In this document: one piece after another, positions 1 through 64,000 of the stretch
Layout of the letters: every line of letters begins with the position of its first letter
Numbering within the stretch: the stretch's first letter is position 1
Assembly: GCA_041749855.1 (NCBI GenBank)
Contig: JBGTAN010000034.1
Coordinates: forward strand, 5,457-69,456
Reading direction: 5' to 3'
DNA: 64,000 nucleotides
Origin: Bdellovibrionota bacterium
GTDB lineage: Bacteria > Bdellovibrionota > FAC87 > UBA2466
Notes under the pieces: model-generated
The model's database searches: none
The model's input: the letters and a program-made list of their open reading frames with translations, nothing else
Told to the model about the DNA's origin: nothing
Program-made: the position numbers and the translations under genes

Positions 1-914
1 AAAAGCTGCCAGCACTTTTGAATGAGGTTCACCGACTGATTGAGTCCAAGCAGCTACGCTTCCTGCTGACTGGCAGCAGTGCCAGAAAACTGAGGCGAGG
101 CGCCGCCAATCTCCTTGGGGGCAGAGCGTGGCAAGCAAACCTCTTCCCACTTACTTGGCGGGAGATCCCCAATTTCAACCTCATTCAGTATCTCAATCGA
201 GGGGGAATTCCGTTTATCTATCAGTCCCCCAATTTCAAGGATGAACTCAGGAATTATGTGAGCTTGTACTTGCGAGATGAAATACAAGCGGAAGCAACCG
301 TTCGCAATGTGGATGCTTTTGCCCGTTTCCTTGATGCCGCCGCACTCACTAATGGCGAAGAAATTCAATTCCAGTCACTATCAAGTGATAGTGGGATACC
401 AGCTCGATCGCTTGCCAACTATTTTCAGATCTTAGAAGACACGCTGCTGGGTTTTGCGCTTCTGCCTTTTACAAGAACCAAAAAGCGAAAGGCGATAACT
501 CGAAACAAGTTCTACTTGTTTGATGTGGGAGTCACCAACACGCTCTGCCGGCGAGGCGCTATCCAGCCAAAGTCGGAGCTTTTTGGGCGGGCTTTCGAGC
601 AGTTTCTTATTTGCGAAGTAAGAGCCTTCCTAAGCTATAAGGGGCATGATTCAAGCCTTCAGTACTGGCGCTCTACAAGCCAATTCGAAGTAGATTTGAT
701 TGTCGGAACCGATCTTGCGATCGAGATCAAGGGAACTGAGCTTGTGACGGACAAGCATTTGAAGGGTTTGCGCGCGCTCAAAGAAGAGAAAATCATCCGC
801 AAGCATGTTGTGGTCTCCCTCGACAGCCGAAAGAGAAAGCTCGATGACGGAATAGAAATCTGGCCGTGGTCAGATTTTCTCGAAGCGCTTTGGGGTGGAG
901 ACCTTGTCAAGTAG
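1..914 (+). CDS. AAA+ ATPase family protein (DUF4143-type C-terminal region); 5' end lies outside the window
   Basis: Open frame runs from window position 3 (KLPALLNEV...). The C-terminal region resembles DUF4143 found in AAA ATPases. Stop at 912-914. Confidence 0.55.
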   Translation, partial: KLPALLNEVHRLIESKQLRFLLTGSSARKLRRGAANLLGGRAWQANLFPLTWREIPNFNLIQYLNRGGIPFIYQSPNFKDELRNYVSLYLRDEIQAEATVRNVDAFARFLDAAALTNGEEIQFQSLSSDSGIPARSLANYFQILEDTLLGFALLPFTRTKKRKAITRNKFYLFDVGVTNTLCRRGAIQPKSELFGRAFEQFLICEVRAFLSYKGHDSSLQYWRSTSQFEVDLIVGTDLAIEIKGTELVTDKHLKGLRALKEEKIIRKHVVVSLDSRKRKLDDGIEIWPWSDFLEALWGGDLVK

Positions 915-1142
915 CGCGTCATGCCCGTTTTACTGGGCACGTGCACACCCCACCCAAAAAGTCTAAGAACTAGGCACCCAGGGAAAAGCCCACAAACCTT
1001 CAACAGCGGCATTTTTAGTCATAATTTCATGATCTTATAGTGATTTCATGGCACTGTCGATGAACTGTGTACGCGTTGAATACATCGACATTGTGAAGGT
1101 GCAGCCTGCCTTTTTGGTACGCCCGTTGCTCTAAAGGGGAGT

Positions 1143-1880
1143 ATGGTACGTCACTTCGCTTCTCTCTGCTTTACCGTGGTCGCCTTCGGTTTACTCGTGG
1201 GGTGCTTGCCCGACGAACGCTTCTCGGCATTCAACACGGCTAACCCCATTCCGAATTCGGACCCCATCGACGAACCCCAACTTGAAGTTGGTACCTCTCC
1301 TGTTCCTGTCTCCACTCTCCCGGTTTTTGGAGCCCCGGACCAGGGCCAAAATGGATTGGTTGGAGTCATTTACGACTTAAGCGACTACCCCCTCGATAAC
1401 CCCGATTGGGCGGGCACGCGAAGGGCAGAAACAAGCCTTGCCTATTTCGACCTAGAAAGCCGTACGCCTTTGGAAACTCCGATTGTGATGTCCCATTTAG
1501 ATATCGCAGAGCGCGTATTTAACACTGGTTTTCCCAATCGGCCGGAGCTCATCGAATGGTTCGCTATCCGATTTGAGGGGCGCATCCATATTGAGACTTC
1601 AGGAAGCTATTCTTTCGGGCTCGTTTCCGATGACGGCTCCAGGCTTTTTATCGATGAGACGATTCTCATAGATAACGATGGCCTGCAGCGCTCTGTGGAC
1701 GCCAACGGAAATGAAATTCGACGTACCGCAAACCGTAATCTCAGAGCCGGCTGGCACCGGATTTCAGTCGATTACTTTCAAGGCCCCCGCTACCACATCG
1801 CGCTTCGCCTTCTGTGGCAGACGCCCGGTCAGTCGAATTTCTCGGCCATTCCGGCAAGTGCTCTGTCACGTCCCGAATAG
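1143..1880 (+). CDS. PA14-domain lipoprotein
   Basis: RBS aaggggag precedes the ATG. Lipobox signal MVRHFASLCFTVVAFGLLVGC. The C-terminal GSYSFGLVSDDGSRLFIDE...WHRISVDYFQG matches the PA14 fold signature. Confidence 0.6.
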   Translation: MVRHFASLCFTVVAFGLLVGCLPDERFSAFNTANPIPNSDPIDEPQLEVGTSPVPVSTLPVFGAPDQGQNGLVGVIYDLSDYPLDNPDWAGTRRAETSLAYFDLESRTPLETPIVMSHLDIAERVFNTGFPNRPELIEWFAIRFEGRIHIETSGSYSFGLVSDDGSRLFIDETILIDNDGLQRSVDANGNEIRRTANRNLRAGWHRISVDYFQGPRYHIALRLLWQTPGQSNFSAIPASALSRPE

Positions 1881-2203
1881 CTCAATTCGAATGCGCCCAT
1901 CTCAATTCTGGTCATTTGGAACACCCAGTCTCAGATTTGATTGTGGCTTCCCCCCTCATGATTCAAAAGTGAATCAATACCCCCTAAAATGCGGCTCTAA
2001 ACGTTGGCACGCGAAGTGCTTTATCAAGAGTCAGAACATTTGACTGGGAGTAAGAAAATGGGAAATGCGGTTTTGACCTTAGGATTCTTGATGGCGGGTT
2101 CGGTTTTCGCGTGCGATATGCAGATGGAAGCGTGTGGACCCATCGTCCAACCCGGGACGGTGGCTGAAACCGCGCCCTCTACTTCTTCAGGAGACTCTCA
2201 AAC

Positions 2204-2629
2204 TTATCCAACTGCTGCTCCCATCCCATCTTCGCAAAAAGTTTCATAATCAAAGGGATGATTCCCCGGAATGACGTTACCGAGTTCGTCTGAGAACGAC
2301 ATCGCAGCGACCAGCTTCTTGCCAGGAATTACTTCACTGTAAGTACCCACATTCCAAAACATCTCTCCCTTGGGAGAGCGCATAGAATAGTGAAACCTGC
2401 CGCCTGGCTTCACGTCATTGCGAATGACGGGCGCCGTGAAATCTTTAGGACTCCACCACTGTTTCATGGCCGCTTCATCCGTCCACAGCTTCCACACTTG
2501 AGTGACCGGCGCGTCAAAAGTACGCTCCACCTTCACCTCAGACGTAACCACCCGAGCCACTACAATCAGCCCAACCAATAAAACCCCGGCCACCGACAAT
2601 GCAATCGCGCTCTTTTTAAGTAATCTCAT
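2204..2629 (-). CDS. SRPBCC (AHSA1/polyketide-cyclase-like) family protein with N-terminal TM/signal
   Basis: 141-aa ORF with a hydrophobic N-terminus followed by an SRPBCC-like core (WKLWTDEAAMKQWWSP). Confidence 0.45.
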   Translation of the reverse strand: MRLLKKSAIALSVAGVLLVGLIVVARVVTSEVKVERTFDAPVTQVWKLWTDEAAMKQWWSPKDFTAPVIRNDVKPGGRFHYSMRSPKGEMFWNVGTYSEVIPGKKLVAAMSFSDELGNVIPGNHPFDYETFCEDGMGAAVG

Positions 2630-2665
2630 TCGCGCGATTCTAGCCTGATGCAGTAAAATAGGACA

Positions 2666-3211
2666 ATGCGATTACTTCCCGGCATTTTCCAAACCCAGCG
2701 CCTGACATTCTGGCCTTTTACCGAATCCGATTTCGAGCAGATGCGACAGCTCGATACTGACCCCGCAGTGGTGAAATACCTGGGCCATGGCAAAGTACGT
2801 ACCGAAGAAGAGACGCGCGCGAGCCTCAAACGCACGTTGGAGCAAACCAAAACTTTCGGGCTTGGCCTCTACGCAACGCACCTTCGAGGCAACGGAGAGT
2901 TTATCGGCCGCTCCGGCCTTGTCCAGTGGGAGGTCGATGGCGAGTCCGTCTGGGAAGTGGGCTACACCCTTGCAAAAGCTCACTGGAAAAAAGGCCTCGC
3001 GACCGAAGCGGCTAAGTTTTGGTGCGCCACCGCGTTTGAGAAACTCAATGTCCCCTTCGTGGTGAGTCTGATTCACCCCGAGAACAAGGCTTCGATTGCA
3101 GTGGCCACCAAGTGTGGGATGATCTTTTGGAAAAACTCTGTCGTGAACGACGCACCCTGCGCCGTTTATCGACTCAGTCAGAAACAGGTGCCTCATGGAA
3201 CTACTCAATAA
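2666..3211 (+). CDS. GNAT family N-acetyltransferase (RimJ/RimL-like)
   Basis: 181 aa with a GNAT core pattern (FIGRSGL...WEVGYTLAKAHWKKGLATEAA). Confidence 0.7.
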   Translation: MRLLPGIFQTQRLTFWPFTESDFEQMRQLDTDPAVVKYLGHGKVRTEEETRASLKRTLEQTKTFGLGLYATHLRGNGEFIGRSGLVQWEVDGESVWEVGYTLAKAHWKKGLATEAAKFWCATAFEKLNVPFVVSLIHPENKASIAVATKCGMIFWKNSVVNDAPCAVYRLSQKQVPHGTTQ

Positions 3212-4379
3212 CCCCTTGCTTCAATCACTCGTAGTACCGCTTGCGGGAGGGTTTGCTTTCGCGCTCATTGGCTACGCACTTTCCCGAGTCTTGCGTCGCA
3301 ACGATGTGGCAGATGTCTTGTGGGGCCTTGGGTTTATTGGCCTCGCCTTTTATCAGGCTAGCATTTCCGCCCCCTTAAGCTTTCGCGCTTACCTAGCTAT
3401 CAGTTTCATCTCGCTGTGGGGACTGCGACTCAGTCTCTACTTGGGCTTTCGCGTCTTTGGGAAGAAGGAAGAAGACGTGCGGTACGCTGGATGGCGCAAA
3501 GACTGGGGGCGCTCTGAACCCTGGATGGCTTTTCTGAAAGTGTTTGCTCTACAAGGGCTCATGCTCAGCCTAATTTCCCTGCCGGTCCTGCACATCATCC
3601 AGTCTCCCGCAACGCCGCTGACGCCGTGGGACTTCCTAGGTGCCGTGGTTTTCGTCATCGGTTGGTTTTTTGAAACCATTGCAGACGCCCAGTTGGCGCA
3701 GTTCAAGAGCAAACCGAAGAACAAGGGCGAAGTCATGCAGACTGGCCTGTGGGCCCTTTCGCGGCACCCGAACTACTTCGGAGAGATTCTCGTCTGGTGG
3801 GGACTTTTCCTGTTGAGCCTTTCGCTTCCGGGTGGCCTTGCGACCGTCGTCTCGCCTTTACTCATCACCTTCCTTCTGACCAAAGTCTCGGGCGTACCCA
3901 TGCTGGAAAAGGTGCTTTCGAAGAAAGGGCCCGCCTTCAAGCAGTACGTAAAGAACACGCCGGCGCTTCTGCCTTTTCGCAGTCATGAAGTTCTGGTCTT
4001 TTTTGCCATCGCAGGGACGCTTTGCATGCTCGACTTCCTCTGGCTGGGCGTTTTCTGGCAAGAGTTCTATCAAACTCAAGCAGCCCCTATCGCTCGACTA
4101 GACGCAGACGGCTGGGATGTATTGGGTTGGGCTGCAGCAGGCGTGTACCTATTCCTGGTGCTAGGAGTGCGAGTCCTTGCCGTCAAAAAGGAAATGTTAA
4201 CTTCCCTTTGGTACGGAGCGTGGCTGGGACTCAGTGCTTATGGCATTTATGAATTGACCAACTTAGCACTGGTTAAAGACTGGCCCATTGAGATGGCGCT
4301 CATGGATATTCTTTGGGGGCCGTTTCTTTGCGCAGCCGCTGCACTTGCGGGAAGCATCACGCTCAAACGCTTCAGTTAG
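3195..4379 (+). CDS. DUF1295/steroid-5-alpha-reductase-like membrane protein fused to a C-terminal polytopic extension
   Basis: Motif LSRHPNYFGEILVWWGLFLL is typical of the DUF1295/3-oxo-5-alpha-steroid dehydrogenase family. About 130 additional C-terminal residues contain further TM helices. Confidence 0.55.
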   Translation: MELLNNPLLQSLVVPLAGGFAFALIGYALSRVLRRNDVADVLWGLGFIGLAFYQASISAPLSFRAYLAISFISLWGLRLSLYLGFRVFGKKEEDVRYAGWRKDWGRSEPWMAFLKVFALQGLMLSLISLPVLHIIQSPATPLTPWDFLGAVVFVIGWFFETIADAQLAQFKSKPKNKGEVMQTGLWALSRHPNYFGEILVWWGLFLLSLSLPGGLATVVSPLLITFLLTKVSGVPMLEKVLSKKGPAFKQYVKNTPALLPFRSHEVLVFFAIAGTLCMLDFLWLGVFWQEFYQTQAAPIARLDADGWDVLGWAAAGVYLFLVLGVRVLAVKKEMLTSLWYGAWLGLSAYGIYELTNLALVKDWPIEMALMDILWGPFLCAAAALAGSITLKRFS

Positions 4380-4945
4380 CGAACCCGGTTCACAAAATCT
4401 GAACGCTTGTACCCTTGCGTCTCGGCAATCGCGAAGATCTCAGTCAAGACTTTCTCTGGCAAGGCCTTGCGGGCAAGCACCCATCCAAATTTACGTGAGG
4501 GAGATCCTACCAACGCCCAGCTGTATTTCCCGTCGATAACAGGTCCCAGACCCAGCACCCAGTAGTCTCCATCCCCGATTCCCATCCAGCGCAGCACGGC
4601 GAGCCCTGTGAAGTTTACCTTAAGCTTAGACCCTCCACTGCCATAGACAATCGTCGCGATGGCACGGGCTACTTCTTCTTTCGGTTGGTTCTGTGAGTTG
4701 AAACGAGAGCAAGTATTCTCCACCAGAACTTTATCTTCTTTGCTCGTGTACCTTGCGACCGTATTCATGCACTCGCCGTAATCCCCATCGCGATCGTCTT
4801 GAAACGAATTGGGGAGACGGTAGAGCTCTTGCCAGGCGCCTAAGTACTTCTCGAGATCCACAGAATCGACGGTCGTAACCTCTTTGGTCGGAGCCGCAAA
4901 TGCGAAACCTGCAAGCAGTAGGAATAATGAATAAGCCCGGATCAT
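4376..4945 (-). CDS. bacterial lipocalin (Blc-like), secreted
   Basis: Signal peptide MIRAYSLFLLLAGFAFA. The lipocalin N-terminal motif YLGAWQELYRLPNSFQ is present. It converges on the previous gene with a 4-bp overlap. Confidence 0.6.
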   Translation of the reverse strand: MIRAYSLFLLLAGFAFAAPTKEVTTVDSVDLEKYLGAWQELYRLPNSFQDDRDGDYGECMNTVARYTSKEDKVLVENTCSRFNSQNQPKEEVARAIATIVYGSGGSKLKVNFTGLAVLRWMGIGDGDYWVLGLGPVIDGKYSWALVGSPSRKFGWVLARKALPEKVLTEIFAIAETQGYKRSDFVNRVR

Positions 4946-5102
4946 TTTCCACTTTCAACGACTTCACCCGGGGGCGCTGCCGTTTCGACTGGGTGCGTTA
5001 TTTTGAATTCCGAAGGCTGAAAGACCCCCATTTGGTAAGTATCTTACCGAAAAGACACCCCTGTTGTGTAAAGATTCCGCAAGGTTGTTCCGATAGGAAA
5101 GC

Positions 5103-5810
5103 ATGAGTTCTCTGCCCATCGGTATCATTGGAATGTTTGCGATCGTGGCACTGAGCATGCTGGATGTCGAAGCACGCGTGTTCCTCAACTGGCACTCTAT
5201 CGGGCTAGTCTGGGGAGGGACGATTGCAATTCTTTTGGCCTCGTCTCCGTGGCATATCATCGCTACGCTTTGGAAAAACATGCGGGGGTTGTTTTCAACG
5301 ACCACTCAATTTGATGTCATCCACAGCAAACTCGTTGAGCTCTCCAAGGGCAGCCGCACCACAACAGGTGCGTCCCACCCGCTTATCCAGCGAGCCGCAA
5401 GTCTTTGGGAACAAGGCGTGGACCCCGAGCTATTTGAAACGCTCCTGCATCAATCGCTCGATGAAGCCAATCAGTCGTTGGAAGAAGCGGTTGCCGCATT
5501 GAGAAACCTGTCTAAGTATCCGCCCGCGCTGGGAATGACCGGAACGGTCATGGGTCTTGTCGTCATGTTTAGCAAACTCGGACCCGATCAAGCAGCAAAC
5601 ATGGGAGCGAGCCTTGCGCTTGCGATGACTGCCACTTTTTATGGTTTGATCCTTGCGAACGCGTTGATTCTCCCGCTAGCCGATCGTCTGGCTATGCAAC
5701 AGATTTCAACGACACGATCCAACGACTTCGTATTCCGCTCTCTGATACTCATTCACCGAGGCGAAGCTTCTTCTGTCATCGAGGACAAAGTTCATGCCTT
5801 CGCCGCCTAG
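5103..5810 (+). CDS. MotA/TolQ/ExbB-family proton channel protein (4 TM, MotA/PomA-like)
   Basis: 235 aa. The layout is two N-terminal TM helices, a cytoplasmic loop of about 90 aa, then two C-terminal TM helices (LGMTGTVMGLVVMF, ASLALAMTATFYGLILANALILPLADR). Confidence 0.75.
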   Translation: MSSLPIGIIGMFAIVALSMLDVEARVFLNWHSIGLVWGGTIAILLASSPWHIIATLWKNMRGLFSTTTQFDVIHSKLVELSKGSRTTTGASHPLIQRAASLWEQGVDPELFETLLHQSLDEANQSLEEAVAALRNLSKYPPALGMTGTVMGLVVMFSKLGPDQAANMGASLALAMTATFYGLILANALILPLADRLAMQQISTTRSNDFVFRSLILIHRGEASSVIEDKVHAFAA

Positions 5811-6462
5811 AACACGACGACGATTCGTTCCTACACGCAAGATTCGCGCAGAAGCGAGCGAAATGCACGGCTGGGCCGTGTCCTACTCCGATCTTCTGAT
5901 GGTGTTACTTGCGTTCTTCGTGCTGTACTTCAATTTTGGGGAAAAGAGCACGGCGAACATTCTTCGCAGCGTGGTGACGGACTTGGATAAAAGCGGACAC
6001 ACCCAAGCCGAAAGCGCAGCCGGAACGCAGGCCCCCAAACGCGGCACTGCTGCCATTCCCGATATGCGAAATGAGATGTCCCTCTCCGGATTTGTCGTCG
6101 ACAAGGCTTCTGTAAAAGGATCCATCACGGTGCACCTGCCCGACAACATCTACGGGCCCGGCGCCTACGAAGTAGGCAAAAAGCACCATGCACCGCTTAA
6201 AAAGCTACTCGAGATTCTATCTCCCTATAAGGACAGTGTGGAGTTGGTCTTCATCGGACACACGGATGCACAAGCCGTGCGCCAGGACAACCGGAAGGTA
6301 ATCGACTCCAATCTCGTGCTATCGAATTTGCGAGGTGCCCGAGCGGCCGAGTTCGCGCTTCTGCGCGGTTATAACCCTGCGTTGGTGAGTTCTGAGGGAG
6401 TAGGTCAGTTCCGTCGACAAACTAGGTCATTAAGCGTTCGTATCAATGAACGCAAAGACTAA
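5794..6462 (+). CDS. MotB-like stator protein with OmpA-type peptidoglycan-binding domain
   Basis: Basic N-terminus is followed by a TM helix with the conserved Asp (WAVSYSDLLMVLLAFFVL). C-terminal OmpA-like motif VFIGHTDAQAV. It overlaps the MotA-like gene by 17 nt. Confidence 0.75.
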   Translation: MPSPPRTRRRFVPTRKIRAEASEMHGWAVSYSDLLMVLLAFFVLYFNFGEKSTANILRSVVTDLDKSGHTQAESAAGTQAPKRGTAAIPDMRNEMSLSGFVVDKASVKGSITVHLPDNIYGPGAYEVGKKHHAPLKKLLEILSPYKDSVELVFIGHTDAQAVRQDNRKVIDSNLVLSNLRGARAAEFALLRGYNPALVSSEGVGQFRRQTRSLSVRINERKD

Positions 6463-7798
6463 AATGACAAAGCGAACCTTCATTCTGTCTACGCTGCTAC
6501 TGGTATTGGGGCAGGGCTGCTCGCAAGCACCCACAGACGATCCGGAAACTTGCCTGGCAGGGGCGACCTATCTGACCCATCTTCCCGTGGAGGCGCAGAG
6601 TGACTACCAAGGCGTCATCCCACAAGGGCTCATCGCGCCTGTGCTAGGGGATGTCTTTCCCTCTAATCGAATCTACTTTCATCCTTTTGTCGATGACGCT
6701 GGAGCTAATCCTGCCACGTTTTCTGAATTTGCAGTGACCGCCCCTGGCAACTTGGAAGTCAAAGCCGTGCGCATGCGCGAGTATGACTTGAGTGGCATTC
6801 GAGAGTACGCGATCTTTTTCAAACCCTGTTCCTCCATCCGCATTTACCTGGATCATCTTTCAAGCCTCTCGGCGGAGTTTCAAGACAAACTGAACGAGGC
6901 ACGAGAGAGTTGGAACAGCGGGGATAGTTCTGAGTGCATTCCCGGCAATGACGCTTTCTTAGGAGACTACAACGAGTGCTTGGGACGCTTTTATCGAGTA
7001 ACCGTCGACGCGCAAGACTTTCTGGGCACCGCTGGTAAATATCGCCCGCTTGCCCTGGGCGCGTACGATCAGGAAGAAGAAGTCCCCTACCTGACACCTG
7101 AGCATTACACCCAATCGCTGAGCGTCATCAGTGACACCGTTGGACTGGTGGTTTCTAGCCATAAAGTTTGGGAAGTGCTTTCCCCCACCTACCTTGACTA
7201 CAAACATGCCGCTTGCCCCCTGAACTATTATGGTCTCGATCCCACAGCGGCCTCTTTCCCCACGGTGCATTTTGTGGACCTAGCAGGAAACGCTTTTGCT
7301 GACTGGGACGGCACAAACTGCGGCACTTTCTTAGAGCAAAGCGCTGCCCGTGCTACCGGAAACTGGTTCCTCGAAGAAGTGATGGATGAAGTCCTTCAAA
7401 GCGACGGCGTGGGCTTGTTCGGAGCGGATCGCTTTGGCCTTTCACTGGCGCATGACTATGTGAACGAAAATGCCGGAGGAGACAGAGGTTATCCGGCCTT
7501 CTCATTCGGCGAAGCGATTGCCATCACGGGGGGCGGCCTCGCCGAGTTCCCCATGGGGCGGTACGATTTTGTCGTCAATAGTGCGGGAACGGTCAACCGC
7601 GATTTCAATAGCCTCATACTCAATACTGCCTATTGCTGGGAAGGTCTGACGCGGCGAGACGGCGCTTCCAGTTTCGCAGGTGCTGTCTGGCTGAAAATGA
7701 CCGACGCGCACACGCTCACTTTCCAAGCCTTTGATACGCCGGGGGATGACTGTAGTAACACCGCCCTCGATGGCTTCGCTCTCACCTTCATTCGCTAG
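6446..7798 (+). CDS. hypothetical lipoprotein (450 aa)
   Basis: Lipobox LLVLGQGCSQ. It overlaps the MotB-like gene by 17 nt. No recognisable domain. Confidence 0.5.
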   Translation: MNAKTKMTKRTFILSTLLLVLGQGCSQAPTDDPETCLAGATYLTHLPVEAQSDYQGVIPQGLIAPVLGDVFPSNRIYFHPFVDDAGANPATFSEFAVTAPGNLEVKAVRMREYDLSGIREYAIFFKPCSSIRIYLDHLSSLSAEFQDKLNEARESWNSGDSSECIPGNDAFLGDYNECLGRFYRVTVDAQDFLGTAGKYRPLALGAYDQEEEVPYLTPEHYTQSLSVISDTVGLVVSSHKVWEVLSPTYLDYKHAACPLNYYGLDPTAASFPTVHFVDLAGNAFADWDGTNCGTFLEQSAARATGNWFLEEVMDEVLQSDGVGLFGADRFGLSLAHDYVNENAGGDRGYPAFSFGEAIAITGGGLAEFPMGRYDFVVNSAGTVNRDFNSLILNTAYCWEGLTRRDGASSFAGAVWLKMTDAHTLTFQAFDTPGDDCSNTALDGFALTFIR

Positions 7799-7821
7799 CC
7801 CTGTAGTGGTACTGTTACCCC

Positions 7822-9468
7822 ATGCAAGATCCACAACAGCAGCGACCCACGCGGCTTCGTCTGGCGGTGATTGCTCTGTCTTTTGCGTGCATCGCTCTTT
7901 CAAGACAATGGTTCATTATCGCGGCAGGAGACGGCTTCGTTTACCCGACGCTCCAGCCGTCCTGGTTCGGACTTCTTCACCCACTCCTTGCCTGCGCGAT
8001 ACTTGGCACTGGAGCCTATTTGCTGCTGCTTTTTGCGCGTAACGCTCGCTCAGGAGTCTGGTTAGTCGCCACGCATTTGCTACTCGTGGTATTGCTCGTC
8101 CCTTCACTGCTCTTTCTACGTGCCAATACCAACCTTGCGGTTCACGTTCCCGCTCTTTCAAAAGCGTTCTACCAAAACCTCTTAGGTCCGACAGGATTTG
8201 CCCTATTCACCTTCGCCACTTTGGCAGCAGCGGTGGGTATCTTATGGAAGTGGCCTCTGGCTATTTCCCGCGGCATCGCCGTCGCACTCACTTTGTTCCT
8301 GCCCTTCGCCGGCTTACAGATCATTAAACTGATTTGGTATCTCCACCAATCAGACACCCTGCCGACGTCTCGGGAATTTGCTTCGGTGCCCAACCACCTT
8401 CATAAAGTAGTCGTCGTGGTTTTTGACGAGTTTGACTACGCTCTCTACCAGTCGCACCGAGCTGCGGGTGCGCGGTTTCCTCATTTGGACGCCTTGGACC
8501 GAAACGCCATCGCGTCCGACCAAGCGTATGCACCGGCGATTCACACGACTGCAACCATCCCTTCCTATTTTCTCGGCAAAAGATTGAAGAACCTCTGTCG
8601 ACTGCCCACCGACGACCTGCGTCTTACTTTCGAGGGTCAGGACAAACCCGTACTTTGGAGCGAACAACCCACTTGGGTTTCACAAAGCGCCGAAAGGCAT
8701 ATTCCGATGGGCCTTGTCGGTTGGTACCATCCTTACTGCAAACTCATGGGCAGCCATGCAAAGAGCTGTTTCGCCCTGGGTTCACCCTACATGCAGAGCC
8801 CCGCCTTCTCCGCCAAACGCGTGGGAGCCATACTCGCTTCTGCTTTTTCCCCCGGGACGCTGCCTATTTCGTACCATGCCCAAAGACATGAAATCGTGTT
8901 CAACCAAGCCAAAGGCGCTTTGGCCCGTGCTGATCTGAAACTAGTTTATCTCCACCTTTCCGTTCCGCACCTGCCGACCATTTTTGATCCAGCTACCCGT
9001 AGCGTCGTGGACGACCGCCAAGAAAATGAAGCGCAACAAAAGGTGGGGTACCTGGACAATCTCCACCTTGCCGATCAGGCGCTGGGGGAACTTATGGCAA
9101 CCAGTTCTACCCAGACCCATTGGATCGTCACATCGGATCACTCTATCCATGCTTGGCGCTGGCTTCCCAAAGACACTCCTGAGTCCCAGATTGATAGACG
9201 TATTCCGTTTTGGGTGAAGCTTGCTGAGGAATCAAAGCCTCTGCGAATTCGATTGCCGTTCAACACACTCTTGCTCAAAGATTTGAGCTTGGAGTTGGCA
9301 GAAGGCAGGATTCGTACGGGAGCCGAAGTGGAACGGTTTATTCGCGTTAATGCCTCCACGAGTCGCCATGTACTGCCTGCTCAACCTGTTGACCTGTGCC
9401 CTCACAAAGACGAGATGCACTCTTCCAGCGAAAGAGCCGATGGCAGCGAGAAGCCGCATGGCAGTTAA
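7822..9468 (+). CDS. polytopic membrane protein of the alkaline-phosphatase superfamily (sulfatase/LtaS/EptA-like)
   Basis: About five N-terminal TM helices. Catalytic-domain signatures VVVVVFDEFDY, AIHTTATIPS and WIVTSDHSIH are present. Confidence 0.55.
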   Translation: MQDPQQQRPTRLRLAVIALSFACIALSRQWFIIAAGDGFVYPTLQPSWFGLLHPLLACAILGTGAYLLLLFARNARSGVWLVATHLLLVVLLVPSLLFLRANTNLAVHVPALSKAFYQNLLGPTGFALFTFATLAAAVGILWKWPLAISRGIAVALTLFLPFAGLQIIKLIWYLHQSDTLPTSREFASVPNHLHKVVVVVFDEFDYALYQSHRAAGARFPHLDALDRNAIASDQAYAPAIHTTATIPSYFLGKRLKNLCRLPTDDLRLTFEGQDKPVLWSEQPTWVSQSAERHIPMGLVGWYHPYCKLMGSHAKSCFALGSPYMQSPAFSAKRVGAILASAFSPGTLPISYHAQRHEIVFNQAKGALARADLKLVYLHLSVPHLPTIFDPATRSVVDDRQENEAQQKVGYLDNLHLADQALGELMATSSTQTHWIVTSDHSIHAWRWLPKDTPESQIDRRIPFWVKLAEESKPLRIRLPFNTLLLKDLSLELAEGRIRTGAEVERFIRVNASTSRHVLPAQPVDLCPHKDEMHSSSERADGSEKPHGS

Positions 9469-11737
9469 GCGATGGTTGTTTAGCTTCAGTGCAATACTCA
9501 CGCTGACCGGCTTCCACGGTTGCTTGAACGACAAGGTTCACCAACAGACGCACCCGTCGACAGACGGCAAGCTCATTCGCTTTGTAGATACGCGTGCGGG
9601 AACCGGAGGGGCTCAATGGATTGCTGGACACAATACTCCCGCCGTCCAAGTCCCTTGGGGCATGGTCAAGCTAGGACCTGACACCACTTCCTTCGGCAAG
9701 GTCATGGGCCTCGGCGGCTACAGCTATAGCGATGTCAATTTGCGTGGCTTTTCACACACCCGCTTTGTGGGTGCGGGAGTCTACGGAGGCGGTGTCCTTT
9801 CCATCGTGCCAGCGAATACGCCCCTAGAGTTTGGAGCACTTCGCAAGTATCAACCGACCTTTTCCCACAGAAATGAAACCGCTGTTCCTGGCTACTACTC
9901 CGTGGCCCTCGATCGACTCGGGATTCAAGCGGAACTGACAACCACGGCGCGCGTCGGACTGCATCGTTACACGTTCACACTGAGTTCAGAACCCGTTCTG
10001 TATCTGGATCTCGGCGGCATGCTGGCTAGTGATGGAAAGAACACGGAACTATCGATCACGCTCACCGGTGGGAACAAAATCGAGGGGCACTTCTTACAAA
10101 ATGACGGCTTCTCTGGCCGTTACGGCGGACTGCACCACTATTTCGAAATGCACTTTCCGACCGGTTTCGTTTCACACCGCTACCTCACTGCTTCAGGGGC
10201 GTCGCTCACTTTGCCGGCGGGCGATCCCAAGCCGCTGTATCTTGAACTTCGGTTTGCAACAAGCGCACCGGTGGAGGTGCGCACAGCGCTTTCTTTCACA
10301 GGCGCGGCGGGAGCGGCAGCGAACTTTACTGCCGAAGCACCACTTGCCACTTCTTTCGATACCATTCAGGCAGCTACTCAAAACACGTGGGAAGCGTGGC
10401 TTGCACGCGTAGCCATCGCCACCTCACAAGAGGCCGAAGCTCAGAAGTTTTATACGGCGCTCTACAACTCCGCGCGCATGCCGACTCTTTTTGGGGACTA
10501 CGATGGAGCACTGAACGAATCCTATCGTGGTTTCGACAATGCCAATCACATCACGACGGGCTTTTCGTACTACTCCGACTTTTCCCTTTGGGACACGTTT
10601 CGAACCGTGCATCCACTTTACAATCTATTGGCCCGCACCGAGCAGCTGCACATGATCCAAAGCATGCACCGAATGGCGGAGCAGAGCGGGCGTTTTCCCC
10701 GATGGGCCGCAGGCACGGGACACACTGATTCGATGCTGGGCTTTCCGGCAGCGATCACCCTTGCTGAGAGCTACCGCAAGGGAATCACGACTTTCGATGG
10801 TGCGGGCGCCTATGCACTTTTGAAAAATCAAATGACAGCAGGTAGTGGCATCAGCGGAACGGAGTGCCTCGATTCTTACTCTGAACTGGGTTTTTGCCCC
10901 TCAGACGATGGGGGCACGACCGTCAGTCGAACACTGGAGTACAGCTGGGCCGATACCGCAATGGCAGGCTTTGCCGCGGCGCTCGGAAACTCCGCAGATG
11001 CCGACTACTTTACGTCACGGGCAGAAAACTTTCGCAATGCTTGGAGTGCCGCGGATCAGGCGTTCATTCCGCGAAAGCGTGACGGCCAGTACTTCACAGG
11101 TTGTCGCCTGGATATGCTTTCCTACTTCTCCCCGACAGGGTGTGCCAGTCACTTTACTGAAGGAAGCCCGCTTCAGCACCGTTGGGCATTGCCCACTCAG
11201 GCCGCAGCGACGAGTGCGCTTTACGCGGTCAGCGCCTTAGCGGAATTGGAAACCTTCTTCTTGCGCGCACCGAAGGGAATCGCAGCTCCGGTTCCCAACG
11301 GCTACTACTGGCACGGCAATGAACCGGCTCTGTTTGCCGCGGTCTATTTTAATCATCTGGGGCGGCCGGATCGCGCGCAGTATTGGACGGACTGGATTCG
11401 CCGAACGAAATACGACAACACGTCTGTTGGAATCGACGGGAACGATGATGGGGGAACGCTGTCCGCCTGGTTCGTGCTTGCTTCCTTGGGATTTTTACCC
11501 GGGCCAGGAACCACGACCTACGAGATTGTATCGCCTGCGTTCGAAAGTGCTTCTGTGAATTTGGGGGGAAGCACTTTACTCATCGTTGCAACCGGCGCGA
11601 CGCAGGGTAAACGCTTTGTGCGAGGCGTGACGATCAATGGCACCCCACTGACCGCACCCCGCTTTGACCATAGCTTGATTCAAGGCGGGGCTACGATGGA
11701 GTTTCAAATGGTAGAGGAGCCAGCCGCATGGCAGTAA
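9458..11737 (+). CDS. glycoside hydrolase family 92 (alpha-mannosidase-like) lipoprotein
   Basis: Signal/lipobox MAVKRWLFSFSAILTLTGFHGC. GH92-like motifs FSHTRF, HRYTF, GNEP and GNDDGGTLSAWFVLASLGFLPGPG..YEIVSPAF. The ORF extends upstream to 9350, but that part overlaps the previous gene. Confidence 0.65.
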   Translation: MAVKRWLFSFSAILTLTGFHGCLNDKVHQQTHPSTDGKLIRFVDTRAGTGGAQWIAGHNTPAVQVPWGMVKLGPDTTSFGKVMGLGGYSYSDVNLRGFSHTRFVGAGVYGGGVLSIVPANTPLEFGALRKYQPTFSHRNETAVPGYYSVALDRLGIQAELTTTARVGLHRYTFTLSSEPVLYLDLGGMLASDGKNTELSITLTGGNKIEGHFLQNDGFSGRYGGLHHYFEMHFPTGFVSHRYLTASGASLTLPAGDPKPLYLELRFATSAPVEVRTALSFTGAAGAAANFTAEAPLATSFDTIQAATQNTWEAWLARVAIATSQEAEAQKFYTALYNSARMPTLFGDYDGALNESYRGFDNANHITTGFSYYSDFSLWDTFRTVHPLYNLLARTEQLHMIQSMHRMAEQSGRFPRWAAGTGHTDSMLGFPAAITLAESYRKGITTFDGAGAYALLKNQMTAGSGISGTECLDSYSELGFCPSDDGGTTVSRTLEYSWADTAMAGFAAALGNSADADYFTSRAENFRNAWSAADQAFIPRKRDGQYFTGCRLDMLSYFSPTGCASHFTEGSPLQHRWALPTQAAATSALYAVSALAELETFFLRAPKGIAAPVPNGYYWHGNEPALFAAVYFNHLGRPDRAQYWTDWIRRTKYDNTSVGIDGNDDGGTLSAWFVLASLGFLPGPGTTTYEIVSPAFESASVNLGGSTLLIVATGATQGKRFVRGVTINGTPLTAPRFDHSLIQGGATMEFQMVEEPAAWQ

Positions 11738-12426
11738 GGCGTTTCATTTTGCTGGTGTTCGTCGTGGCCGCTTCCTGGTGTGAAGCAAGCGCCTTTAGGA
11801 CCGAGCTCCAATTTGGTTTTCCTGGTCTATTTTCGATACGATTGGACCGGCCGGTCTCCGAACGGTTGCGGGTGGGGGCAAGCTTTGGCGCTTTGCCGAT
11901 TTCCTTTGTGTTTCCCTTTTACCAACCCCAAGTCACTGGCGCAGATTTAAGTGACGAGTACGACTTGGTTTTGGAACCCACCTTGCACGCACTTTCAGCA
12001 GGCGTTTTTGTAGAATGGACGCCAGGTGCTCGCTCTTCTTTCTTTCGATTGGAACTACTGGCAAACGTGCTCGACGCTGCCGCCCACGTCGATATCTTAA
12101 ACAAAGAAACGCGCGCTCAGGCGCCTTATATGGATGTGCAAATCACTGCAACCTTGCCGCGGGTCGCTCTGACTTATGGGGGACGCCTTACCAATGGCAC
12201 CGGGATGAACTGGTACGGCGGAATCGGAGTGACGGGCCTCATCGGACAATCCGTTTTCGTGCAAACTTCGGGACCTGCTGCCGCTTACTGGAATGCGAAT
12301 CCTTCCGGTCAAGCCAGCGTCCAAGATGGAATGGATGGACTTCGAAACGAGGTCACTGCGCAGCTTACTTCCAGTTTTGCTTCAATGAGAATACTCCCCG
12401 CTGCTTGGATTTCTGCGGTTTGGTAG
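11728..12426 (+). CDS. hypothetical secreted/outer-membrane protein
   Basis: Signal peptide MAVRRFILLVFVVAASWCEASA. The ATG overlaps the GH92 stop. Confidence 0.45.
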   Translation: MAVRRFILLVFVVAASWCEASAFRTELQFGFPGLFSIRLDRPVSERLRVGASFGALPISFVFPFYQPQVTGADLSDEYDLVLEPTLHALSAGVFVEWTPGARSSFFRLELLANVLDAAAHVDILNKETRAQAPYMDVQITATLPRVALTYGGRLTNGTGMNWYGGIGVTGLIGQSVFVQTSGPAAAYWNANPSGQASVQDGMDGLRNEVTAQLTSSFASMRILPAAWISAVW

Positions 12427-12531
12427 TCAATGGTTGAGTCAGTCATTTCCTCAGGAAATGGCAATTGTTGCAGGTTATCGTCGACAGATATTTAACTCAC
12501 TGGGCGATTTTCTGATTGCCAACCCCAAGGC

Positions 12532-12552
12532 AAATACATACATATGTATTTA
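12532..12552. promoter_or_regulatory. near-perfect 21-bp palindrome aaatacatacatatgtattta immediately upstream of the HNH gene RBS
   Basis: Read directly in the sequence. It ends about 3 nt before GGAGG (12556-12560) and 14 nt before the ATG at 12567. Confidence 0.35.
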
Positions 12553-12566
12553 TCCGGAGGGCTCGC

Positions 12567-13454
12567 ATGCAAACTTCAAATTCACTTCACCAACAGGCCG
12601 TCACGCTCGCAAAAGACTACTTGAGGACCGAAGCCAAACTACTCAAGGTACTCGTAGAGATCTACAAGCGACGGTCCTATTTGCCTCTCGGGTATAGAGA
12701 CCTCTATGACTACAGTCAGCGTGCATTGAAGCTGAGCAAAGCGCAGTCCTATTATTTTTCAAAAGTTGCCGACAAATCCCAAGAGGTGCCGGCACTTCAG
12801 AAAGCTGTGGAGGCAGGTGAACTTAATATTTCTCAAGCGCGACGAATTGCACCGGTAGTCACAGTTGAAAATGTTCAGGAGTGGATTTCGAAGGCTACTT
12901 CTCTGCCTCAAAAGGATTTGGAACTTGCAGTAAAGAAGGAACACCCTGAAATGGCGGTTAGAGAGAGGGTTCGTCCCATTGCCGAGAACCGAATGGAATT
13001 GCGCTGCGGAATTTCCGCCAGCTTCGACAACGAGCTGGCGCGAATCAGGGATATTGTTTCCCAGATGAAACGCTCTCCCGCCTCCATCGAAGATGCCCTA
13101 GAGTTTATGAAGGAGGCTTTTCTAGACAGGCATGATCCTATCCGCAAGGCAGAGCGTTCAAAACAAAGGAGCACCAGGGACGAAGATACTACCCCTCCGC
13201 TTCTTCGCAGAGCGGCTCGCGTTTCTACCCCTATTCAGACTGGCAGGACCCCCATTCCCTCTGCGGTAAAGCATTCGGTCCGCTTGCGAGATGGGCAAAG
13301 GTGCGCTTTTAAATCTCTAGAAGGAATACGCTGCGAGCAATCCCGCTGGACCGAGATGCATCATCGCGTGCCCGTAAGCAGGGGCGGTCAGCACTCCCTA
13401 TCAAACATCACTACTCTGTGTTCAAAGCACCATCGCTATTTACACGGGCACTAA
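12567..13454 (+). CDS. HNH endonuclease domain protein (DUF222-like N-terminal region plus C-terminal HNH)
   Basis: The C-terminus HHRVPVSRGGQHSLSNITTLCSKHHRYLHGH is an HNH motif. RBS GGAGG lies 6 nt upstream. GC is roughly 45%, against about 55-58% in neighbouring genes. An alternative TTG start exists at 12516. Confidence 0.7.
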   Translation: MQTSNSLHQQAVTLAKDYLRTEAKLLKVLVEIYKRRSYLPLGYRDLYDYSQRALKLSKAQSYYFSKVADKSQEVPALQKAVEAGELNISQARRIAPVVTVENVQEWISKATSLPQKDLELAVKKEHPEMAVRERVRPIAENRMELRCGISASFDNELARIRDIVSQMKRSPASIEDALEFMKEAFLDRHDPIRKAERSKQRSTRDEDTTPPLLRRAARVSTPIQTGRTPIPSAVKHSVRLRDGQRCAFKSLEGIRCEQSRWTEMHHRVPVSRGGQHSLSNITTLCSKHHRYLHGH

Positions 13455-14071
13455 AAGGCGAAGTTGAAACTCAAGGAATGTAAGAATGAGTTTACAAAGC
13501 GAACCGATCCCGCATGAAAGAGAATATTGCCGTGCAGTCCCACACTGATATCTTCGCGCACCCAGTAACGGGTACCTAAGTTTGCGGTCACAAACGGGAA
13601 GTGGCTGGCTGGATTTCCTTTGAAGTAAGAGGCGTCATACGTTCCCGGCCGAAGATTCAAAAGATAGAACTGGATACCCAAGAACGGCTCCCAGTTTCCC
13701 CACTTTGCGCTGACAGAGTGGCCGGCAAAAAAGGAAAATCCGCCGGCTAACCATGCCGCCCCTGCTTCTACCGATGCAAATCCAGTTCCCGCAGCGCTTT
13801 TCCAATAAGCGTGATGCAGCCCCAACCCCAAGGTGCGCATTTCAGTAGTGAGGGACAGCGTCGTGTTCTCGTCTGCTCCATAACGGACTTTACCGAGTGG
13901 AAAACCAATATAGTTTCCAGAAGCATCTGTGTACCCCGTCCATTGAACGGTGGTTTCCCACTGCCCTGCCCCCACGGGTCGGGCGGGAGCGCCACTCGTT
14001 AGAGGCGCAAGCGCGCAACCGACCAGCAACAGATTCAAGGTGCAGAACAGAGCTCGGTATAGAAAAACCAT
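13451..14071 (-). CDS. hypothetical lipoprotein / outer-membrane protein
   Basis: Signal MVFLYRALFCTLNLLLVGCALA. Composition is Gly/aromatic-rich and beta-barrel-like. Confidence 0.45.
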   Translation of the reverse strand: MVFLYRALFCTLNLLLVGCALAPLTSGAPARPVGAGQWETTVQWTGYTDASGNYIGFPLGKVRYGADENTTLSLTTEMRTLGLGLHHAYWKSAAGTGFASVEAGAAWLAGGFSFFAGHSVSAKWGNWEPFLGIQFYLLNLRPGTYDASYFKGNPASHFPFVTANLGTRYWVREDISVGLHGNILFHAGSVRFVNSFLHSLSFNFAF

Positions 14072-14123
14072 CGCTCTACTTTAGAGGGGCTTAGCGAAAC
14101 TTCAAGAAAAGCCGCTTCCGGAA

Positions 14124-14453
14124 TCAGTCGGCGGTCCAGGTAGCTGCGCTACCCGTGCACGCGGCTTCCTGCGCGGCCGCGTTGCCCGTGTACGTGCGGC
14201 TTTTCACTTCGGAAGCGGTACCTGCCTGGCTGACGCATACACCGAAGCTCAAATCAGTAGGACATGCTGCCTGCAACGTACCGCCCAGTGCTGTGCAGAC
14301 GGTTTCGTACTGCCCTGCCCAAATCGCGCCCGTGTACTCGGTGCAGGCGACGTTGACGCTAGAGGCGACGATCAAACAACTCTTGTTGGCAGTGCCGCAG
14401 CTCGTCAACCCGACACCCAATAGTACGGTCAAACCCAATAGTAGTTTGTGCAT
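14124..14453 (-). CDS. small cysteine-rich lipoprotein (8 Cys)
   Basis: Lipobox LTSCG. Eight Cys residues in a mature part of about 90 aa. Confidence 0.45.
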   Translation of the reverse strand: MHKLLLGLTVLLGVGLTSCGTANKSCLIVASSVNVACTEYTGAIWAGQYETVCTALGGTLQAACPTDLSFGVCVSQAGTASEVKSRTYTGNAAAQEAACTGSAATWTAD

Positions 14454-14646
14454 TTTTTCTCCTGGCCCAATAGCTTAGCACCCTTGCAGTTTATTTGTCA
14501 GATCTGACGCAGACTTCTGCCAGACATGTCACTTTTGAAACAAGTGTTGCCCCAGCCGGCAGCAAACCAGTCGAAACCCAGTGGAACACCCTTTGCACTA
14601 CAGTTGGAATGTGGACACACCAAGTGTCTCGGGGAGAGAAAAAAAA

Positions 14647-15072
14647 ATGAAAAAGTGGTTATTGGTTTTAGCGTTGATTCCTTCGGCGGCGTTTTCTGCC
14701 GCTGGGATTTCTATTGGTGGCAGGGATTTTTTCCGCATCGAAGTGGACGATTCCCCCCTTCCCTCAGAAACGATTGTTCTATCGCAGCCCGATCTGTCGC
14801 GCGAAAACCATCGCTTGCGCCGTCGCTTGGCTCGCCTTGAACAGGCGGTTAGAGCGCTACAAGATCAGGTGTTTGTCATGAAGAGAACAACTCCTGTCGC
14901 ACTGGTGGCAGAGAATCATGCCTGCTACATCGTCACTCCTTTTGATGGCACCATGACGGGTAAAGGTACATCCGAAGCAGAAGCACGCGGCAATGTCCTT
15001 AAAGCCTGTAGTCAGCAAGGTGGCGGGATGGCCTGTCGCGACTCAGAAGTGAAATGCGGAGGCGGTGCGTAG
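14647..15072 (+). CDS. secreted hypothetical protein with coiled-coil and C-terminal Cys motif
   Basis: ATG at 14647 follows an A-rich tract. Signal MKKWLLVLALIPSAAFSAAG. The C-terminus is ...KACSQQGGGMACRDSEVKCGGGA. Confidence 0.45.
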   Translation: MKKWLLVLALIPSAAFSAAGISIGGRDFFRIEVDDSPLPSETIVLSQPDLSRENHRLRRRLARLEQAVRALQDQVFVMKRTTPVALVAENHACYIVTPFDGTMTGKGTSEAEARGNVLKACSQQGGGMACRDSEVKCGGGA

Positions 15073-15082
15073 GCCCTTCGCG

Positions 15083-18000
15083 TTAGGAGCGATCTTGAAC
15101 TAGCGAACCCGCTCGCGCGAACAGGCTGTAGACACAGGGGACAACGAACAGCGTCAGCGCCGTGGATACGATAACGCCCCCGATAAGCGCGAGCGCCATA
15201 GGAATTCGGCTTTCGGCTCCAGGACCGATGGCGAAGGCAGCGGGTAGAGCACCAACAACGGTCGCAATCGATGTCATTAAAATCGGGCGCAAACGCATGG
15301 GACAGGCCTCAACGAGCGCATCGTTGGCGGCCTTTCCCTTTTCACGCACTTGGTTAGTGAAATCGACGAGCAGAATGGAATTCTTCTTTACGATACCCAT
15401 GAGCAAGATCAGTCCAATCATCGAGTAAATATTCAAAGAGCGATTGCCTAGATAAAGCGCAAGAAACGCCCCGGTCACACTAAACGGCAGCGCTATCAAC
15501 ACGGTGATCGGGTGAATGAAGCTGTTAAACTGAGAACCCAGAATCATATAGGAAACCACAAGCCCCAGAACGAGGGCAAACAGCAAACTTTGAGTGGATT
15601 CTTCCGAAGTCTTAGCACTCCCGCTCACGACCGCTCGATACCCTTCGGGAAGCACGCGTTTAGCAACGGCTTGTACGGCTTCCATCGCCTTACCCTGAGA
15701 ACTTCCTGGAGCAATATTTCCATAAACACTGATGGCCCGCTCTCTATCTTCACGTGAAATGGCTTGTAGACTCGCTTTTTCCTGAATACTCACGACCTCA
15801 GAAAGACGAATCAATTCCCCGCGGTTGTTACGCACGAACAGGCGCTTTATGTCCTCAGGTTTATTGCGATCGCCCGACTCCAGTCGCACGCGCACATCGT
15901 ATCGATGACCGCCTTTGGAATACTTTCCTGCCAGCACGCCGCCCATCATCGAATTAATGGTCTGCGCGATTTCATACACACTGACGCCGCGTTCTCGAGC
16001 TTTTTCTCGATTGGGGACGACTTGGATTTCAGGCATTCCCGTTCGGTAGTTTGAATCGACATCAACGACGGTTCCGGTTTTTTCCAACTCCTCTTGCATG
16101 GTTTGAGACAGCGCAATGAGCTTGTCGAACTCCGGGCCTCGGACGGCAAACTCGACGGGATAGCCACGTCGCGCTCCCAGCCCCGACAGTGAAGGATCTT
16201 GAACGAACCCCTTCACATCCGGAATCTTCTTCAGCTCTTCCCGGAAAACCCCTGCCAATTCCTGCTGGGTGTAAGGTCGCTTCGTTTTGGGGTTGATGCT
16301 TCGAGCCTTCCGGGCTTTAAGCGTGAGAAAAAGCATCCCTGAATTGACTTCCCCACCACCAAACCCTCCGATTGCCCCAAAATATTGTTCCACGTCGGGA
16401 TGCTTCATAAACATGGCCTCGGCCAGCTTAAACTTCTCATCCGTATAACCCAGGGAAGAGCCCACGGGCGTTTGTAACCGCACCATGAGACGCGAGATAT
16501 CCTGAGCCGGAACAAATTCTTTCGGAAGTAGCCGAATCAAACCAAAGCTTGCCGCGCACACGCCGATAGAGACAACCACCACTTTCCACCGATGCCGAAG
16601 AACCGCGCGTACCAGGCGCTGGTAAACCGCCGCAGAGGCAGTAAAGGCGTGTTCCACGAATTTGCCCAAGCGAGTCGTACGCTCTCCCGTGTCCATAAAG
16701 GAAGCGCAACGCATGGGAGTGAGTGTGAGCGCTTCTAAGAGCGATAGCGCCACTGCGACGGAAAGCGTGACTCCGAACTGGAAGAAGTACTGACCAATCA
16801 CTCCGCTCATAAATGCGACAGGAAGGAAGATAGCGATAATGGCTGCCGTTGCTGCCATGGCGGCAAACGTAATTTCCCTGGCACCTTCCAGTGCCGCCTG
16901 TTCTCGCTTCTTTCCCATCTCCGCGTGACGAACGATGTTCTCAAGCACCATGATCGCGTCGTCCACGACAATCCCAATAGCAAGAGAGAGCGCGAGCAGC
17001 GTAAAGGTATTGAGCGTGAAACCCAGTGCATAAAGCACGATGAAGGTACCCACTACGGAAGTGGGAATCGCTAAAATGACGTTCAGAGTGGCAGACCACG
17101 AACCCAAGAAAAGCCAACAAACCAAGGCAGTCAGAATGGCGGATAGAACAAGCGTAAAATTGAGTTCATGGACCGCTTCTTCAATCGCTTGAGTCGAATC
17201 GAAACGTACCCCAATTTCAGTCCCCGCAGGTAAGTCCTTTTGGACCTCCTCCATACGCGCTTTCGCTGCATGGGCCACTGACACTGCATTGGAACCGGGT
17301 TGCTTTTTTATTCCCAGACCGACGGCAGGCTTGCCATTGGTTCTACTCTTGCGACGCACATCCGCGAGCCCTTCTTCGACGCGTGCGACCTGGCTCAGTG
17401 TGATGGGCCGATAATTGGGAGCACCTCCACGACGGGCAATGGAGATTTTTCCAAAATCTTCCACAGAAGGCGCCTCACCCATGGTGCGGATGTTGAATTC
17501 CTTATCCGCGGTTTCTATTCGACCCGCTGGCAGCTCGGCATGTTCTTGCTGAATGGTCGTCACGACGTCGCCAGCCGTCAAAGCGTACTGACTCAACTTG
17601 TCGGCGGACAACCAGACGCGCAAATTGGGATCGACATAACCGCCCATGAACACTTCGCCAACCCCTTCAATGGTCGCAAAGCGGTCCTTCACGCGATCCC
17701 GCACAAAGATCATGAGCTCCTGCTCAGTCATCTTATCCGAGCTAACGGCCATCCACAGAATCGGACTGTCTTCAGGATTCGATTTTCGAACCGTGGGCGG
17801 CTCCATCTCTTCGGGCAGCCGTCGCATGGCCTGCGCCATAGCGCTTTGCAGTTCTTGGACTGCTACATCGCTATCTTTCTTGAGGTCAAATTCAACGGTA
17901 ACGTAGGCGCTCCCCGTTCGAGCCGTGGAGGTGATGCTAAGCACCCCCGGTACTGTCATAACGGCGGATTCGATAGGATCCACCACATCCACTTCCATCA

Positions 18001-18172
18001 CTTCAGGGGCGGCGCCTTCTAGTTCAAGACTGATGGAGATAACGGGGAACGTGACATCGGGAAGATTGCTCACTCCCATTCGATTGAAGCTGATCCCGCC
18101 GAACACGATAAGTGCGGCCATTATCATCCAAGCAAACACCGGATTACGAATGGATATGTCGGAGAGTGTCAT
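15083..18172 (-). CDS. RND (HAE1/AcrB-type) efflux transporter
   Basis: 1029 aa with 12 TM helices and two large periplasmic loops. The AcrB/CzcA family pattern is present throughout. Confidence 0.9.
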   Translation of the reverse strand: MTLSDISIRNPVFAWMIMAALIVFGGISFNRMGVSNLPDVTFPVISISLELEGAAPEVMEVDVVDPIESAVMTVPGVLSITSTARTGSAYVTVEFDLKKDSDVAVQELQSAMAQAMRRLPEEMEPPTVRKSNPEDSPILWMAVSSDKMTEQELMIFVRDRVKDRFATIEGVGEVFMGGYVDPNLRVWLSADKLSQYALTAGDVVTTIQQEHAELPAGRIETADKEFNIRTMGEAPSVEDFGKISIARRGGAPNYRPITLSQVARVEEGLADVRRKSRTNGKPAVGLGIKKQPGSNAVSVAHAAKARMEEVQKDLPAGTEIGVRFDSTQAIEEAVHELNFTLVLSAILTALVCWLFLGSWSATLNVILAIPTSVVGTFIVLYALGFTLNTFTLLALSLAIGIVVDDAIMVLENIVRHAEMGKKREQAALEGAREITFAAMAATAAIIAIFLPVAFMSGVIGQYFFQFGVTLSVAVALSLLEALTLTPMRCASFMDTGERTTRLGKFVEHAFTASAAVYQRLVRAVLRHRWKVVVVSIGVCAASFGLIRLLPKEFVPAQDISRLMVRLQTPVGSSLGYTDEKFKLAEAMFMKHPDVEQYFGAIGGFGGGEVNSGMLFLTLKARKARSINPKTKRPYTQQELAGVFREELKKIPDVKGFVQDPSLSGLGARRGYPVEFAVRGPEFDKLIALSQTMQEELEKTGTVVDVDSNYRTGMPEIQVVPNREKARERGVSVYEIAQTINSMMGGVLAGKYSKGGHRYDVRVRLESGDRNKPEDIKRLFVRNNRGELIRLSEVVSIQEKASLQAISREDRERAISVYGNIAPGSSQGKAMEAVQAVAKRVLPEGYRAVVSGSAKTSEESTQSLLFALVLGLVVSYMILGSQFNSFIHPITVLIALPFSVTGAFLALYLGNRSLNIYSMIGLILLMGIVKKNSILLVDFTNQVREKGKAANDALVEACPMRLRPILMTSIATVVGALPAAFAIGPGAESRIPMALALIGGVIVSTALTLFVVPCVYSLFARAGSLVQDRS

Positions 18173-18183
18173 GGGTGCACCGT

Positions 18184-19461
18184 CTACTGAACGCGGCCCA
18201 CAGCCGCTTGAAGCGCTGCCCAGGCCGAGAGGGTTTGAAATCGAACGGAATCTAGCTGCCTTAGCGTTTCGCGAAAGGTATCCATCGCGCTAATGACTTC
18301 CAAGTTGGTGACCAAGCCCAGACCGTAATCTCGGTTCTGGGTTTTATAATTTTTCTCGGCAAGCCCTGCAGCTTCACCCATCGTAAGAATCTGAGCAATG
18401 CCCGAACGAACCCTTTCGTACGCTACACGGATCTCGGTTTCGGCAGCGCGCCTCGTTTGCGCTAGCAGCAGTTCCTGTTCCTTCTTTAAATCCAAAGCAG
18501 CGCTTACTTGGCTGGAAACACTGCCGCCACGGAAAAGGGGAACGGTCAGTCGCAAACCCACATCCCACTTCACATCATCGAGAACGCCGGCGCGGCGCAA
18601 ATAGTAGTTTGCCGTCGCATCAAGAGACGGGAAATGGCCCGCTCGAGCCACCACGACTCTTTCTTCGGCCGAGGTGACCCGTTCTTGCTGCGCGCGCAAA
18701 TCGGGTCGTTCAGGAACTCTATCCAGAAAAGCCGTGAGCATTTCCATCTTGCCTGGCAACGCATTGGCCATATCGGCCGGGGCAAGTGGAGTATGAGGCG
18801 CAAGTCCCGTCACTAAACTAAATTGATCACGCGTTTGGTTGATGTCGCTCTGGGCGGCTTCTAGTTGAGAGTTGAGAATCGTCGCCTGGGCGCGCGCCGC
18901 AAGCACGTCCCCTTCTCGACTTCGCCCGATACGGCTGCGATCTTTCAACTCCTTGACTCGTCTCGAACTTAAGTCCACCAGGGTCTGTAGATTGCGGCGA
19001 TCTTGCTCAGCTGCGAGCACTTTGAAATAGGCGTCCGCTACCCCCGCATACAATCTCAGGCGCTCGGCTGAAAGCACCGCTTCAGCTGCGCGCCTATCGG
19101 CTTTGACTGCCGCTAACCCGCCGTATTCTGCCATGCCCCTAAAAATGGGTTGAGTGAGTCCAAACCAGGCGTTGGTTTGTTCCGGCAAAGTGAAACGCCC
19201 ACCCGCCACCGCGCTTCCCGAAGCACTATTGTCTTGGCGCTGGTAAGTACCGATGAGCGATACAGAAGGAAGTAGCGATCCCCATGCCTGGTCAACGAGT
19301 TCGGACGCTTGATCCACCCGCTTCTGACCAATTCCAATCGATTCATTTTTCTGTAACGCCGCCTGGTAGGCTTCGGCGAGGGAGAGCGGCGCCGCTTCCA
19401 CAGTCAGGCAATAGACAAGCCCCGCAACAAAAACCAATGAGAATGAGCGCCCTAAGTTCAT
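18184..19461 (-). CDS. TolC-family outer membrane efflux channel
   Basis: 425 aa with a signal peptide and TolC/OprM-like repeats. It lies 11 nt upstream of the RND gene. Confidence 0.8.
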   Translation of the reverse strand: MNLGRSFSLVFVAGLVYCLTVEAAPLSLAEAYQAALQKNESIGIGQKRVDQASELVDQAWGSLLPSVSLIGTYQRQDNSASGSAVAGGRFTLPEQTNAWFGLTQPIFRGMAEYGGLAAVKADRRAAEAVLSAERLRLYAGVADAYFKVLAAEQDRRNLQTLVDLSSRRVKELKDRSRIGRSREGDVLAARAQATILNSQLEAAQSDINQTRDQFSLVTGLAPHTPLAPADMANALPGKMEMLTAFLDRVPERPDLRAQQERVTSAEERVVVARAGHFPSLDATANYYLRRAGVLDDVKWDVGLRLTVPLFRGGSVSSQVSAALDLKKEQELLLAQTRRAAETEIRVAYERVRSGIAQILTMGEAAGLAEKNYKTQNRDYGLGLVTNLEVISAMDTFRETLRQLDSVRFQTLSAWAALQAAVGRVQ

Positions 19462-19471
19462 GAAAGTGCCA

Positions 19472-20743
19472 TCACTTTATCACCGATCCTGCGTCTGTCG
19501 CAGGTCCATGCGACCGCCACTCCTTATTCACTATCAGCCGCGCTCCCCGAGAGAAGGCGAGATAGGCCCACGCCCAATCCAAGAGTACGAACAGGCGATT
19601 CTTAAATCCAATCAAATAATAGATATGAACAAACAACCACGCGATCCACGCTGCAAAACCGCCGAACTGGAAGTGCTTTGTTTGAGCGACTGCTTTCTTC
19701 CTACCAATCGTGGCCATCTGGCCCTTATCGAAATAGACGAACGGCTTGCGAGGTTTGCCACCGATATCTGCAAGAATATTTTGCGCAGCGCGATAACCCT
19801 GTTGAATCGCAACCGGTGCAAGGCCCGGCAGCGGATCCCCCTCAATCTGCGCCATGTCTCCGACAACGAAAATGTGGGGATGCCCCTTCAAACTTAAATC
19901 CGGCTGAACAACAACCCGGCCCACTTTGTCCAATCCGGTTCCCAGTGTCTTACCCAGCGAAGAGGGCTGCACACCCGCTGCCCAAAGCACGGTGGACGCG
20001 CGCACGGATTCTGACCCCAGTTGAACGCCTTCCCCGCTCACTCCTGTCACCCTACTCGACGTCCAGATTTGCACCCCCAAATTCTCCAAATCACGCGCCG
20101 CGCGCGCGGAGAGCTTTTCAGAGAACGAAGCCAAAATGCGGGGGCCGGCTTCAATGAGAATCACCCGCGTTCTTGCAGGATCGATACGCCTAAAATCTTT
20201 GGAGAGGGTAAAACGGCTAATCTCTCCCAAAGTTCCCGCAAGCTCGACACCCGTGGGCCCCGCGCCCACCACCACAAAGGTAAGCAGCTGCTTCTGGCGT
20301 TCCGTGTCGGTCTCGCGTTCAGCAAGTTCGAACGCGAGCAAAATGCGTCTTCGAATTTCAGTGGCTTGCTCTAAAGTCTTTAGCCCCGGGGCAAATTCCT
20401 CCCATTCGGGATGACCGAAGTAGCTGTGTTTGGAGCCACAAGCGAGAATCAAGTAATCAAACGGCAACAGCCCCATGTCTGTCTTGAGCTCACTCGAACT
20501 AACCTCCACCCCCGTTACGTTCGCCAGACGCACTTGCGTATTCGCACCCGATAAGATGGACCGAATCGGCATCGCAATTTCGGCGGGAGAAAGCCCGGCC
20601 GTCGCTACTTGATACAGCAGCGGCTGAAAGAGGTGATGGTTGCGGCGGTCCAGGACATCTACCACCAGTCCCTTTCGATTGCTCAAAGCCCGGGCCGCTG
20701 TAAGCCCGCCAAAGCCCGCACCCACGATGATCACACGCTTCAC
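19472..20743 (-). CDS. ndh: type II NADH:quinone oxidoreductase (NDH-2)
   Basis: N-terminal Rossmann motif VIIVGAGFGGLTAA plus a second dinucleotide-binding motif VVVGAGPTGVE. 423 aa. Confidence 0.85.
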   Translation of the reverse strand: MKRVIIVGAGFGGLTAARALSNRKGLVVDVLDRRNHHLFQPLLYQVATAGLSPAEIAMPIRSILSGANTQVRLANVTGVEVSSSELKTDMGLLPFDYLILACGSKHSYFGHPEWEEFAPGLKTLEQATEIRRRILLAFELAERETDTERQKQLLTFVVVGAGPTGVELAGTLGEISRFTLSKDFRRIDPARTRVILIEAGPRILASFSEKLSARAARDLENLGVQIWTSSRVTGVSGEGVQLGSESVRASTVLWAAGVQPSSLGKTLGTGLDKVGRVVVQPDLSLKGHPHIFVVGDMAQIEGDPLPGLAPVAIQQGYRAAQNILADIGGKPRKPFVYFDKGQMATIGRKKAVAQTKHFQFGGFAAWIAWLFVHIYYLIGFKNRLFVLLDWAWAYLAFSRGARLIVNKEWRSHGPATDAGSVIK

Positions 20744-20901
20744 AATTCACCCTTGCCGTAGACTGACATGAATACGCTCCTAGCCTAACGAATTACACTC
20801 CTCAACTTGAAACAGATTGTAACCCCTGCGGCGCAAAACGTCGCCTCGTGCGGGACGGATTCCGTTCCCGCATGGCGCTTTCGTTGCACTACTGATGAGC
20901 C

Positions 20902-21744
20902 GTGCGGGTCGTTGGCTTTACATTACTCCTCTGGGTCCTTGTCGGTTGCGGCGGCAACAGCGTCGGCATTCGCTTTGATGCGACTGTGCCCGGCGATCAG
21001 CGCGCGCTCATGGAGCAGGATCTGCAACGTCTCGCTTCCATTCGCATGGCTCCTGGAACTGCTGCTGATTATGCCCAAATTGGCGTCGCAGACTTCTCTC
21101 CTAGTTCACTGACAAGCTGGCTGTCTGAACGCACTCGCTTCATCGTGGGCGAGGAATTCGATTGGAAGCAAAACGTCAAAATAGTGAAGCTGTCGACCAA
21201 TCGCGTTCCAACGGTGATCGCGTCCCTTTTCAGTCCCTCGCAATTGGGGGCAACCACGGTGATGTGGAACTTGGGCTCTTATCTATACCTGGACGGCAAA
21301 GACAACGGCACCGCCTACACCTTGGATCTTTCCAACGAAGTCGTGCAGGTGCTCTCGCCCCGTGTAGGCGTGATTCAAATTGGTGAAGGACTCTTCACCG
21401 CAAACGCCATTGATGGTGTCCCAAAAGACGCTTATGCCAATTCACTTCAGCGCCTGGGTACGTATTTTCACGAGTCGCGGCACTCGGATTTCAATGGCTC
21501 AGATACGGGAGGCCCGCACGCGAAGTGCCCCTCAGGTGATTACAAAGACTTGTACGCGTGCGACCAATACTCCAACGGTCCCTACGCCATTCAGGTTACA
21601 TTGCTTCGTTATTTTTATTCGGCCTGCACCGGCTGCTCCCAGACTGAGTTAGAGGGCTTAATGCTCACGCTTGCCGATTACCGAACACGCCTTTTGCCTT
21701 CGCCCAAAGCAGCAGATCCGCGGCCTGAGAGAATGGATTTATGA
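20902..21744 (+). CDS. lipoprotein with HExxH motif (putative zinc metallopeptidase)
   Basis: Lipobox LVGCGG. HESRH lies within TYFHESRHSDFNG. Confidence 0.4.
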   Translation: MRVVGFTLLLWVLVGCGGNSVGIRFDATVPGDQRALMEQDLQRLASIRMAPGTAADYAQIGVADFSPSSLTSWLSERTRFIVGEEFDWKQNVKIVKLSTNRVPTVIASLFSPSQLGATTVMWNLGSYLYLDGKDNGTAYTLDLSNEVVQVLSPRVGVIQIGEGLFTANAIDGVPKDAYANSLQRLGTYFHESRHSDFNGSDTGGPHAKCPSGDYKDLYACDQYSNGPYAIQVTLLRYFYSACTGCSQTELEGLMLTLADYRTRLLPSPKAADPRPERMDL

Positions 21745-22328
21745 ATTTCGAACGACGCCTCTATTTCTCTATCGGCCTAGTAATGGTGCTGCTCGTGCTT
21801 TTCTCGTGCACCATTCGCCAATATTCCCTGGACGAGCAAAATGGCGAGCCGGGTGAAGCACTTGCTCAGAACGAAGAACGGCTCCCTCTGCCTCCGATCC
21901 AGCGCGCAGGTCGCCGAACCTCGCCTACCTTGGATTCCCAAATAGACGCTCCGGGGCCACAGGGCCCGTTCTCCGAATTTCAGAAGGTCACCGCCGAGAC
22001 CCTTGCCAGTTTGCCGAAAGTCGAAGACTTGCGAGGCAGGACCGACGCGGAAGTGCACCATTCTCCACCTGAACTGATGGCGGTTAGCCCTTCGTTAGGT
22101 CGCATTGCTCAAACGCTGCGAGAAGCTCCCGAGCTGATTCCCCAGGGAATTGAGTTCTATGATGCGTGCGCGCGCCGCGACGACATATTGACAGCCGTTC
22201 GCGTGCTTTGCCTACGCAACTTGAACTATTGGACTCGCCAAATGCCCGACGTGATGCAGCTCGAGGCAAATGACTATCCCGAAGACCTCTGGAAAATCGT
22301 CGAATCCCTCCCCCCCGTCACTCAGTAG
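21741..22328 (+). CDS. hypothetical membrane-anchored protein
   Basis: 4-bp overlap with the previous gene. N-terminal TM helix. Confidence 0.4.
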   Translation: MNFERRLYFSIGLVMVLLVLFSCTIRQYSLDEQNGEPGEALAQNEERLPLPPIQRAGRRTSPTLDSQIDAPGPQGPFSEFQKVTAETLASLPKVEDLRGRTDAEVHHSPPELMAVSPSLGRIAQTLREAPELIPQGIEFYDACARRDDILTAVRVLCLRNLNYWTRQMPDVMQLEANDYPEDLWKIVESLPPVTQ

Positions 22329-22437
22329 GGGTCAGTCGGATCGCAGAAATGGACGCGGGTGACAGGCGCGTAGCGTCCCGCTGTCCATACTTTCAAGCTT
22401 AAAAGGTGCTTGGGCATCTCGGTGTTATACTTAAACC

Positions 22438-23739
22438 GTGACTAACGCCCACCCGACCAAGCAGATTTCTTTCTTTGATGGCGTTTGCCTCATCATCGGC
22501 ATCATGGTGGGTGCCGGAATTTTCGAAAGCTCACCCGCAGTCGCTCAACACAGTCCGGGAGCCTCTTGGCTCATCGCGCTTTGGACCTTCGGCGGCGTTC
22601 TCTCTGTCCTCGGTGCGCTTACCTACGCAGGCCTCGCTACGGCTTTTCCTGAAACCGGCGGGGACTATGCGTTTCTCAAGCGCGCTTTCGGCCATCGCTT
22701 CAGCTTTTACTACGCGTGGAGCATGCTTACCGTCGTGCGCCCGGGGAGCATTGGCGCCATGGCCTATGTCTTTGCCCGGTATGCGAACCAGCTTTTCCCC
22801 CTAGGCCCCCACGGTTTGTTCCTCTACGCCTGTGGCTGTGTGGTCGCTGTCTCTGTTCTTAATATTTTGGGCACGAGAGAGAGCCGGGGCGTTCAAGATG
22901 TGCTGACTACTGCCAAGGTTTTGGGAATCACCTTTCTACTGCTAATTTGCCTCGGGATTTCTCACGGCGAGGTGTCGCTCGCCGCGACCGAACCCGGTAC
23001 CCCGTCTCTTGCGCTCGCGCTCATTTTTGTTTTGTTCGCTTATGGAGGCTGGAACGAAATCGCGTTCGTTGCCTCGGAAGTGAAGGACCCGGAGCGGAAC
23101 CTTTCGCGGGTGCTCATCACAGGTACCGTGCTGGTTACGATCCTTTACGTCGCGCTCAATCTGGGGTTTCTCAAAGCCGTAGGGTTCGAGGGTTTGCGGC
23201 AATCCGATGCAGTGGCCCACACCATCGCCCACCAAAGCCTGTCCCATTATGGAGCCATTTTCGTCAGCAGTCTCATTGCCGTTTCCGCTTTTGGCGCCGT
23301 ACACGGAATGGTTTTTTCGGGGGCGCGCATTTACTACGCCATGGGACAGGACCACCGGCTTTTTCACAAGCTCGGGCAGTGGAGCAAACGGGGAACGCCG
23401 TTCTGGTCTATCCTCACTGAGTCCGTCATCACACTTGCCTTGATGACTTTCTTTTCCCGATCGAGCAGTGGCTTTGAAAGCCTCGTGCTCTACACGACTC
23501 CGCTTTTTTGGGTGTTCATGACGGCCGTGGGCGTCAGCGTCTTTCGCCTACTCGGCGCCGGAAAACCAGGCGGAAAAGCGCGCATTCTCTGGCATCCGTG
23601 GACGACGCTCCTTTTCATCTCGACTTGCCTGTTTATGCTGGTCATGTCACTTCAGTATGCGTACGCGAACGTGTCATCAGAAATTCTCTGGTCTCTTGCT
23701 ATACTGGCTGTAGCGGTACCCTTGGGGATGCGCAAATAA
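22438..23739 (+). CDS. APC-superfamily amino-acid permease
   Basis: 433 aa with 12 TM helices. Characteristic motifs include GAGIF. Confidence 0.8.
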   Translation: MTNAHPTKQISFFDGVCLIIGIMVGAGIFESSPAVAQHSPGASWLIALWTFGGVLSVLGALTYAGLATAFPETGGDYAFLKRAFGHRFSFYYAWSMLTVVRPGSIGAMAYVFARYANQLFPLGPHGLFLYACGCVVAVSVLNILGTRESRGVQDVLTTAKVLGITFLLLICLGISHGEVSLAATEPGTPSLALALIFVLFAYGGWNEIAFVASEVKDPERNLSRVLITGTVLVTILYVALNLGFLKAVGFEGLRQSDAVAHTIAHQSLSHYGAIFVSSLIAVSAFGAVHGMVFSGARIYYAMGQDHRLFHKLGQWSKRGTPFWSILTESVITLALMTFFSRSSSGFESLVLYTTPLFWVFMTAVGVSVFRLLGAGKPGGKARILWHPWTTLLFISTCLFMLVMSLQYAYANVSSEILWSLAILAVAVPLGMRK

Positions 23740-23749
23740 AGGAACGCCC

Positions 23750-24085
23750 ATGAAACACAAAGTACTACTTTTCCTCGTTGTCGCTTTTCTCGGAGCCTGC
23801 GCTTCAACGCCTGAAAGTAAAAAGGCGGAAGAGCAAGCAGGCGTCACGAGTGGCGGTGCTGCGACGTATAAACCCAACACGGTAGAGAACAACGCAGCCC
23901 CGGACCAGCCGTGTGTAGACAGCAATCAGTTTGGCGCTCACGCGAAGGGCGGCGGCTGCAATATGTATGGCTGCTGGCCAGCAGGCGGTTACTGCAATGG
24001 CTTTGGCTGTTCGCTTCAAGGAACCTGTACTAATAAGGGGTGCCCTCGCCCCATTGATAGTTATCGCTGCAGGGCAATGGATTAA
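23750..24085 (+). CDS. small cysteine-rich lipoprotein (GC/CxxxGC repeats)
   Basis: Lipobox FLGACAS. The C-terminal half is GGGCNMYGCWPAGGYCNGFGCSLQGTCTNKGCPRPIDSYRC. Confidence 0.5.
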   Translation: MKHKVLLFLVVAFLGACASTPESKKAEEQAGVTSGGAATYKPNTVENNAAPDQPCVDSNQFGAHAKGGGCNMYGCWPAGGYCNGFGCSLQGTCTNKGCPRPIDSYRCRAMD

Positions 24086-24096
24086 CCGGAGACCCT

Positions 24097-24495
24097 ATGC
24101 GCATTCGACTCACACTTTTCGCCATGGCTTTAACACTGCTGACTTCTTGCGGCGTCGTTTGCGTCGGCCCCTACGGCGATTGCTGGCGCAATGTAAATGA
24201 AGGGGGAGGCGGCGGAACTACCGGCGCTCTGCGCGTGGTCATTCCAGACACGTGGACCAAAGGCTATTTGAGTCCCGGTGAACGGGTGACACTAACCGGC
24301 GCAGGCGGCACGGGAGGCTACCTTTGGCGCATTGTGAGCGGCGGGGGAACCATTACCGGTACACCAACAGCGATTGCAGGCACTTTCTCGGGTAATTCAA
24401 TCGAATACGAGGCCCCTGCCACTGCTGGGGAAATCCTATTCGAAATTGAGGATAGCTCGGGGAAAGAGATTCCGTACTTCATCAGGGTCTATTAG
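24097..24495 (+). CDS. small lipoprotein, Gly/Thr-rich
   Basis: Lipobox LLTSCG. It lies 11 nt after the previous gene. Confidence 0.45.
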   Translation: MRIRLTLFAMALTLLTSCGVVCVGPYGDCWRNVNEGGGGGTTGALRVVIPDTWTKGYLSPGERVTLTGAGGTGGYLWRIVSGGGTITGTPTAIAGTFSGNSIEYEAPATAGEILFEIEDSSGKEIPYFIRVY

Positions 24496-24695
24496 GCGAG
24501 TTTCGAAAACTCTTTGAACTCGTACTTGCGCACCTGCATCGCAGCCTTTGTATAGACTTCGGCTACCTGCAATTTGGACCGCAGCTTGTTCAGCGCGATA
24601 GCAGCGGCCTGCTTCTCACCCAGAGATCCCGGACGATGGTACAGGGCTTCAATTCGCTCTAGCTTGCGCTTTAAATCATCCCGCTTCACTGCCAC
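24492..24695 (-). CDS. possible small basic protein (67 aa)
   Basis: ATG-initiated ORF that is convergent and overlaps the previous gene by 4 nt. No known motif. Confidence 0.25.
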   Translation of the reverse strand: MAVKRDDLKRKLERIEALYHRPGSLGEKQAAAIALNKLRSKLQVAEVYTKAAMQVRKYEFKEFSKLA

Positions 24696-24894
24696 ACCCC
24701 TACAACTGGTTCAACATTTCGATGCAATGCAGGTTCAGTATTGCAAGGCGGGCCACCGGTATTCGCGGCGAATGCGAAGGCAGGCGTGACGGATATTGTC
24801 ACTCGACTGAAGGCTTTTTTCTCATCTGTCGTGTATTCCCGGAGTCTGCCAGAGGTCTCGTATTCGACCCGTCTTCGTGCTACCTTTTTTACCC

Positions 24895-25464
24895 ATGAAG
24901 TACGCGGCTTTCTCGAAACGGTTTCTAGCGTTCCTAATCGACTGCATTGTCTTGGGCTTTGTGATGTTGCTTGCGCAGTTCACTATCCCCTATTTTGCGC
25001 CCCTTGCAGTTTGGCTGGCCTACAAGACGCTTTTTGAGGCCTCCCAGATTCAGGCCACTCCCGGCAAAAGAGCCATGGAGTTGATCGTGGTGGATGCTTT
25101 GGGGGAGCGCATCACGCTGAAGCATTCCGTCATTCGAACGGTCATTGCTTGGGCGTCGCTTTTCACAGGCTTCCTGCTCTACTTGGTTTGCCTTTTCACG
25201 GCACGTAAACAAACCGTGCACGACTTGGTGGCAAGCACGTTCGTCATCGAAGGACAGCGCGAAGGCGACCCTCTCAAAGCTTGGGTAGATGAGTGCAAAA
25301 AAGTGGTCGATGTAGTTCGCAGTGCGATTGGAAAACCGCGCTCACCTGAACGCGACCGAATCGAATTGCTCGAAAAGCTCGCTCGACTGCGCGATTCTGG
25401 GGCAATCACCGAATCAGAATTTAATGACCGCAAGGCAGCCGTGATTCAGGAAACGAAAGCTTGA
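24895..25464 (+). CDS. RDD-family membrane protein fused to C-terminal SHOCT domain
   Basis: RDD-like N-terminus (FLAFLIDCIVLGFVMLL). C-terminal LEKLARLRDSGAITESEFNDRKAAV is a SHOCT motif. An alternative start exists at 24877. Confidence 0.55.
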   Translation: MKYAAFSKRFLAFLIDCIVLGFVMLLAQFTIPYFAPLAVWLAYKTLFEASQIQATPGKRAMELIVVDALGERITLKHSVIRTVIAWASLFTGFLLYLVCLFTARKQTVHDLVASTFVIEGQREGDPLKAWVDECKKVVDVVRSAIGKPRSPERDRIELLEKLARLRDSGAITESEFNDRKAAVIQETKA

Positions 25465-25467
25465 AAT

Positions 25468-25737
25468 TTACGCTCGGCGGATGTGTTCCAGGATCGCAAG
25501 AAAGCGTTCCAGCAGATTTCTTTGGTCGGTAGTCCCTGCAAAGCGTAGCAAATCTCCATTGCCGACTCTGTCGACTGCCCGAAAACCAGCCTTCTTGAAG
25601 ACGGAAGAACCGCCTTTCAAATGAATCTGCCAGCCGGAATTCGAAGGCTCACTATAGGCGTGGTGAGGCAGGTCAGCCCAGTGACTTTCCAATAGACCAA
25701 GGCTCTGCTCGTTCAGGAATTTGCCGATGGTTTGCAT
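25468..25737 (-). CDS. hypothetical protein (89 aa)
   Basis: ATG-initiated ORF with plausible codon usage. No domain recognised. Confidence 0.3.
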   Translation of the reverse strand: MQTIGKFLNEQSLGLLESHWADLPHHAYSEPSNSGWQIHLKGGSSVFKKAGFRAVDRVGNGDLLRFAGTTDQRNLLERFLAILEHIRRA

Positions 25738-25780
25738 CCGCCTAATTTACCGCAAAACGCAGTGCGAAAGCCATCATTCA

Positions 25781-27070
25781 TCAACCCACGAACGTGCGCT
25801 CTTTGTAACGGCTTGCAATCACAACAAAAACCACTCCCACCACGCTCACTAATCCGGCGTAGAAGAGGAACTCAGCCGTAGCGGTTGAGAACGGATTTAC
25901 TTGCGAAATAACCGCGGTAAGGAGGTTTCCTGCCGATACCGCAAGCAAATAGAAGCTCATAATCGTGCTCTTCAAACTCTTGGGAGCTTGGGTATAGGCA
26001 AATTCCAACCCCGAAATGGAAACCATGATTTCTCCGATGGACAGAAGCAACAAGGCGAAGACCTGCCAGCCCACATTCACCACAGCGCCTTGATCAATGA
26101 GCAACTGGCAAGCTGCTACCACGACGAAAGAGATCCCCGTCACGAACATGCCGGTGCCCATTTTACGCAGCGCCGTCACTTTCACTCCCAGGCGCCCGAC
26201 CATTGGGTAGACCCAGAGACTAAAAATCGGAATCGCAATCAACACGAAGATCGCATTGAAGGACTGAACTTGCGAAGGCTCAAGCCGCCATCCGAAGAAG
26301 TTCAAATCCATTTTACCGGCTTGAATCACCCACGAACTTCCCTGCTGATCCCACAGCGCCCAAAACGCGGGGATAGGCAGGAAGATCGTGAAAACGCCCC
26401 ACATCGCCTTGCGCTCTTCTGCTTTTTGCTTCGGGGTACGCTGCATGGCTTTGGAGTGCGCGGCAATGGGCGGCACATTCACGTAATGCTTACGTCCCAT
26501 GTAGAACACGATGGTCGCGACACCCATTAAAATTCCTGGAATAGCAAACGCAAGACTGGGACCCGAACGAGCAAGCACCCACGGAATCAGCAGAATGGAA
26601 AAGAACGCACCGAAGTTAATCGAGTAATAAAACAGGTCGTATACTTTCGGGATCAAGTGCTTGTTCGATTCGTTGAACTGATCTCCCACGAAAGTAGTGA
26701 CACACGGCTTGATTCCGCCCGAGCCGAACGCAATCAACCCCAGACCGAGGTACAATCCCCAATGCGTGCCCTCAAAGGCGGCAAGTGCCGCGTGCCCCGC
26801 ACAGTAAACAATCGAGAGATAGAGAATCGTCTTATATTTGCCCCAATAGCGGTCCGCCAAAAAGGCTCCTACCAAAGGCAGAAAGTAGTTCGCACTAATA
26901 AAGTAGTGGTAAGTCGACTTCGCCATGGACTCTTCCATGGAAAGGAACTTCATCATGTAGACGACAAGGATCGCGCGCATCCCGTAATAACTAAAACGCT
27001 CACACGCTTCGTTACCGATGATGTTCGCAATCTGACGTGGAAAGCCCAGGATCGTTTTGGTTTTTTTCAC
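25781..27070 (-). CDS. POT/PTR2-family di/tripeptide:proton symporter
   Basis: PTR2 signature ERFSYYGMRAILVVYM. 429 aa with 12 TM helices. Confidence 0.85.
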   Translation of the reverse strand: MKKTKTILGFPRQIANIIGNEACERFSYYGMRAILVVYMMKFLSMEESMAKSTYHYFISANYFLPLVGAFLADRYWGKYKTILYLSIVYCAGHAALAAFEGTHWGLYLGLGLIAFGSGGIKPCVTTFVGDQFNESNKHLIPKVYDLFYYSINFGAFFSILLIPWVLARSGPSLAFAIPGILMGVATIVFYMGRKHYVNVPPIAAHSKAMQRTPKQKAEERKAMWGVFTIFLPIPAFWALWDQQGSSWVIQAGKMDLNFFGWRLEPSQVQSFNAIFVLIAIPIFSLWVYPMVGRLGVKVTALRKMGTGMFVTGISFVVVAACQLLIDQGAVVNVGWQVFALLLLSIGEIMVSISGLEFAYTQAPKSLKSTIMSFYLLAVSAGNLLTAVISQVNPFSTATAEFLFYAGLVSVVGVVFVVIASRYKERTFVG

Positions 27071-27079
27071 ATTTACCTT

Positions 27080-28564
27080 CTAGAAGACGACCATTGCGCG
27101 AAGGGCCGAGAATTCATAAGTGGTTTTCGCCGCAACGAAATTGAGGTCACGCTGGTACATGAAACTAAGCTGGATGAAACCGCGGTTGTAAACCACACCT
27201 CCCCCCACCATCGTAATGTCGTTCACACTGACGGTGCGACTGTCATTTTGCGCGGTTCCGCCGCGTACAAACACTTTTACACGCTGTGACAGCCGCTGAG
27301 AGCCCTCCAGGTAGGTACCCCCTTTACGAGCGGAGCGCTTTGAAGCCGCTGCGATAAGACCAATGTCTCCATACAAATACCCAAACTTAATATCGGTTCC
27401 CGTAGGCAGGCGCAGTTGCGCATCCAGCCCTATCAAGAACAACGACGCCCATTCATCCGTAGGGTCTGTATAGCGCCCCCAATAGCCCGAAGCACCCACA
27501 CTGAGCACCCCAAACATCTGGGTGCTGATGCGCGCTCCCAAACTCTTTTCCGGGTTATTGTCGACGACCCCTGAGTTTTCAAAGTTGGGATACTTCGTCC
27601 CAATCTCTCCGGCGGGATCGCTTCCTCCCGCTTGGAATCCGTTGACGACAAAAGCTTCGATGTCCATTCGAAAGCGAGGACGGTCCAACGCGCGAAACTT
27701 CAGCGCTAAGCCGAGGTCCGTCCAGATGTCAGGCAAAAAGGCACTTCCGCCCGGCTGTCGGAATTGGCTGACATTCACCAACCCTCCGAAAAGATTGTGC
27801 GGCTGGGCAGGCCCTATCGTGTCAAACGGAATCCAAATGCGCCCCCCGCGCACTTCTAAGCGAGGCGTGAGTTTGTACGTGATCTCGTAAAAACGCGGCG
27901 TGGGAGCGAGTTCGAAAGCGAAAACCAATTCCGGCGAAGGTGTTACATCCACGAGCGCCAATGTATGAACATTTGAAAAGGTCAGGGGCGTCACACCGGG
28001 GCGATTGTAGAGCCAGAAATCAAACATGAATTTGAACATGGGGCCCGCGCCCGAAACGGTCGGGGCCACATAGGAAGGCGGACCTGCAGAGACGTGAGAA
28101 AGCGAAGGCGCTGCCGGCGCCGGCGCCACGGAGGGAGCGGTAGCCACTACTGGGGCCGAATTCAACTCCTCCAGATCGACCGATTCCTCGTTCCCGCGAG
28201 CAGTAGTCGGCGGGCTACCGGACGTTTTCCACACTCGACCAAACTCTCGACCGACAAAGATCTGGCGCTGCTTCTTGTTCTCCACAATTAGAAAGACAAC
28301 GCCAGGTTCTTTCTTCGAAGGTTGCATGCGCAAGAAAGCAAAGCTGGAATCCGGGGTGATGCCAGTGACCTTCTTAAACGTCGTGCGATTAAACCGAGGT
28401 TCCCACTTCCCGCCCTTGCGGGTGTTCGCATTGAATTGCAGACCGCTTTTGTTCAGCAGCCATGCCTGTTCTGGTTTGAACGGGTCCGTTAAAAATTGAA
28501 TAGTGTCGTCTGCCCGAAGCGGAGCCTGGAGCAAGACACAAAGAAGAAAAAAGCCAACCCTCAT
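27080..28564 (-). CDS. outer-membrane beta-barrel protein (porin-like), co-transcribed with the POT transporter
   Basis: Signal peptide. Ala/Pro/Ser-rich linker. The C-terminal half has beta-barrel-like alternation and ends ...RAMVVF with a terminal Phe. A 9-nt gap separates it from the POT gene. Confidence 0.55.
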   Translation of the reverse strand: MRVGFFLLCVLLQAPLRADDTIQFLTDPFKPEQAWLLNKSGLQFNANTRKGGKWEPRFNRTTFKKVTGITPDSSFAFLRMQPSKKEPGVVFLIVENKKQRQIFVGREFGRVWKTSGSPPTTARGNEESVDLEELNSAPVVATAPSVAPAPAAPSLSHVSAGPPSYVAPTVSGAGPMFKFMFDFWLYNRPGVTPLTFSNVHTLALVDVTPSPELVFAFELAPTPRFYEITYKLTPRLEVRGGRIWIPFDTIGPAQPHNLFGGLVNVSQFRQPGGSAFLPDIWTDLGLALKFRALDRPRFRMDIEAFVVNGFQAGGSDPAGEIGTKYPNFENSGVVDNNPEKSLGARISTQMFGVLSVGASGYWGRYTDPTDEWASLFLIGLDAQLRLPTGTDIKFGYLYGDIGLIAAASKRSARKGGTYLEGSQRLSQRVKVFVRGGTAQNDSRTVSVNDITMVGGGVVYNRGFIQLSFMYQRDLNFVAAKTTYEFSALRAMVVF

Positions 28565-28648
28565 AAACCCTGTCCCAAAGATGAGCCCACATACTAGAGA
28601 GGCTTTTCGACATTGGCAATTTCCTAAAAGGCCGCTATTTTTCCATTT

Positions 28649-29110
28649 ATGCGAAATACCAAAACATTCTTAGGATCATTCTTGGCATTGACACTGGCTG
28701 CTTCAGTTTACGGGGCGGCCACTCCAACAACGGACAAACTCCCCGGTGAGAAAGTGGACAAAGCTGCAAAGCCAGTAACTGTCGTCGAGGGGCTTGAGTT
28801 CTACACACTTAAAAAGGGGGCGGGCGCCGAGGCGAAAGAAGGCAAGGAAGTCATCGTGGATTACACGGGTTACCTTCTCGACAAGACGGAATTCGATTCC
28901 TCGAAAAAGCCGGGCCGCACACCTTTCAACTTCACACTGGGCCAGAATCGCGTGATTCAGGGGTGGGAAAAAGGCGTGAAGGGCATGAAGAAGGGCGAAA
29001 AACGTAAGCTCGTGATTCAACCCGCACTCGGTTATGGAGCAGGAGGCGCTGGCCCCATTCCACCCAATTCGATTCTCGTGTTCGACGTCGAACTCAAAGA
29101 CATTAAGTAA
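28649..29110 (+). CDS. FKBP-type peptidyl-prolyl cis-trans isomerase, secreted
   Basis: Signal peptide plus the FKBP core VIVDYTGYLLD...FTLGQNRVIQGWEKGVKGMKKGEKRKLVIQPALGYG. Confidence 0.8.
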   Translation: MRNTKTFLGSFLALTLAASVYGAATPTTDKLPGEKVDKAAKPVTVVEGLEFYTLKKGAGAEAKEGKEVIVDYTGYLLDKTEFDSSKKPGRTPFNFTLGQNRVIQGWEKGVKGMKKGEKRKLVIQPALGYGAGGAGPIPPNSILVFDVELKDIK

Positions 29111-29194
29111 AAGTGATAGCTGCCTTGAGGGTGTGCCCAGGCACACGCCTCAAGGCGGGTAACCAAGAAATCGAGGGCGTGGTAGGGTTGGGGA

Positions 29195-29983
29195 ATGCAA
29201 CGCCGAGCCCGAATCCCAGTTGCGGTCCTTTTTCTTGTATTTGCGTTGGGAATCTACGCTTTTTTCATTGAGCCCGACTGGCTGGAAATAACTCATCACA
29301 AAGTCCCTGCCCCCATGCCTCTTATCACAGTGGCACATCTTTCCGACCTCCACGTGTCCTCGATAGGCCAACTAGAAAACCGAGTCATGGAATCCCTGAG
29401 ACGGCTATCGCCGGACTTGATTGCAATTACGGGTGACATGGCAGGTAGCGATTCATCTACAAATGCGGTTCTAGAACTCCTCGCTGGAATGGAAGCCCCG
29501 CTGGGAGTCTGGATGGTAGATGGCAATTGGGACCATTGGACCTTGCCCGCGCAGGGTCTGCGAACCATTGCGACTCAATCAAATGCAACGTTGCTTCGAA
29601 ATGAAAACAAAATGGTAGCCGATGGCCTATGGATTGTTGGCATAGATGATTCGCATTCTGGAAGCCCCCAGCAACAACTTGCTTTCAGGGGGATGCCAAA
29701 AGATGGGGCCTGTATTGCACTCTTTCACAGCCCGGAGTACTTCGACGAAGTGAAAAACAAGTGTTTCCTAAATCTCGCGGGTCACACTCACGGGGGCCAA
29801 GTGAGACTTCCCTTCATTGGCCCGCTTTGGCTTCCGCCAGGTTCTGGGAAATATGTTGCAGGATGGTATGGCGGACCCACTTCCCAACTCTATGTAAACC
29901 GAGGGGTGGGCACTTCAATACTGAATGTCCGATTTATGGCTCGGCCTGAAATTGCTCTGCTATCCATTGGAGGTGAGAAGTGA
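29195..29983 (+). CDS. membrane-anchored metallophosphoesterase (calcineurin-like, YkuE-type)
   Basis: N-terminal TM helix. Motifs HLSDLH, GDMAG, GNWDHW and GHTHGGQ. Confidence 0.7.
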   Translation: MQRRARIPVAVLFLVFALGIYAFFIEPDWLEITHHKVPAPMPLITVAHLSDLHVSSIGQLENRVMESLRRLSPDLIAITGDMAGSDSSTNAVLELLAGMEAPLGVWMVDGNWDHWTLPAQGLRTIATQSNATLLRNENKMVADGLWIVGIDDSHSGSPQQQLAFRGMPKDGACIALFHSPEYFDEVKNKCFLNLAGHTHGGQVRLPFIGPLWLPPGSGKYVAGWYGGPTSQLYVNRGVGTSILNVRFMARPEIALLSIGGEK

Positions 29984-30630
29984 GCTTAATTGGCGCGCTC
30001 CTTATTAACGCCGGCCTGTCCAGTGCGATTCTAGCCTCCCCCTCCCCAAATTGCATGAAGTGGTTCGCCGAAGCCAAGATTCCATTGGGTCCCGAGTGCG
30101 TTCTTAAATGCGGCCTTTCATCCACAGGGATGGACTCCTTTATGTGCCCCCAGACATGCCCAGAACTTTGCTCCCAAACTAAGAATACCGACACAATATT
30201 GGGTCGCCTGCTCTACTACCCAGGATTGACAGCCGAGGAGCGAAAACTAGTTCGGAAGCACCCCTCAGAGGCACTCACAGTCTTTCTCCAAAAACAAAAA
30301 GCAGAATCTGCCACGTTGAAACGTTTTGGGAGAGACGCACAGAACGATGAGAGCGATGCCTTTAGACATTTTCTCTGGGCCGGACTTCTTGCAAAAGAGA
30401 TTGGACCGGAACTCGCCAAACAGTTTCTTGACGCCCATGAAGCAAGTGGACGGGCTGAAGACCCCAACCGAGCAATGGACCTAGCCAATAATCGAGCCGG
30501 CCTGCTTTCTGCAGAGTCACTAAGGAAGAGTGGCAAACTCTCGGAAGACGAGCTGGTTAAAATGGCGCTAGAGGGGATTGCAAACAAGAGCTTGATTATT
30601 TTGGAATCGCGAGAGGGTAATAAACAATGA
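29980..30630 (+). CDS. secreted hypothetical protein (216 aa) with conserved DAFRHFLW / HE / DLANNRAG motifs
   Basis: The start overlaps the previous stop (ATGA). Signal peptide present. GC is low, about 47%. Confidence 0.5.
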   Translation: MSLIGALLINAGLSSAILASPSPNCMKWFAEAKIPLGPECVLKCGLSSTGMDSFMCPQTCPELCSQTKNTDTILGRLLYYPGLTAEERKLVRKHPSEALTVFLQKQKAESATLKRFGRDAQNDESDAFRHFLWAGLLAKEIGPELAKQFLDAHEASGRAEDPNRAMDLANNRAGLLSAESLRKSGKLSEDELVKMALEGIANKSLIILESREGNKQ

Positions 30631-31037
30631 AGTTTCTAGTGACTTTCGGCCTCCTACTAACCCTCATTGAAGGGGTGGGAGCCGCGATTCAGAAAGACCT
30701 GTATCTCTCCTCTCAAACCTTCATGAGACTACCAGTGGCGAAAGCGCGCTGGAAGGAGAGTCCTTTCAACGCTATGCAGTTTAAATCGGGCAATACGAAG
30801 GTCCGAGCATCCATGGCGGTCAATTTGATTCTTAAGAGGAAACTGATTGGTAAAACGCCAGAACAGGTTCGAGAGCTCCTCGGCAATTTCTCTGGTTTTT
30901 TTTGGAGCGATGCAATACCTGCCTACCTAGTTGAAGAGGGGTGGAACGAAAAGAAAGACACCTGGCAATTAGTCTTTCTCTTGGACGATGGTGGGCGGGT
31001 CAACGAGGTAAAGATTCATAAAAATTGTTGCAATTGA
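30627..31037 (+). CDS. secreted hypothetical protein (136 aa), C-terminal CCN
   Basis: ATGA overlap with the previous gene. Signal peptide MKFLVTFGLLLTLIEGVGA. Confidence 0.5.
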   Translation: MKFLVTFGLLLTLIEGVGAAIQKDLYLSSQTFMRLPVAKARWKESPFNAMQFKSGNTKVRASMAVNLILKRKLIGKTPEQVRELLGNFSGFFWSDAIPAYLVEEGWNEKKDTWQLVFLLDDGGRVNEVKIHKNCCN

Positions 31038-31098
31038 GCAACCAGCTTTCCACGGCGAGGCCCCCGTTACTCGTCTCTCACGAGCGCATGACGAGCTA

Positions 31099-31120
31099 CT
31101 GTGCACGTGCACGTGCACAG
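31099..31120. terminator. 22-bp perfect palindrome ctgtgcacgtgcacgtgcacag between convergent genes
   Basis: Self-complementary sequence read directly. It is preceded by a second hairpin, ctcgtctctcacgag, at 31070-31084. There is no clear U-tract. Confidence 0.35.
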
Positions 31121-31133
31121 TGAGTAAACAGCC

Positions 31134-31853
31134 TCACCCAAACTTATCTTTTCTGTCCCTCAGCTCAGCAAACTTCTGCGCACTTCCCGCTCGTAAGAAG
31201 GGATTCGTCATTTTTTCTTCATCTATTGTACCGGGAACCGTTGGCTCCCCTTCTGCCCTTCGATCATTTTCTTTTTTCATTCGCGAAAGCAGTCGCGTAT
31301 CGCCTGGGTACACAGAAAGGGCGAACTGGCCATTTTGAAGTGTGTATTCGTGGCCGCAATAAACGCGGGTAGATCCTGGAAGGGCAGCAAGTTTTGAAAG
31401 ACTGTCCCACATTTGCTGAGGCGTTCCTTCAAAGAGGCGCCCGCAACCCATCAGAAAAAGCGTATCACCCGTAAAAACCGCACCTTCTTTGAAATACAGA
31501 GCAACGTGATTGCGCGTGTGCCCCGGAATAGAGAGGACTTCGCATTCCAAATCGCCAATGCGCAGGGTTTGTCCGCCTACCAGGTCTCTATCCATCGCGG
31601 GAATGCGACCTTCGTCTCCTTCAGGACCATAAACCGAACACTCGTATTCTCGCTGCAAGGCAGCGTTTCCCCCGACATGATCCCAATGGTGGTGTGTATT
31701 CACAACAGCAGTAAGCTTCCACTTGCGCCGTCGTAGCAGCTCTAGGATCGGTTCTGCATCGGAGGGGTCTATCGCCAAAGTCGTTTGATTCCGGTGCACC
31801 AAATAGCCGTAATTATCAGCAAGCAGCGGCACGGGTATGACTTCCAGATCCAT
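31134..31853 (-). CDS. gloB: hydroxyacylglutathione hydrolase (glyoxalase II, MBL fold)
   Basis: THHHWDHVGGN motif. The start is placed at MDLEVIPVPLLADNYGYL. The ORF extends to 31919, but that would overlap mutY. Confidence 0.8.
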   Translation of the reverse strand: MDLEVIPVPLLADNYGYLVHRNQTTLAIDPSDAEPILELLRRRKWKLTAVVNTHHHWDHVGGNAALQREYECSVYGPEGDEGRIPAMDRDLVGGQTLRIGDLECEVLSIPGHTRNHVALYFKEGAVFTGDTLFLMGCGRLFEGTPQQMWDSLSKLAALPGSTRVYCGHEYTLQNGQFALSVYPGDTRLLSRMKKENDRRAEGEPTVPGTIDEEKMTNPFLRAGSAQKFAELRDRKDKFG

Positions 31854-31873
31854 CTGTGATTGCTTATCGCACA

Positions 31874-32917
31874 ATGGAAGTAGTTGGGAAGCTAAGCGAA
31901 TGGTACGAGCGAGTGGCACGGCCTCTCCCCTGGAGGCAAACGCGCGATCCCTATGCGATTTGGATCTCCGAAGTCATGCTTCAGCAAACGCAAGTGATCA
32001 CCGTTCTGCCTTACTACGCACGTTTTCTTGCGCGATTCCCCACCCTAGAATCCTTAGCCCAAGCTCCCGAGCAAGACGTTTTGAAACTCTGGGCGGGCCT
32101 GGGCTACTACTCTCGCGCACGCAACCTGCATCGTGGCGCTGACTACCTCGTAAAGAACCACGGCGGGAAATTCCCGAAAGACCGGCAAACGCTTCTGACA
32201 GTCCCTGGTATAGGCCCCTACACAGCGGGCGCGATCTTGAGTATTGCCTTCGACCTTCCTGAAGCGATTGTAGATGGGAACGTGCAACGCGTTTTCTCAC
32301 GCTACTACCGATTGGAAGCCCAGCTCGAATCCAAGCAAGGGCGGGAATTTTTCTGGGAGACGGCGGCCAAATGGGTTGAGCGCGCCGCGTCACCTCGGCT
32401 TTTTAACCAAGCGCTGATGGAATTGGGCGCGACCCTTTGCTCGAAAGCCAACCCCCATTGCGCACTTTGCCCGCTCACGCTGTCGTGCAAAGCGAGAAAA
32501 TCAGGTGTTCAAGCGCTCTATCCCATTCGTAAAGCTCGTCGACCGATGGAAACCTTGTGGTGGGGACCTTTGGTTTACCGAAAGGGCGAGAAAGTTCTAC
32601 TCGAACTTAACGGACCAGGGGAGTGGTGGACCGGACTTTGGGATTTTCCTCATGTCGCCGCAAGCAGCGAGCCGGAACTCCGAACGCAAGTGCATCAACG
32701 CGCTAGCGAAGAACCAAGGGTGCGGTTAGAGGGGGAACTCGATCGACAGCAACACACCGTGACGCACCACCGCATTCATGTATCCCCATTTGTGCTACGC
32801 TGGAACGGAAAAACCAGCTCTTCCGGCAAGCGGGTTTGGGTATCTGCCGACGAGGCGAGAAAGCTCCCTCTCTCATCGCTTGCGGAAAAGGTTTTGCGCA
32901 GCTTGGCTGCCAACTAG
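31874..32917 (+). CDS. mutY: A/G-specific adenine DNA glycosylase
   Basis: HhH-GPD core (WYERVARPLPWR, LPGIGPYTAGAI). [4Fe-4S] Cys cluster CSKANPHCALCPLTLSC. C-terminal NUDIX-like domain. An alternative GTG start exists at 31856. Confidence 0.8.
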   Translation: MEVVGKLSEWYERVARPLPWRQTRDPYAIWISEVMLQQTQVITVLPYYARFLARFPTLESLAQAPEQDVLKLWAGLGYYSRARNLHRGADYLVKNHGGKFPKDRQTLLTVPGIGPYTAGAILSIAFDLPEAIVDGNVQRVFSRYYRLEAQLESKQGREFFWETAAKWVERAASPRLFNQALMELGATLCSKANPHCALCPLTLSCKARKSGVQALYPIRKARRPMETLWWGPLVYRKGEKVLLELNGPGEWWTGLWDFPHVAASSEPELRTQVHQRASEEPRVRLEGELDRQQHTVTHHRIHVSPFVLRWNGKTSSSGKRVWVSADEARKLPLSSLAEKVLRSLAAN

Positions 32918-32925
32918 GAGATGCT

Positions 32926-33477
32926 ATGAAAAGCGCATGGGTGCTTTCTGGGTTGTTATTCTGGGGAAGCGGTACGCTCTTGATTGCCGCAAAACCTTCC
33001 CCCATTCCACGAACGGCAAGTAGTAATTTTCGCACGGAGGGCCTCTTTGAAGGCGGCTCTGGCAAATCAGCCAATCTTGAGGCATTGCGGCTGTCAGACC
33101 ATGGCGAGTATGAGCGGTGGGTCGTTGACTTCTCCGGGGGCGCAAAACGCGAGCAAGGCAAAGTCGCTCCTCGCTTCCAAGTCCGTTACCTGCCCGGCGA
33201 TAGAATCATAGGAGAATCGGGAGAAGCCATCTTGTCACGCCAACCCAAGTTCATTCTGACATTTCGGGCAGTTCGAAAGAACTTTCTCAGTCGGGCCGCT
33301 TTGCAAGAACTCGTCAAAAGAAGTCGGCATGTGAAAGATATTGTTGTTTATCCACCTGTTGAAGACGGTGATATGGCGATCGAGATGATTTTGCATGACA
33401 ATGTGGCCTTTGAGCCCCATCAACCCGTCCAAAAGGAGGGCCGTCTGGTCCTCGACTTGAGAGATCACAAAGGATAG
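32926..33477 (+). CDS. secreted hypothetical protein
   Basis: AGGAG RBS. Signal peptide MKSAWVLSGLLFWGSGTLLIAA. Confidence 0.45.
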   Translation: MKSAWVLSGLLFWGSGTLLIAAKPSPIPRTASSNFRTEGLFEGGSGKSANLEALRLSDHGEYERWVVDFSGGAKREQGKVAPRFQVRYLPGDRIIGESGEAILSRQPKFILTFRAVRKNFLSRAALQELVKRSRHVKDIVVYPPVEDGDMAIEMILHDNVAFEPHQPVQKEGRLVLDLRDHKG

Positions 33478-33528
33478 CGACGGTAGGGCTTTGCCAAATC
33501 GCATTGCCTTGATTAGGCTTTTCCCTTC

Positions 33529-35835
33529 GTGAGTGAACCCACAAATTTCGGCAAAGAATCGTTGGAATATCACCGGTCGGGGCGCCCGGGTAAGATTGAA
33601 GTCGTCCCCACCAAGTCTTGTAAAACTCAGAGAGATCTCTCTCTGGCCTACTCACCTGGAGTGGCACAGCCCTGCATTGAGATCTCTAAGAAACCCAGCG
33701 ATGTTTACCAGTACACGGCCAAGGGCAACCTAGTCGCGGTCATCAGCAATGGGACCGCTGTTCTGGGACTGGGAAACTTGGGACCTCTCGCTGCAAAGCC
33801 TGTCATGGAAGGCAAAGGCGTTTTGTTTAAGCGTTTTGCCGACATTGATGTTTTCGATATCGAACTCAAGACCGAAGACCCCGAAGAGTTCATTAAGTGT
33901 GTGCAACTTCTAGAGCCTACCTTCGGGGGGATCAACTTAGAAGACATCAAGGCCCCCGAGTGCTTCATTATTGAAGAGCGCCTTAAGGCGACGATGGAAA
34001 TCCCTGTTTTCCACGACGATCAACACGGAACCGCCATTATTTCTGCGGCCGCTCTTTTAAATGCTCTCGAACTCACGAAAAAGAACATCGCGAAAGTAAA
34101 AGTAGTTTTCAACGGTGCGGGTGCCGCGTCCGTTGCCTGCGCGAAACTTTACATCAGTCTGGGTGTCAAAAAAGAGAACCTCATCATGTGCGACAGCCAG
34201 GGGGTCATCTACCAAGGACGCAAAGAGGGCATGAACGAATACAAAGCCCTGTTTGCAACCAAAGCCAAAGCGCGCACCCTCGGCGAGGCTATGAATGGTG
34301 CGGATGTTTTTGTTGGCCTATCGGTCAAGGGTGCCGTAACCAAAGACATGATCAAATCGATGGCGAAGAAGGCCATTGTATTTGCGATGGCTAATCCGGA
34401 TCCTGAAATCGATTACGACGAAGCGAAGTCGGTTCGCGACGACATTATCGTCGCAACAGGTCGTTCTGATTTTCCAAATCAAGTGAACAACGTTCTCGGC
34501 TTTCCTTTTTTGTTCCGAGGAGCACTCGACGTGCGAGCCAAAGCGATCAACGAAGAGATGAAAGTCGCTGCCGTGCACGCGCTGGCAAAACTGGCGCAGC
34601 AGGAAGTGCCTGACTACGTATCCAAGGCCTACGGCGGCACCGAATTTCGGTTCGGTACCGAGTACATTATTCCTAAGCCTTTCGACAGTCGCGTGCTGCT
34701 CTGGGTAGCACCCGCAGTGGCTAAAGCCGCCATGGAAAGTGGTGTTGCGCGCGAGAAGGTCGATTTAGCTGACTATGTTATCCAATTGGAAAAACGGCTG
34801 GGACTTCGCCAAAGTTTTGTTCGTGGAATCAAGGACAAGCTGTGCCTCGAATCCAACACCAAGAAGAAACTGGAACGCATTGTCTTCCCTGAAGGCTCCA
34901 ATCACAAAATTCTCAGTGCCTGTGATTTGATTGTTCAAGAGGGTATCTGCAAACCGATTCTGCTAGGGAACGAAACTCGCATCCGGGAGGCCATTGCCGC
35001 TAGAGGCATTGAGTCACTTAAAGATGTAGAGATCATCACCCCGTCACTGTCGCCGCGACGCAAGGACTACGCAGAAAGCTTTTGGAAGTTGCGGCAACGC
35101 AAAGGGCTCGTTCGGGAGCAGGCTTTCTCGTTGATGAAGAACGAGAACTATTTTGGTTCGATGATGGTACAGCTCGGCGAAGCCGACGGTCTACTGAGCG
35201 GAGTGACACAGAGTTACCCTGACACCATTCGACCGTTTTTGCAGGTAGTGGGCAATCGCGAAGGCATTAAAATTGCTGGCGTCTATATGATGCTGTTTCG
35301 CGAGCGCATCTTGTTCTTTGCCGACACCACGGTGAACGTGGATCCCACAGCCAGCGATCTGGCAGATATTGCGATCTGTTGTTCGGATGAAGCTCGGTTT
35401 TTTGATATTGAGCCTAAAGTAGCGATGCTTTCCTTCAGCAATTTCGGCAGTAACAACCATCCTGCTGCGCTGAAAGTACGCGAGGCAGTGAGGCTCGTGA
35501 AACTACGCCGGCCAGACATTGTCGTGGACGGTGAGATGCAGGCCGACACCGCCTTGGTTCCCGAGATCATGAATACCGACTTTCCGTTCTGCGATCTCAA
35601 AGGCGGAGCCAATGTTCTGATTTTCCCAGACCTTCAGTCGGCTAATATTTGCTACAAACTCATGCAACGCATCGGGGGCGCCGAGGCGATAGGTCCTATT
35701 CTTTTAGGCATGAGTAAGCCGATTAACGTGCTTCAACGCACTGCCGATGTCGAAGAAATCGTAAACATGGCCATGATTACGGTCTTGGAAATTCGAGAGT
35801 TTAACAAAGACCGACGCGCCAAACCCATAGAATAA
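33529..35835 (+). CDS. maeB: NADP-dependent malic enzyme (malic enzyme domain plus PTA-like C-terminal domain)
   Basis: 768 aa. The N-terminal malic-enzyme region is followed by a phosphate-acetyltransferase-like domain. Confidence 0.9.
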
Positions 35836-35913
35836 CAGTCTTTTACCCCAACCTCGCTGCAGCTCAAGCCTTTGCTGACGCATGCCGATAAGTGCTGCAG
35901 AGGAGAGCGCTTT

Positions 35914-36333
35914 ATGTTCGCAGCCACAGCCAAAATTCTAATCGTCGACGACATGAAGACCATGCGCAAGCTGCTGACTCGGCACCTGAACACCCTGGGC
36001 TTTTCCAACCTCACCGAGGCAGAAGACGGCGATAAAGCCCTGTCTTTGATACAAGATGCCTTCAAAGCAAATCAGCCCTTTGAACTGGTTATCTCCGATT
36101 GGAATATGCCCAAAATGAAAGGCATTTCCCTGCTTCGTAAATTGCGCTCCGACGCTAGAACGAAGAATCTTCCGTTCATTATGTGCACTGCCGAAGTGGA
36201 AGCCGGCTCCTTGAAGGAAGCAAGCGCTCCCGATGCCAATGCCTCTGGTTTCGTGAGTAAACCCTTTCGCCCGGATGAACTTAAAACCCAGCTCGCGCAG
36301 GCCTTTGCCGCGCACGCTGAAAAAGCGGCCTAG
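35914..36333 (+). CDS. single-domain response regulator (CheY-like receiver)
   Basis: Receiver motifs ILIVDD, DWNMP and the Lys near FVSKPF. Confidence 0.7.
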   Translation: MFAATAKILIVDDMKTMRKLLTRHLNTLGFSNLTEAEDGDKALSLIQDAFKANQPFELVISDWNMPKMKGISLLRKLRSDARTKNLPFIMCTAEVEAGSLKEASAPDANASGFVSKPFRPDELKTQLAQAFAAHAEKAA

Positions 36334-36338
36334 AACTC

Positions 36339-36884
36339 ATGCGGCGCTCCGCATTTCTCCTCCTTCTCCTTACCACTGCGACGCGCCAGCCTGCCGTCGC
36401 CTGTGATCCCGAAACCTTGCGGGAGCTGCAGCTTCAGCGCAACTTCCAAGAAGCGTCTTTTGAAATCACCGACAAGCGTGGAAATGAAATCAACGCTCAC
36501 TTATATAAAGGAAAGTTGCGCATTGAAGTGAGCGCCGGGTTGGGAGAGCGAGAAGTATCTACTACGGAGACCCTAGAGGGCTTCCTCAATCTCGTTCGGA
36601 ACTCTGTGAAAGAGGTGGAAGTAACTTGGTCGAAAGCAAGTCTCAGCGAAGCTCAGGCTATGGAGATTCAAGGCCCTGGCCCCCAGAGGCTCGTCCCGCC
36701 CGATATGGTTTTATTGCGAGGAGGCTTGCGAGTGAACCGAGGCAATGTTGCTCGGGCAGCACTCTATACCGATATTGGTAGAACTCTAAATCACTACGGC
36801 TTCACGAAGGCCGTCTCCAAGAACGTTCCTGAGGCCCTACCGGAACAGGCCCCCTCTCTCACCGTCGTATTTGCTCGCCCCTAA
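36339..36884 (+). CDS. secreted hypothetical protein
   Basis: Signal peptide MRRSAFLLLLLTTATRQPAVA. It lies 5 nt after the receiver gene. Confidence 0.4.
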   Translation: MRRSAFLLLLLTTATRQPAVACDPETLRELQLQRNFQEASFEITDKRGNEINAHLYKGKLRIEVSAGLGEREVSTTETLEGFLNLVRNSVKEVEVTWSKASLSEAQAMEIQGPGPQRLVPPDMVLLRGGLRVNRGNVARAALYTDIGRTLNHYGFTKAVSKNVPEALPEQAPSLTVVFARP

Positions 36885-36889
36885 AGGCT

Positions 36890-37768
36890 TTAAGTATGTC
36901 GCAGCCCTAGTTCAATGGTCATTTCACCCAGGTCAGACTCAAAAGGCAGAACTAGCGAAGGACTGGGTGTGAGTGGTCGAACCCGCAAGGCAGGTCCACT
37001 GAATATGGTGGGAAGCGTTTTTCCGAAAAGATGCCCTTTCTCGTTCAACGCTTTTTTGGCCTGACCGAAGATAATGTTGAGTAGCTCACCGCAACCATCC
37101 TCGACGTCCGTGGTGATGGAATCGTATTTCTCTCCCAGCATACGGTTCATAATTTCAAGAAACGTTTCTTCCTTGAATCCGAGAGCAACGGATCCACTCA
37201 CCTTTTTGCTTAGCATGCCCATTGAAGCCGCAATGTCGTAACCAGGTTTCGCCTGGGCATTTTTGACACTGGCTTTTCCAGCCTTGAACTCCGTCGAGCA
37301 CTGAATCCCCAGTGTGCGAATCGCTGCATCTTGAAAGATAGAGATCATCAGCTTGTCCAACTCCGCATCATCTACCCCGCGCTTCTTGGGAGCAGTGCTT
37401 TTTGCATTCCGCTTTTTGGTGGTTTGGAGAGTTTCGAAAACGGCTTCCAGCGACTGCACGGCCTGTGGCTTCGAACCGGGATCGAAGGACAGCACGCTCG
37501 ATTTTGTTCCGTCTGCAATACGAATGAAAAAGAAAGTATGCCGACCGGCGATATCCAAAAGGTTCTGGCACAGTGCCTTCCAGGCGTCAGCACTCAGCTT
37601 CTGATCTTCCATGTCCACGACAATGGCCGACATACCGGGCGTTCCCGGGCTACCCAACTGGTCTGCCATTTGTTGTGGAATCGAACTGAACTCCGCCATG
37701 GACGACTTAGATGAAATGAGAAGAATCAGCATTCCTTGGCGTTGCACAAACTGGATGTTCGTAGACAC
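36890..37768 (-). CDS. CheX/CheC-like chemotaxis phosphatase domain protein with N-terminal extension
   Basis: The C-terminal region GELLNIIFGQAKKAL resembles the CheX/CheC E..N..G motif. Confidence 0.45.
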   Translation of the reverse strand: MSTNIQFVQRQGMLILLISSKSSMAEFSSIPQQMADQLGSPGTPGMSAIVVDMEDQKLSADAWKALCQNLLDIAGRHTFFFIRIADGTKSSVLSFDPGSKPQAVQSLEAVFETLQTTKKRNAKSTAPKKRGVDDAELDKLMISIFQDAAIRTLGIQCSTEFKAGKASVKNAQAKPGYDIAASMGMLSKKVSGSVALGFKEETFLEIMNRMLGEKYDSITTDVEDGCGELLNIIFGQAKKALNEKGHLFGKTLPTIFSGPALRVRPLTPSPSLVLPFESDLGEMTIELGLRHT

Positions 37769-37980
37769 AAATGGCTCCTTATGATGCCGCGCGGCGAGAG
37801 AGGTGGTGAGCGGGCGACCGCTCTTACTATTTTATTCGATCCCCCCTCATTTTACACCTTGACCACGCTTACATACATTTGTATGTTCTTCTACAGAAGG
37901 AGGCCATAGTAGTAGAAAAAACAATATAGGAATCAACGTTTACGTGCTTACCGGGGGATCGAATACCCAATACGTATCGC

Positions 37981-39177
37981 CTAAAAGCGTTTGCTCCAGG
38001 CGCGCGTTCGATCCCCCGTCCCCTCTCTCCAATCGGAAAGCAAGAAAGCGATGAGATCTTGCCGTTCCTCGTCAAGAAATCCCGCGCGCCGATCCACCCA
38101 ATGTTCGTGTCCTGCGCCTTTGACATGTACCTGCCTCAAATCCGGATGAGAGCTATTGGCGAGAATCACTTGGCCGCGCAAGTCGCGATCGAAAAGAGCA
38201 TGAAGACTTTGAACCGGATCCACCGGCCTTTGAGCAAGCAGTGTAAGTGGCAACCCGATTTCACCCCCTTCAAAGCCCATCGCCACTCCCCCATCCGTTA
38301 AATAAGGTGCACGCCAATACAAACCAAGAAGTCCGGGCCCTTTGCTTGATCCCAACGCAGGACCGGAATGACACTTCACGCACCCCGCCCTGAGAAAAAC
38401 TTGCGCTCCCCCTTTGTGCCCCAACGTTGCTGTGGAAGGAGCCAGTCTGGGAGGAATCACGGCATTTTCCCAAGTAACAATCGCAAGCGCCTTTTCTTTC
38501 GTAACGAAAGCCCGGTGCGACTCGGGAAGTTCATGGTTCATCCCCGTCCAAACCGCAGGAATTTTTTCGGGAACACTTTCGATATCGGACGAGGCGCTGC
38601 CCGTTCCTGGTGGCCATTTCGAAAAGCGCTCACTCACTACTTCGTCTTTCTCCGAGCCCGTGAGGGCAAGTAGCAACCCAATATTTAGGTTGGAGTTCGG
38701 TGCTCCGTGCAAAACCCTTCCCTCTGCCGAGACGGTTGAGTGACAGAACGCGCACGTAACGCCCAGCTGAATTCGGCTGCCGAATTTACGAATGCGAATT
38801 CCCAGGGGAACGAAGCTCCCGCGAGGAACGTCCAGGCCCGTATCGATGGGCTGCCCTTTTACAAAGCGCTTCTTGCCTATCGTCACGTCCGAATCGAGTT
38901 CTACTTGAAGGTTCGAAGTACCGTGCCCGGCGAGTCGGAAAGAAGCGCGAGCAAAGGCCAAAATCGAGAGTGGCGAAGTCAGCAATCCAATGCGCTCTGC
39001 CAGATAGATTTCACTGCCATGCGTATCCGCATAAAAAGCTTGGCGCCCCTGTCGAAAGACCGTGTCGCCTAAAGCAGCATTTTCCGTGGGCTCCCAAACA
39101 TAATCTACCCCCCACAGATACAGGGCGACTGCCAAAAGTGCAGCAAAAGCGCCCAAAAAGCCTATCTTCCTTCCCAT
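37981..39177 (-). CDS. di-haem cytochrome c peroxidase family protein
   Basis: Two CxxCH motifs (CAFCH, CVKCH) plus RAPYLTDGG, typical of the CCP/MauG family. N-terminal signal/TM segment. Confidence 0.7.
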   Translation of the reverse strand: MGRKIGFLGAFAALLAVALYLWGVDYVWEPTENAALGDTVFRQGRQAFYADTHGSEIYLAERIGLLTSPLSILAFARASFRLAGHGTSNLQVELDSDVTIGKKRFVKGQPIDTGLDVPRGSFVPLGIRIRKFGSRIQLGVTCAFCHSTVSAEGRVLHGAPNSNLNIGLLLALTGSEKDEVVSERFSKWPPGTGSASSDIESVPEKIPAVWTGMNHELPESHRAFVTKEKALAIVTWENAVIPPRLAPSTATLGHKGGAQVFLRAGCVKCHSGPALGSSKGPGLLGLYWRAPYLTDGGVAMGFEGGEIGLPLTLLAQRPVDPVQSLHALFDRDLRGQVILANSSHPDLRQVHVKGAGHEHWVDRRAGFLDEERQDLIAFLLSDWREGTGDRTRAWSKRF

Positions 39178-39207
39178 TTTACGGGAAGCTGCAATCAGTA
39201 TTCCAAA

Positions 39208-39447
39208 CTAGGGCCGCTCGGTAGGGGCTCGCTGAAGAAATTCGCGCCGACTCATTCCCAAGCAAACGACTTCAGACTCAACACGTTTTACCCAATCGAG
39301 GGGAACCCAGCGGTATTTTCCATCTGGGAAGTCCACCCGCTCCAACTTCACGTAAGATCCATCGACAAAGTCCACGGTTCCGCAAACGGCGCCGCGGCTA
39401 TCGAAAGCTTTCACGCGCCATCCCGGCTTGATTTGGTCAGCATCCAT
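39208..39447 (-). CDS. small hypothetical protein (79 aa)
   Basis: ATG-initiated ORF. No domain recognised. Confidence 0.3.
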   Translation of the reverse strand: MDADQIKPGWRVKAFDSRGAVCGTVDFVDGSYVKLERVDFPDGKYRWVPLDWVKRVESEVVCLGMSRREFLQRAPTERP

Positions 39448-39511
39448 TCATTCACTCCTATAAGGCAGCAGCTTACAACTCCGCTGGGGATTAGGCTACA
39501 AGCCCTGCTCG

Positions 39512-40759
39512 CTAGGGCTCGGGTTCCACTACGTCGTATACGGCTGGCTTAATTGGCATTTCGTAAATGGAATAGCGCTTGTGCAACGTACCGCCCATCA
39601 TTTGAATGCGACGAATAATCTCCGAGTTGTTCGCTTCAACCCAGGAGAGCTCCACCGAACTGAATTGCTGCCCACGACGCAACGTCTCGGCATAGAAAAG
39701 CGCGTCCAAACCACAATGCCGGCAATCCGGATGCACACCGAGCACTGCCAATCGCCCCTGGCGAGGCGTGCGCGTCAAGACTTGGGCCGCGACTCCTGCC
39801 ATGCGCAACCAACCGAGCGCTCGCGGAATGCGGCGCACCCTAAGCATGAACTCATTTACATCGGGCAGGAGCAACGAGAATGCCACTGGTTTGCCGCGGT
39901 AATTCGCGATGAGCACCATACTAGGATCGACGATATCTTTAAGATCCTTTGCAGCGAACATGAGCTCTTCATGCGTGATCGGCACAAAGCCCCAATTGCG
40001 ATTCATGGTCGCATTGAACAGGTCCGCGATAATCTGCATCTCGCTATCGAGATTTTCCACGTCCAGGGAACGCAGCTCGAAATTCCCATGGCGTTTCAGG
40101 CGCCCCTCAATCTTCTTCACCAAATCCGGCATCGGGAGTGCTGTGGTCGTGTAGGCGTGTAGTTCACGAATCGGTTTGAGCCCTAGCGATTCATAAACGT
40201 CGGCATAATACGCTGGATTGTACGGCATCAGTACGAGTGGGGGCGAATCGAAGCCTTCGATAAGCAATCCATTCTCGTCATTTACAGTTGGGTTGTACGG
40301 CCCTCGCATGGACGTCTTTGAGAAGCGTTCCAGCTGAAAGTGAACGGTATCAAGCAGAGCGTCAGCAACTCCCTCATCGTTGATGAAATCAAAAAAGCCG
40401 AAGAACCCAGTCTTATCGGAATAGTACTTGTTGTGCGCCGGGTTGATGATTGCGGCGATGCGCCCAACGATTTTTCCGTTCTTGTAAGCAACATAGGGAA
40501 AGATCGCTCCGCCCGAATGAACCAGAGGAGAGCGGTGATCAATGAGCTTTACTACGCTGCCCGGAAAGGGCGGGACAAACTGCGGATCGCGCTTGTGCAA
40601 GCGTTCCGGAACCGACTCAAACAGTTTCAACTCTTGCGCGGTGACGCACTGACGAACTTCGATGTTCCCCAATAGAGCGCCCGGACACGTGGCCCCGATA
40701 GCCGGAAAAAATGAAAGGCAGGCTACGACCAGCACTGCTCGCAAGAAAAGGGAAGTCAT
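39512..40759 (-). CDS. secreted GNAT-fold N-acyltransferase-like protein
   Basis: Signal peptide MTSLFLRAVLVVACLSF. The C-terminus LSWVEANNSEIIRRIQMMGG is GNAT-like. The ORF extends to 40828. Confidence 0.45.
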   Translation of the reverse strand: MTSLFLRAVLVVACLSFFPAIGATCPGALLGNIEVRQCVTAQELKLFESVPERLHKRDPQFVPPFPGSVVKLIDHRSPLVHSGGAIFPYVAYKNGKIVGRIAAIINPAHNKYYSDKTGFFGFFDFINDEGVADALLDTVHFQLERFSKTSMRGPYNPTVNDENGLLIEGFDSPPLVLMPYNPAYYADVYESLGLKPIRELHAYTTTALPMPDLVKKIEGRLKRHGNFELRSLDVENLDSEMQIIADLFNATMNRNWGFVPITHEELMFAAKDLKDIVDPSMVLIANYRGKPVAFSLLLPDVNEFMLRVRRIPRALGWLRMAGVAAQVLTRTPRQGRLAVLGVHPDCRHCGLDALFYAETLRRGQQFSSVELSWVEANNSEIIRRIQMMGGTLHKRYSIYEMPIKPAVYDVVEPEP

Positions 40760-40889
40760 TCGCGCGCCACCTTTACCCGCCTGGCATTGGGATGCAACCG
40801 GATTCTTGTGCTGATTATTGCTAGGCAAAAATTCCCTCAGCGCCCCTCAAATATGGTATTTGAGCCCAGTTGATAGGGTTGTAGCACCA

Positions 40890-42128
40890 ATGCCAAAAAG
40901 CCTTTCGAAGCGAACACTGCTATTGCAGCGACTCTTTTTTCTAGGCCTCAGTGTATCTAGTTCCGGTATGGCTCAGTCCGCCCCTGGTTCCAACTTTGAA
41001 CTCGCCGACTGTGCGCGTGCACTGCTGGGTGAAAACGACGCTTTCGGGGATGCTGACACCGTTATCAGTTGGGACCCCTCCCGCACCGGCATTCCGGCCT
41101 CGCGTCTCCATATTGTTCGCAGCCCCGCACCGGAAGCTCAAAAGCGTCCCGTGCTTGTGCTTATCCCGGGCGGTCCGGGACTCAGTAGCGTGACGATTAA
41201 GCCCTTGGAAATTCTGAGCAGTCACTTCGATTTGATTTTTGTCGACCCACCGGGTGCGGGCCAAAGCCCTACCCACGTCCTAGGAAGGCCTGAGACCGAT
41301 CCGTATGAAATGTATGAGTGGTTCATTCGCCACCTTCACAAAAACCTATCTCGCACGGTGGCACAGTTTTTTGGTGGGCGGTCGATAATCCTACTCGGCC
41401 ACTCCTACGGTGGCGTCTTCGCGGCCGATCTGGCCGCCCGTTACGCGACTGCATCACCGCCGATCGTAGGCTTGATTCCCATTTCATCTTTCCTCTCGCG
41501 CTCGGCACACACCATTGCCGCCGACAACAGAGAGCATGCGCGTCGCAATGACCCCTCCTACGAAAAGTATAAGGCAATGGTCATGGATTGGACGCTGGAT
41601 AGGGAGCGCGGGAACTTGGTGAAATGGGTTCGCGAACGCACAGGAATCGGTGGCGATGGGCCCATTCAGGAAGAGGATATTTTGAAGCTCGCGAAGGACT
41701 TTGACCGTGAGGCGTTTATTCGATGGGCCGTCGCCTACGGGGACCTGATCTGGAACAGTCGCGATGAGGCACAGGTACGAGCACTCCTAGAGGCGGATAG
41801 AACAACGTGCTCACCGGAGTCCGTTCGTGTGCTCCAGTTTCCATGGCGCCGAGACTACAACCGAAACGACTGGATGATTTCCCAACTCGCAACGCTGCCT
41901 CAGGTTCGTAAGCTCATCATCAGCGGTGGGAACGATAGAATGCTCCCTTCGGCCGTGCAGGCTCTCGATGCCGAACGCATGGGAGGCCGATCGATCATTA
42001 TTAGCAAAGCCTCTCACTTCGTATTTACTTCGAATCTTACGGGTGTCGCGACAGCGATTCAAAACGAGTTTGGAGACATGGACGGAAGCGCGCACTTAAG
42101 CCCCGGTAGAGACTCCGACCAACACTGA
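40890..42128 (+). CDS. alpha/beta hydrolase (prolyl aminopeptidase-like), secreted
   Basis: Signal peptide plus the nucleophile elbow GHSYGG. The ORF extends upstream to 40818. Confidence 0.65.
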   Translation: MPKSLSKRTLLLQRLFFLGLSVSSSGMAQSAPGSNFELADCARALLGENDAFGDADTVISWDPSRTGIPASRLHIVRSPAPEAQKRPVLVLIPGGPGLSSVTIKPLEILSSHFDLIFVDPPGAGQSPTHVLGRPETDPYEMYEWFIRHLHKNLSRTVAQFFGGRSIILLGHSYGGVFAADLAARYATASPPIVGLIPISSFLSRSAHTIAADNREHARRNDPSYEKYKAMVMDWTLDRERGNLVKWVRERTGIGGDGPIQEEDILKLAKDFDREAFIRWAVAYGDLIWNSRDEAQVRALLEADRTTCSPESVRVLQFPWRRDYNRNDWMISQLATLPQVRKLIISGGNDRMLPSAVQALDAERMGGRSIIISKASHFVFTSNLTGVATAIQNEFGDMDGSAHLSPGRDSDQH

Positions 42129-43745
42129 TCCTGAATCACGCTTTCCCGACCTGTCTTCGTCGGCCAATGCCTTCAACGTAGAAACCAAATGCAAGGGATT
42201 AACGGGCTTACTCAAGTAGTCATTGCAACCGGCAGCTAGACATTTCAAGCGCTCCTCGGTAAGCGCATGAGCCGTCAGTGCGACGATGGGATTGAAAAAC
42301 CCCGCGGCTCGCAAACGCTTGGTCGCCTCATAGCCGTCGACAACCGGCATTTGAATATCCATCAAAACAACATCAACGGATTCAGTCTGCGCCATATGGA
42401 TTCCCGACTGGCCATCTTCCGCCCGGAGCACTTGCGCTCCTGCACGAGTCAATAACCGACACAGCAGCATTTGAATGTCAGGATTATCTTCCACTACAAG
42501 GATGCGTTTACCCTTAAGGGGTTCCGTTTCCAGTAATGATGCCAAATCATTGCTTGCCGTGTGGTTCATCTTATTTCCTACTCCAGAAGGCAAAGGTATC
42601 GGTTTGCGCGGCAAAATTCCAAACGTAATGGAGAAGGTGCTTCCTATTCCAGGATCACTGCGCAGCAATCGAACGTCGCCGCCCATGAGTTGGGCGAGCC
42701 GTTGCGACACAATCAAGCCTAATCCGGTGCCACCGAATCGGCGGCTCATCGAACTGTCCCCTTGCGAAAAAGGTTTGAACAATCGGTGGGACGACTTGGC
42801 AGAAATACCCACTCCCCCATCTTCTACTAGAATCTGAATTAACCCCGCCTTGGGCGACGTGACGTGGATGTCAATCTTACCCCGGTTGGTGAACTTCAGT
42901 GCATTTCCAACAATATTTAGAAGGATCCGCCGCACAGCGACACTGTCTGCATAAATCCACTCAGGGAGTTTGTCGTCGATACGAACGTTAAACTCGAGTC
43001 CTTTAGCTTCGGCCGCGGCCTTTTGCGACTCGAGTGCCTCATTCAAACACCGACGGAGCAACACCCACTCGGAATGGAGGGTAAACATACCCGACTCGAT
43101 TTTTGAAAGATCGAGGACCCCATCCACCAGACTAGAAAGGTGCTCCGCATTGCCCTGAATGCTTGAAATCCAAACTGCTCTATCTTCCGGAGTTTCTGGA
43201 GTGCCGTCGCTCAGCAACTCGGCAAATCCCAGAATAGCCGTCAAAGGCGTTCGGATTTCATGACTCATATTTGCCAAAAACTCTGTTTTCGCCCGGTTTG
43301 CAGCTTCGGCGGCTTCTTTAGCAGCGAGAAGCGCCTCTGCTCGCTGCTTTTCGGCGGTGATATCTCGAAACACCACGACCGCCATATCGGGGGGAATGGG
43401 ATAGGCATTGGCGGAAATATTGCGCCCTTGTGGAAGGGCGGCGTTGCGAATCACCATTTCAAAATCCTTCACCGTCTTTCCGGCAAGGGCTTGAACCATC
43501 GCTAGCTCGTGAGGGGGAACCAAAGTGCGACCATCGGCGTAGAAAATACCGTAGTGCTCAGACCACTTTGCTTGGGCTTCTTTAGCGATACCAAAACCCA
43601 TCAGCTCACGGGCGGCTGAGTTAAACAGCACAATTCCCCCGTTTTTATGGCCGACCGCGACACCTTCAGAAAGGGTATCGATAGTAAGTTCGAGCAGCCT
43701 GAGCTGTCGAAATACGGACTCGGAATATTCGAGACCTTTAAGCAT
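42096..43745 (-). CDS. hybrid sensor histidine kinase (PAS, HisKA, HATPase and receiver domains)
   Basis: H-box SHEIRTPL. G-boxes GGTGLGL. C-terminal receiver with VVEDNPD...DIQMPVVDG. Confidence 0.85.
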   Translation of the reverse strand: MLKGLEYSESVFRQLRLLELTIDTLSEGVAVGHKNGGIVLFNSAARELMGFGIAKEAQAKWSEHYGIFYADGRTLVPPHELAMVQALAGKTVKDFEMVIRNAALPQGRNISANAYPIPPDMAVVVFRDITAEKQRAEALLAAKEAAEAANRAKTEFLANMSHEIRTPLTAILGFAELLSDGTPETPEDRAVWISSIQGNAEHLSSLVDGVLDLSKIESGMFTLHSEWVLLRRCLNEALESQKAAAEAKGLEFNVRIDDKLPEWIYADSVAVRRILLNIVGNALKFTNRGKIDIHVTSPKAGLIQILVEDGGVGISAKSSHRLFKPFSQGDSSMSRRFGGTGLGLIVSQRLAQLMGGDVRLLRSDPGIGSTFSITFGILPRKPIPLPSGVGNKMNHTASNDLASLLETEPLKGKRILVVEDNPDIQMLLCRLLTRAGAQVLRAEDGQSGIHMAQTESVDVVLMDIQMPVVDGYEATKRLRAAGFFNPIVALTAHALTEERLKCLAAGCNDYLSKPVNPLHLVSTLKALADEDRSGKRDSGSVLVGVSTGA

Positions 43746-43931
43746 TGGTCGGGCGTTCTAGCACGACCCAATGAGGGGGTGGGCGATAAATGCACACTCA
43801 ACCGAAAACTTCATATTTTACATCGCGAGGTTTCGCAGAATAAAACTGGAATCACGTTATCATTATCTACTTATCCCCTTGGAGAAACCCCATGCGTCAA
43901 TCCACCCTTGGACTAATCCTTTTGTTTTCAA

Positions 43932-44426
43932 TTGTTTGGGCTGAAACAATCCCTGCTGCTTCCCTCTAACGGTAGCGATAAAGCTGGGGCTGATTCGCGC
44001 ACGGTTGACACCCGCCCTACTGCCCTCTCAGCGGCCGCACAGGCAATCCTCAACAAGCGTTGGGCAATGGCCCAGACTGGTATGGAGGCTTATGTCTCGG
44101 CACTCACCTCCGAACTGGGTGGCTTCCCTTCCTGCGGGTTCGTGTACCAACAAGTGGATGTGCTTTTAAACAAGAACGGCTGCCCCACACTTTCGGCCCA
44201 ATTGGCGCGCTCAGCGGGTCTTGTGTTCACCGGACGAGATGCCCGTTTGGTAGGGAAGGACTACGAAATGCTCGATGCCTTCAAAGACCCCGAAGGACAT
44301 CAGCACAAGGGCGTTTTCTTACACGCCGAAGCGCTGGCCGCACTGCTCTATCTTTCTGAGCTCCCTGGCTCACAGCGCGATCTTCTCGACTCCATCGAAG
44401 TCGGAAATCCCATTAAGACGCCCTAG
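43932..44426 (+). CDS. hypothetical protein; possibly the frameshifted continuation of a signal-peptide ORF starting at 43892
   Basis: TTG-initiated ORF. An upstream ATG at 43892 encodes a 25-aa signal-like peptide, then terminates in another frame. Confidence 0.35.
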   Translation: MFGLKQSLLLPSNGSDKAGADSRTVDTRPTALSAAAQAILNKRWAMAQTGMEAYVSALTSELGGFPSCGFVYQQVDVLLNKNGCPTLSAQLARSAGLVFTGRDARLVGKDYEMLDAFKDPEGHQHKGVFLHAEALAALLYLSELPGSQRDLLDSIEVGNPIKTP

Positions 44427-45940
44427 GGCCTCGCCACTCGACCTGATTCCTCCGCGAAACGGCGCAAGCGCTGTTCCACTTCAGGAGTCCACGCGTCGGC
44501 AGGTAAGCGCCACACCCAATTGTCCCTGCGTTGTTCAGGACGGGGCGCTGTGCTCCAAGTTCCGGGCACGTTCATTCGGTGTTCTTGACCAAGTCTTAAG
44601 ACATCTTGCGCTTGGAGAAACACGAGGCCCGCATTGGAGTGGTAGATCGAGGCTATGGCCCCCCAGAATACTTTATCGGTGTTGCGCCCGTGCTCTTCCA
44701 GAAAGCCCGCGAGGGTATTCATATCATGCGTTGCAGGATAGGCGACATCTTCCGGCTGATAGTGGGCGGGGCGGTGTTTTCTCTTTCCGCCCCTTCCATA
44801 CCCAAATTGCCAAATTTTCATTCCGGGAATGCCGTGCGCCTTTCGCATCTGAAGCACGGTGGGGGGCACCGTGGAGCCAAGGTCTTCTGCGATCAACCGA
44901 TGCGGACCCAACGCTTTCGCGACGAAGTCGAGCATCTGCGCGCCGCCAGCTTTGATCCACTCTCCTCCAGCTGCTGTCTGCGCACCCGCATCGATGGCAT
45001 AAAACGCATCTAGGCCAAGAAAATGATCCACTCGCACCACGTCGTAGAGTTCGTACATCCGTTGGAGCCGGGCCACCCAATAGCGATAGCCCGATGCTAG
45101 GAGTTTGCAGTAGTCGTACAGCAGCGTGTCCCAAAGCTGGCCGTCTTTGTAAACGTTACACGGCGGGTAACCGGAAACTTTAAGGGGGTTTCCATCACCA
45201 TCGATGAGAAAGGCTTCCGGAAAAGCCGCCGCATCTACACTGCCTCGCGCCACATAAATCGGCAGATCGCCCACCAGCGCAATGCCTTTGCGATTGGCGT
45301 AAGCGCGCAGCACCTTAAGTTGCTCATCTAGAATGTACTGTCCAAAAACGGTTTGGGCGGCAGAAACGCCGGAGTGCTTAAGCTCCATCGCGACATGGAA
45401 GTCCAACCACTCGGCTTTTTGTTTCTGGAAGGCAGCCATCCCCATCCGCAATCCGCTGAATTTAGCGTCGGCAAGATTTCGTAGGGCTTCCCTAACACCT
45501 CGGTTACGAATTTTGCGCGCAAGAGGCAGATCAGCCGGCCCACCAGGATCCACTTTAAGTGACTCGGCGAATTCCCTGGAAATAAGGCCTTTGGCTACCA
45601 AACCATCGATACTTAAGTAGGCGACGTCGATCGCAAAGGAGTTGCTGGACTTGTAGGGAGATCCCACCTCGTCGGTGGGATTCAGAGGCAGAAGCGGCCA
45701 CCAGCGCTGACCGCTCCTATAAAGGCTATCGATGTAAGCGTAAGCCTCGGCACCAAAATCTCCCCGCGCGTAGGGGCCGGGCAATGAGCTGATGGCGAGT
45801 TGCACGCCGGCAGAGCGGTCCCCCAGTGTAGGAGGCCCAAAAGCAGATGCAGCGGCATGGGCGCGCAATTCCAGGGAGCAGTGGTGACCGAGCGCTACTC
45901 CATTCCATAATAGTGAAAGTGCAAAAACGAGAAGCGGCAT
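44423..45940 (-). CDS. malQ: 4-alpha-glucanotransferase (GH77, amylomaltase)
   Basis: GH77 motifs VRVDHFLGL and LIAEDLG. 505 aa. Confidence 0.8.
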   Translation of the reverse strand: MPLLVFALSLLWNGVALGHHCSLELRAHAAASAFGPPTLGDRSAGVQLAISSLPGPYARGDFGAEAYAYIDSLYRSGQRWWPLLPLNPTDEVGSPYKSSNSFAIDVAYLSIDGLVAKGLISREFAESLKVDPGGPADLPLARKIRNRGVREALRNLADAKFSGLRMGMAAFQKQKAEWLDFHVAMELKHSGVSAAQTVFGQYILDEQLKVLRAYANRKGIALVGDLPIYVARGSVDAAAFPEAFLIDGDGNPLKVSGYPPCNVYKDGQLWDTLLYDYCKLLASGYRYWVARLQRMYELYDVVRVDHFLGLDAFYAIDAGAQTAAGGEWIKAGGAQMLDFVAKALGPHRLIAEDLGSTVPPTVLQMRKAHGIPGMKIWQFGYGRGGKRKHRPAHYQPEDVAYPATHDMNTLAGFLEEHGRNTDKVFWGAIASIYHSNAGLVFLQAQDVLRLGQEHRMNVPGTWSTAPRPEQRRDNWVWRLPADAWTPEVEQRLRRFAEESGRVARP

Positions 45941-46283
45941 GACAGATTCCCCTCAAAACGAAGGGATCGGTATACCACAGGTCCCTTGATCCGACAGGCG
46001 CGTTCCGGTAGGTTGCGGCACATGTCAGTACCCTCCATTACCGAGCCTATCTGTCCCGTTAGCTTTGAAGTGACCAGCATTCTCTTGGGTGGGGGTCCCG
46101 ACTCTCGGACCAGCTTTTGGAAGACCTACCGGCAGGAACTCGCGCTTAATCAGAAAACGGAGTTTCGCAATGAACATGTGCGCATCTGCGGTCGAATGCT
46201 TGCTGCCGCTTTTTCGCGCTTGAATGAGCCGTACTTCTATCGCAATGGACGCTTGGTTGTGGAAAAGCCGATTGATTCTTTGG

Positions 46284-46919
46284 TTACTGCACGCCGTCTC
46301 GAACGTGACGCAGCTCGCGAAGGTCGTTGATAGTCCACGCATCAAAGTCCGAGGGGTTTCCGGGCATCCCTACCGTCTGAGTTATCGATGGGGAGATCAC
46401 CCCGGATGCCGTCGCCGTGAACCCCACCAGCGCTCCTCGACCGTTCACGTTATAAGTAGAAGGTTCACAAAAGCCCCACCCCACCCCGCCACGTTCTCGC
46501 ACATAGAACGTTACGTCCCCCCCAAGAGCACCAAACTGGGGGAGGTCCTGTTTCAAGTCGATCCCTGCCGGGGTCAGTATGCCCGGATAACCGTTTGATG
46601 GCAGACACGGGTTTCCTTCAATGAACCCAACGGAATAGATGAGACCCGGAACGGGGGCGTAGGTTACCGGGTTGGGCGCGCTCTCCGGAACGTACCCAAT
46701 CAACTTAAGCCGGGTCACATAGGTGTCGTACTCATTGAAAAAAGCGTTCTCCATCTTGTAAATGGCGGACAATGCAACTTTTGCCTCGGCTTGTTTTGCC
46801 TTCTGAATCATTCTGCGGAATGTCGGAACCCCCACCGTCGAGAGCACGCCTATGATCGCGACGACGATAAGCAGTTCAACCAGAGTAAAACCGGTAGATG
46901 TTCTAAAGCGACCCATCAA
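46284..46919 (-). CDS. prepilin-type N-terminal cleavage/methylation domain protein (type IV pilin or pseudopilin-like)
   Basis: N-terminus RTSTGFTLVELLIVVAIIGVLSTVGVP matches the class III signal with G/F and E5. Confidence 0.7.
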   Translation of the reverse strand: MMGRFRTSTGFTLVELLIVVAIIGVLSTVGVPTFRRMIQKAKQAEAKVALSAIYKMENAFFNEYDTYVTRLKLIGYVPESAPNPVTYAPVPGLIYSVGFIEGNPCLPSNGYPGILTPAGIDLKQDLPQFGALGGDVTFYVRERGGVGWGFCEPSTYNVNGRGALVGFTATASGVISPSITQTVGMPGNPSDFDAWTINDLRELRHVRDGVQ

Positions 46920-47019
46920 ACAAGGATACTATAGCGAACCCGGCGTTGCCCTACTTTCACCCAAATAAGTTTTGAAAAATCGAATTGAAGTGTACAAACC
47001 GCCTAATCGGGAGGCTCGT

Positions 47020-48177
47020 ATGCAAATGATTTTGACTCTGACTGCGTTACTTACTTGGTTACCGGTAGCAAATGCGGGGTGTTGGATTGTTTGGAAAGGA
47101 GCCAGCAGCCATCTGAAGTGCGATGGAGCAGGTGCAACGCCTACTTTCGAGAAGTTCAAAGATGCCATGGAGGAGATTCAGGGCCTTTCGCCTCAATGTA
47201 TCGATGCAGTCGGCCGGCTCTACGGAACTTACTTCGAATGCGGAGTTGCTGTTTACGGCGCCGTGATGTCTGAAGGCGCTCTAATTGTTGGCGCTCAACA
47301 AGCTTGCAAGCATTTTACGAAAGAGTTGAATGACGCCCAGGACAAATGCGGCGAGCGTTTGAATGTCCGAACGCAGCAAGGCGCCGTAGTTCCACCGCCC
47401 GGGCAGCCCGCTCCGCCGAAACCTACGATCATGAAAGCGTGCAATCGCACATCGAAACTGCTCCAAGTTGGCGGTGCCGAGTACAACGGATTCAACAATA
47501 CTTCAAAGGGCTGGGTCTCCCTTGCCTCAGGGCAATGTCAGGACATCATGTCGGTCAAGGCCCAGGGCTACCTTTACGCGACCGACAACCTGCTAGGCGG
47601 CAAGTTCTATAAGCCGCGGACGAATCCGCAGGGAGATGCTTTTATTTGCGTGGACCCGAAACGACATTTTCATATGCCGACTTTTATCGACAGTTCGGGC
47701 AAGTGCAAGCGCCTGGGCGCGGACGTGACTGGATTTCCGGCGAGCGTGCTAGTGAAAAGACTGGGTGTAGGTGGGGTGGAAACTTGGAACATCGTCGATG
47801 GGGACGGTTTCGAGTTGGACGGCACGGTGGTACGAATGAAGAATAACTCTCCGCTGACCCGGACCTTCTCGATGAGCTTCGCCTTTCAAACGCAACAGGG
47901 CACTAAGACCGGGATGACTCACCAGAGTAATGTTGAAACAGTGCCGAATGGGTTTGCCGACTTTTACGTCCCCACCTCAACGGGACGGATTTTGCACGAT
48001 GAAGCGGGAAACGGACTTCTGCTAGCTTCATTTCGGCTGACCCTTCAAGATGGCCAAGTACTGTTGTGGGGAGAGAATGCGAAGGGCCTTCCCTACGGAC
48101 TACCGTTCCTGGAGACGTTATTCACCAGCCCCAAAACGCATAAAGTCATTCGGCTGTACGAAGGGTCGGTGAATTAA
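47020..48177 (+). CDS. secreted hypothetical protein (Cys-containing, about 385 aa)
   Basis: GGGAGG RBS. Signal MQMILTLTALLTWLPVANA. The ORF extends upstream to 46972. Confidence 0.5.
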   Translation: MQMILTLTALLTWLPVANAGCWIVWKGASSHLKCDGAGATPTFEKFKDAMEEIQGLSPQCIDAVGRLYGTYFECGVAVYGAVMSEGALIVGAQQACKHFTKELNDAQDKCGERLNVRTQQGAVVPPPGQPAPPKPTIMKACNRTSKLLQVGGAEYNGFNNTSKGWVSLASGQCQDIMSVKAQGYLYATDNLLGGKFYKPRTNPQGDAFICVDPKRHFHMPTFIDSSGKCKRLGADVTGFPASVLVKRLGVGGVETWNIVDGDGFELDGTVVRMKNNSPLTRTFSMSFAFQTQQGTKTGMTHQSNVETVPNGFADFYVPTSTGRILHDEAGNGLLLASFRLTLQDGQVLLWGENAKGLPYGLPFLETLFTSPKTHKVIRLYEGSVN

Positions 48178-49385
48178 TGAAAAGTCTAATTTTGGTCCTC
48201 ATTTTGGGCTTCGGCACGACCGCGTTTAGCACGGAAGTCGTCAATCGAGCTCCCTTTCAGGTTTTGATTGTCTCAGGCAGGTATCTGGAGTCCGCCCATA
48301 ATCTGGGTCGGCCAGAAGGGCCCACTTACGTGTCTTCCAAAGGCTGGCTTCGGCTCAACCCGGGTGCTTCTGGAAAAATTGAGGGTAGCCATTTCGCGGC
48401 GTTTTATCGTCGCTTGGATGGCTCGCTTGCCACACTGAGACCTTCCGAGCTCAAGGAAGGTGCTCGACGCCCCATTCTGCCTGTGAATTCTGGAGGCGAT
48501 TTTCAAACTCAAACTTTTACCGTAGTCGAACCGATGGCGATTCACATGCCGGGACAGTACCGCCAGGCGGGATATCAATACACCGCGTTTGAGGACGTGA
48601 ACTCATTGCCTTGGGAGAATGGGAAGCCTGTCATTAAAGCTCCGCTCCTGGCCGATGCCGTGAGTGAGTATTGGACGTTTGGATTTTACAATCAAACAGG
48701 TGCGCCGATGTCCTACCGGATTATTCGAGACGGAGTTCCGGAACCTACTACCCAGTCGGTCGACGCCGCCCAACACCGATTCCATTGGGGCACCAGCAAC
48801 TTTCGTTACGACATCGAATTTGATGAGTCTCCGGCATTGGGCTACCAACCCAAACGCTATCGCATGGAAACGCTGAAAGTGGTGATTCGCGGCACCGAAA
48901 ATCGAACGCCGCGCTGGGAAGAATCCCGGCAATACGAATTTGTTTCGGTAGGCAATCTGTTCGACCTGAGAAAGGCGAGCCCTGGGTTGACCACGGCCCC
49001 CGCGGTAACAACCCCTGCCGTGAATCCCGGCATCGTCATGGATCCTCCACAGACTTTAGTTCGTATCGATTTGTCGGCGCGGGAACGCCGCCGAGTGGAT
49101 GTCGATGGGATGCGTATTGTACGCATTCAGGGACGATGGGCGGTAGATGCGGCCAAAGCTCCAGTGGACCCCATGAATGGACACACGGGAGACGTCGAGC
49201 TGGAAAAGTACTCAAACTACAAGCTCAACCCCTCTTACCCGTTCGGATTGCTCATGGTTTTTCGAAGCGGAAGGTGGTCGCCGCTTCGCATTGGCGACTT
49301 TGTTTCAGCTGGCGACCAAATTCAGATCAACGATTCTTCGCTGCAAGACAACGCGGGCAGCATTCAGATCGAACTGCAGCGATAG
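48177..49385 (+). CDS. secreted hypothetical protein (402 aa)
   Basis: Its start abuts the previous stop. Signal MKSLILVLILGFGTTAFS. Confidence 0.5.
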   Translation: MKSLILVLILGFGTTAFSTEVVNRAPFQVLIVSGRYLESAHNLGRPEGPTYVSSKGWLRLNPGASGKIEGSHFAAFYRRLDGSLATLRPSELKEGARRPILPVNSGGDFQTQTFTVVEPMAIHMPGQYRQAGYQYTAFEDVNSLPWENGKPVIKAPLLADAVSEYWTFGFYNQTGAPMSYRIIRDGVPEPTTQSVDAAQHRFHWGTSNFRYDIEFDESPALGYQPKRYRMETLKVVIRGTENRTPRWEESRQYEFVSVGNLFDLRKASPGLTTAPAVTTPAVNPGIVMDPPQTLVRIDLSARERRRVDVDGMRIVRIQGRWAVDAAKAPVDPMNGHTGDVELEKYSNYKLNPSYPFGLLMVFRSGRWSPLRIGDFVSAGDQIQINDSSLQDNAGSIQIELQR

Positions 49386-49399
49386 TGTAAACTTCGATA

Positions 49400-50245
49400 A
49401 TGAAAAACCTGCTGCTCGTTCTGCTTTGCTGCGCGTCTACCCGCGTTTTGGCGCCAGACTACACCCGGCTGGTGGATGATGAGCTAGAAGCCATGTGGGC
49501 CGATGCAAATAAGCATTTAACCCCTTCTGAGGTTCTTATTCGCAGCGCCAATCGGCTAGAAGGTGCATTCGACAAACTAGACGAGAGCACTAGAAAGCGC
49601 ATCATGGAGAACTGGACCCGTTTCGCACGCACTGAGACAACACAGCTACTCAAGTGGGCAAGCCCAGCGATAGTCTTGCAAGAAATCAAACAAATTGTTC
49701 CGCTTTGCATCACGCCCTTCCGGCCGAAAAACCTCGTGGGTCCCATTCTGTTCAATGAAAGAATGCCGATGCTGGATTTTCTTCATCGCCGCGGTGGTTC
49801 AGGCTTCGCCCTGACAACAGAGGCGCAGATGTTCTATGACCTGCGCATCCAGCCATCGGGGCCTTCATCCCGATATAACTCTGAGGATGCAAGCAACACT
49901 GAATTTAGGGCGTTTCTTCTCGCCAGCTACTATGAAGGGACCACAAACACACTGGCCCATGCGGCTAAGCTCTCTGGGATCACCCCTGAAAATGAACTCA
50001 TCGAATACGGAAGGTTAATTGCTGACCCCTACAAGAGGTCGCCGGAATTTAAACGCGCCCTAGAAGATCGCACGAGAGTTGTTTTCCGAGAAAACCCCGT
50101 CCTAAACCAAAAGTACAAAGCCTACGGGAGCATAGCGAACCGTCTAAAGAAGCTATTTTCTTCGGACTTGGATTTGCGCTGCAAGGTCGTCCTCGGTCAG
50201 ATCGCTCGCAAACCGCTTACACTTTTTACCGGGGAGAAGTATTAA
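49400..50245 (+). CDS. secreted hypothetical protein (281 aa)
   Basis: Signal MKNLLLVLLCCASTRVLA. Its 3' end lies inside direct repeat copy A. Confidence 0.5.
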   Translation: MKNLLLVLLCCASTRVLAPDYTRLVDDELEAMWADANKHLTPSEVLIRSANRLEGAFDKLDESTRKRIMENWTRFARTETTQLLKWASPAIVLQEIKQIVPLCITPFRPKNLVGPILFNERMPMLDFLHRRGGSGFALTTEAQMFYDLRIQPSGPSSRYNSEDASNTEFRAFLLASYYEGTTNTLAHAAKLSGITPENELIEYGRLIADPYKRSPEFKRALEDRTRVVFRENPVLNQKYKAYGSIANRLKKLFSSDLDLRCKVVLGQIARKPLTLFTGEKY

Positions 50246-50332
50246 GAGAGGTAGGGTGTGATCAAGAAGCGATCTTCAAAATTTCCTTCTTCTTAAATCG
50301 GAAGTCCTTGTTATTAGGCTTTCGAAACTTCA
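50183..50332. repeat. direct repeat copy A (about 150 bp; 73-bp perfect core at 50260-50332)
   Basis: Aligns with 53163-53309. The core shared by both copies is gatcaagaagcgatcttcaaaatttccttcttcttaaatcggaagtccttgttattaggctttcgaaacttca. Confidence 0.75.
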
Positions 50333-50376
50333 CTTTCCCTTCCTTGATCTTTCTTCGCATAGTGGACTCCTAGCGC

Positions 50377-53112
50377 CTAATCCAAAGACCCGATGTGAAT
50401 GAGTCGGGCGAGGAAACGGGCCGTGGTTAGGTTGTAGTTTCGGAACACTCCGCCGACCAAGATCTTTTTGTCGACGGTCTCGACCGCCACGTAGGGTGTT
50501 GCCCCCAGCCCAATGCCAGTCTGGGAGAAGGTCGTGTCTCGGGTTCCGTCGTCGTTGAGTCTCACCAGGTACGGCGTGGCAATGCCGTCGTAGGCGGTAA
50601 AACTTCCGCACACCAAGATCTTATTGCTGGAACTTTGAGCCAGGCTGAAAACCGAGGAATTCAGACCGGTTCCGCTAGGTAAAAAAGAGGGATCGAGGCT
50701 TCCGTCTGCATTAACCCTTGCGATCCGCGACACGGGGGTACCGTTGTACGCTGTGAAGTAGCCACCAACGACGAGCTTGCCGTCGGTTTGAATGAGCACG
50801 GAAGTCACTGAACTGTCGAGACCCGTTCCCGACTGAGTGAAGGTCGCATCGAGGCTCCCATCTGGGTTAAGCCTAGCTAGGTACGGTCTGGGGGTTCCGT
50901 TGTAGGAAACGAAATCCCCTCCCACAATGATCTTACCATCGGGCTGTGGTGCTAAGGCCTCCACCTCATCATTGAGCCCCGTGCCCACTTGAGCAAAAGT
51001 CTCATCCAACGTCCCATCTGCTTGAATCCGGGCAATACGGCGCCGAGATGTGCCGTTGTAGGAGGTGAAATATCCCCCGACCATGATTTTCCCGTCTGCT
51101 TGCAGCGAAATAGAAGAGACTTCGTCGTTCAGGCCGGTCCCGCTCTGGACAAAGCTCCCATCGAGACTTCCATCAGAGTTCAGTCTCGCCACGCGTCTTC
51201 TCGACGTCCCATTATACGCCGTGAAGGCTCCCCCGGCGATGACTTTACCGTCGACTTGTACGGCGAGGGCCCCCACAACTGCACTGAAGCCAGAACCCGC
51301 CGCGACGAAAGTCGTGTCTAGACTGCCATTCAAGTTCATCCGCGCTATGTGAGGCGATGAGGCGCCATTGTGAAGTCGAAAATGGCCTCCCAATATAGCT
51401 TTGCCATCGGGCTGAAGGGCAATATCGACGACCGCATCATCCAGTCCGGTAGCTGTCGCCCCGGGGGTGGCGATGAGAATTCCATCGGCGCTAAGCCGAG
51501 CGAGATAGGGTGCGCTGCCACCGTTGAAACTAAGAAAATAACCGCCGGCGACGACTGTGCCGTCGTTCAACGCAGCAATTGCATAAACCCAAAGACTAGC
51601 CCCCGTTCCGACAGAGAAAGAAGAATCTAGGCTACCATCTGAATTGAGCCTCGCCACGTAAGGTGCTGAGGTTCCCTCGTAGGAAGTAAACTCCCCGCCC
51701 ACTAAAATCTTGCCGTCAGCTTGGATAGACAATGACTGCGGCATGCCATCAAAACCTGTCCCTGGAACAAAGGTCGTGTCTAACGTACCGTTCGCATTGA
51801 GCCGCGCTATCTTAGGGCGTGAGGTGCCGTTATAGCCACTAAAGAAACCTCCGACGACGATCTTGCCATCGGCTTGTATCGCCAGAGCTCGAACATATCC
51901 ACTCAGTCCGCTACCTACCGGAGCAAACGAGGTATCCAGGGTTCCGTTGGAATTGAGTCGGGCGACAAAATTTCGAGCAGTGCCATTGTAGGCGGTGAAA
52001 AGCCCTCCGACGACGATCTTTCCATCGGCCTGAAGGGCTCCGGCAAAAGCGCCATGGGTAAATCCACTCCCCGACAACGCGAAAGTCGCATCGGGGCCTC
52101 CGTCGGCGTTGAGCCGTGCGGCAGAGCGTGTGTTAACACCGTTTAGCTGCCAGAAAGCACCGAGGGCCACTACCTTGCCATTTGGCTGTACTACGACGGA
52201 ATACACATCATTGTTGAATCCGGATCCCGGCAGCGCAAAATCGGTATCGAGACTTCCATCCGCGTTCAACATTGCCAGGCGTCCTCTTGTGGTGCCGTTG
52301 TAGGAAGAGAAGTTGCCACCGGCGACTACTTTTCCGCCGGGATAGGGCGCTATCGATTGAACGGTGCTGTTGAACCCCGAACCCGCCGTTGAGAAAGCAG
52401 AATCGAGTCCCCCGTCGGAATTTAGGCGCAAAATGCGCCCCCTCGCCGCATCGTCAAACGCGGTAAAGTCTCCTCCGAGGTAGATGTCGCCATTCGAATC
52501 TTGAGAAACCGCATAAACGGTATAATCAGGTCCGTTGGTTGTATCGAATGGTGCCTCCTGAACCTCGAGGGTTTGCTCCCCAGAAACGATCGCCAAAGCG
52601 CCTGAGGTTGAAGCCGTTAGCGAGGCCGGGCCTGTGGTGTCTGAACGAAGGTAAAGGACGACCTGCGAAGCCGTTGCGGCGAGGGTGAAGGTGTTTTGTT
52701 CCAGGGCGCTATCATAGGTCTGACATCCCAGCAAAGAGCTATAAAGGACGACGCCGCTCGAAGGCGACAGGGTAACGGAAGTGGAGGCGCCAGTGGCTGG
52801 GTTTCCCAGGGAATCGACGGCGCTTATAGTGATCGGGTAGCAATCGTTCTTCCGGATACTGAGCCCTTCCAATCCAGAAAGCATGAGACGGACTTCGACG
52901 CCTGCTTCGAGTGGGCAGCCACCTCGGCCAATACCGCCGCCACCAACACAAAGACCGATGCCGCAACTGGAGACCAGCAGCAAAGTCGTAATCAGCAATG
53001 GCAATTGGTAGATTTTGAGAGAATCCATGATAGACCTAAATTTTACTCCTAGATTGTGGGGCAAATATGGTGCTTTTAGATCAGTAAATTCAGTTGGATA
53101 GGCGTGATTCAA
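50377..53112 (-). CDS. delta-60 repeat domain protein (beta-propeller, about 14 tandem ~50-aa repeats), secreted
   Basis: Signal/TM N-terminus. The repeated unit GG.FT.YNGT.R..IARLN.DGSLD..F occurs about 14 times. This family (TIGR02608-type) is typical of Bdellovibrio and myxobacteria. Confidence 0.75.
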   Translation of the reverse strand: MNHAYPTEFTDLKAPYLPHNLGVKFRSIMDSLKIYQLPLLITTLLLVSSCGIGLCVGGGGIGRGGCPLEAGVEVRLMLSGLEGLSIRKNDCYPITISAVDSLGNPATGASTSVTLSPSSGVVLYSSLLGCQTYDSALEQNTFTLAATASQVVLYLRSDTTGPASLTASTSGALAIVSGEQTLEVQEAPFDTTNGPDYTVYAVSQDSNGDIYLGGDFTAFDDAARGRILRLNSDGGLDSAFSTAGSGFNSTVQSIAPYPGGKVVAGGNFSSYNGTTRGRLAMLNADGSLDTDFALPGSGFNNDVYSVVVQPNGKVVALGAFWQLNGVNTRSAARLNADGGPDATFALSGSGFTHGAFAGALQADGKIVVGGLFTAYNGTARNFVARLNSNGTLDTSFAPVGSGLSGYVRALAIQADGKIVVGGFFSGYNGTSRPKIARLNANGTLDTTFVPGTGFDGMPQSLSIQADGKILVGGEFTSYEGTSAPYVARLNSDGSLDSSFSVGTGASLWVYAIAALNDGTVVAGGYFLSFNGGSAPYLARLSADGILIATPGATATGLDDAVVDIALQPDGKAILGGHFRLHNGASSPHIARMNLNGSLDTTFVAAGSGFSAVVGALAVQVDGKVIAGGAFTAYNGTSRRRVARLNSDGSLDGSFVQSGTGLNDEVSSISLQADGKIMVGGYFTSYNGTSRRRIARIQADGTLDETFAQVGTGLNDEVEALAPQPDGKIIVGGDFVSYNGTPRPYLARLNPDGSLDATFTQSGTGLDSSVTSVLIQTDGKLVVGGYFTAYNGTPVSRIARVNADGSLDPSFLPSGTGLNSSVFSLAQSSSNKILVCGSFTAYDGIATPYLVRLNDDGTRDTTFSQTGIGLGATPYVAVETVDKKILVGGVFRNYNLTTARFLARLIHIGSLD

Positions 53113-53145
53113 GGCTCGGAATTCCGCGTCCTTGAGGCCGATTGA

Positions 53146-53223
53146 GCGAGAGTTGTCTTCCGAGAAGTCGCCCTAGGTCAGATCGCTCGCAATCCGTTTA
53201 CACACTTTACCGGGGAGAAGTAG
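53146..53223 (+). pseudogene. 3'-terminal gene fragment paralogous to the end of the 49400..50245 CDS
   Basis: It translates to ARVVFREVALGQIARNPFTHFTGEK*. The end of the 49400..50245 gene reads RCKVVLGQIARKPLTLFTGEKY*. A stop codon lies immediately upstream. Confidence 0.45.
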
Positions 53224-53309
53224 CAAGGTCGCACGAGATCAAGAAGCGATCTTCAAAATTTCCTTCTTCTTAAATCGGAAGTCCTTGTTATTAGGCTTTC
53301 GAAACTTCA
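53163..53309. repeat. direct repeat copy B (about 147 bp; 73-bp perfect core at 53237-53309)
   Basis: See copy A. Both copies are in the same orientation and 2977 bp apart. They bracket the delta-60 gene. Confidence 0.75.
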
Positions 53310-53476
53310 TCTTCTCCTGAAAAGAACTGGGATGAGTCGGTAATGTCTAAACCAATGACATTTCCTTTCGCGTCCAAACGCACAATAATTCCATTTTCAA
53401 AATAGGACTTAGCTTCAATCCCCTCTTTGAAATCTATCGATACATAATCAATGTCCGCCTGATGAACGATTTTCAT
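53291..53476 (-). CDS. DUF2283-like small protein (61 aa)
   Basis: MKIVHQADIDYVSIDFKEG...DAKGNVIGLDI matches the DUF2283 pattern (MKI.YD.E.D.L.I......DG.iiGiEI). No partner gene is adjacent. Confidence 0.5.
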   Translation of the reverse strand: MKIVHQADIDYVSIDFKEGIEAKSYFENGIIVRLDAKGNVIGLDITDSSQFFSGEDEVSKA

Positions 53477-53663
53477 TTTCTCACCTCGAAATTAACCAAA
53501 ACTGTAACCACTTCCAAAAGGTTGCCGGGCATTCGCTCTATAACGACTGCCGCACAAAGCCACAGACATTTAATTACTACCCTAACTCATAGAGAAAAAC
53601 CCACCAGGCCGGCTACGCCGGTAAAGTTTAAACTTAAATTTAGGATTAAATTTAAAGTAAGTA

Positions 53664-53740
53664 TGGGTGGGTGACGGGGTTCGAACCCGCGGCCCCCAGA
53701 GTCACAGTCTAGTGCTCTAACCAGCTGAGCTACACCCACC
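53664..53740 (-). tRNA. tRNA-His (anticodon GTG), with encoded G-1 and CCA
   Basis: The reverse complement GGTGGGTGTAGCTCAGCTGGTTAGAGCACTAGACTGTGACTCTGGGGGCCGCGGGTTCGAACCCCGTCACCCACCCA folds as a cloverleaf. The anticodon loop is CTGTGAC. T-loop TTCGAAC. Confidence 0.85.
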
Positions 53741-53878
53741 ACACTTTAGAGGCTAAGTCGCCTAAAGTGGATGCAGCCAGGCTCGCAGTCAAGCTTCAGC
53801 TTTCGACTTTCTGATTTGACATCGAGAGCCGTAGCCCATACGACTCGCCGCACAACAACCAAAACAAACGAGGTCCTT

Positions 53879-54628
53879 ATGTTTCTCCGATGTGTATTGG
53901 TGTTGGGGTGTCTCCATGGAATGGTCGGAATGGCCGACGATTCGCAAAAACAAACTGATCAACCTGTCGTTACTGCCCGATTCGGTGAGAAAGCAATGGA
54001 CTCTGGCGCGCGCCAAGTTTTCGTTTCCTCCGATACGGAACTAAAAAATGTCGAGATCAAGTCAACCGATGTCGACGAAAGCCGCTGGACCGCGCTCCCC
54101 AAAGCATCGGGTAGCGATGCGGTTTACGCAACGGAACTGTGGTTGGAAGCCCGCCCCGGACGAAAGTTCATGGTTCGCGCTGTTCTTCCTGACGGATCGC
54201 GCTTTTACAATGCCGTCGAAACCTCTGACGTCGAAGAGCCCTTCGAAGTTGCCTTCGATTCATTGGAGTCCAAAGAGAAAGTGGACGCGGAACGCAAAGC
54301 TCCGATCGTCAGTCGTCCGGCTTCGCAATCCTCTGGAAGTAGCTACCCTTCGACTGCAGGCAACAGCCCGCAAGCCGTCGCTCAGTCGCGCGCCAATGAA
54401 ATGGCACGACGCGGTCAAGGAGGCCATTTGAACGGCAACGGCGTCGTTCGAACGAGCCAGGGAACACTCTTCGAAGGCGTAGGCTGGGGCACGAGCAGTA
54501 TGCCTGGCACGTGCGTTTCCAAAGATGGAAGCGCCCCTGTTGCCGATGCAGTCGCTCGAGGTGGGAACGGGATGACGTATCGGGTTAGACTGTACCGCAC
54601 CGGTACGGTCAACCGAGGCGGCCGATAG
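53879..54628 (+). CDS. secreted hypothetical protein
   Basis: GAGG RBS. Signal MFLRCVLVLGCLHGMVGMA. The ORF extends upstream to 53771. Confidence 0.45.
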   Translation: MFLRCVLVLGCLHGMVGMADDSQKQTDQPVVTARFGEKAMDSGARQVFVSSDTELKNVEIKSTDVDESRWTALPKASGSDAVYATELWLEARPGRKFMVRAVLPDGSRFYNAVETSDVEEPFEVAFDSLESKEKVDAERKAPIVSRPASQSSGSSYPSTAGNSPQAVAQSRANEMARRGQGGHLNGNGVVRTSQGTLFEGVGWGTSSMPGTCVSKDGSAPVADAVARGGNGMTYRVRLYRTGTVNRGGR

Positions 54629-54702
54629 CGCCCTTCTCGTTTCAGTCTCTTTGATGCAGCGGAGCGGTCTGGGGAACTGCTCCGCTGTGTTAAAATTGTT
54701 AA

Positions 54703-55293
54703 ATGAAACTTTTTTCCTTATCGCTCATTCTTTTTTCTACTTCAGCCTTCGCGGGTCCGGCTCAACTAGCCGAAGCGCTCACCAAAAATCATGCGCTTCT
54801 GACTCGAATGGGCACCCCCGATCTCCAAGATGAGAAAGCCAAGAACGAGTTGAAACTTACTGTCGGACGTCAGCTCAAGACCGACGGCTCCAAACTGACG
54901 GTTCTCACCAATCCCGACAACAAAAGCGCTTGGTTCGGCGGAATAGTGATTTTTGTCGAGCCTTCCGGCAAAGCTTACTTCGTCGACAAAACGGGCAAGT
55001 TTTTCACCGAGCACCTAAAAGATCGAGTGATCGGCGGAACGCTGTCACGTGATGCCTCAGGGAGCGCTTTGCTCACCTTGTTCTACGGAGCGCCAGGGAG
55101 TCCGGAGTTCTACACCGCCTATTTGGGAACGACGAAACTCAAAGTGATTCAGTTCAATTTAGATCGGGAAACGGGCAACATAGAAGGCAATGTGAAGCTT
55201 CCCACCGGTCGTGTGCTAAAGATCACGCGCATCGGCAGGGACAACGCTGCTGTAAAGGTGAACAACCTCCCTTTGAACCCGCTCTTTCTTTAA
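54703..55293 (+). CDS. secreted hypothetical protein
   Basis: Signal MKLFSLSLILFSTSAFA. Confidence 0.45.
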   Translation: MKLFSLSLILFSTSAFAGPAQLAEALTKNHALLTRMGTPDLQDEKAKNELKLTVGRQLKTDGSKLTVLTNPDNKSAWFGGIVIFVEPSGKAYFVDKTGKFFTEHLKDRVIGGTLSRDASGSALLTLFYGAPGSPEFYTAYLGTTKLKVIQFNLDRETGNIEGNVKLPTGRVLKITRIGRDNAAVKVNNLPLNPLFL

Positions 55294-55394
55294 GAAATAG
55301 TGCGACGCGTCGTCGCCATTCGCCGCGCATTGATGTCGACGGGTTTTTGCCTTAAACTAGAAGTATTCCAACCCTTTTTTCGGCGGCCACCCAA

Positions 55395-56192
55395 ATGAGC
55401 AATCGTCCTGCGCTTCGGTTTGATACCCGAGAAATCGCTGTTCTCTTCAGTCTTTTCGTCTTCGTCTCCCTACTGATGTTTACGGTGGGAATTCTGGTGG
55501 GCAAAGGCCTCACTCAGGCTCGTTACGAGGGAAAGCTACCGGGCGCAATCAGCAGCAAGATGGGCGAGCCCTTGGTGAAGACCTTCCCCGAGCACCATGC
55601 AGGCGCTTCGGTTTCGTTGGGTGATGCCCACGACTCAAGGGCCAAACCCCAGGCTCACACTCAAAATCACACAGAGAATACGGATTCCGCGGCGCATGCC
55701 CCCGCGGCCCATGGCGCAGACACTGCCCATAAAGCGGAGGCTACCCCACCTACCGTCGCAGCAAAGCCTGAGGCGCCGTTGAAGCTCATCCCTTTAAAAA
55801 CTCCCAGTGCGCAAACGAACGGAATTCAACTCAGCGATCCGATAAAAACCGAAGCTGCGGAGCTTCTTAAAAACCCCAAAATTCGATCACTCGTAGACAC
55901 GGAACCCGAAGCCCGCACGCCCGCTTCCAAGGGCCCCGCGCAGAAGGAAAAATACACCGTTCAAGTGGGGAGCTATCCCAACGAACAGGCGGCTCAGGAG
56001 CGGGTTGAGGCGCTCAAACGTATTGGCTACTCATCGGCCTATTTCACCGCGAAAGAATTGGGTTCCACTGCTGGGACCTGGTACCGCGTGTGGCTAGGGC
56101 TCTACCCAGATTATACCGCCGCGAAAAAAATGGGAGATGAGCTCCAGACCAAGGGCGAAGTGAAGAACTACATTGTGCGTAAATCCGACTAG
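55395..56192 (+). CDS. SPOR-domain (peptidoglycan-binding, septal) membrane protein
   Basis: N-terminal TM helix and a low-complexity linker. C-terminal SPOR-like YTVQVGSYPNEQAAQERVEALKRIGYSSAYF...WYRVWLGLYPDYTAAKKMGDEL. Confidence 0.65.
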   Translation: MSNRPALRFDTREIAVLFSLFVFVSLLMFTVGILVGKGLTQARYEGKLPGAISSKMGEPLVKTFPEHHAGASVSLGDAHDSRAKPQAHTQNHTENTDSAAHAPAAHGADTAHKAEATPPTVAAKPEAPLKLIPLKTPSAQTNGIQLSDPIKTEAAELLKNPKIRSLVDTEPEARTPASKGPAQKEKYTVQVGSYPNEQAAQERVEALKRIGYSSAYFTAKELGSTAGTWYRVWLGLYPDYTAAKKMGDELQTKGEVKNYIVRKSD

Positions 56193-56250
56193 TGCCCCTG
56201 GGACAAATCTTTTGCCAATCTCCGATCCCCATGCCACCTTTTCCCCTCCA

Positions 56251-56607
56251 ATGAACACGGCCAACATCCGTAAAGTCGACAAACCCTGGGGCTATGAGCT
56301 TATTTGGGCGGAAACCCAAGACTACGTCGCAAAAATGCTCTTCGTTCGCGCCGGTGAATCCCTTAGTCTTCAGTACCATCAGGTAAAGGAAGAAACGCTT
56401 TTTCTTGAATCCGGTGAGTGCAATCTCAGCGCGGGAAAGCACGAGTCGGCTATGGAGCGCGTCCACTTCACCAAGGGAACGTCTTTCCACATCCCCCCGG
56501 GTCTACGGCATAAAATTTCCGCGCTCTCCGATTGCCGCATCTTTGAAGTGTCTACCCCTCACCTGACTGACGTGGTACGTCTCGAAGACCGTTATGGCCG
56601 CAAGTAA
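56251..56607 (+). CDS. cupin-fold protein (mannose-6-phosphate isomerase type II C-terminal-domain-like)
   Basis: DKPWGYELIW...LSLQYHQVKEETLFLESGE is a cupin/PMI-like motif. It overlaps the manC start. Confidence 0.55.
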   Translation: MNTANIRKVDKPWGYELIWAETQDYVAKMLFVRAGESLSLQYHQVKEETLFLESGECNLSAGKHESAMERVHFTKGTSFHIPPGLRHKISALSDCRIFEVSTPHLTDVVRLEDRYGRK

Positions 56608-57619
56608 ATGTTCCATTATTCTGGCTGGCGGATCGGGTACCCGATTCTGGCCGCTGTCTCGCGCAGGGCAACCCAAACAGTATCTAACGCTGTTCGGAGA
56701 TCGATCCCTCATCCAACACACATGGGATAGGGTTCTCACTCTCACGGACCCAACGGACACCTATATTTGCTCGGCTGCCTCTCACGTCAGTCGCATCAAA
56801 CAGCAACTTCCCAATGCGGGATTGATGCTCGAACCTGAGCCACGCAACACGGGTCCCGCTGTCTTGTTTGCGATGCTCTCGCTGCTTGCGAAAGGCTACT
56901 CTCGAGATGCTGTTGTGGGAGTTTTCCCGGCCGACCATTTCATCACGGCCACAGAAGGCTTTACCCTGATTCTGGAAGAAGCGTTCGCCGTTGCGACAGC
57001 GTCCAAAGGCCTTGTCACCTTGGGTATCGTGCCCACTTCCCCGCACACCGGATACGGCTACATTGAAAAGGGACCTGCTTTTGACAGAGGAGCGTTTCGA
57101 GTCGCGCGTTTCGTCGAAAAACCCAGCGCAGCCACGGCCGTTTCTTTTTTGGGAACGGGTCGTTTCTTTTGGAATAGCGGGATTTTCGTTTGGACGCTCG
57201 GCGCCATATTGAACGCGTACGAGACCCACGCCCCGGAAGCCTTTCGATTGGCCAAAGAAACGAAGGATTGGGATGCAGTGTATCCCTCCCTACCAAGGGA
57301 ACCGGTCGACAAAATGATCTTGGAGAAAGCCGAAGACGTATTTGTCGTTCCGGCCAACATGGGTTGGAGCGACGTGGGGAGCTGGAATGCCCTTTACGCG
57401 TTAAAAGCAGAGTCACCGGCCTCCAATGTGGTTGAAGCGCAAGCCTCTGCCGTTCTGAGTTCCACTAGCTGTCTCGTACATGCCCCTGGAAAAACGGTCT
57501 CCGTCATTGGCCTCGACAATGTCATCGTTGTAGCAGACGGAGACGCCATTTTGGTTTGCTCCCGTTCGAACGATCAACAAGTACGCGAAGCAGCGAACCT
57601 TCTGGATACCCCCTCTTAG
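56594..57619 (+). CDS. manC: mannose-1-phosphate guanylyltransferase (GDP-mannose pyrophosphorylase)
   Basis: N-terminal IILAGGSGTRFWPLSR nucleotidyltransferase motif. 341 aa. Confidence 0.8.
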   Translation: MAASKCSIILAGGSGTRFWPLSRAGQPKQYLTLFGDRSLIQHTWDRVLTLTDPTDTYICSAASHVSRIKQQLPNAGLMLEPEPRNTGPAVLFAMLSLLAKGYSRDAVVGVFPADHFITATEGFTLILEEAFAVATASKGLVTLGIVPTSPHTGYGYIEKGPAFDRGAFRVARFVEKPSAATAVSFLGTGRFFWNSGIFVWTLGAILNAYETHAPEAFRLAKETKDWDAVYPSLPREPVDKMILEKAEDVFVVPANMGWSDVGSWNALYALKAESPASNVVEAQASAVLSSTSCLVHAPGKTVSVIGLDNVIVVADGDAILVCSRSNDQQVREAANLLDTPS

Positions 57620-57646
57620 ATTTGCCGTTTTCCTTTCTACCAAGCT

Positions 57647-58120
57647 ATGATTTCCACCATGGCTGTCCGCGTTGAAGTTCCCTACGAAAAGGCGATCCTT
57701 TGTAAGCACCCCCTAAAGGAAACCTTCGACTATTTCGCCAATGTGGAGAAGTCGGTGCCCGCCAACTTCCCCGGCGTAGAAGCGTTCGAATCGTTGGGCA
57801 AGGATACCTATCGCTGGGTTTTCGAATCGGTTGGATACAAGGGTTATGAACTCCAGATCAAATTAGTCACACGCTTCACCAAGACACCTGACGAATCCAT
57901 TGAGGTAACCCCTGTGTCAGAACCGGGGACCTCTCTTTTCACAGGGTCTTGGAGGTTCACGCCCGAGGGAGCGAACACTCGCATGACCTTCAAAGCAAAG
58001 TTTGAAATTGAATTGCCCGTTCCCGGTTTTCTCAAAGCCGTGGCCGCGCCGCTCGCTCAAAGTGAGCTCACAAAACTCTTCGACAGGTACATCGCGCGTG
58101 TTGAAAAAAATTTCGGATAA
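57647..58120 (+). CDS. SRPBCC (polyketide cyclase/START-like) family protein
   Basis: 157 aa. Resemblance to the SRPBCC fold family by composition only. Confidence 0.4.
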   Translation: MISTMAVRVEVPYEKAILCKHPLKETFDYFANVEKSVPANFPGVEAFESLGKDTYRWVFESVGYKGYELQIKLVTRFTKTPDESIEVTPVSEPGTSLFTGSWRFTPEGANTRMTFKAKFEIELPVPGFLKAVAAPLAQSELTKLFDRYIARVEKNFG

Positions 58121-59672
58121 CGCCCTGGCTCTGGCTTTTCTGGCGGGCCTGGCTTGCGTGCTTGCCTTCCCCCCGATTCGCATTACCAGTGCGCTGGTCT
58201 TTAGCCCCTTTCTGCTGATGCTTGCCGTGGACCGTTCCCGCTCAATCAAAGAAGCCGCTTTTGCAGGGTTTATTACTTCCCTAGTTATCATGGCAGGCGG
58301 ATTCTATTGGGTCGTCTACGTGCTGCACATTTTCGGGCATCTACCTTGGATAGTCGCTGCCTTGCTCTATCTCGTGTTTAGCGGCTTCGGCGCGCTTAAC
58401 TTTCCTCTATTCTCGGCAGGTTTGTACGTTGCGCATCGACGTCATCCAAGCCTACGAGACTCTGCATGGTGGTGGGTACTTGGGGTGCCGGCACTTTTTA
58501 CACTGCTCGAATACCTCATTCCAAAATTGTTTCCCTGGTACGTGGGACATGCTTTCTTCGAAACGCATTGGATTACGCAAGCTATTGAGTTCACCGGAAG
58601 CTCGTTTCTAACGTTTCTCATTTTCACGTGGGGCGGTTTGGGCGCCTACCTCTTCCACCAAAGAAAGACGGGGACCCCGGCCCTTGTCGGACCCGTGGTC
58701 TTTGCACCGCTGCTTACCCTCGCAGTCGTCAGCTTTAGTCTCTACCGCTTGTCCGTGCCGCTACCCGAAGGGCCCGTAAAAAATATCGCATTCATTCAGG
58801 CCAATATCGGATCGCTCGAAAAAATGAACGCCCGGAAAGGCATTTCAAACAAAGTCCAGTACACCATGGACAAGCATCGCCTGCTGACACAAACCGCGTT
58901 GAATGCCTCGCCCAAACCCGATCTGATCCTCTGGCCAGAAACTGCCATGCCCTTTTCACTCCACTCCGATATGGGTTGGGGAGGCTCCGTGCGCCGCTGG
59001 GTTCAAGAATGGAAAGTCCCGCTCATTTCCGGAGGCTATGCGCCCTCCCTGGGTCAACCAGGCCGAGACTATAATGCCGCTTTTTTGCTAGAACCTCGAA
59101 CGGACACATCGCTCGGCACTACGATTTACAACAAGAATATCCTGCTCGCTTTTGGGGAGTACTTTCCAGGGGGCGAGCTCTTTCCGAAGATCTATGACTA
59201 CTTGCCACAAGTATCGAATTTTAATCGTGGGACCGAACAGAACCTCTTCACTTTGGAGGATGGCACTCGGATTGGAGTCACCATCTGCTACGAAGACATT
59301 GTCCCTGCCTTTTTTCGAAGGGTCGCGGCCCAGGGCGCTCACCTGATCGTCAATCTCACCAACGACTCCTGGTTCGGGCCTACTTCGGAACCTTACCAGC
59401 ACGCAGCCCTTTCTGTTTTTAGAGCCATTGAAACGCGCACCCCCATGGCAAGGGTTACCAACACCGGGATTTCATTTGCGGTGGACCGCTACGGTCGCAT
59501 GAGTAAACGCACAGGCGTTTACAAAGAAGCCTGGCTCACGATTCCTGTAACCCTTTCCCCCGAGCCAGCAACGACTTTGTATGTCCGGTTTGGAGAATGG
59601 TTCCTAGGGCTTTTGCTCCTGGTGCTTCTATCCTTCTTCGTGAGGGCCAAGTATGTACCCTTACCTGCTTGA
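58098..59672 (+). CDS. lnt: apolipoprotein N-acyltransferase
   Basis: Multi-TM N-terminus followed by a CN-hydrolase domain (ICYEDIVP, W.PETA). The start is uncertain: GTG at 58098, TTG at 58101, and the ORF is open from 58002. Confidence 0.75.
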   Translation: MLKKISDNALALAFLAGLACVLAFPPIRITSALVFSPFLLMLAVDRSRSIKEAAFAGFITSLVIMAGGFYWVVYVLHIFGHLPWIVAALLYLVFSGFGALNFPLFSAGLYVAHRRHPSLRDSAWWWVLGVPALFTLLEYLIPKLFPWYVGHAFFETHWITQAIEFTGSSFLTFLIFTWGGLGAYLFHQRKTGTPALVGPVVFAPLLTLAVVSFSLYRLSVPLPEGPVKNIAFIQANIGSLEKMNARKGISNKVQYTMDKHRLLTQTALNASPKPDLILWPETAMPFSLHSDMGWGGSVRRWVQEWKVPLISGGYAPSLGQPGRDYNAAFLLEPRTDTSLGTTIYNKNILLAFGEYFPGGELFPKIYDYLPQVSNFNRGTEQNLFTLEDGTRIGVTICYEDIVPAFFRRVAAQGAHLIVNLTNDSWFGPTSEPYQHAALSVFRAIETRTPMARVTNTGISFAVDRYGRMSKRTGVYKEAWLTIPVTLSPEPATTLYVRFGEWFLGLLLLVLLSFFVRAKYVPLPA

Positions 59673-60435
59673 GAGCCTCCTCGGCGAATCGGTCATCATT
59701 CCTACCTACGGCCTTGCTTTGGCGTTAGCGTTTACGCTTGGGTACCTGGAAGCAATCCGTAGGAGCTTCAAGCAAGGGGTGGACCCCAAGCACATGGAAC
59801 GGCTTTTTCTCATTGTTATCGTCGGCAGCCTATTTGGTGCTCGCCTGTTTCATGCCGCGTTCGAGGAATTTGCTTACTATCGGGACAATCCCGCTCGCCT
59901 GATTGCAGTATGGGAGGGCGGCTTCACTTTTTACGGTGGGCTCTTTGTTAGCATGGGGCTCGTTTTTGGTTACACGCGCTGGAAGCGCCTTTCATTCAAA
60001 GCCATCCTCGATATTTTAACGCCCTCCGTTTTACTGGGACTCAGCATTGGTCGGATCGGTTGTTTCCTTGCAGGCTGCTGCTGGGGTACCACCACCGCAA
60101 TGCCATGGGGCGTGGAGTATTGGCACCGCCATACCCTTTCAGCGATTAAGTATGTTCCGGTGCACCCTGTGCAACTGTACGAATCCGTAGGCTGTCTCCT
60201 CCTATTTATACTGACGCTTCGGGTGTTTCGAACGAAGCCCGCCGAGGGAAGCATCTTTTTCTTAGGGCTGGGGGGATATGCTTGCTTGCGGTTTGTCGTC
60301 GAATTCTTCCGAGGCGATGAGTACCGAGGTTTTGTTTTGAATGGCTCACTGAGCTTTGCTCAGTTCTTGTCGCTTGCGATTCTCTTGTTGCTTGGCTTGG
60401 ATTTAGCGCAACGCCGCCGACAAAGCGCTTTCTAA
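59653..60435 (+). CDS. lgt: prolipoprotein diacylglyceryl transferase
   Basis: Lgt signature IGRIGCFLAGCCWG. 260 aa. It overlaps the lnt end by 20 nt. Confidence 0.8.
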   Translation: MYPYLLESLLGESVIIPTYGLALALAFTLGYLEAIRRSFKQGVDPKHMERLFLIVIVGSLFGARLFHAAFEEFAYYRDNPARLIAVWEGGFTFYGGLFVSMGLVFGYTRWKRLSFKAILDILTPSVLLGLSIGRIGCFLAGCCWGTTTAMPWGVEYWHRHTLSAIKYVPVHPVQLYESVGCLLLFILTLRVFRTKPAEGSIFFLGLGGYACLRFVVEFFRGDEYRGFVLNGSLSFAQFLSLAILLLLGLDLAQRRRQSAF

Positions 60436-61569
60436 GTCTTTTCGCAAGTCATCCACATGTTCGATTCCAACGGAGAGCCGGATCATGCTGTCATTGATTC
60501 CAAGGGATTTACGCGTTTCGGCGGGTAAGGAAGCATGGGTCATAATGGCTGGGTGCTCTACGAGCGATTCCACACCCCCCAGGCTTTCCGCTAGCGCAAA
60601 AACCTGAACCGTTTCTAAGAATCGCCTGGCCTCGTTGATTCCACCCTTCATGAAGAAGGTAATCATTCCGCCAAAGCCCTTCATCTGCCTTTTGGCCACG
60701 TCGCTCTGCGGATGGGAAGGCAAGCCAGGATAAATGACTTTCTCCACCGCAGGGTGCTTCTCCAGCCAAGCAGCAATCTGTCGCCCATTCTCGTCGTGCC
60801 GCTGCATCCGCACTGCTAGCGTTTTGATTCCACGAAGCACCATCCAAGAATCAAACGCCCCAGCAATTGCGCCCGTGGAATTCTGAAGATGGTGGATGCG
60901 ATCTTTAAGTTCTCGGCTCCCGACCACGATAGCGCCGCCAACCGTATCGCTGTGCCCGTTGATGTACTTGCTGGTGGAATGAAGAACGATGTCCGCTCCC
61001 AGTTCCAAAGGCCGTTGAAAAATCGGTGTCGCAAAAGTGTTATCTACCACCACGAGGGGCTTTGGATTCTGCTTTGCCGCCCACTCCGTGACCTTGCGAA
61101 TATCAATCACCTTAAGCAAGGGATTCGTCGGAGTTTCAATCCAAATCATTCGGGTGTTGGGCTTTGCAAATTCAGAGACTGGCTTGTTCGTTAAGTCAGC
61201 AAAGGTGACTTCCATTCCATGGCGCGCCCAGACGGTCCGCAACAGTCGGCTACTTCCGCCGTAGACATCATCGACACAAAGGACGTGATCTCCTGCATTG
61301 AGTAAGTGCAAGAGGATATCGCTCGCTGCGCACCCGCTCGCGCAGGCAAACCCGTACCCACCGCCTTCAAGTGCCGCAAGGCTAGACTCAAGTGCCGCCC
61401 GCGTCGGATTCTGCGTGCGGGAATATTCGTACCCCTGGTGCACTCCGGGCGAGGTTTGAACGTAGGTGCTCGTCAAATACACGGGCGTCATAATCGCACC
61501 CGTCGAGGGATCGGGCTTTACGCCCGCATGGACTGCTACGGTCTCTAAATGCTTGGATAAGTCGCTCAT
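60403..61569 (-). CDS. cystathionine gamma-lyase / gamma-synthase family PLP enzyme
   Basis: Cys/Met-metabolism PLP-dependent family pattern, with the lysine motif region STSKYINGHSD. Confidence 0.8.
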   Translation of the reverse strand: MSDLSKHLETVAVHAGVKPDPSTGAIMTPVYLTSTYVQTSPGVHQGYEYSRTQNPTRAALESSLAALEGGGYGFACASGCAASDILLHLLNAGDHVLCVDDVYGGSSRLLRTVWARHGMEVTFADLTNKPVSEFAKPNTRMIWIETPTNPLLKVIDIRKVTEWAAKQNPKPLVVVDNTFATPIFQRPLELGADIVLHSTSKYINGHSDTVGGAIVVGSRELKDRIHHLQNSTGAIAGAFDSWMVLRGIKTLAVRMQRHDENGRQIAAWLEKHPAVEKVIYPGLPSHPQSDVAKRQMKGFGGMITFFMKGGINEARRFLETVQVFALAESLGGVESLVEHPAIMTHASLPAETRKSLGINDSMIRLSVGIEHVDDLRKDLESALSAALR

Positions 61570-62963
61570 CGATTGCCCGCCCGAAGACTTAAGAAACTAA
61601 TCAAATCGATTTTTGTTAGCACGTGCGTGGTGTGGCCGTTCTCTTCCAAAAGCGCAATCTTGCCGGCGGTAAACACTTCCGTCAGGCGCTCGACTGGGTC
61701 TGTCAGACGCACTTGTTCGTAATTGTGCTCTACGAGTTTTTCGATCGGATCGCTATTTTTTGCCTGCCCCGAAAGCAAAGGTCGCAGCAGATCGGTTTCC
61801 GTGATGACACCTATCACCGAAGCCCCTCGGCGTACCGGAAGCTGCGAAACCCCTCCGTCTCGCATCTTGGCGACGACCGTATCCACGCGATCCGTGCTCT
61901 CCGCGTAGAACACTTCTGCCTTCTTGTTCAAGCCACGAATCAAATCACCGATGTTCGTTTCGATGGGGCGATCCATGAACGAGTTTTCAATCATCCAGGC
62001 ATCGTTAAAAACTTTGCTGAGATAGCGATTTCCGGAATCCGGAACAATCACGATCACTTTCCCGGGGTTGGGAGTTTCCGCCATGTAGCGAAGCGCGCCC
62101 ACGACCGCCGCCCCCGAAGACATTCCGCAGAACATGCCTTCTTTAGTCAGAAGCGTTCGAGTCATCATGAGAGACTCTTTATCTTCAATACGCACGATGT
62201 GATCGATCACTGAAAAATCTAAATTGTTCGGAACAATGTCCTCGCCGATACCTTCCACTTTGTAGGTGTGGGATTCGGTCATTTTGCCGGTTTCGAATAG
62301 ATCTTTAAGAATGGAGCCCTTGGGATCCACTCCCACGATTTTTATCTTTGGATTTTTCTCTTTTAGATATTTGCCTAGTCCCGTGATGGTTCCGCAAGTT
62401 CCCATGCCGCAAACCAAAGCATCAAACTTCCCACCCGTCTGTTCCCAAATCTCAGGTCCCGTCGTGTGGTAGTGTGTGTCTCGATTGTCCGTGTTGTGAT
62501 ACTGGCCGACGTAATACGAACCAGGAGTTTCGTTCGCCAGCCGCTCGCCTGTTTTGTAGTGCGACTGAGGAGACTCCGGAGGCGCGCCCGTTGGGGTAAT
62601 CACCACCCGCGCACCAAAGGCGCGCAGGTTCTGGCGTTTTTCTTCACTCATTTTGTCGGGCATCACAAAGATAGACTGGTACCCGCGCACTGCGGCCGTG
62701 ATGGCGAGCCCCATTCCCGTATTGCCCGAAGTCGATTCAACGATCGTCCCGCCGGGTTGAATGAGACCTTTTGCTTCCGCACGGTCGATCATGAACCGAC
62801 CAATCCGGTCTTTGATCGATCCGCCCGGATTCATGAATTCGCATTTTGCGTAAAGCTCGCCCGCAATGCCGCGCGTTACTTTATTCAAACGAACGAGAGG
62901 TGTGTTCCCAATCGCTTCCAAAATGTCTTTTTTAAACTGGCTTTGCGATGGATCCATTCCCAC
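61566..62963 (-). CDS. cystathionine beta-synthase (PLP domain plus C-terminal CBS pair)
   Basis: CysK/CBS fold (GGSIKDRIG, STSGNTGMGLA) followed by tandem CBS motifs. It overlaps the downstream CGL gene by 4 nt. Confidence 0.8.
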   Translation of the reverse strand: MGMDPSQSQFKKDILEAIGNTPLVRLNKVTRGIAGELYAKCEFMNPGGSIKDRIGRFMIDRAEAKGLIQPGGTIVESTSGNTGMGLAITAAVRGYQSIFVMPDKMSEEKRQNLRAFGARVVITPTGAPPESPQSHYKTGERLANETPGSYYVGQYHNTDNRDTHYHTTGPEIWEQTGGKFDALVCGMGTCGTITGLGKYLKEKNPKIKIVGVDPKGSILKDLFETGKMTESHTYKVEGIGEDIVPNNLDFSVIDHIVRIEDKESLMMTRTLLTKEGMFCGMSSGAAVVGALRYMAETPNPGKVIVIVPDSGNRYLSKVFNDAWMIENSFMDRPIETNIGDLIRGLNKKAEVFYAESTDRVDTVVAKMRDGGVSQLPVRRGASVIGVITETDLLRPLLSGQAKNSDPIEKLVEHNYEQVRLTDPVERLTEVFTAGKIALLEENGHTTHVLTKIDLISFLSLRAGNR

Positions 62964-63046
62964 TTAGGCCCCCGTGAATGTTAGGGAAAAGGTACGTGGG
63001 TTTGAGCGAGGGTGTCAACCCGAGGTACAATGGAACTCACCCGCCC

Positions 63047-63676
63047 ATGAAAGGCCTTATGAAGCACATCGCTCTGATGACTTTGACTTTAAGCGCCATC
63101 GCCCAATCTCACTTGATGCCGTTAGGGGATTCCACTGAATTTGAAATCGCCTGCGTACCTAGCGGCAGCCAAACTCAGCTTGTAAGACTCTCAGACGCCA
63201 AAGTGCTCGATACCCACGCAACCCTGGCCGACTGCGAAGAAGTCCGAAGCGCTGCCCATGGCGGTGTTGTCTGCGCCTTCTTCACGCCTTCCCGCCCCGT
63301 GGGGCCCGGTGCTTGGACGGAAACCGGATGGCGCGCGTTGGATATCGACTCAAACTTAGGCCTCGGCAGAAAGACCTATTCGAAATCAGATTGCCTGGAG
63401 ACGACCCGAGCCGCCAATGGCGGCGTTGTCTGCATCAACACAGGTTTAGGCGCGAAAGCCGCGAATACCCGCACTAACCAATGGTGCGGCGCTTCGTCTT
63501 CACTCAGCTTCTGTTTGGAAGCGACGCGCGCCGCTTTCAACGAGGTGGTTTGCTCTTTCCCTAGCTCCGGTACCGGTGCCGAACCCGGTTGGACCCGAAC
63601 TCGAGTGACCGACTCCTGCGAATACCAGGGCTCCCAACAGCTGCTCACAGACTGCAGCGCTTCCATCCCGCGCTAG
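63047..63676 (+). CDS. secreted protein with three ~55-aa repeats, each carrying a C..R.A..G.VVC motif
   Basis: Signal peptide. The repeats read [30 protein letters not shown] and [15 protein letters not shown]. Alternative starts exist at 62978 and 63059. Confidence 0.45.
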
Positions 63677-63711
63677 GTTTTGCTATAGAAAGCCTCTACT
63701 TTGGAGCTTTC

Positions 63712-64000
63712 GTGCAAGACCTCGTACCTATCCGACATGCCCTTTTAAGTGTTTTCGATAAGACCGGGTTGGAACCTCTTGCGCGCGCACTGCACGCTCA
63801 CCAAGTGGTGCTTTACTCCACGGGTGGCACGTACAAATACCTAACGGAAACCCTGAAGCTGCCGGCTCGCAAAGTCGACTCACTCACGGACTTTCCGGAA
63901 ATGATGGATGGGCGAGTGAAAACGCTCCATCCGAAAGTTTTTGGCGGCATCCTGGCTCGACGAGACAACAACCAAGATCTCAAAGACGCAGAAAGCCAAG
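63712..64000 (+). CDS. purH: bifunctional AICAR transformylase / IMP cyclohydrolase; N-terminal MGS-like domain, 3' end outside the window
   Basis: GTG start with GGAG 5 nt upstream. [34 protein letters not shown] matches the PurH N-terminus. Confidence 0.75.

Follow-up and report, generated by a model that had tools for sequence, protein, structure and literature searches.

The six-gene array that opens with a MotA/MotB stator pair in the 64-kb stretch of DNA analysed here (the window) is probably a lineage-specific mosaic, in which four evolutionarily independent units lie together in one tightly packed array. This reading derives from the occurrence elsewhere, without MotAB, of the pair formed by the GH92 gene and its downstream neighbour (g5 and g6, counted from the motA-like g1), of the lipoprotein-like g3 and of the membrane enzyme g4. 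The sequence-only reading of this DNA had proposed that MotAB and the downstream enzymes constitute a functional unit. This is not borne out, the partners of the stator being different in related loci, and no support is found for a mechanical or energetic link between the stator and g3–g6.

The array occupies positions 5103–12426 of the plus strand and comprises the motA-like g1 (5103–5810, 235 aa), the motB-like g2 (5794–6462, 222 aa), the lipoprotein-like g3 (6446–7798, 450 aa), the alkaline-phosphatase-superfamily g4 (7822–9468, 548 aa), the GH92 gene g5 (9458–11737, with candidate starts at 9350, 9440 and 9458) and the outer membrane β-barrel gene g6 (11728–12426, 232 aa). The ORF table confirms the six co-directional frames that had been described from the sequence, with overlaps of 17 nt between g1 and g2, 17 nt between g2 and g3 and 10 nt between g5 and g6 and a gap of 23 nt between g3 and g4, while the overlap of g4 and g5 amounts to 11 nt given a g5 start at 9458. 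This start agrees with the 56%-identical GH92 of locus L100 (related loci carry L numbers), which displays an equal signal-peptide length and shares the LTGFHGCLN motif. Similarly, the g3 start at 6446 agrees with the N-terminal MN.K conserved in the homologue P0003. An AGGAAA Shine-Dalgarno sequence lies 5 nt ahead of the motA ATG, and the 157-bp intergenic region upstream of motA (4946–5102, plus strand) is the presumed promoter region, in which a scan for the sigma-70 consensus gives no match. Inside the six-gene array no promoter-like or terminator-like site rises above the shuffled expectation. The overlaps and the lack of such internal sites suggest that the six genes are probably co-transcribed, and the tight packing noted earlier is compatible with one transcript. 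Close co-directional packing is a common operon architecture and in itself unremarkable; co-expression of the six genes is plausible, and co-expression can reflect function. GC and GC3 are even throughout the cluster, and the uniform GC3 thus points neither to recently acquired foreign DNA nor to a chimeric assembly. The search for repeats and mobile-element scars around the cluster and at its junctions returned short chance matches only.

Domain and structure searches uphold the identities first assigned to the six products as MotA, MotB, a lipoprotein, a sulfatase-superfamily enzyme, a GH92 enzyme and an outer membrane protein. Judged from their sequences, MotA and MotB of the window are bona fide members of a PomAB-derived stator family specific to Bdellovibrionota. 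The Pfam domain MotA_ExbB (PF01618) is matched by g1 with an E-value of 4.8e-20, and g1 aligns over its full length with PomA (8brd/8bri) and MotA (6ysf), residues 6–228 facing PomA 7–236; g1 has four TM helices. The channel residues P151, T158, T186 and P199 (PomA numbering) are invariant across the stator family. The FliG-contact segment bearing PomA E96/E97 (E98 of MotA) is removed by a deletion of 7–9 residues in g1 and in 75 of the 87 family members, and R88 of PomA (R90 of E. coli MotA) is present in g1 and not conserved family-wide. The same segment is kept in the co-resident second paralogues of L012 and L080 and in Elusimicrobiota MotAs. The MotB-like g2 displays a single TM helix followed by a plug (MotB_plug, 31.2 bits, cutoff 24), and its TM aspartate, D32 of the SYSD stretch in SYSDLLMVLLAFF, is aligned with the Asp of MotB in 6ysf. 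A short OmpA-like peptidoglycan-binding domain is a candidate feature of g2: the Pfam OmpA score is 14.9 bits, below the 27.2 cutoff, and GHTD and N..LS..RA line up with the corresponding motifs in the C-domain of 6ysf MotB. Of the family positions conserved at 90% or above, g1 keeps 27/27 and g2 18/18 (together 45/45), and MotAB is thus intact. The two proteins score 290 and 229 bits against the family HMMs and are 71% and 55% identical to MotA and MotB of L005. No flagellar structural gene is present among the Pfam-scanned window ORFs, which comprise every ORF flanking the cluster and 20 larger others within the first 53 kb or so. A CheX gene is found in the window.

The comparison extends to about 100 related loci overall, and the scan with the MotA family covers 86 loci, 76 of them of Bdellovibrionota type. 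At least one canonical partner accompanies the stator in 72 of these 76 (about 95%), namely a TPR lipoprotein in 69, a protein termed Y500 in 61 and one termed OMP200 in 60. Y500 is a bitopic inner-membrane protein of about 500 aa with a weakly FliG_C-like cytoplasmic C-terminus, and OMP200 is an outer membrane barrel of about 200 aa. The canonical order, defined here from loci L005–L076, is TPR lipoprotein-MotA-MotB-Y500-OMP200, and the closest MotAB relatives of the window pair (71% and 60% identity) sit in this arrangement. In contrast, the window is devoid of the three partner genes and four unrelated genes follow motB instead; no homologue of TPR, Y500 or OMP200 is detected at E≤10 among window ORFs of at least 40 aa. 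The window shows 5.1 kb upstream of motA, and the usual partners could lie just beyond its edge, as in L033 and L043. Conversely, HMMs of the g3, g4 and g6 families and of GH92 find no match within about 10 kb of the stator genes in any of the 86 MotAB loci, and the linkage of MotAB to the downstream genes is thus not conserved. The contexts of g3, g4 and g6 homologues are all without MotAB, the synteny being unique to this genome. The gene for an AcrB-type RND transporter (15083–18172, minus strand), which belongs to the context outside the operon, provides a synteny anchor. Its product is 54% identical to the AcrB of L009/L010, whose gene precedes the canonical module by about 0.5 kb, the interval holding a 190-aa ORF of opposite strand. 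With its orthologue adjoining the canonical module in these two loci, the window AcrB indicates a rearrangement. The single MotB-Y500 ORF of L023 was considered as ‘Rosetta-stone’ evidence and rejected as a probable frameshift artefact, since Y500 fused to MotB would take on the opposite topology. On these sequence comparisons, the PomAB-derived stators without the FliG-contact segment, tied to a membrane-anchored FliG_C-like protein, represent an uncharacterised family that is widespread in Bdellovibrionota. This MotAB family, with its TPR lipoprotein, Y500 and outer membrane barrel, may well form an energised envelope machine of an uncharacterised kind; for MotAB with g3–g6 such a machine is not supported.

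The first two genes downstream of motB stand alone elsewhere. The g3 product is Cys-rich and has a conserved Cys after its signal peptide, and its homologues carry a canonical lipobox; it is best described as an orphan lipoprotein-like protein with a predicted periplasmic location. Only four homologues are present in 5.8 billion clusters, searches of Pfam and the PDB, profile included, give no match at E≤10, and the AF2 model built from the 5-sequence alignment is unusable (pLDDT 34). The g3 homologues are monocistronic, flanked on one side by a desaturase gene and on the other by a MatE gene. GCA_964519985.1 carries the canonical MotAB module (L011) and a g3 homologue standing alone (L001) on separate contigs. 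The g4 product, of which about 23 homologues are known, has about five N-terminal TM segments within residues 15–175 and a marginal match to Sulfatase PF00884 (28.1 bits against a cutoff of 25). The residues D202, D205, T242, H378, H383, D439 and H440 do not vary among 22 homologues, and weak PDB matches are obtained to S1 sulfatases and to the LTA primase 4uop. These features point to a polytopic enzyme of the alkaline-phosphatase superfamily with LtaS/EptA-type architecture and a putative Thr nucleophile. LtaS, EptA/PmrC and OpgB share with g4 the N-terminal polytopic TM domain, the C-terminal sulfatase-fold domain, the metal-ligand Asp/His residues and the Thr in the nucleophile position, but g4, with its Pfam score of only 28 bits, could be assigned to none of the characterised subfamilies. 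The closest g4 homologues are monocistronic and lie beside rplS.

The genes g5 and g6 form a conserved pair. Both GH92 domains are detected in g5 (PF07971, 377.8 bits, E 1e-112; PF17678, 161.7 bits, E 3e-47), which also scores 402.8 bits against TIGR01180 (cutoff 249.55), matches the Bacteroides GH92 6f8z over its full length and contains the HGNEP and GNDDGG..SAW motifs. Following the work on BT3990, HGNEP is presumably the acid motif and GNDD..SAW the base and Ca-site motif. The g5 product is thus assigned by sequence as a GH92 exo-α-mannosidase, and its signal peptide and conserved Cys indicate that it is probably a lipoprotein. Both domains are likewise full-length in the Bacteroides GH92 α-mannosidases (BT3990, PDB 2wvx; 6f8z), which belong to Bacteroidota PULs with SusC/D, whereas g5 resides in a Bdellovibrionota-type genome with a small outer membrane barrel gene immediately downstream. 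That gene, g6, encodes a signal peptide and a β-barrel ending in ...SAVW, with an aromatic C-terminus, and its AF2 model (pLDDT 89, pTM 0.78) depicts a small outer membrane β-barrel. The top Foldseek matches are CarO (E 3e-6) and Thermus TtoA, with TM-scores of only 0.39–0.45, g6 being alike to these proteins in fold only and outside their sequence families. A small outer membrane barrel closes both the window array and the canonical module. Homology between g6 and OMP200 is undetectable, and the proposal that they form one family was rejected, the hhalign probability being 35% over 55 columns. The g6 family has 27 relatives among 1.84 billion representatives, and in L100–L104 its members directly follow a GH92 gene, overlapping it by 4 nt. 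Among the downstream genes, GH92-g6 is the only pair to recur, in three other contexts (L100–102, L103 and L104), without MotAB, g3 or g4. A 206-aa protein without Pfam match, encoded as a conserved neighbour of the pair but outside the operon (13451–14071, minus strand), is 45% identical to the product of L100 10116–10721 and 35% identical to that of the gene beside GH92-g6 in L104. The metagenome scan with GH92 returned only five short loci, none with informative neighbours. The g3, g4 and g6 families have very few members, and close relatives are consequently thinly sampled.

In relation to known stator systems, the window pair is closest to flagellar PomAB/MotAB. It shares with them the full-length 4-TM A subunit with the invariant channel Pro/Thr, the TM Asp, plug and OmpA-like motifs of the B subunit, and the motA-motB overlap. 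In contrast, the window family has no E96/E97 segment, the best NCBIfam scores of the window pair against flagellar equivalogs are 92.5 bits versus 341 for MotA-type and 41.2 bits versus 283 for MotB-type models, and the genes conserved beside it code for an outer membrane barrel, a TPR lipoprotein and a membrane protein resembling FliG_C, with no flagellar genes among them. Zorya, Tol-Pal, ExbBD-TonB and AglRQS-Glt have in common with the pair an ion-driven channel of the MotA/ExbB superfamily, a single-TM B subunit and a proposed role in energising a process of the envelope. Zorya was rejected, as g1 matches no ZorA model and comprises only 235 aa without a long tail, and ZorC/D are missing; PADLOC gives no match for g1 and g3–g6 and only generic weak ZorB matches to g2 (E 2.6e-6). 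Tol-Pal and ExbBD-TonB were rejected on the TolQ (22.9 versus 221 bits) and ExbB (20 versus 135 bits) scores and on a B subunit of MotB type, not of TolR/ExbD type. None of the scanned neighbours of the cluster is a TolA, TonB, Pal, TolB or Glt gene. With the ZorA models unmatched and the TolQ/ExbB and flagellar scores far below their cutoffs, the earlier view that this MotAB falls outside the textbook flagellar, Tol, Exb, Agl and Zorya stators is sustained.

Three other explanations bear on the array. The proposal that MotAB drives the flagellum as a further paralogue among several flagellar stators, and shares a transcript with unrelated envelope genes only by chance, is unlikely, though the most probable of the three. 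B. bacteriovorus reportedly carries three motAB pairs. The genomes of BALOs contain one to four motAB pairs that are stand-alone and apart from flagellar clusters (PMC11323537). The best matches of the window pair are full-length flagellar PomA, MotA and MotB, its plug and putative OmpA-like domain being features of the ‘FIT’, TGI4-type clade of flagellar stators (PMC12505986), and the CheX gene suggests a chemotactic, motile organism. Against this, the FliG-contact segment is absent and R88 is not conserved, in contrast to the second paralogues of L012 and L080, which retain the segment; the scores are far under all flagellar equivalog cutoffs; and the stator is tied in 72 of the 76 loci to non-flagellar-looking partners that include the membrane-anchored FliG_C-like protein.

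Recruitment of the stator in this lineage to energise g3–g6 as an envelope-remodelling module would have replaced the Y500, TPR and OMP200 clients, with ion flow powering the remodelling of mannose-containing glycolipids or glycans. The overlapping, translationally coupled ORFs without internal signals, the canonical partners missing from the window and a fully intact MotAB, which would still be in use, are in keeping with such a change, as is the distribution of the products over inner membrane, periplasm and outer membrane, which resembles that of the canonical module. It is nevertheless very improbable, as the linkage occurs in none of the 86 MotAB loci and in no context of a g3, g4 or g6 homologue, g3 and g4 stand alone elsewhere, and g3–g6 contain no recognised stator-contacting domain, be it FliG-like, TonB/TolA-like or ZorA-tail-like. 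Enzymes of the g4 and g5 classes are not known to need PMF input. The exact arrangement is found nowhere else and the contig is of metagenome type, which would suit an assembly chimera, but coding density is seamless over all junctions, with starts and stops that overlap in frame, GC and GC3 stay even, junction repeats are lacking and the right flank keeps its synteny with relatives (the 206-aa gene and AcrB); a chimera is thus hardly credible. The mosaic reading has several points counting against it, namely the tight packing, the absence of the canonical partners from the 64 kb analysed out of a 102-kb contig, the small outer membrane barrel that closes the array as it does the canonical module, and the thin sampling of close relatives.

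In the mosaic, the first unit, motA-motB, would by homology encode an ion-driven 5:2 MotA:MotB rotary unit anchored to peptidoglycan, separated by a local rearrangement from its usual TPR/Y500/OMP200 partners. The stator would most likely still act on these partners, encoded outside the window, and less likely on a flagellar rotor. The second unit, g3, would be an orphan periplasmic lipoprotein, and the third, g4, a membrane-embedded transferase or hydrolase, its substrate presumably exposed at the periplasmic face. The fourth unit would consist of the GH92 enzyme and its dedicated outer membrane barrel, probably trimming mannose-containing glycans of the envelope or of prey.

The sequence-only reading amounted to an enzyme machine of a new, PMF-energised class, which the comparative evidence makes unlikely; if true, an enzyme-powering stator would differ from units of this kind that drive rotors, arms of the TonB/TolA type or defence effectors. 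The window MotAB is a natural ‘partner-less’ copy, mainly useful as a test case. Bdellovibrio lipid A carries α-mannose, and the conserved pair of a GH92 enzyme and an outer membrane barrel is in this respect a second, smaller lead. Of more interest than the window array is the stator family itself, which has lost the FliG-contact segment and has a FliG_C-like membrane partner. Should the TPR/Y500/OMP200-linked module prove to be a stator-rotor pair outside the flagellum, it would inform the question of how torque generation in flagella arose or was co-opted, as well as the mechanics of the envelope in predatory bacteria.

Six plus-strand ORFs are packed between positions 5103 and 12426, with the overlaps and gap that the sequence-only reading had described. 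They comprise motA (g1, 5103-5810), motB (g2, 5794-6462), a lipoprotein gene (g3, 6446-7798), a gene for an alkaline-phosphatase-superfamily enzyme (g4, 7822-9468), a GH92 gene (g5, 9458-11737) and an outer-membrane (OM) barrel gene (g6, 11728-12426), neighbouring genes overlapping by 17, 17, 11 and 10 nt around a single gap of 23 nt. These earlier gene calls proved essentially right by domain, structure and motif matches. The g3 start at 6446 fits the conserved N-terminus of its homologue P0003, while the g5 start at 9458 (the longest version begins at 9350) gives the same signal-peptide length and LTGFHGCLN motif as the 56% identical GH92 of the homologous locus L100. A consensus scan of 4300-14200 revealed no internal promoter-like or terminator-like sites above shuffled expectation, GC3 of the six genes is uniform (0.53-0.60) and no repeats mark their junctions. 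Together with the overlaps, these features make co-transcription plausible, and the six genes probably share a single transcript, which would co-express independent functions. Around their starts (9452-9471 and 11722-11741), g5 and g6 match at 18/20 nt (AGCCGCATGGCAGT..) and both proteins open with MAV(K/R)R, a likeness that could reflect chance or a small duplication of the translation-initiation region.

The g1 product is a MotA_ExbB protein (E 4.8e-20) that aligns end to end with PomA and MotA structures, with no match to ExbB, TolQ or ZorA chains at E<=0.001. In g2, MotB_plug exceeds its Pfam cutoff, the channel Asp (SYSDLLMVLLAFF) aligns with that of 6ysf MotB and the peptidoglycan-binding motifs GHTD and N..LS..RA are present, Pfam OmpA itself lying below threshold. 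Every position with family conservation of >=90% is kept (27/27 in MotA, 18/18 in MotB) and the pair is therefore intact and presumably functional; it would form an ion-driven, peptidoglycan-anchored stator, with its client probably encoded elsewhere. The family is PomAB-like, with 'FIT'-type features of PMC12505986, but it scores far under every flagellar equivalog cutoff. A deletion of 7-9 residues in its MotA proteins, g1 included (residues ~85-90; loci L005-L076), takes out the FliG-contact segment containing PomA E96/E97 (MotA E98), and R88 is not conserved, although the ion-channel residues are invariant. The segment is kept in the second MotA paralogues of L012 and L080 and in Elusimicrobiota MotAs; the deletion is specific to the window-type family.

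The two MotA relatives nearest in sequence (71% and 60% identity) lie in a five-gene array other than that of the window, in the order TPR lipoprotein (177-205 aa), MotA, MotB, Y500 (a bitopic inner-membrane protein of ~500 aa without a Pfam family) and OMP200, a ~200-aa OM-barrel-like protein. Examples are L005 (1708-5709) and L008 (888-4989), with others in L011-L076, and literature searches found no description of this module. A MotA alignment scan with one genome per species yielded 80 further loci, 86 overall, and HMMs were built for the three partner families. At least one partner occurs in 72 of the 76 Bdellovibrionota-type loci (TPR 69, Y500 61, OMP200 60), and four are partner-free within the DNA examined. 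Most often the genes are colinear (49 loci). Eleven loci have Y500 on the opposite strand, mostly within a divergent OMP200-Y500-TPR unit adjoining motA, and in 2 it is about 7 kb off. In L023 (3041-5314), MotB and Y500 read as a single 757-aa ORF. A genuine fusion would reverse the orientation of Y500 in the membrane, so a frameshift or read-through where the two genes usually overlap by 4 nt is the probable cause.

Y500 has a signal or TM anchor followed by ~130 residues in the periplasm, then a TM helix and ~300 residues in the cytoplasm. The C-terminal end (residues ~420-480; for example L005 3609-5123 and L013 2265-3782) displays a weak, consistent likeness to the C-terminal torque-helix domain of FliG: the best four PDB matches of a 35-sequence profile are all FliG (E 0.01-0.03), and Pfam FliG_C is matched by 3/35 members (best E 1.5e-7). 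This suggests that Y500 is a membrane-anchored FliG-like client of a non-flagellar stator, and with moderate confidence the stator family would act on Y500 in a trans-envelope complex that also includes the TPR lipoprotein and OM barrel. As clients of the window's MotAB, Y500, TPR and OMP200 would be the most likely and a flagellar rotor less likely. Homologues of the three partners are absent from the window at E<=10. They could sit just outside it, because L033 and L043 have the partner operon 7-10 kb upstream and the window shows 5.1 kb upstream of motA.

The sequence-only reading had suggested that all six genes may form one stator-energised envelope machine. Homologues of g3, g4, g5 and g6 occur in 0/86 MotAB loci by tblastn and family HMM; the g3, g4 and g6 families have few known members. 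MotAB is not linked to GH92 or LtaS-like genes in these loci and the synteny is unique to this genome, which leaves the single machine unsupported. Nothing resembling a stator-engaging element was found in g3-g6, and energetic coupling of the stator to these genes is accordingly unsupported and improbable. For g3, neither Pfam nor PDB gave a match, profile search included, and the AF2 model is unusable (pLDDT 34). The protein is Cys-rich, and a lipobox is present in its homologues. Only four homologues (45-48% identity) were found in 5.8 billion clusters, none near MotAB. In L001-L003 the gene is solitary between fatty-acid desaturase and MatE genes, both on the opposite strand, and in GCA_964519985.1 such a solitary copy (L001, contig 1) coexists with a canonical MotAB module (L011, contig 53). 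The g4 protein combines about five N-terminal TM segments with a marginal Sulfatase-family domain. Its residues D202, D205, T242, H378, H383, D439 and H440, invariant across 22 homologues, form the metal-site and nucleophile pattern of the alkaline-phosphatase superfamily in its Thr version, as in LtaS/EptA-type enzymes. The enzyme would transfer or hydrolyse phospho groups on a substrate at the periplasmic face. Its nearest homologues (40-41% identity) are monocistronic, flanked by rplS and a methyltransferase gene.

The g5 product is a full-length GH92 enzyme with HGNEP and GNDD..SAW motifs, and g6 is confidently modelled (AF2 pLDDT 89) as a small beta-barrel that, among solved structures, is best matched by CarO and Thermus TtoA. 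Relatives of g6 are scarce, numbering 27 in 1.84 billion representatives. In all contexts read (L100-102, L103 and L104) the g6 homologue follows, with a 4-nt overlap, a GH92 gene whose product is 52-56% identical to g5, and MotAB, g3 and g4 are absent. In L104 the two form a two-gene unit with flanking genes on the opposite strand. GH92 and g6 thus form a conserved gene pair, beside which a 206-aa ORF without Pfam match (13451-14071, minus strand) is also conserved; pair and neighbour together lie at 6065-10721 in L100 and at 7896-11222 in L104. In L100 the pair is preceded by a GT2-DUF6311 fusion gene and a hexapeptide acyltransferase gene. The enzyme and barrel would trim alpha-mannosides at the envelope. 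Bdellovibrio is known to make mannosylated lipid A (Schwudke et al. 2003, as cited in PMC2233673). Because this lipid A carries alpha-mannose, the pair may be a unit that trims mannose from lipid A or a glycan; mannosylated lipid A as the substrate is speculative.

Evidence of REARRANGEMENT comes from the window AcrB (15083-18172, minus strand), 54% identical to that of L009/L010, where AcrB precedes the canonical module by ~0.5 kb, with a 190-aa opposite-strand ORF between. In the window, motAB is inverted relative to AcrB, and ~8.6 kb of unrelated genes separate motB from AcrB, namely g3, g4, GH92, g6, an HNH gene, the 206-aa gene and a further small minus-strand ORF. The HNH-endonuclease-domain gene (12516-13454, plus strand, 312 aa, TTG start), between g6 and the 206-aa gene, shows a GC3 of 0.52, the region's lowest, and contains an AT-rich palindrome (12534-12553). 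It may be an insertion tied to local rearrangement, since L100 has an unrelated 304-aa gene at the syntenic position. Assembly ERZ27296139 carries both a GH92-g6 locus (L101) and a canonical module (L008). The unconserved linkage, the separate GH92-g6 pair and the shifted AcrB synteny, taken together, show the window array to be a mosaic composed of four units, [motAB] + [g3] + [g4] + [GH92-g6].

No flagellar structural genes were found among the window ORFs scanned. A CheX-domain protein (36890-37768, minus strand) suggests chemotaxis and motility of the organism, and a 911-aa protein with 13 DUF5122 beta-propeller repeats is encoded at 50377-53112 (minus strand). Bdellovibrio bacteriovorus has three motAB pairs. 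Bdellovibrionota bacterium FG-1 holds three within 10 kb (L012 10001-19760), one in the five-gene module and two more on the opposite strand, and could act as an experimental system to separate paralogue functions. The stator family behind the window's MotAB is the lead worth pursuing.

Follow-up and report, generated by a model that had tools for sequence, protein, structure and literature searches.

The delta-60 repeat lipoprotein gene described here lies between two direct repeats in the window (the whole 64-kb stretch of DNA analyzed), and the locus is a genuine but ordinary rearrangement scar rather than a new kind of mobile element. The scar probably records one insertion event with the topology of a Campbell-type integration. 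The main traits that lead to this reading are (i) a repeat with strong statistical support that is unique within the window, (ii) repeat copies that each combine one live gene end with one dead stub, (iii) a delta-60 gene that is complete from signal to C-terminus and joined to its flank 7 nt after the stop codon, (iv) heterogeneous identity between the copies, with 0 mismatches in the 73 positions of the core against 16 in the 108 of the part derived from the neighboring gene, X (Fisher P = 2e-4), and (v) no recombinase, transposase, terminal inverted repeat, or tRNA-derived repeat in the searches of the window detailed below.

Composition of the flanking repeats

The first-pass annotation had reported two direct repeats of about 150 bp with a 73-bp identical core, and the pair is confirmed by exact matching and BLASTN. 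The core is identical at 50260–50332 (copy A) and 53237–53309 (copy B), occurring twice in the window where shuffles predict 0, and BLASTN aligns 50186–50338 with 53167–53317 at 87.7% identity over 155 nt (E = 2e-45). The core sequence is coding-derived and has only these 2 copies in 64 kb; besides this pair, the window contains no direct repeats of at least 40 nt. The repeat is thus real, but the length first given to it, 147–150 bp, is too short, as homology extends left to 50043 and right to 50369. On the left side, gapped alignment pairs 50043–50337 with 53117–53314, copy B having a 93-nt in-frame deletion, and rightward in copy A recognizable coding sequence continues past the core up to 50369. 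The segments 50043–50369 and 53117–53313 lie in the same order and orientation on either side of the insert.

The repeat is a composite, with a diverged left half from the 3′ end of gene X and a perfect core from the 3′ end of a DUF2283-HTH_17 gene. The earlier derivation of the repeat from the 3′ end of the neighboring 49400–50245 CDS therefore applies to the diverged half and not to the core. That CDS, gene X (plus strand), is an intact ORF for a secreted-looking, near-orphan protein of 281 aa and is the final gene of an apparent p401-p402-X operon. It matches no Pfam or NCBIfam family and is a singleton in a collection of 15 billion proteins, as are p402 and the 61-aa ORF considered below; its sole relative among 1.84 billion representatives is P0124, with 30% identity and a similar C-terminal motif.

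The final 203 nt of X (50043–50245, plus strand) form the left arm of copy A and recur in copy B as a dead copy of the X 3′ end, the stub X′ (53117–53223, plus strand), delimited by BLASTN, gapped alignment, and codon comparison. Copy A had been said to hold the true 3′ end of the CDS, which the ORF bears out (…VVLGQIARKPLTLFTGEKY, then the stop codon). Copy B had been taken for a truncated, diverged duplicate of this end preceded by a stop codon, and this is what its translation displays (…EFRVLEAD, stop, ARVVFREVALGQIARNPFTHFTGEK, stop). X′ differs from X by 16 mismatches in 108 aligned bases, lacks 93 nt in frame (equivalent to 50093–50185), and contains an internal TGA and a premature TAG. 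With these differences, the deletion, and the two stop codons, the earlier description of the unit as recently rearranged is doubtful; the core alone looks recent. Third codon positions account for 9 of the 16 differences (P = 0.05 for the excess), a codon pattern that hints that X′ may have evolved for a time as a working gene.

The core belongs to a module whose intact relatives consist of a DUF4258 gene followed by a DUF2283-HTH_17 gene, with a 4-nt overlap. DUF4258 (PF14076) is among the RelE/ParE-superfamily type II toxin families, its activity being unknown (PMC11980606). The earlier DUF2283 assignment of the 61-aa ORF (53291–53476, minus strand) stands (PF10049, 24.8 bits, above the cutoff of 23), and alignment with homologs identifies it as the N-terminal domain of a 105-aa DUF2283-HTH_17 family; the full-length homologs have 104–105 aa, both domains, and 81–88% identity. 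The ORF, with a GC of 0.382 and a GC3 of 0.387, is atypical for the window. It is shortened by an 80-nt deletion, corresponding to nt 164–243 of the reference gene, which also leaves the HTH_17 3′ remnant in copy B (53239–53313, minus strand; reading (M)KFRKPNNKDFRFKKKEILKIAS to its stop codon and matching P0125 residues 82–105 at 79% identity) out of frame with the ORF upstream. The DUF4258 gene retains its C-terminal 28 codons (53476–53559, minus strand; 64% identity, E = 2e-11), its 5′ part missing, and, in the manner of intact modules, shares an ATGA overlap with the start of the DUF2283 ORF. Because both genes are truncated, the module is a decayed member of the DUF4258/DUF2283-HTH_17 kind, and the annotated DUF2283 ORF is, judged by homology, a broken antitoxin-like gene of a toxin-antitoxin-type module.

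A dead 3′ fragment of the same DUF2283-HTH_17 gene lies in copy A (50262–50369, minus strand). It comprises 35 codons reading ESTMRRKIKEGKVKFRKPNNKDFRFKKKEILKIAS up to the stop codon, is recognized by translation, a weak HTH_17 match, and tblastn (86% identity to P0125 residues 71–105, E = 7e-17), and ends 7 nt from the delta-60 stop codon. The DUF2283 gene had been considered a possible part of the insert; instead, it is a resident target, since its own 3′ end forms the core and a 35-codon piece of it is found in copy A. The 73-nt core is all the HTH-gene sequence that the two copies still have in common, and perfect identity ends 2 nt past the stop codon of this toxin-antitoxin (HTH) gene. 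Between the convergent stop codons, the 16-nt spacer of copy A (50246–50261) aligns poorly with the 15-nt spacer of copy B (53224–53238), which contains the 10-mer TCGCACGAGA; this 10-mer has one other occurrence in the window, at 50068 inside X.

Copy A thus unites intact X with the dead HTH fragment, and copy B the dead X′ stub with the DUF2283 gene. This arrangement agrees with the first-pass view of the repeats as the trace left when the delta-60 gene was placed between two residents. As X and HTH sequences occur at both sides, the convergent X/antitoxin junction has been duplicated around 2.75 kb over a length of about 327 nt, made up of 203 nt from the end of X, the spacer, and 108 nt from the end of the HTH gene.

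The inserted gene and its surroundings

The insert junctions are at 50369/50377 and 53116/53117, and the delta-60 gene is the sole gene within the inserted segment of about 2.75 kb. It occupies 50377–53028 on the minus strand and, on the basis of family profiles and conserved termini, encodes a complete lipoprotein of 883 aa, residues that are reproduced exactly in a database entry (P0004). Its first-pass assignment is upheld by TIGR02608 (395.7 bits against a cutoff of 76.5, E = 2e-121, 12 repeats) and PF17164 (569.8 bits, E = 1e-175, 13 repeats). Both the lipobox signal (…LLVSSC) and the C-terminus (…ARLIHIGSLD) are conserved in 16 full-length homologs. The 88 nt upstream (53029–53116, minus strand; GC 0.386) are unique sequence and presumably hold the promoter. 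The gene itself has a GC of 0.552 and a GC3 of 0.577, typical of the window. Five homologous delta-60 genes on other contigs have no flanking repeats, so that the repeats here go back to one local event and are no general trait of the gene family.

The proximity of a tRNA, also pointed out in the first pass, is confirmed: a tRNA-His (GTG) lies at 53665–53739 on the minus strand, 190 nt beyond the DUF2283 ORF. This tRNA is where synteny with the closest available relative ends: the two agree on its right side only, while everything to the left is lineage-specific; the collections searched contain no close relative. The tRNA-His marks a variable region. A 20-nt stretch near its 3′ end occurs once in the window with 3 mismatches allowed, which leaves no tRNA-derived repeat.

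Large ORFs across the window, scanned against Pfam, contain no integrase, recombinase, or transposase domain, and the only candidate in the integrase scan is an HNH-domain protein 37 kb away (12516–13454). The two insert ends match each other in inverted orientation over 12 nt at best (E = 0.6), the unit boundaries have no attC-like inverted repeats, and no plasmid or phage match was found. The folding energies of the repeats are no different from those of shuffles (z from −1.6 to +0.25). Three classes were considered and rejected: (i) an integron gene cassette, for which there is no attC hairpin and no integron integrase among the large ORFs scanned with Pfam, (ii) a tRNA-targeting island, for which there is no direct repeat of the tRNA 3′ end and no tyrosine or serine integrase in the scanned ORFs, and (iii) an IS element, transposon, or MITE, for which terminal inverted repeats are lacking and the duplication, at about 200–330 nt, is too long. 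The term "cassette-like", as first applied to the unit, is apt for its size only, as searches for a recombinase, an att or attC site, and terminal inverted repeats found none.

Routes to the present arrangement

From this anatomy, which is read directly off the sequence, we infer an order of events and a circular intermediate. Ancestrally, X and the antitoxin-like gene would have been placed tail to tail, 16 nt apart, beside tRNA-His. A circle of about 3.07 kb bearing a copy of this junction would have integrated by one homologous crossover within the HTH-gene end, introducing a segment of about 2.75 kb with the complete delta-60 gene alone and its 88 nt upstream. During later decay, a 93-nt deletion and point changes would have damaged the X stub, the antitoxin gene would have suffered its 80-nt frameshifting deletion, and the toxin gene would have lost its 5′ part. 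A perfect core beside about 15% divergence means one of two things: either the crossover or later gene conversion occurred there, or the incoming junction copy came from a diverged relative with an identical toxin-antitoxin gene. It follows from the anatomy that recombination between the two cores would release a circle of 2,977 bp and re-form the X/DUF2283 junction. Counted against the Campbell-type reading are the delta-60 gene's lack of foreign composition and the need for a circle that bore the junction beforehand. A more complex history, for example the joining and later trimming of two related segments, would accord with the excess of third-position differences between X and X′.

In-situ duplicative insertion followed by gene conversion gives the same final structure and, although unlikely, competes best with Campbell-type integration. 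The delta-60 gene would have been copied into the junction from another place in the same genome by one repair or replication event, for example template switching or the fill-in of a long staggered break. About 327 nt of target would thereby be duplicated, the stub would decay neutrally, and the HTH segment would later be homogenized by gene conversion. Such a route accommodates the native composition and codon use of the gene, the tight joins without mobile-element features, and the multi-copy nature of the family in related organisms (3 delta-60 paralogs in 14 kb of L083); the X 10-mer in the copy B spacer could even be a templated patch. However, it requires gene conversion as an extra step to produce the contrast in mismatches between core and X part, the window holds no second delta-60 gene as a source, and target duplications of hundreds of bases do not, to our knowledge, usually arise in bacteria.

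A tandem join of two related tRNA-adjacent segments, each with a toxin-antitoxin module followed by an X-type gene and one of them carrying the delta-60 gene, is quite improbable. Most of the inner X′, the genes upstream of it, and the bulk of the outer toxin-antitoxin module would since have been lost by deletion. The synteny breakpoint at tRNA-His with its lineage-specific left side is in line with this history, as is the third-position enrichment. Toxin-antitoxin modules are, moreover, typical island cargo, and in L087 the same two-gene module is located 58 nt from tRNA-Val. The window nevertheless contains no tRNA-derived direct repeat, the scan of large ORFs turned up no integrase, at least two large and precisely placed deletions would be needed, and the perfect core would still have no explanation.

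A further reading, to be regarded as very unlikely, has the 3-kb unit as a recombinase-free "hitch-hiking" cassette, a circle that moves between related lineages and lands by homologous recombination in the 3′ end of a toxin-antitoxin gene, this end being highly conserved and shared horizontally. It would account for a perfect identity that extends just 2 nt past the toxin-antitoxin stop codon and for the divergence of about 15% in the host-gene part. If it were true, widespread toxin-antitoxin genes would serve as portable landing pads, for instance for delta-60 lipoprotein genes.

Highly improbable is a non-autonomous site-specific element, in which the core would be att-like and the 3-kb unit, resembling a cis-mobilizable element or gene cassette, would be moved by a recombinase encoded elsewhere. 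Its appeal rests on a single, complete, minimally flanked gene, identical direct repeats, and a tRNA beside them, together with the name "excisionase family DNA binding protein" that one source applies to full-length homologs of the neighboring gene. That label reflects the generic HTH_17 domain only. The core consists of the coding 3′ end of a toxin-antitoxin gene and shows neither significant secondary structure nor inverted symmetry nor an Rfam match, and a 26-nt piece of it has 0 exact matches in public genome, metagenome, and viral collections. Other delta-60 genes are not flanked by such repeats, and the reach of the homology into X, far outside the core, favors general over site-specific recombination.

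There is equally little chance of an assembly artifact, in which an uninterrupted X/DUF2283 chromosome and a separate 2,977-bp circle or second strain were threaded together via the 73-mer: the integrated form and the empty site plus circle have identical k-mers for k below 73, and the source is a draft contig (102 kb) whose protein clusters are singletons, yet the repeat would be resolved by reads exceeding 73 nt or by an assembly ending, as is usual, at a k of 77 or more, and the two copies have plainly distinct flanks. Even then, the junction-bearing circle would be real, so that the biology would change in integration state only.

The locus offers a clean, fully dissectable example of a gene added between convergent genes, neither of which was broken, followed by erosion of the scar. 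It is useful for annotating the source genome and as a worked case in the forensics of rearrangements. Greater weight would be due only if the unit proves excisable or if toxin-antitoxin gene ends are recurrent landing sites.

Relation to known systems

Like transposon target-site duplications, the repeats are a direct duplication of the target on both sides of an insert, but they measure about 200–330 nt against the typical 2–14 nt and are accompanied by neither terminal inverted repeats nor a transposase. Integron gene cassettes are likewise single-gene units with very little non-coding flank. In contrast to them, this unit has no attC-like imperfect palindrome, no intI/attI, and no array, the delta-60 gene has its own 88-nt upstream region, and the flanking repeats are copies of neighboring genes. 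Cis-mobilizable elements and satellite islands are att-flanked and devoid of an integrase of their own. With these, the locus has in common a short segment, identical direct repeats, the absence of recombination genes, and an adjacent tRNA; it differs in that the repeats are not tRNA- or att-derived, homology reaches far beyond the identical core, and neither a cognate integrase nor a related autonomous element is seen.

Compared with DUF4258/DUF2283-HTH_17 modules, the locus has the same two genes, gene order, and ATGA overlap, with 64–88% protein identity. Here, however, the toxin gene is without its 5′ part, the antitoxin gene has an 80-nt frameshifting deletion, and a second antitoxin-end fragment lies 3 kb away.

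In Campbell-type integration, circular DNA enters by a single homologous crossover, as with suicide plasmids. The present insert differs from these in having no plasmid backbone, replication gene, or other cargo, being one chromosomal-type gene; its homology copies are unequal (0% and about 15% divergence), and the circle is hypothetical. The likeness lies in direct repeats of the homologous segment that flank the insert and whose recombination would reverse the event. That both residents come through such an event intact, with one dead stub in each repeat, stems from a homologous segment that spans two convergent gene ends.

A composite direct repeat around the delta-60 gene

The delta-60 repeat protein gene (50377-53028, minus strand) is bracketed by two direct repeats, copy A on its left and copy B on its right, that share a core of 73 nt without a mismatch (50260-50332 and 53237-53309); shuffled sequences gave no matches. 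BLASTN aligns 50186-50338 with 53167-53317 at 87.7% identity over 155 nt (E 2e-45), and in self-comparison of the 64-kb window no other direct repeat reached 40 nt. Exact matches to a 26-nt piece of the core were absent from the GTDB species representatives, the JGI metagenomes, and IMG/VR, all three of which lack the source genome.

The first-pass annotation derived the repeat from the 3′ end of the neighboring gene X (49400-50245, plus strand), which is correct for its left part but not for the core. As described there, copy A holds the end of X and copy B a dead duplicate of it, here termed X′ (53117-53223, plus strand). Gapped alignment places the start of the X-derived homology farther left, at 50043 and 53117. 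In the stub of copy B, an in-frame deletion has removed 31 codons (93 nt, corresponding to 50093-50185 in copy A), and there are two stop codons, a TGA within the frame and a premature TAG. Within the aligned part, 16 of 108 bases differ between X and X′, with a mild bias toward the third codon position (9 of 16, P 0.05). Spacers of 16 and 15 nt follow the stop codons and can hardly be aligned, and the 73-nt perfect block comes next. With both strands counted, the window has just two occurrences of the 10-mer TCGCACGAGA: at 50068, inside X where the duplicated part begins, and at 53229, in the 15-nt spacer directly left of core B. The second occurrence may be coincidence or a small templated patch.

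The core itself is the 3′ end of a DUF2283-HTH_17 gene. Read on the minus strand in a different frame, it encodes (K)FRKPNNKDFRFKKKEILKIAS followed by a stop codon, which is the C-terminus of this family; the counterpart in the full-length homolog P0125 is KYRKPNNKDFRFKKRDILKMAS. The small ORF at 53291-53476 is a DUF2283 match, as annotated earlier. Its 61-aa product has homologs in 68 other protein clusters, nearly all of 104-105 aa and the best of them 81-88% identical, with an N-terminal DUF2283 and a C-terminal HTH_17 domain; the window ORF ends after the former. Compared with the intact gene at locus L087, nt 164-243 are absent from the window gene, and the ORF is short because of this 80-nt frameshifting deletion. 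On its left, the core extends 2 nt beyond the ancestral stop codon; on its right, it is bounded by the end of the deletion. Similar short motifs, GAAGATGAAG and GAAAGTGAAG (53310-53322 and 50333-50344), are found at the deletion ends, and their resemblance accounts for the few matching bases directly right of the core. Slippage or microhomology is the suggested origin of the deletion.

In copy A, the minus strand of 50262-50369 reads ESTMRRKIKEGKVKFRKPNNKDFRFKKKEILKIAS up to a stop codon and matches residues 71-105 of P0125 (86% identity, E 7e-17). Since this stretch is the end of the HTH gene, the duplicated segment measures ~327 nt in ancestral terms, consisting of 203 nt from the 3′ end of X, the 16-nt spacer, and 108 nt from the 3′ end of the DUF2283-HTH_17 gene. 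HTH_17 coding sequence fills the 44 nt that separate core A from the stop codon of delta-60, which rules out both a unique insert at this position and a deletion junction common to the two copies. Copy A thus combines a live X with a dead HTH fragment, and copy B combines a dead X fragment with a continuation into the DUF2283 gene.

The inserted gene and its surroundings

The unique segment (~50370-53116) contains a single gene, whose identification as a delta-60 repeat protein is upheld by TIGR02608 (E 2e-121) and PF17164 (E 1e-175). Its 883-aa product exactly matches the database entry P0004. The gene is complete, with the lipoprotein signal of the family and a conserved C-terminus (...ARLIHIGSLD vs ...ARLTYIGTLD in 16 homologs), and its stop codon lies 7 nt from the join to the HTH fragment. 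Its GC, GC3, and codon usage resemble those of the window as a whole, and a foreign origin by composition was rejected. Full-length relatives share at most 45-54% identity with it and reside in unrelated gene contexts. None of five homologous delta-60 genes (one at L001, three at L083, and one at L086) has flanking repeats, so a family-wide cassette was rejected. A distinct delta-60 lipoprotein subfamily of ~870-900 aa (P0007-P0111; L083 2066-12740) conserves both an N-terminal ...SGCGIGLCVG lipobox region and the C-terminus ...YLARLTYIGTLD; on the 14-kb metagenomic contig L083, its three paralogs are separated by unrelated housekeeping genes.

Gene X is nearly an orphan. A word-index homolog search returned X alone, and an exhaustive HMMER search of 1.84 billion representative proteins added one relative, P0124, with 30% identity and the C-terminal motif RCKVxLGxxAR in common; the P0124 locus (L082) has nothing else in common with the window. 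X, its upstream neighbor p402, and the 61-aa ORF are singletons, all from one 102-kb NCBI contig. An apparent three-gene operon (46972-50245, plus strand) encodes the secreted-looking proteins p401 (DUF1036), p402, and X, with the genes overlapping or spaced by 14 nt.

The tRNA-His gene noted earlier near the insert is located at 53665-53739. A synteny search through the neighboring ManC gene yielded one useful relative, the Pseudobdellovibrionaceae MAG L002 (56% identity), which is collinear with the window only from tRNA-His rightwards, through the SPOR, cupin, ManC, Lnt, and Lgt genes and as far as 64 kb. Left of the tRNA the two have nothing in common, so L002 offers no empty site, and it also lacks two orphan genes (53771-55293) that the window carries between tRNA-His and the SPOR gene. 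Synteny thus breaks at tRNA-His (8605-8681 in L002).

Origin of the duplicated junction

Anatomically, the locus is an insertion with its target junction duplicated on both sides. The earlier reading as an insertion or duplication footprint survives in this respect, but the DUF2283 gene is not cargo, X is not the only source of the repeat, and the proposed recency of the event is doubtful. The simplest single process to give the observed topology, and the probable one, is a Campbell-type event, in which one homologous crossover would have joined the resident junction to a circular DNA bearing a copy of that junction. A single duplication followed by uniform decay is disfavored because 0 of 73 core positions but 16 of 108 positions in the X part are mismatched (Fisher P 2e-4). 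This disparity would be compatible with a crossover, or later gene conversion, within the HTH-gene end. Alternatively, the incoming junction may have come from a diverged relative with the same toxin-antitoxin gene, an option toward which the third-position bias (9/16) leans slightly.

Duplicative insertion in situ followed by conversion would lead to the same end state as the Campbell-type crossover and is less likely. Two related tRNA-adjacent segments joined in tandem, with subsequent deletions, would also produce it, although this route is less plausible still. A site-specific cassette and an assembly artefact seem unlikely. Pfam detected no integrase, transposase, or recombinase domains in the large ORFs scanned across the window, no terminal inverted repeats were found, and the 3′ region of tRNA-His is not repeated in the window. 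The locus represents an ordinary, well-resolved rearrangement scar adjoining a decayed toxin-antitoxin module, of modest interest.

Several other candidates were rejected. Folding of the repeat was not significant for an RNA role of the core, a simple scan gave no terminator at the junction, and distant-mode blastn produced no plasmid or phage match; Rfam returned no family other than the tRNA. Among nuclease or mobile-element-like domains, the window showed just one, the C-terminal HNH endonuclease domain of a 312-aa protein (12516-13454, plus strand), 37 kb from the repeat-flanked insert.

The toxin-antitoxin-type module beside tRNA-His

Elsewhere (L087-L092), the 105-aa DUF2283-HTH_17 gene overlaps a preceding DUF4258 gene by 4 nt. 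DUF4258 is a type II toxin family of the RelE/ParE superfamily whose activity is listed as unknown (PMC11980606). Only the last 28 codons of such a DUF4258 gene persist in the window (53476-53559; 64% identity, E 2e-11). Together with the broken 105-aa gene, this remnant indicates that the low-GC block from the repeat to tRNA-His is, as judged from sequence, a decayed toxin-antitoxin-type module (53239-53559, minus strand) comprising the DUF4258 remnant and the DUF2283-HTH_17 gene with its 80-nt deletion. Since that deletion breaks the 105-aa partner, the annotated 61-aa “DUF2283” protein is a truncated product; the GC and GC3 of its ORF are 0.382 and 0.387, whereas the window as a whole has 0.534 and 0.580. 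Among intact homologs of the module, the closest (L087 10001-10452, GCA_043767805.1) ends 58 nt from a tRNA-Val gene, in a neighborhood with further small modules and a gene for a BrnT-type toxin, and a tendency of such toxin-antitoxin-type modules to cluster close to tRNA genes is suggested.
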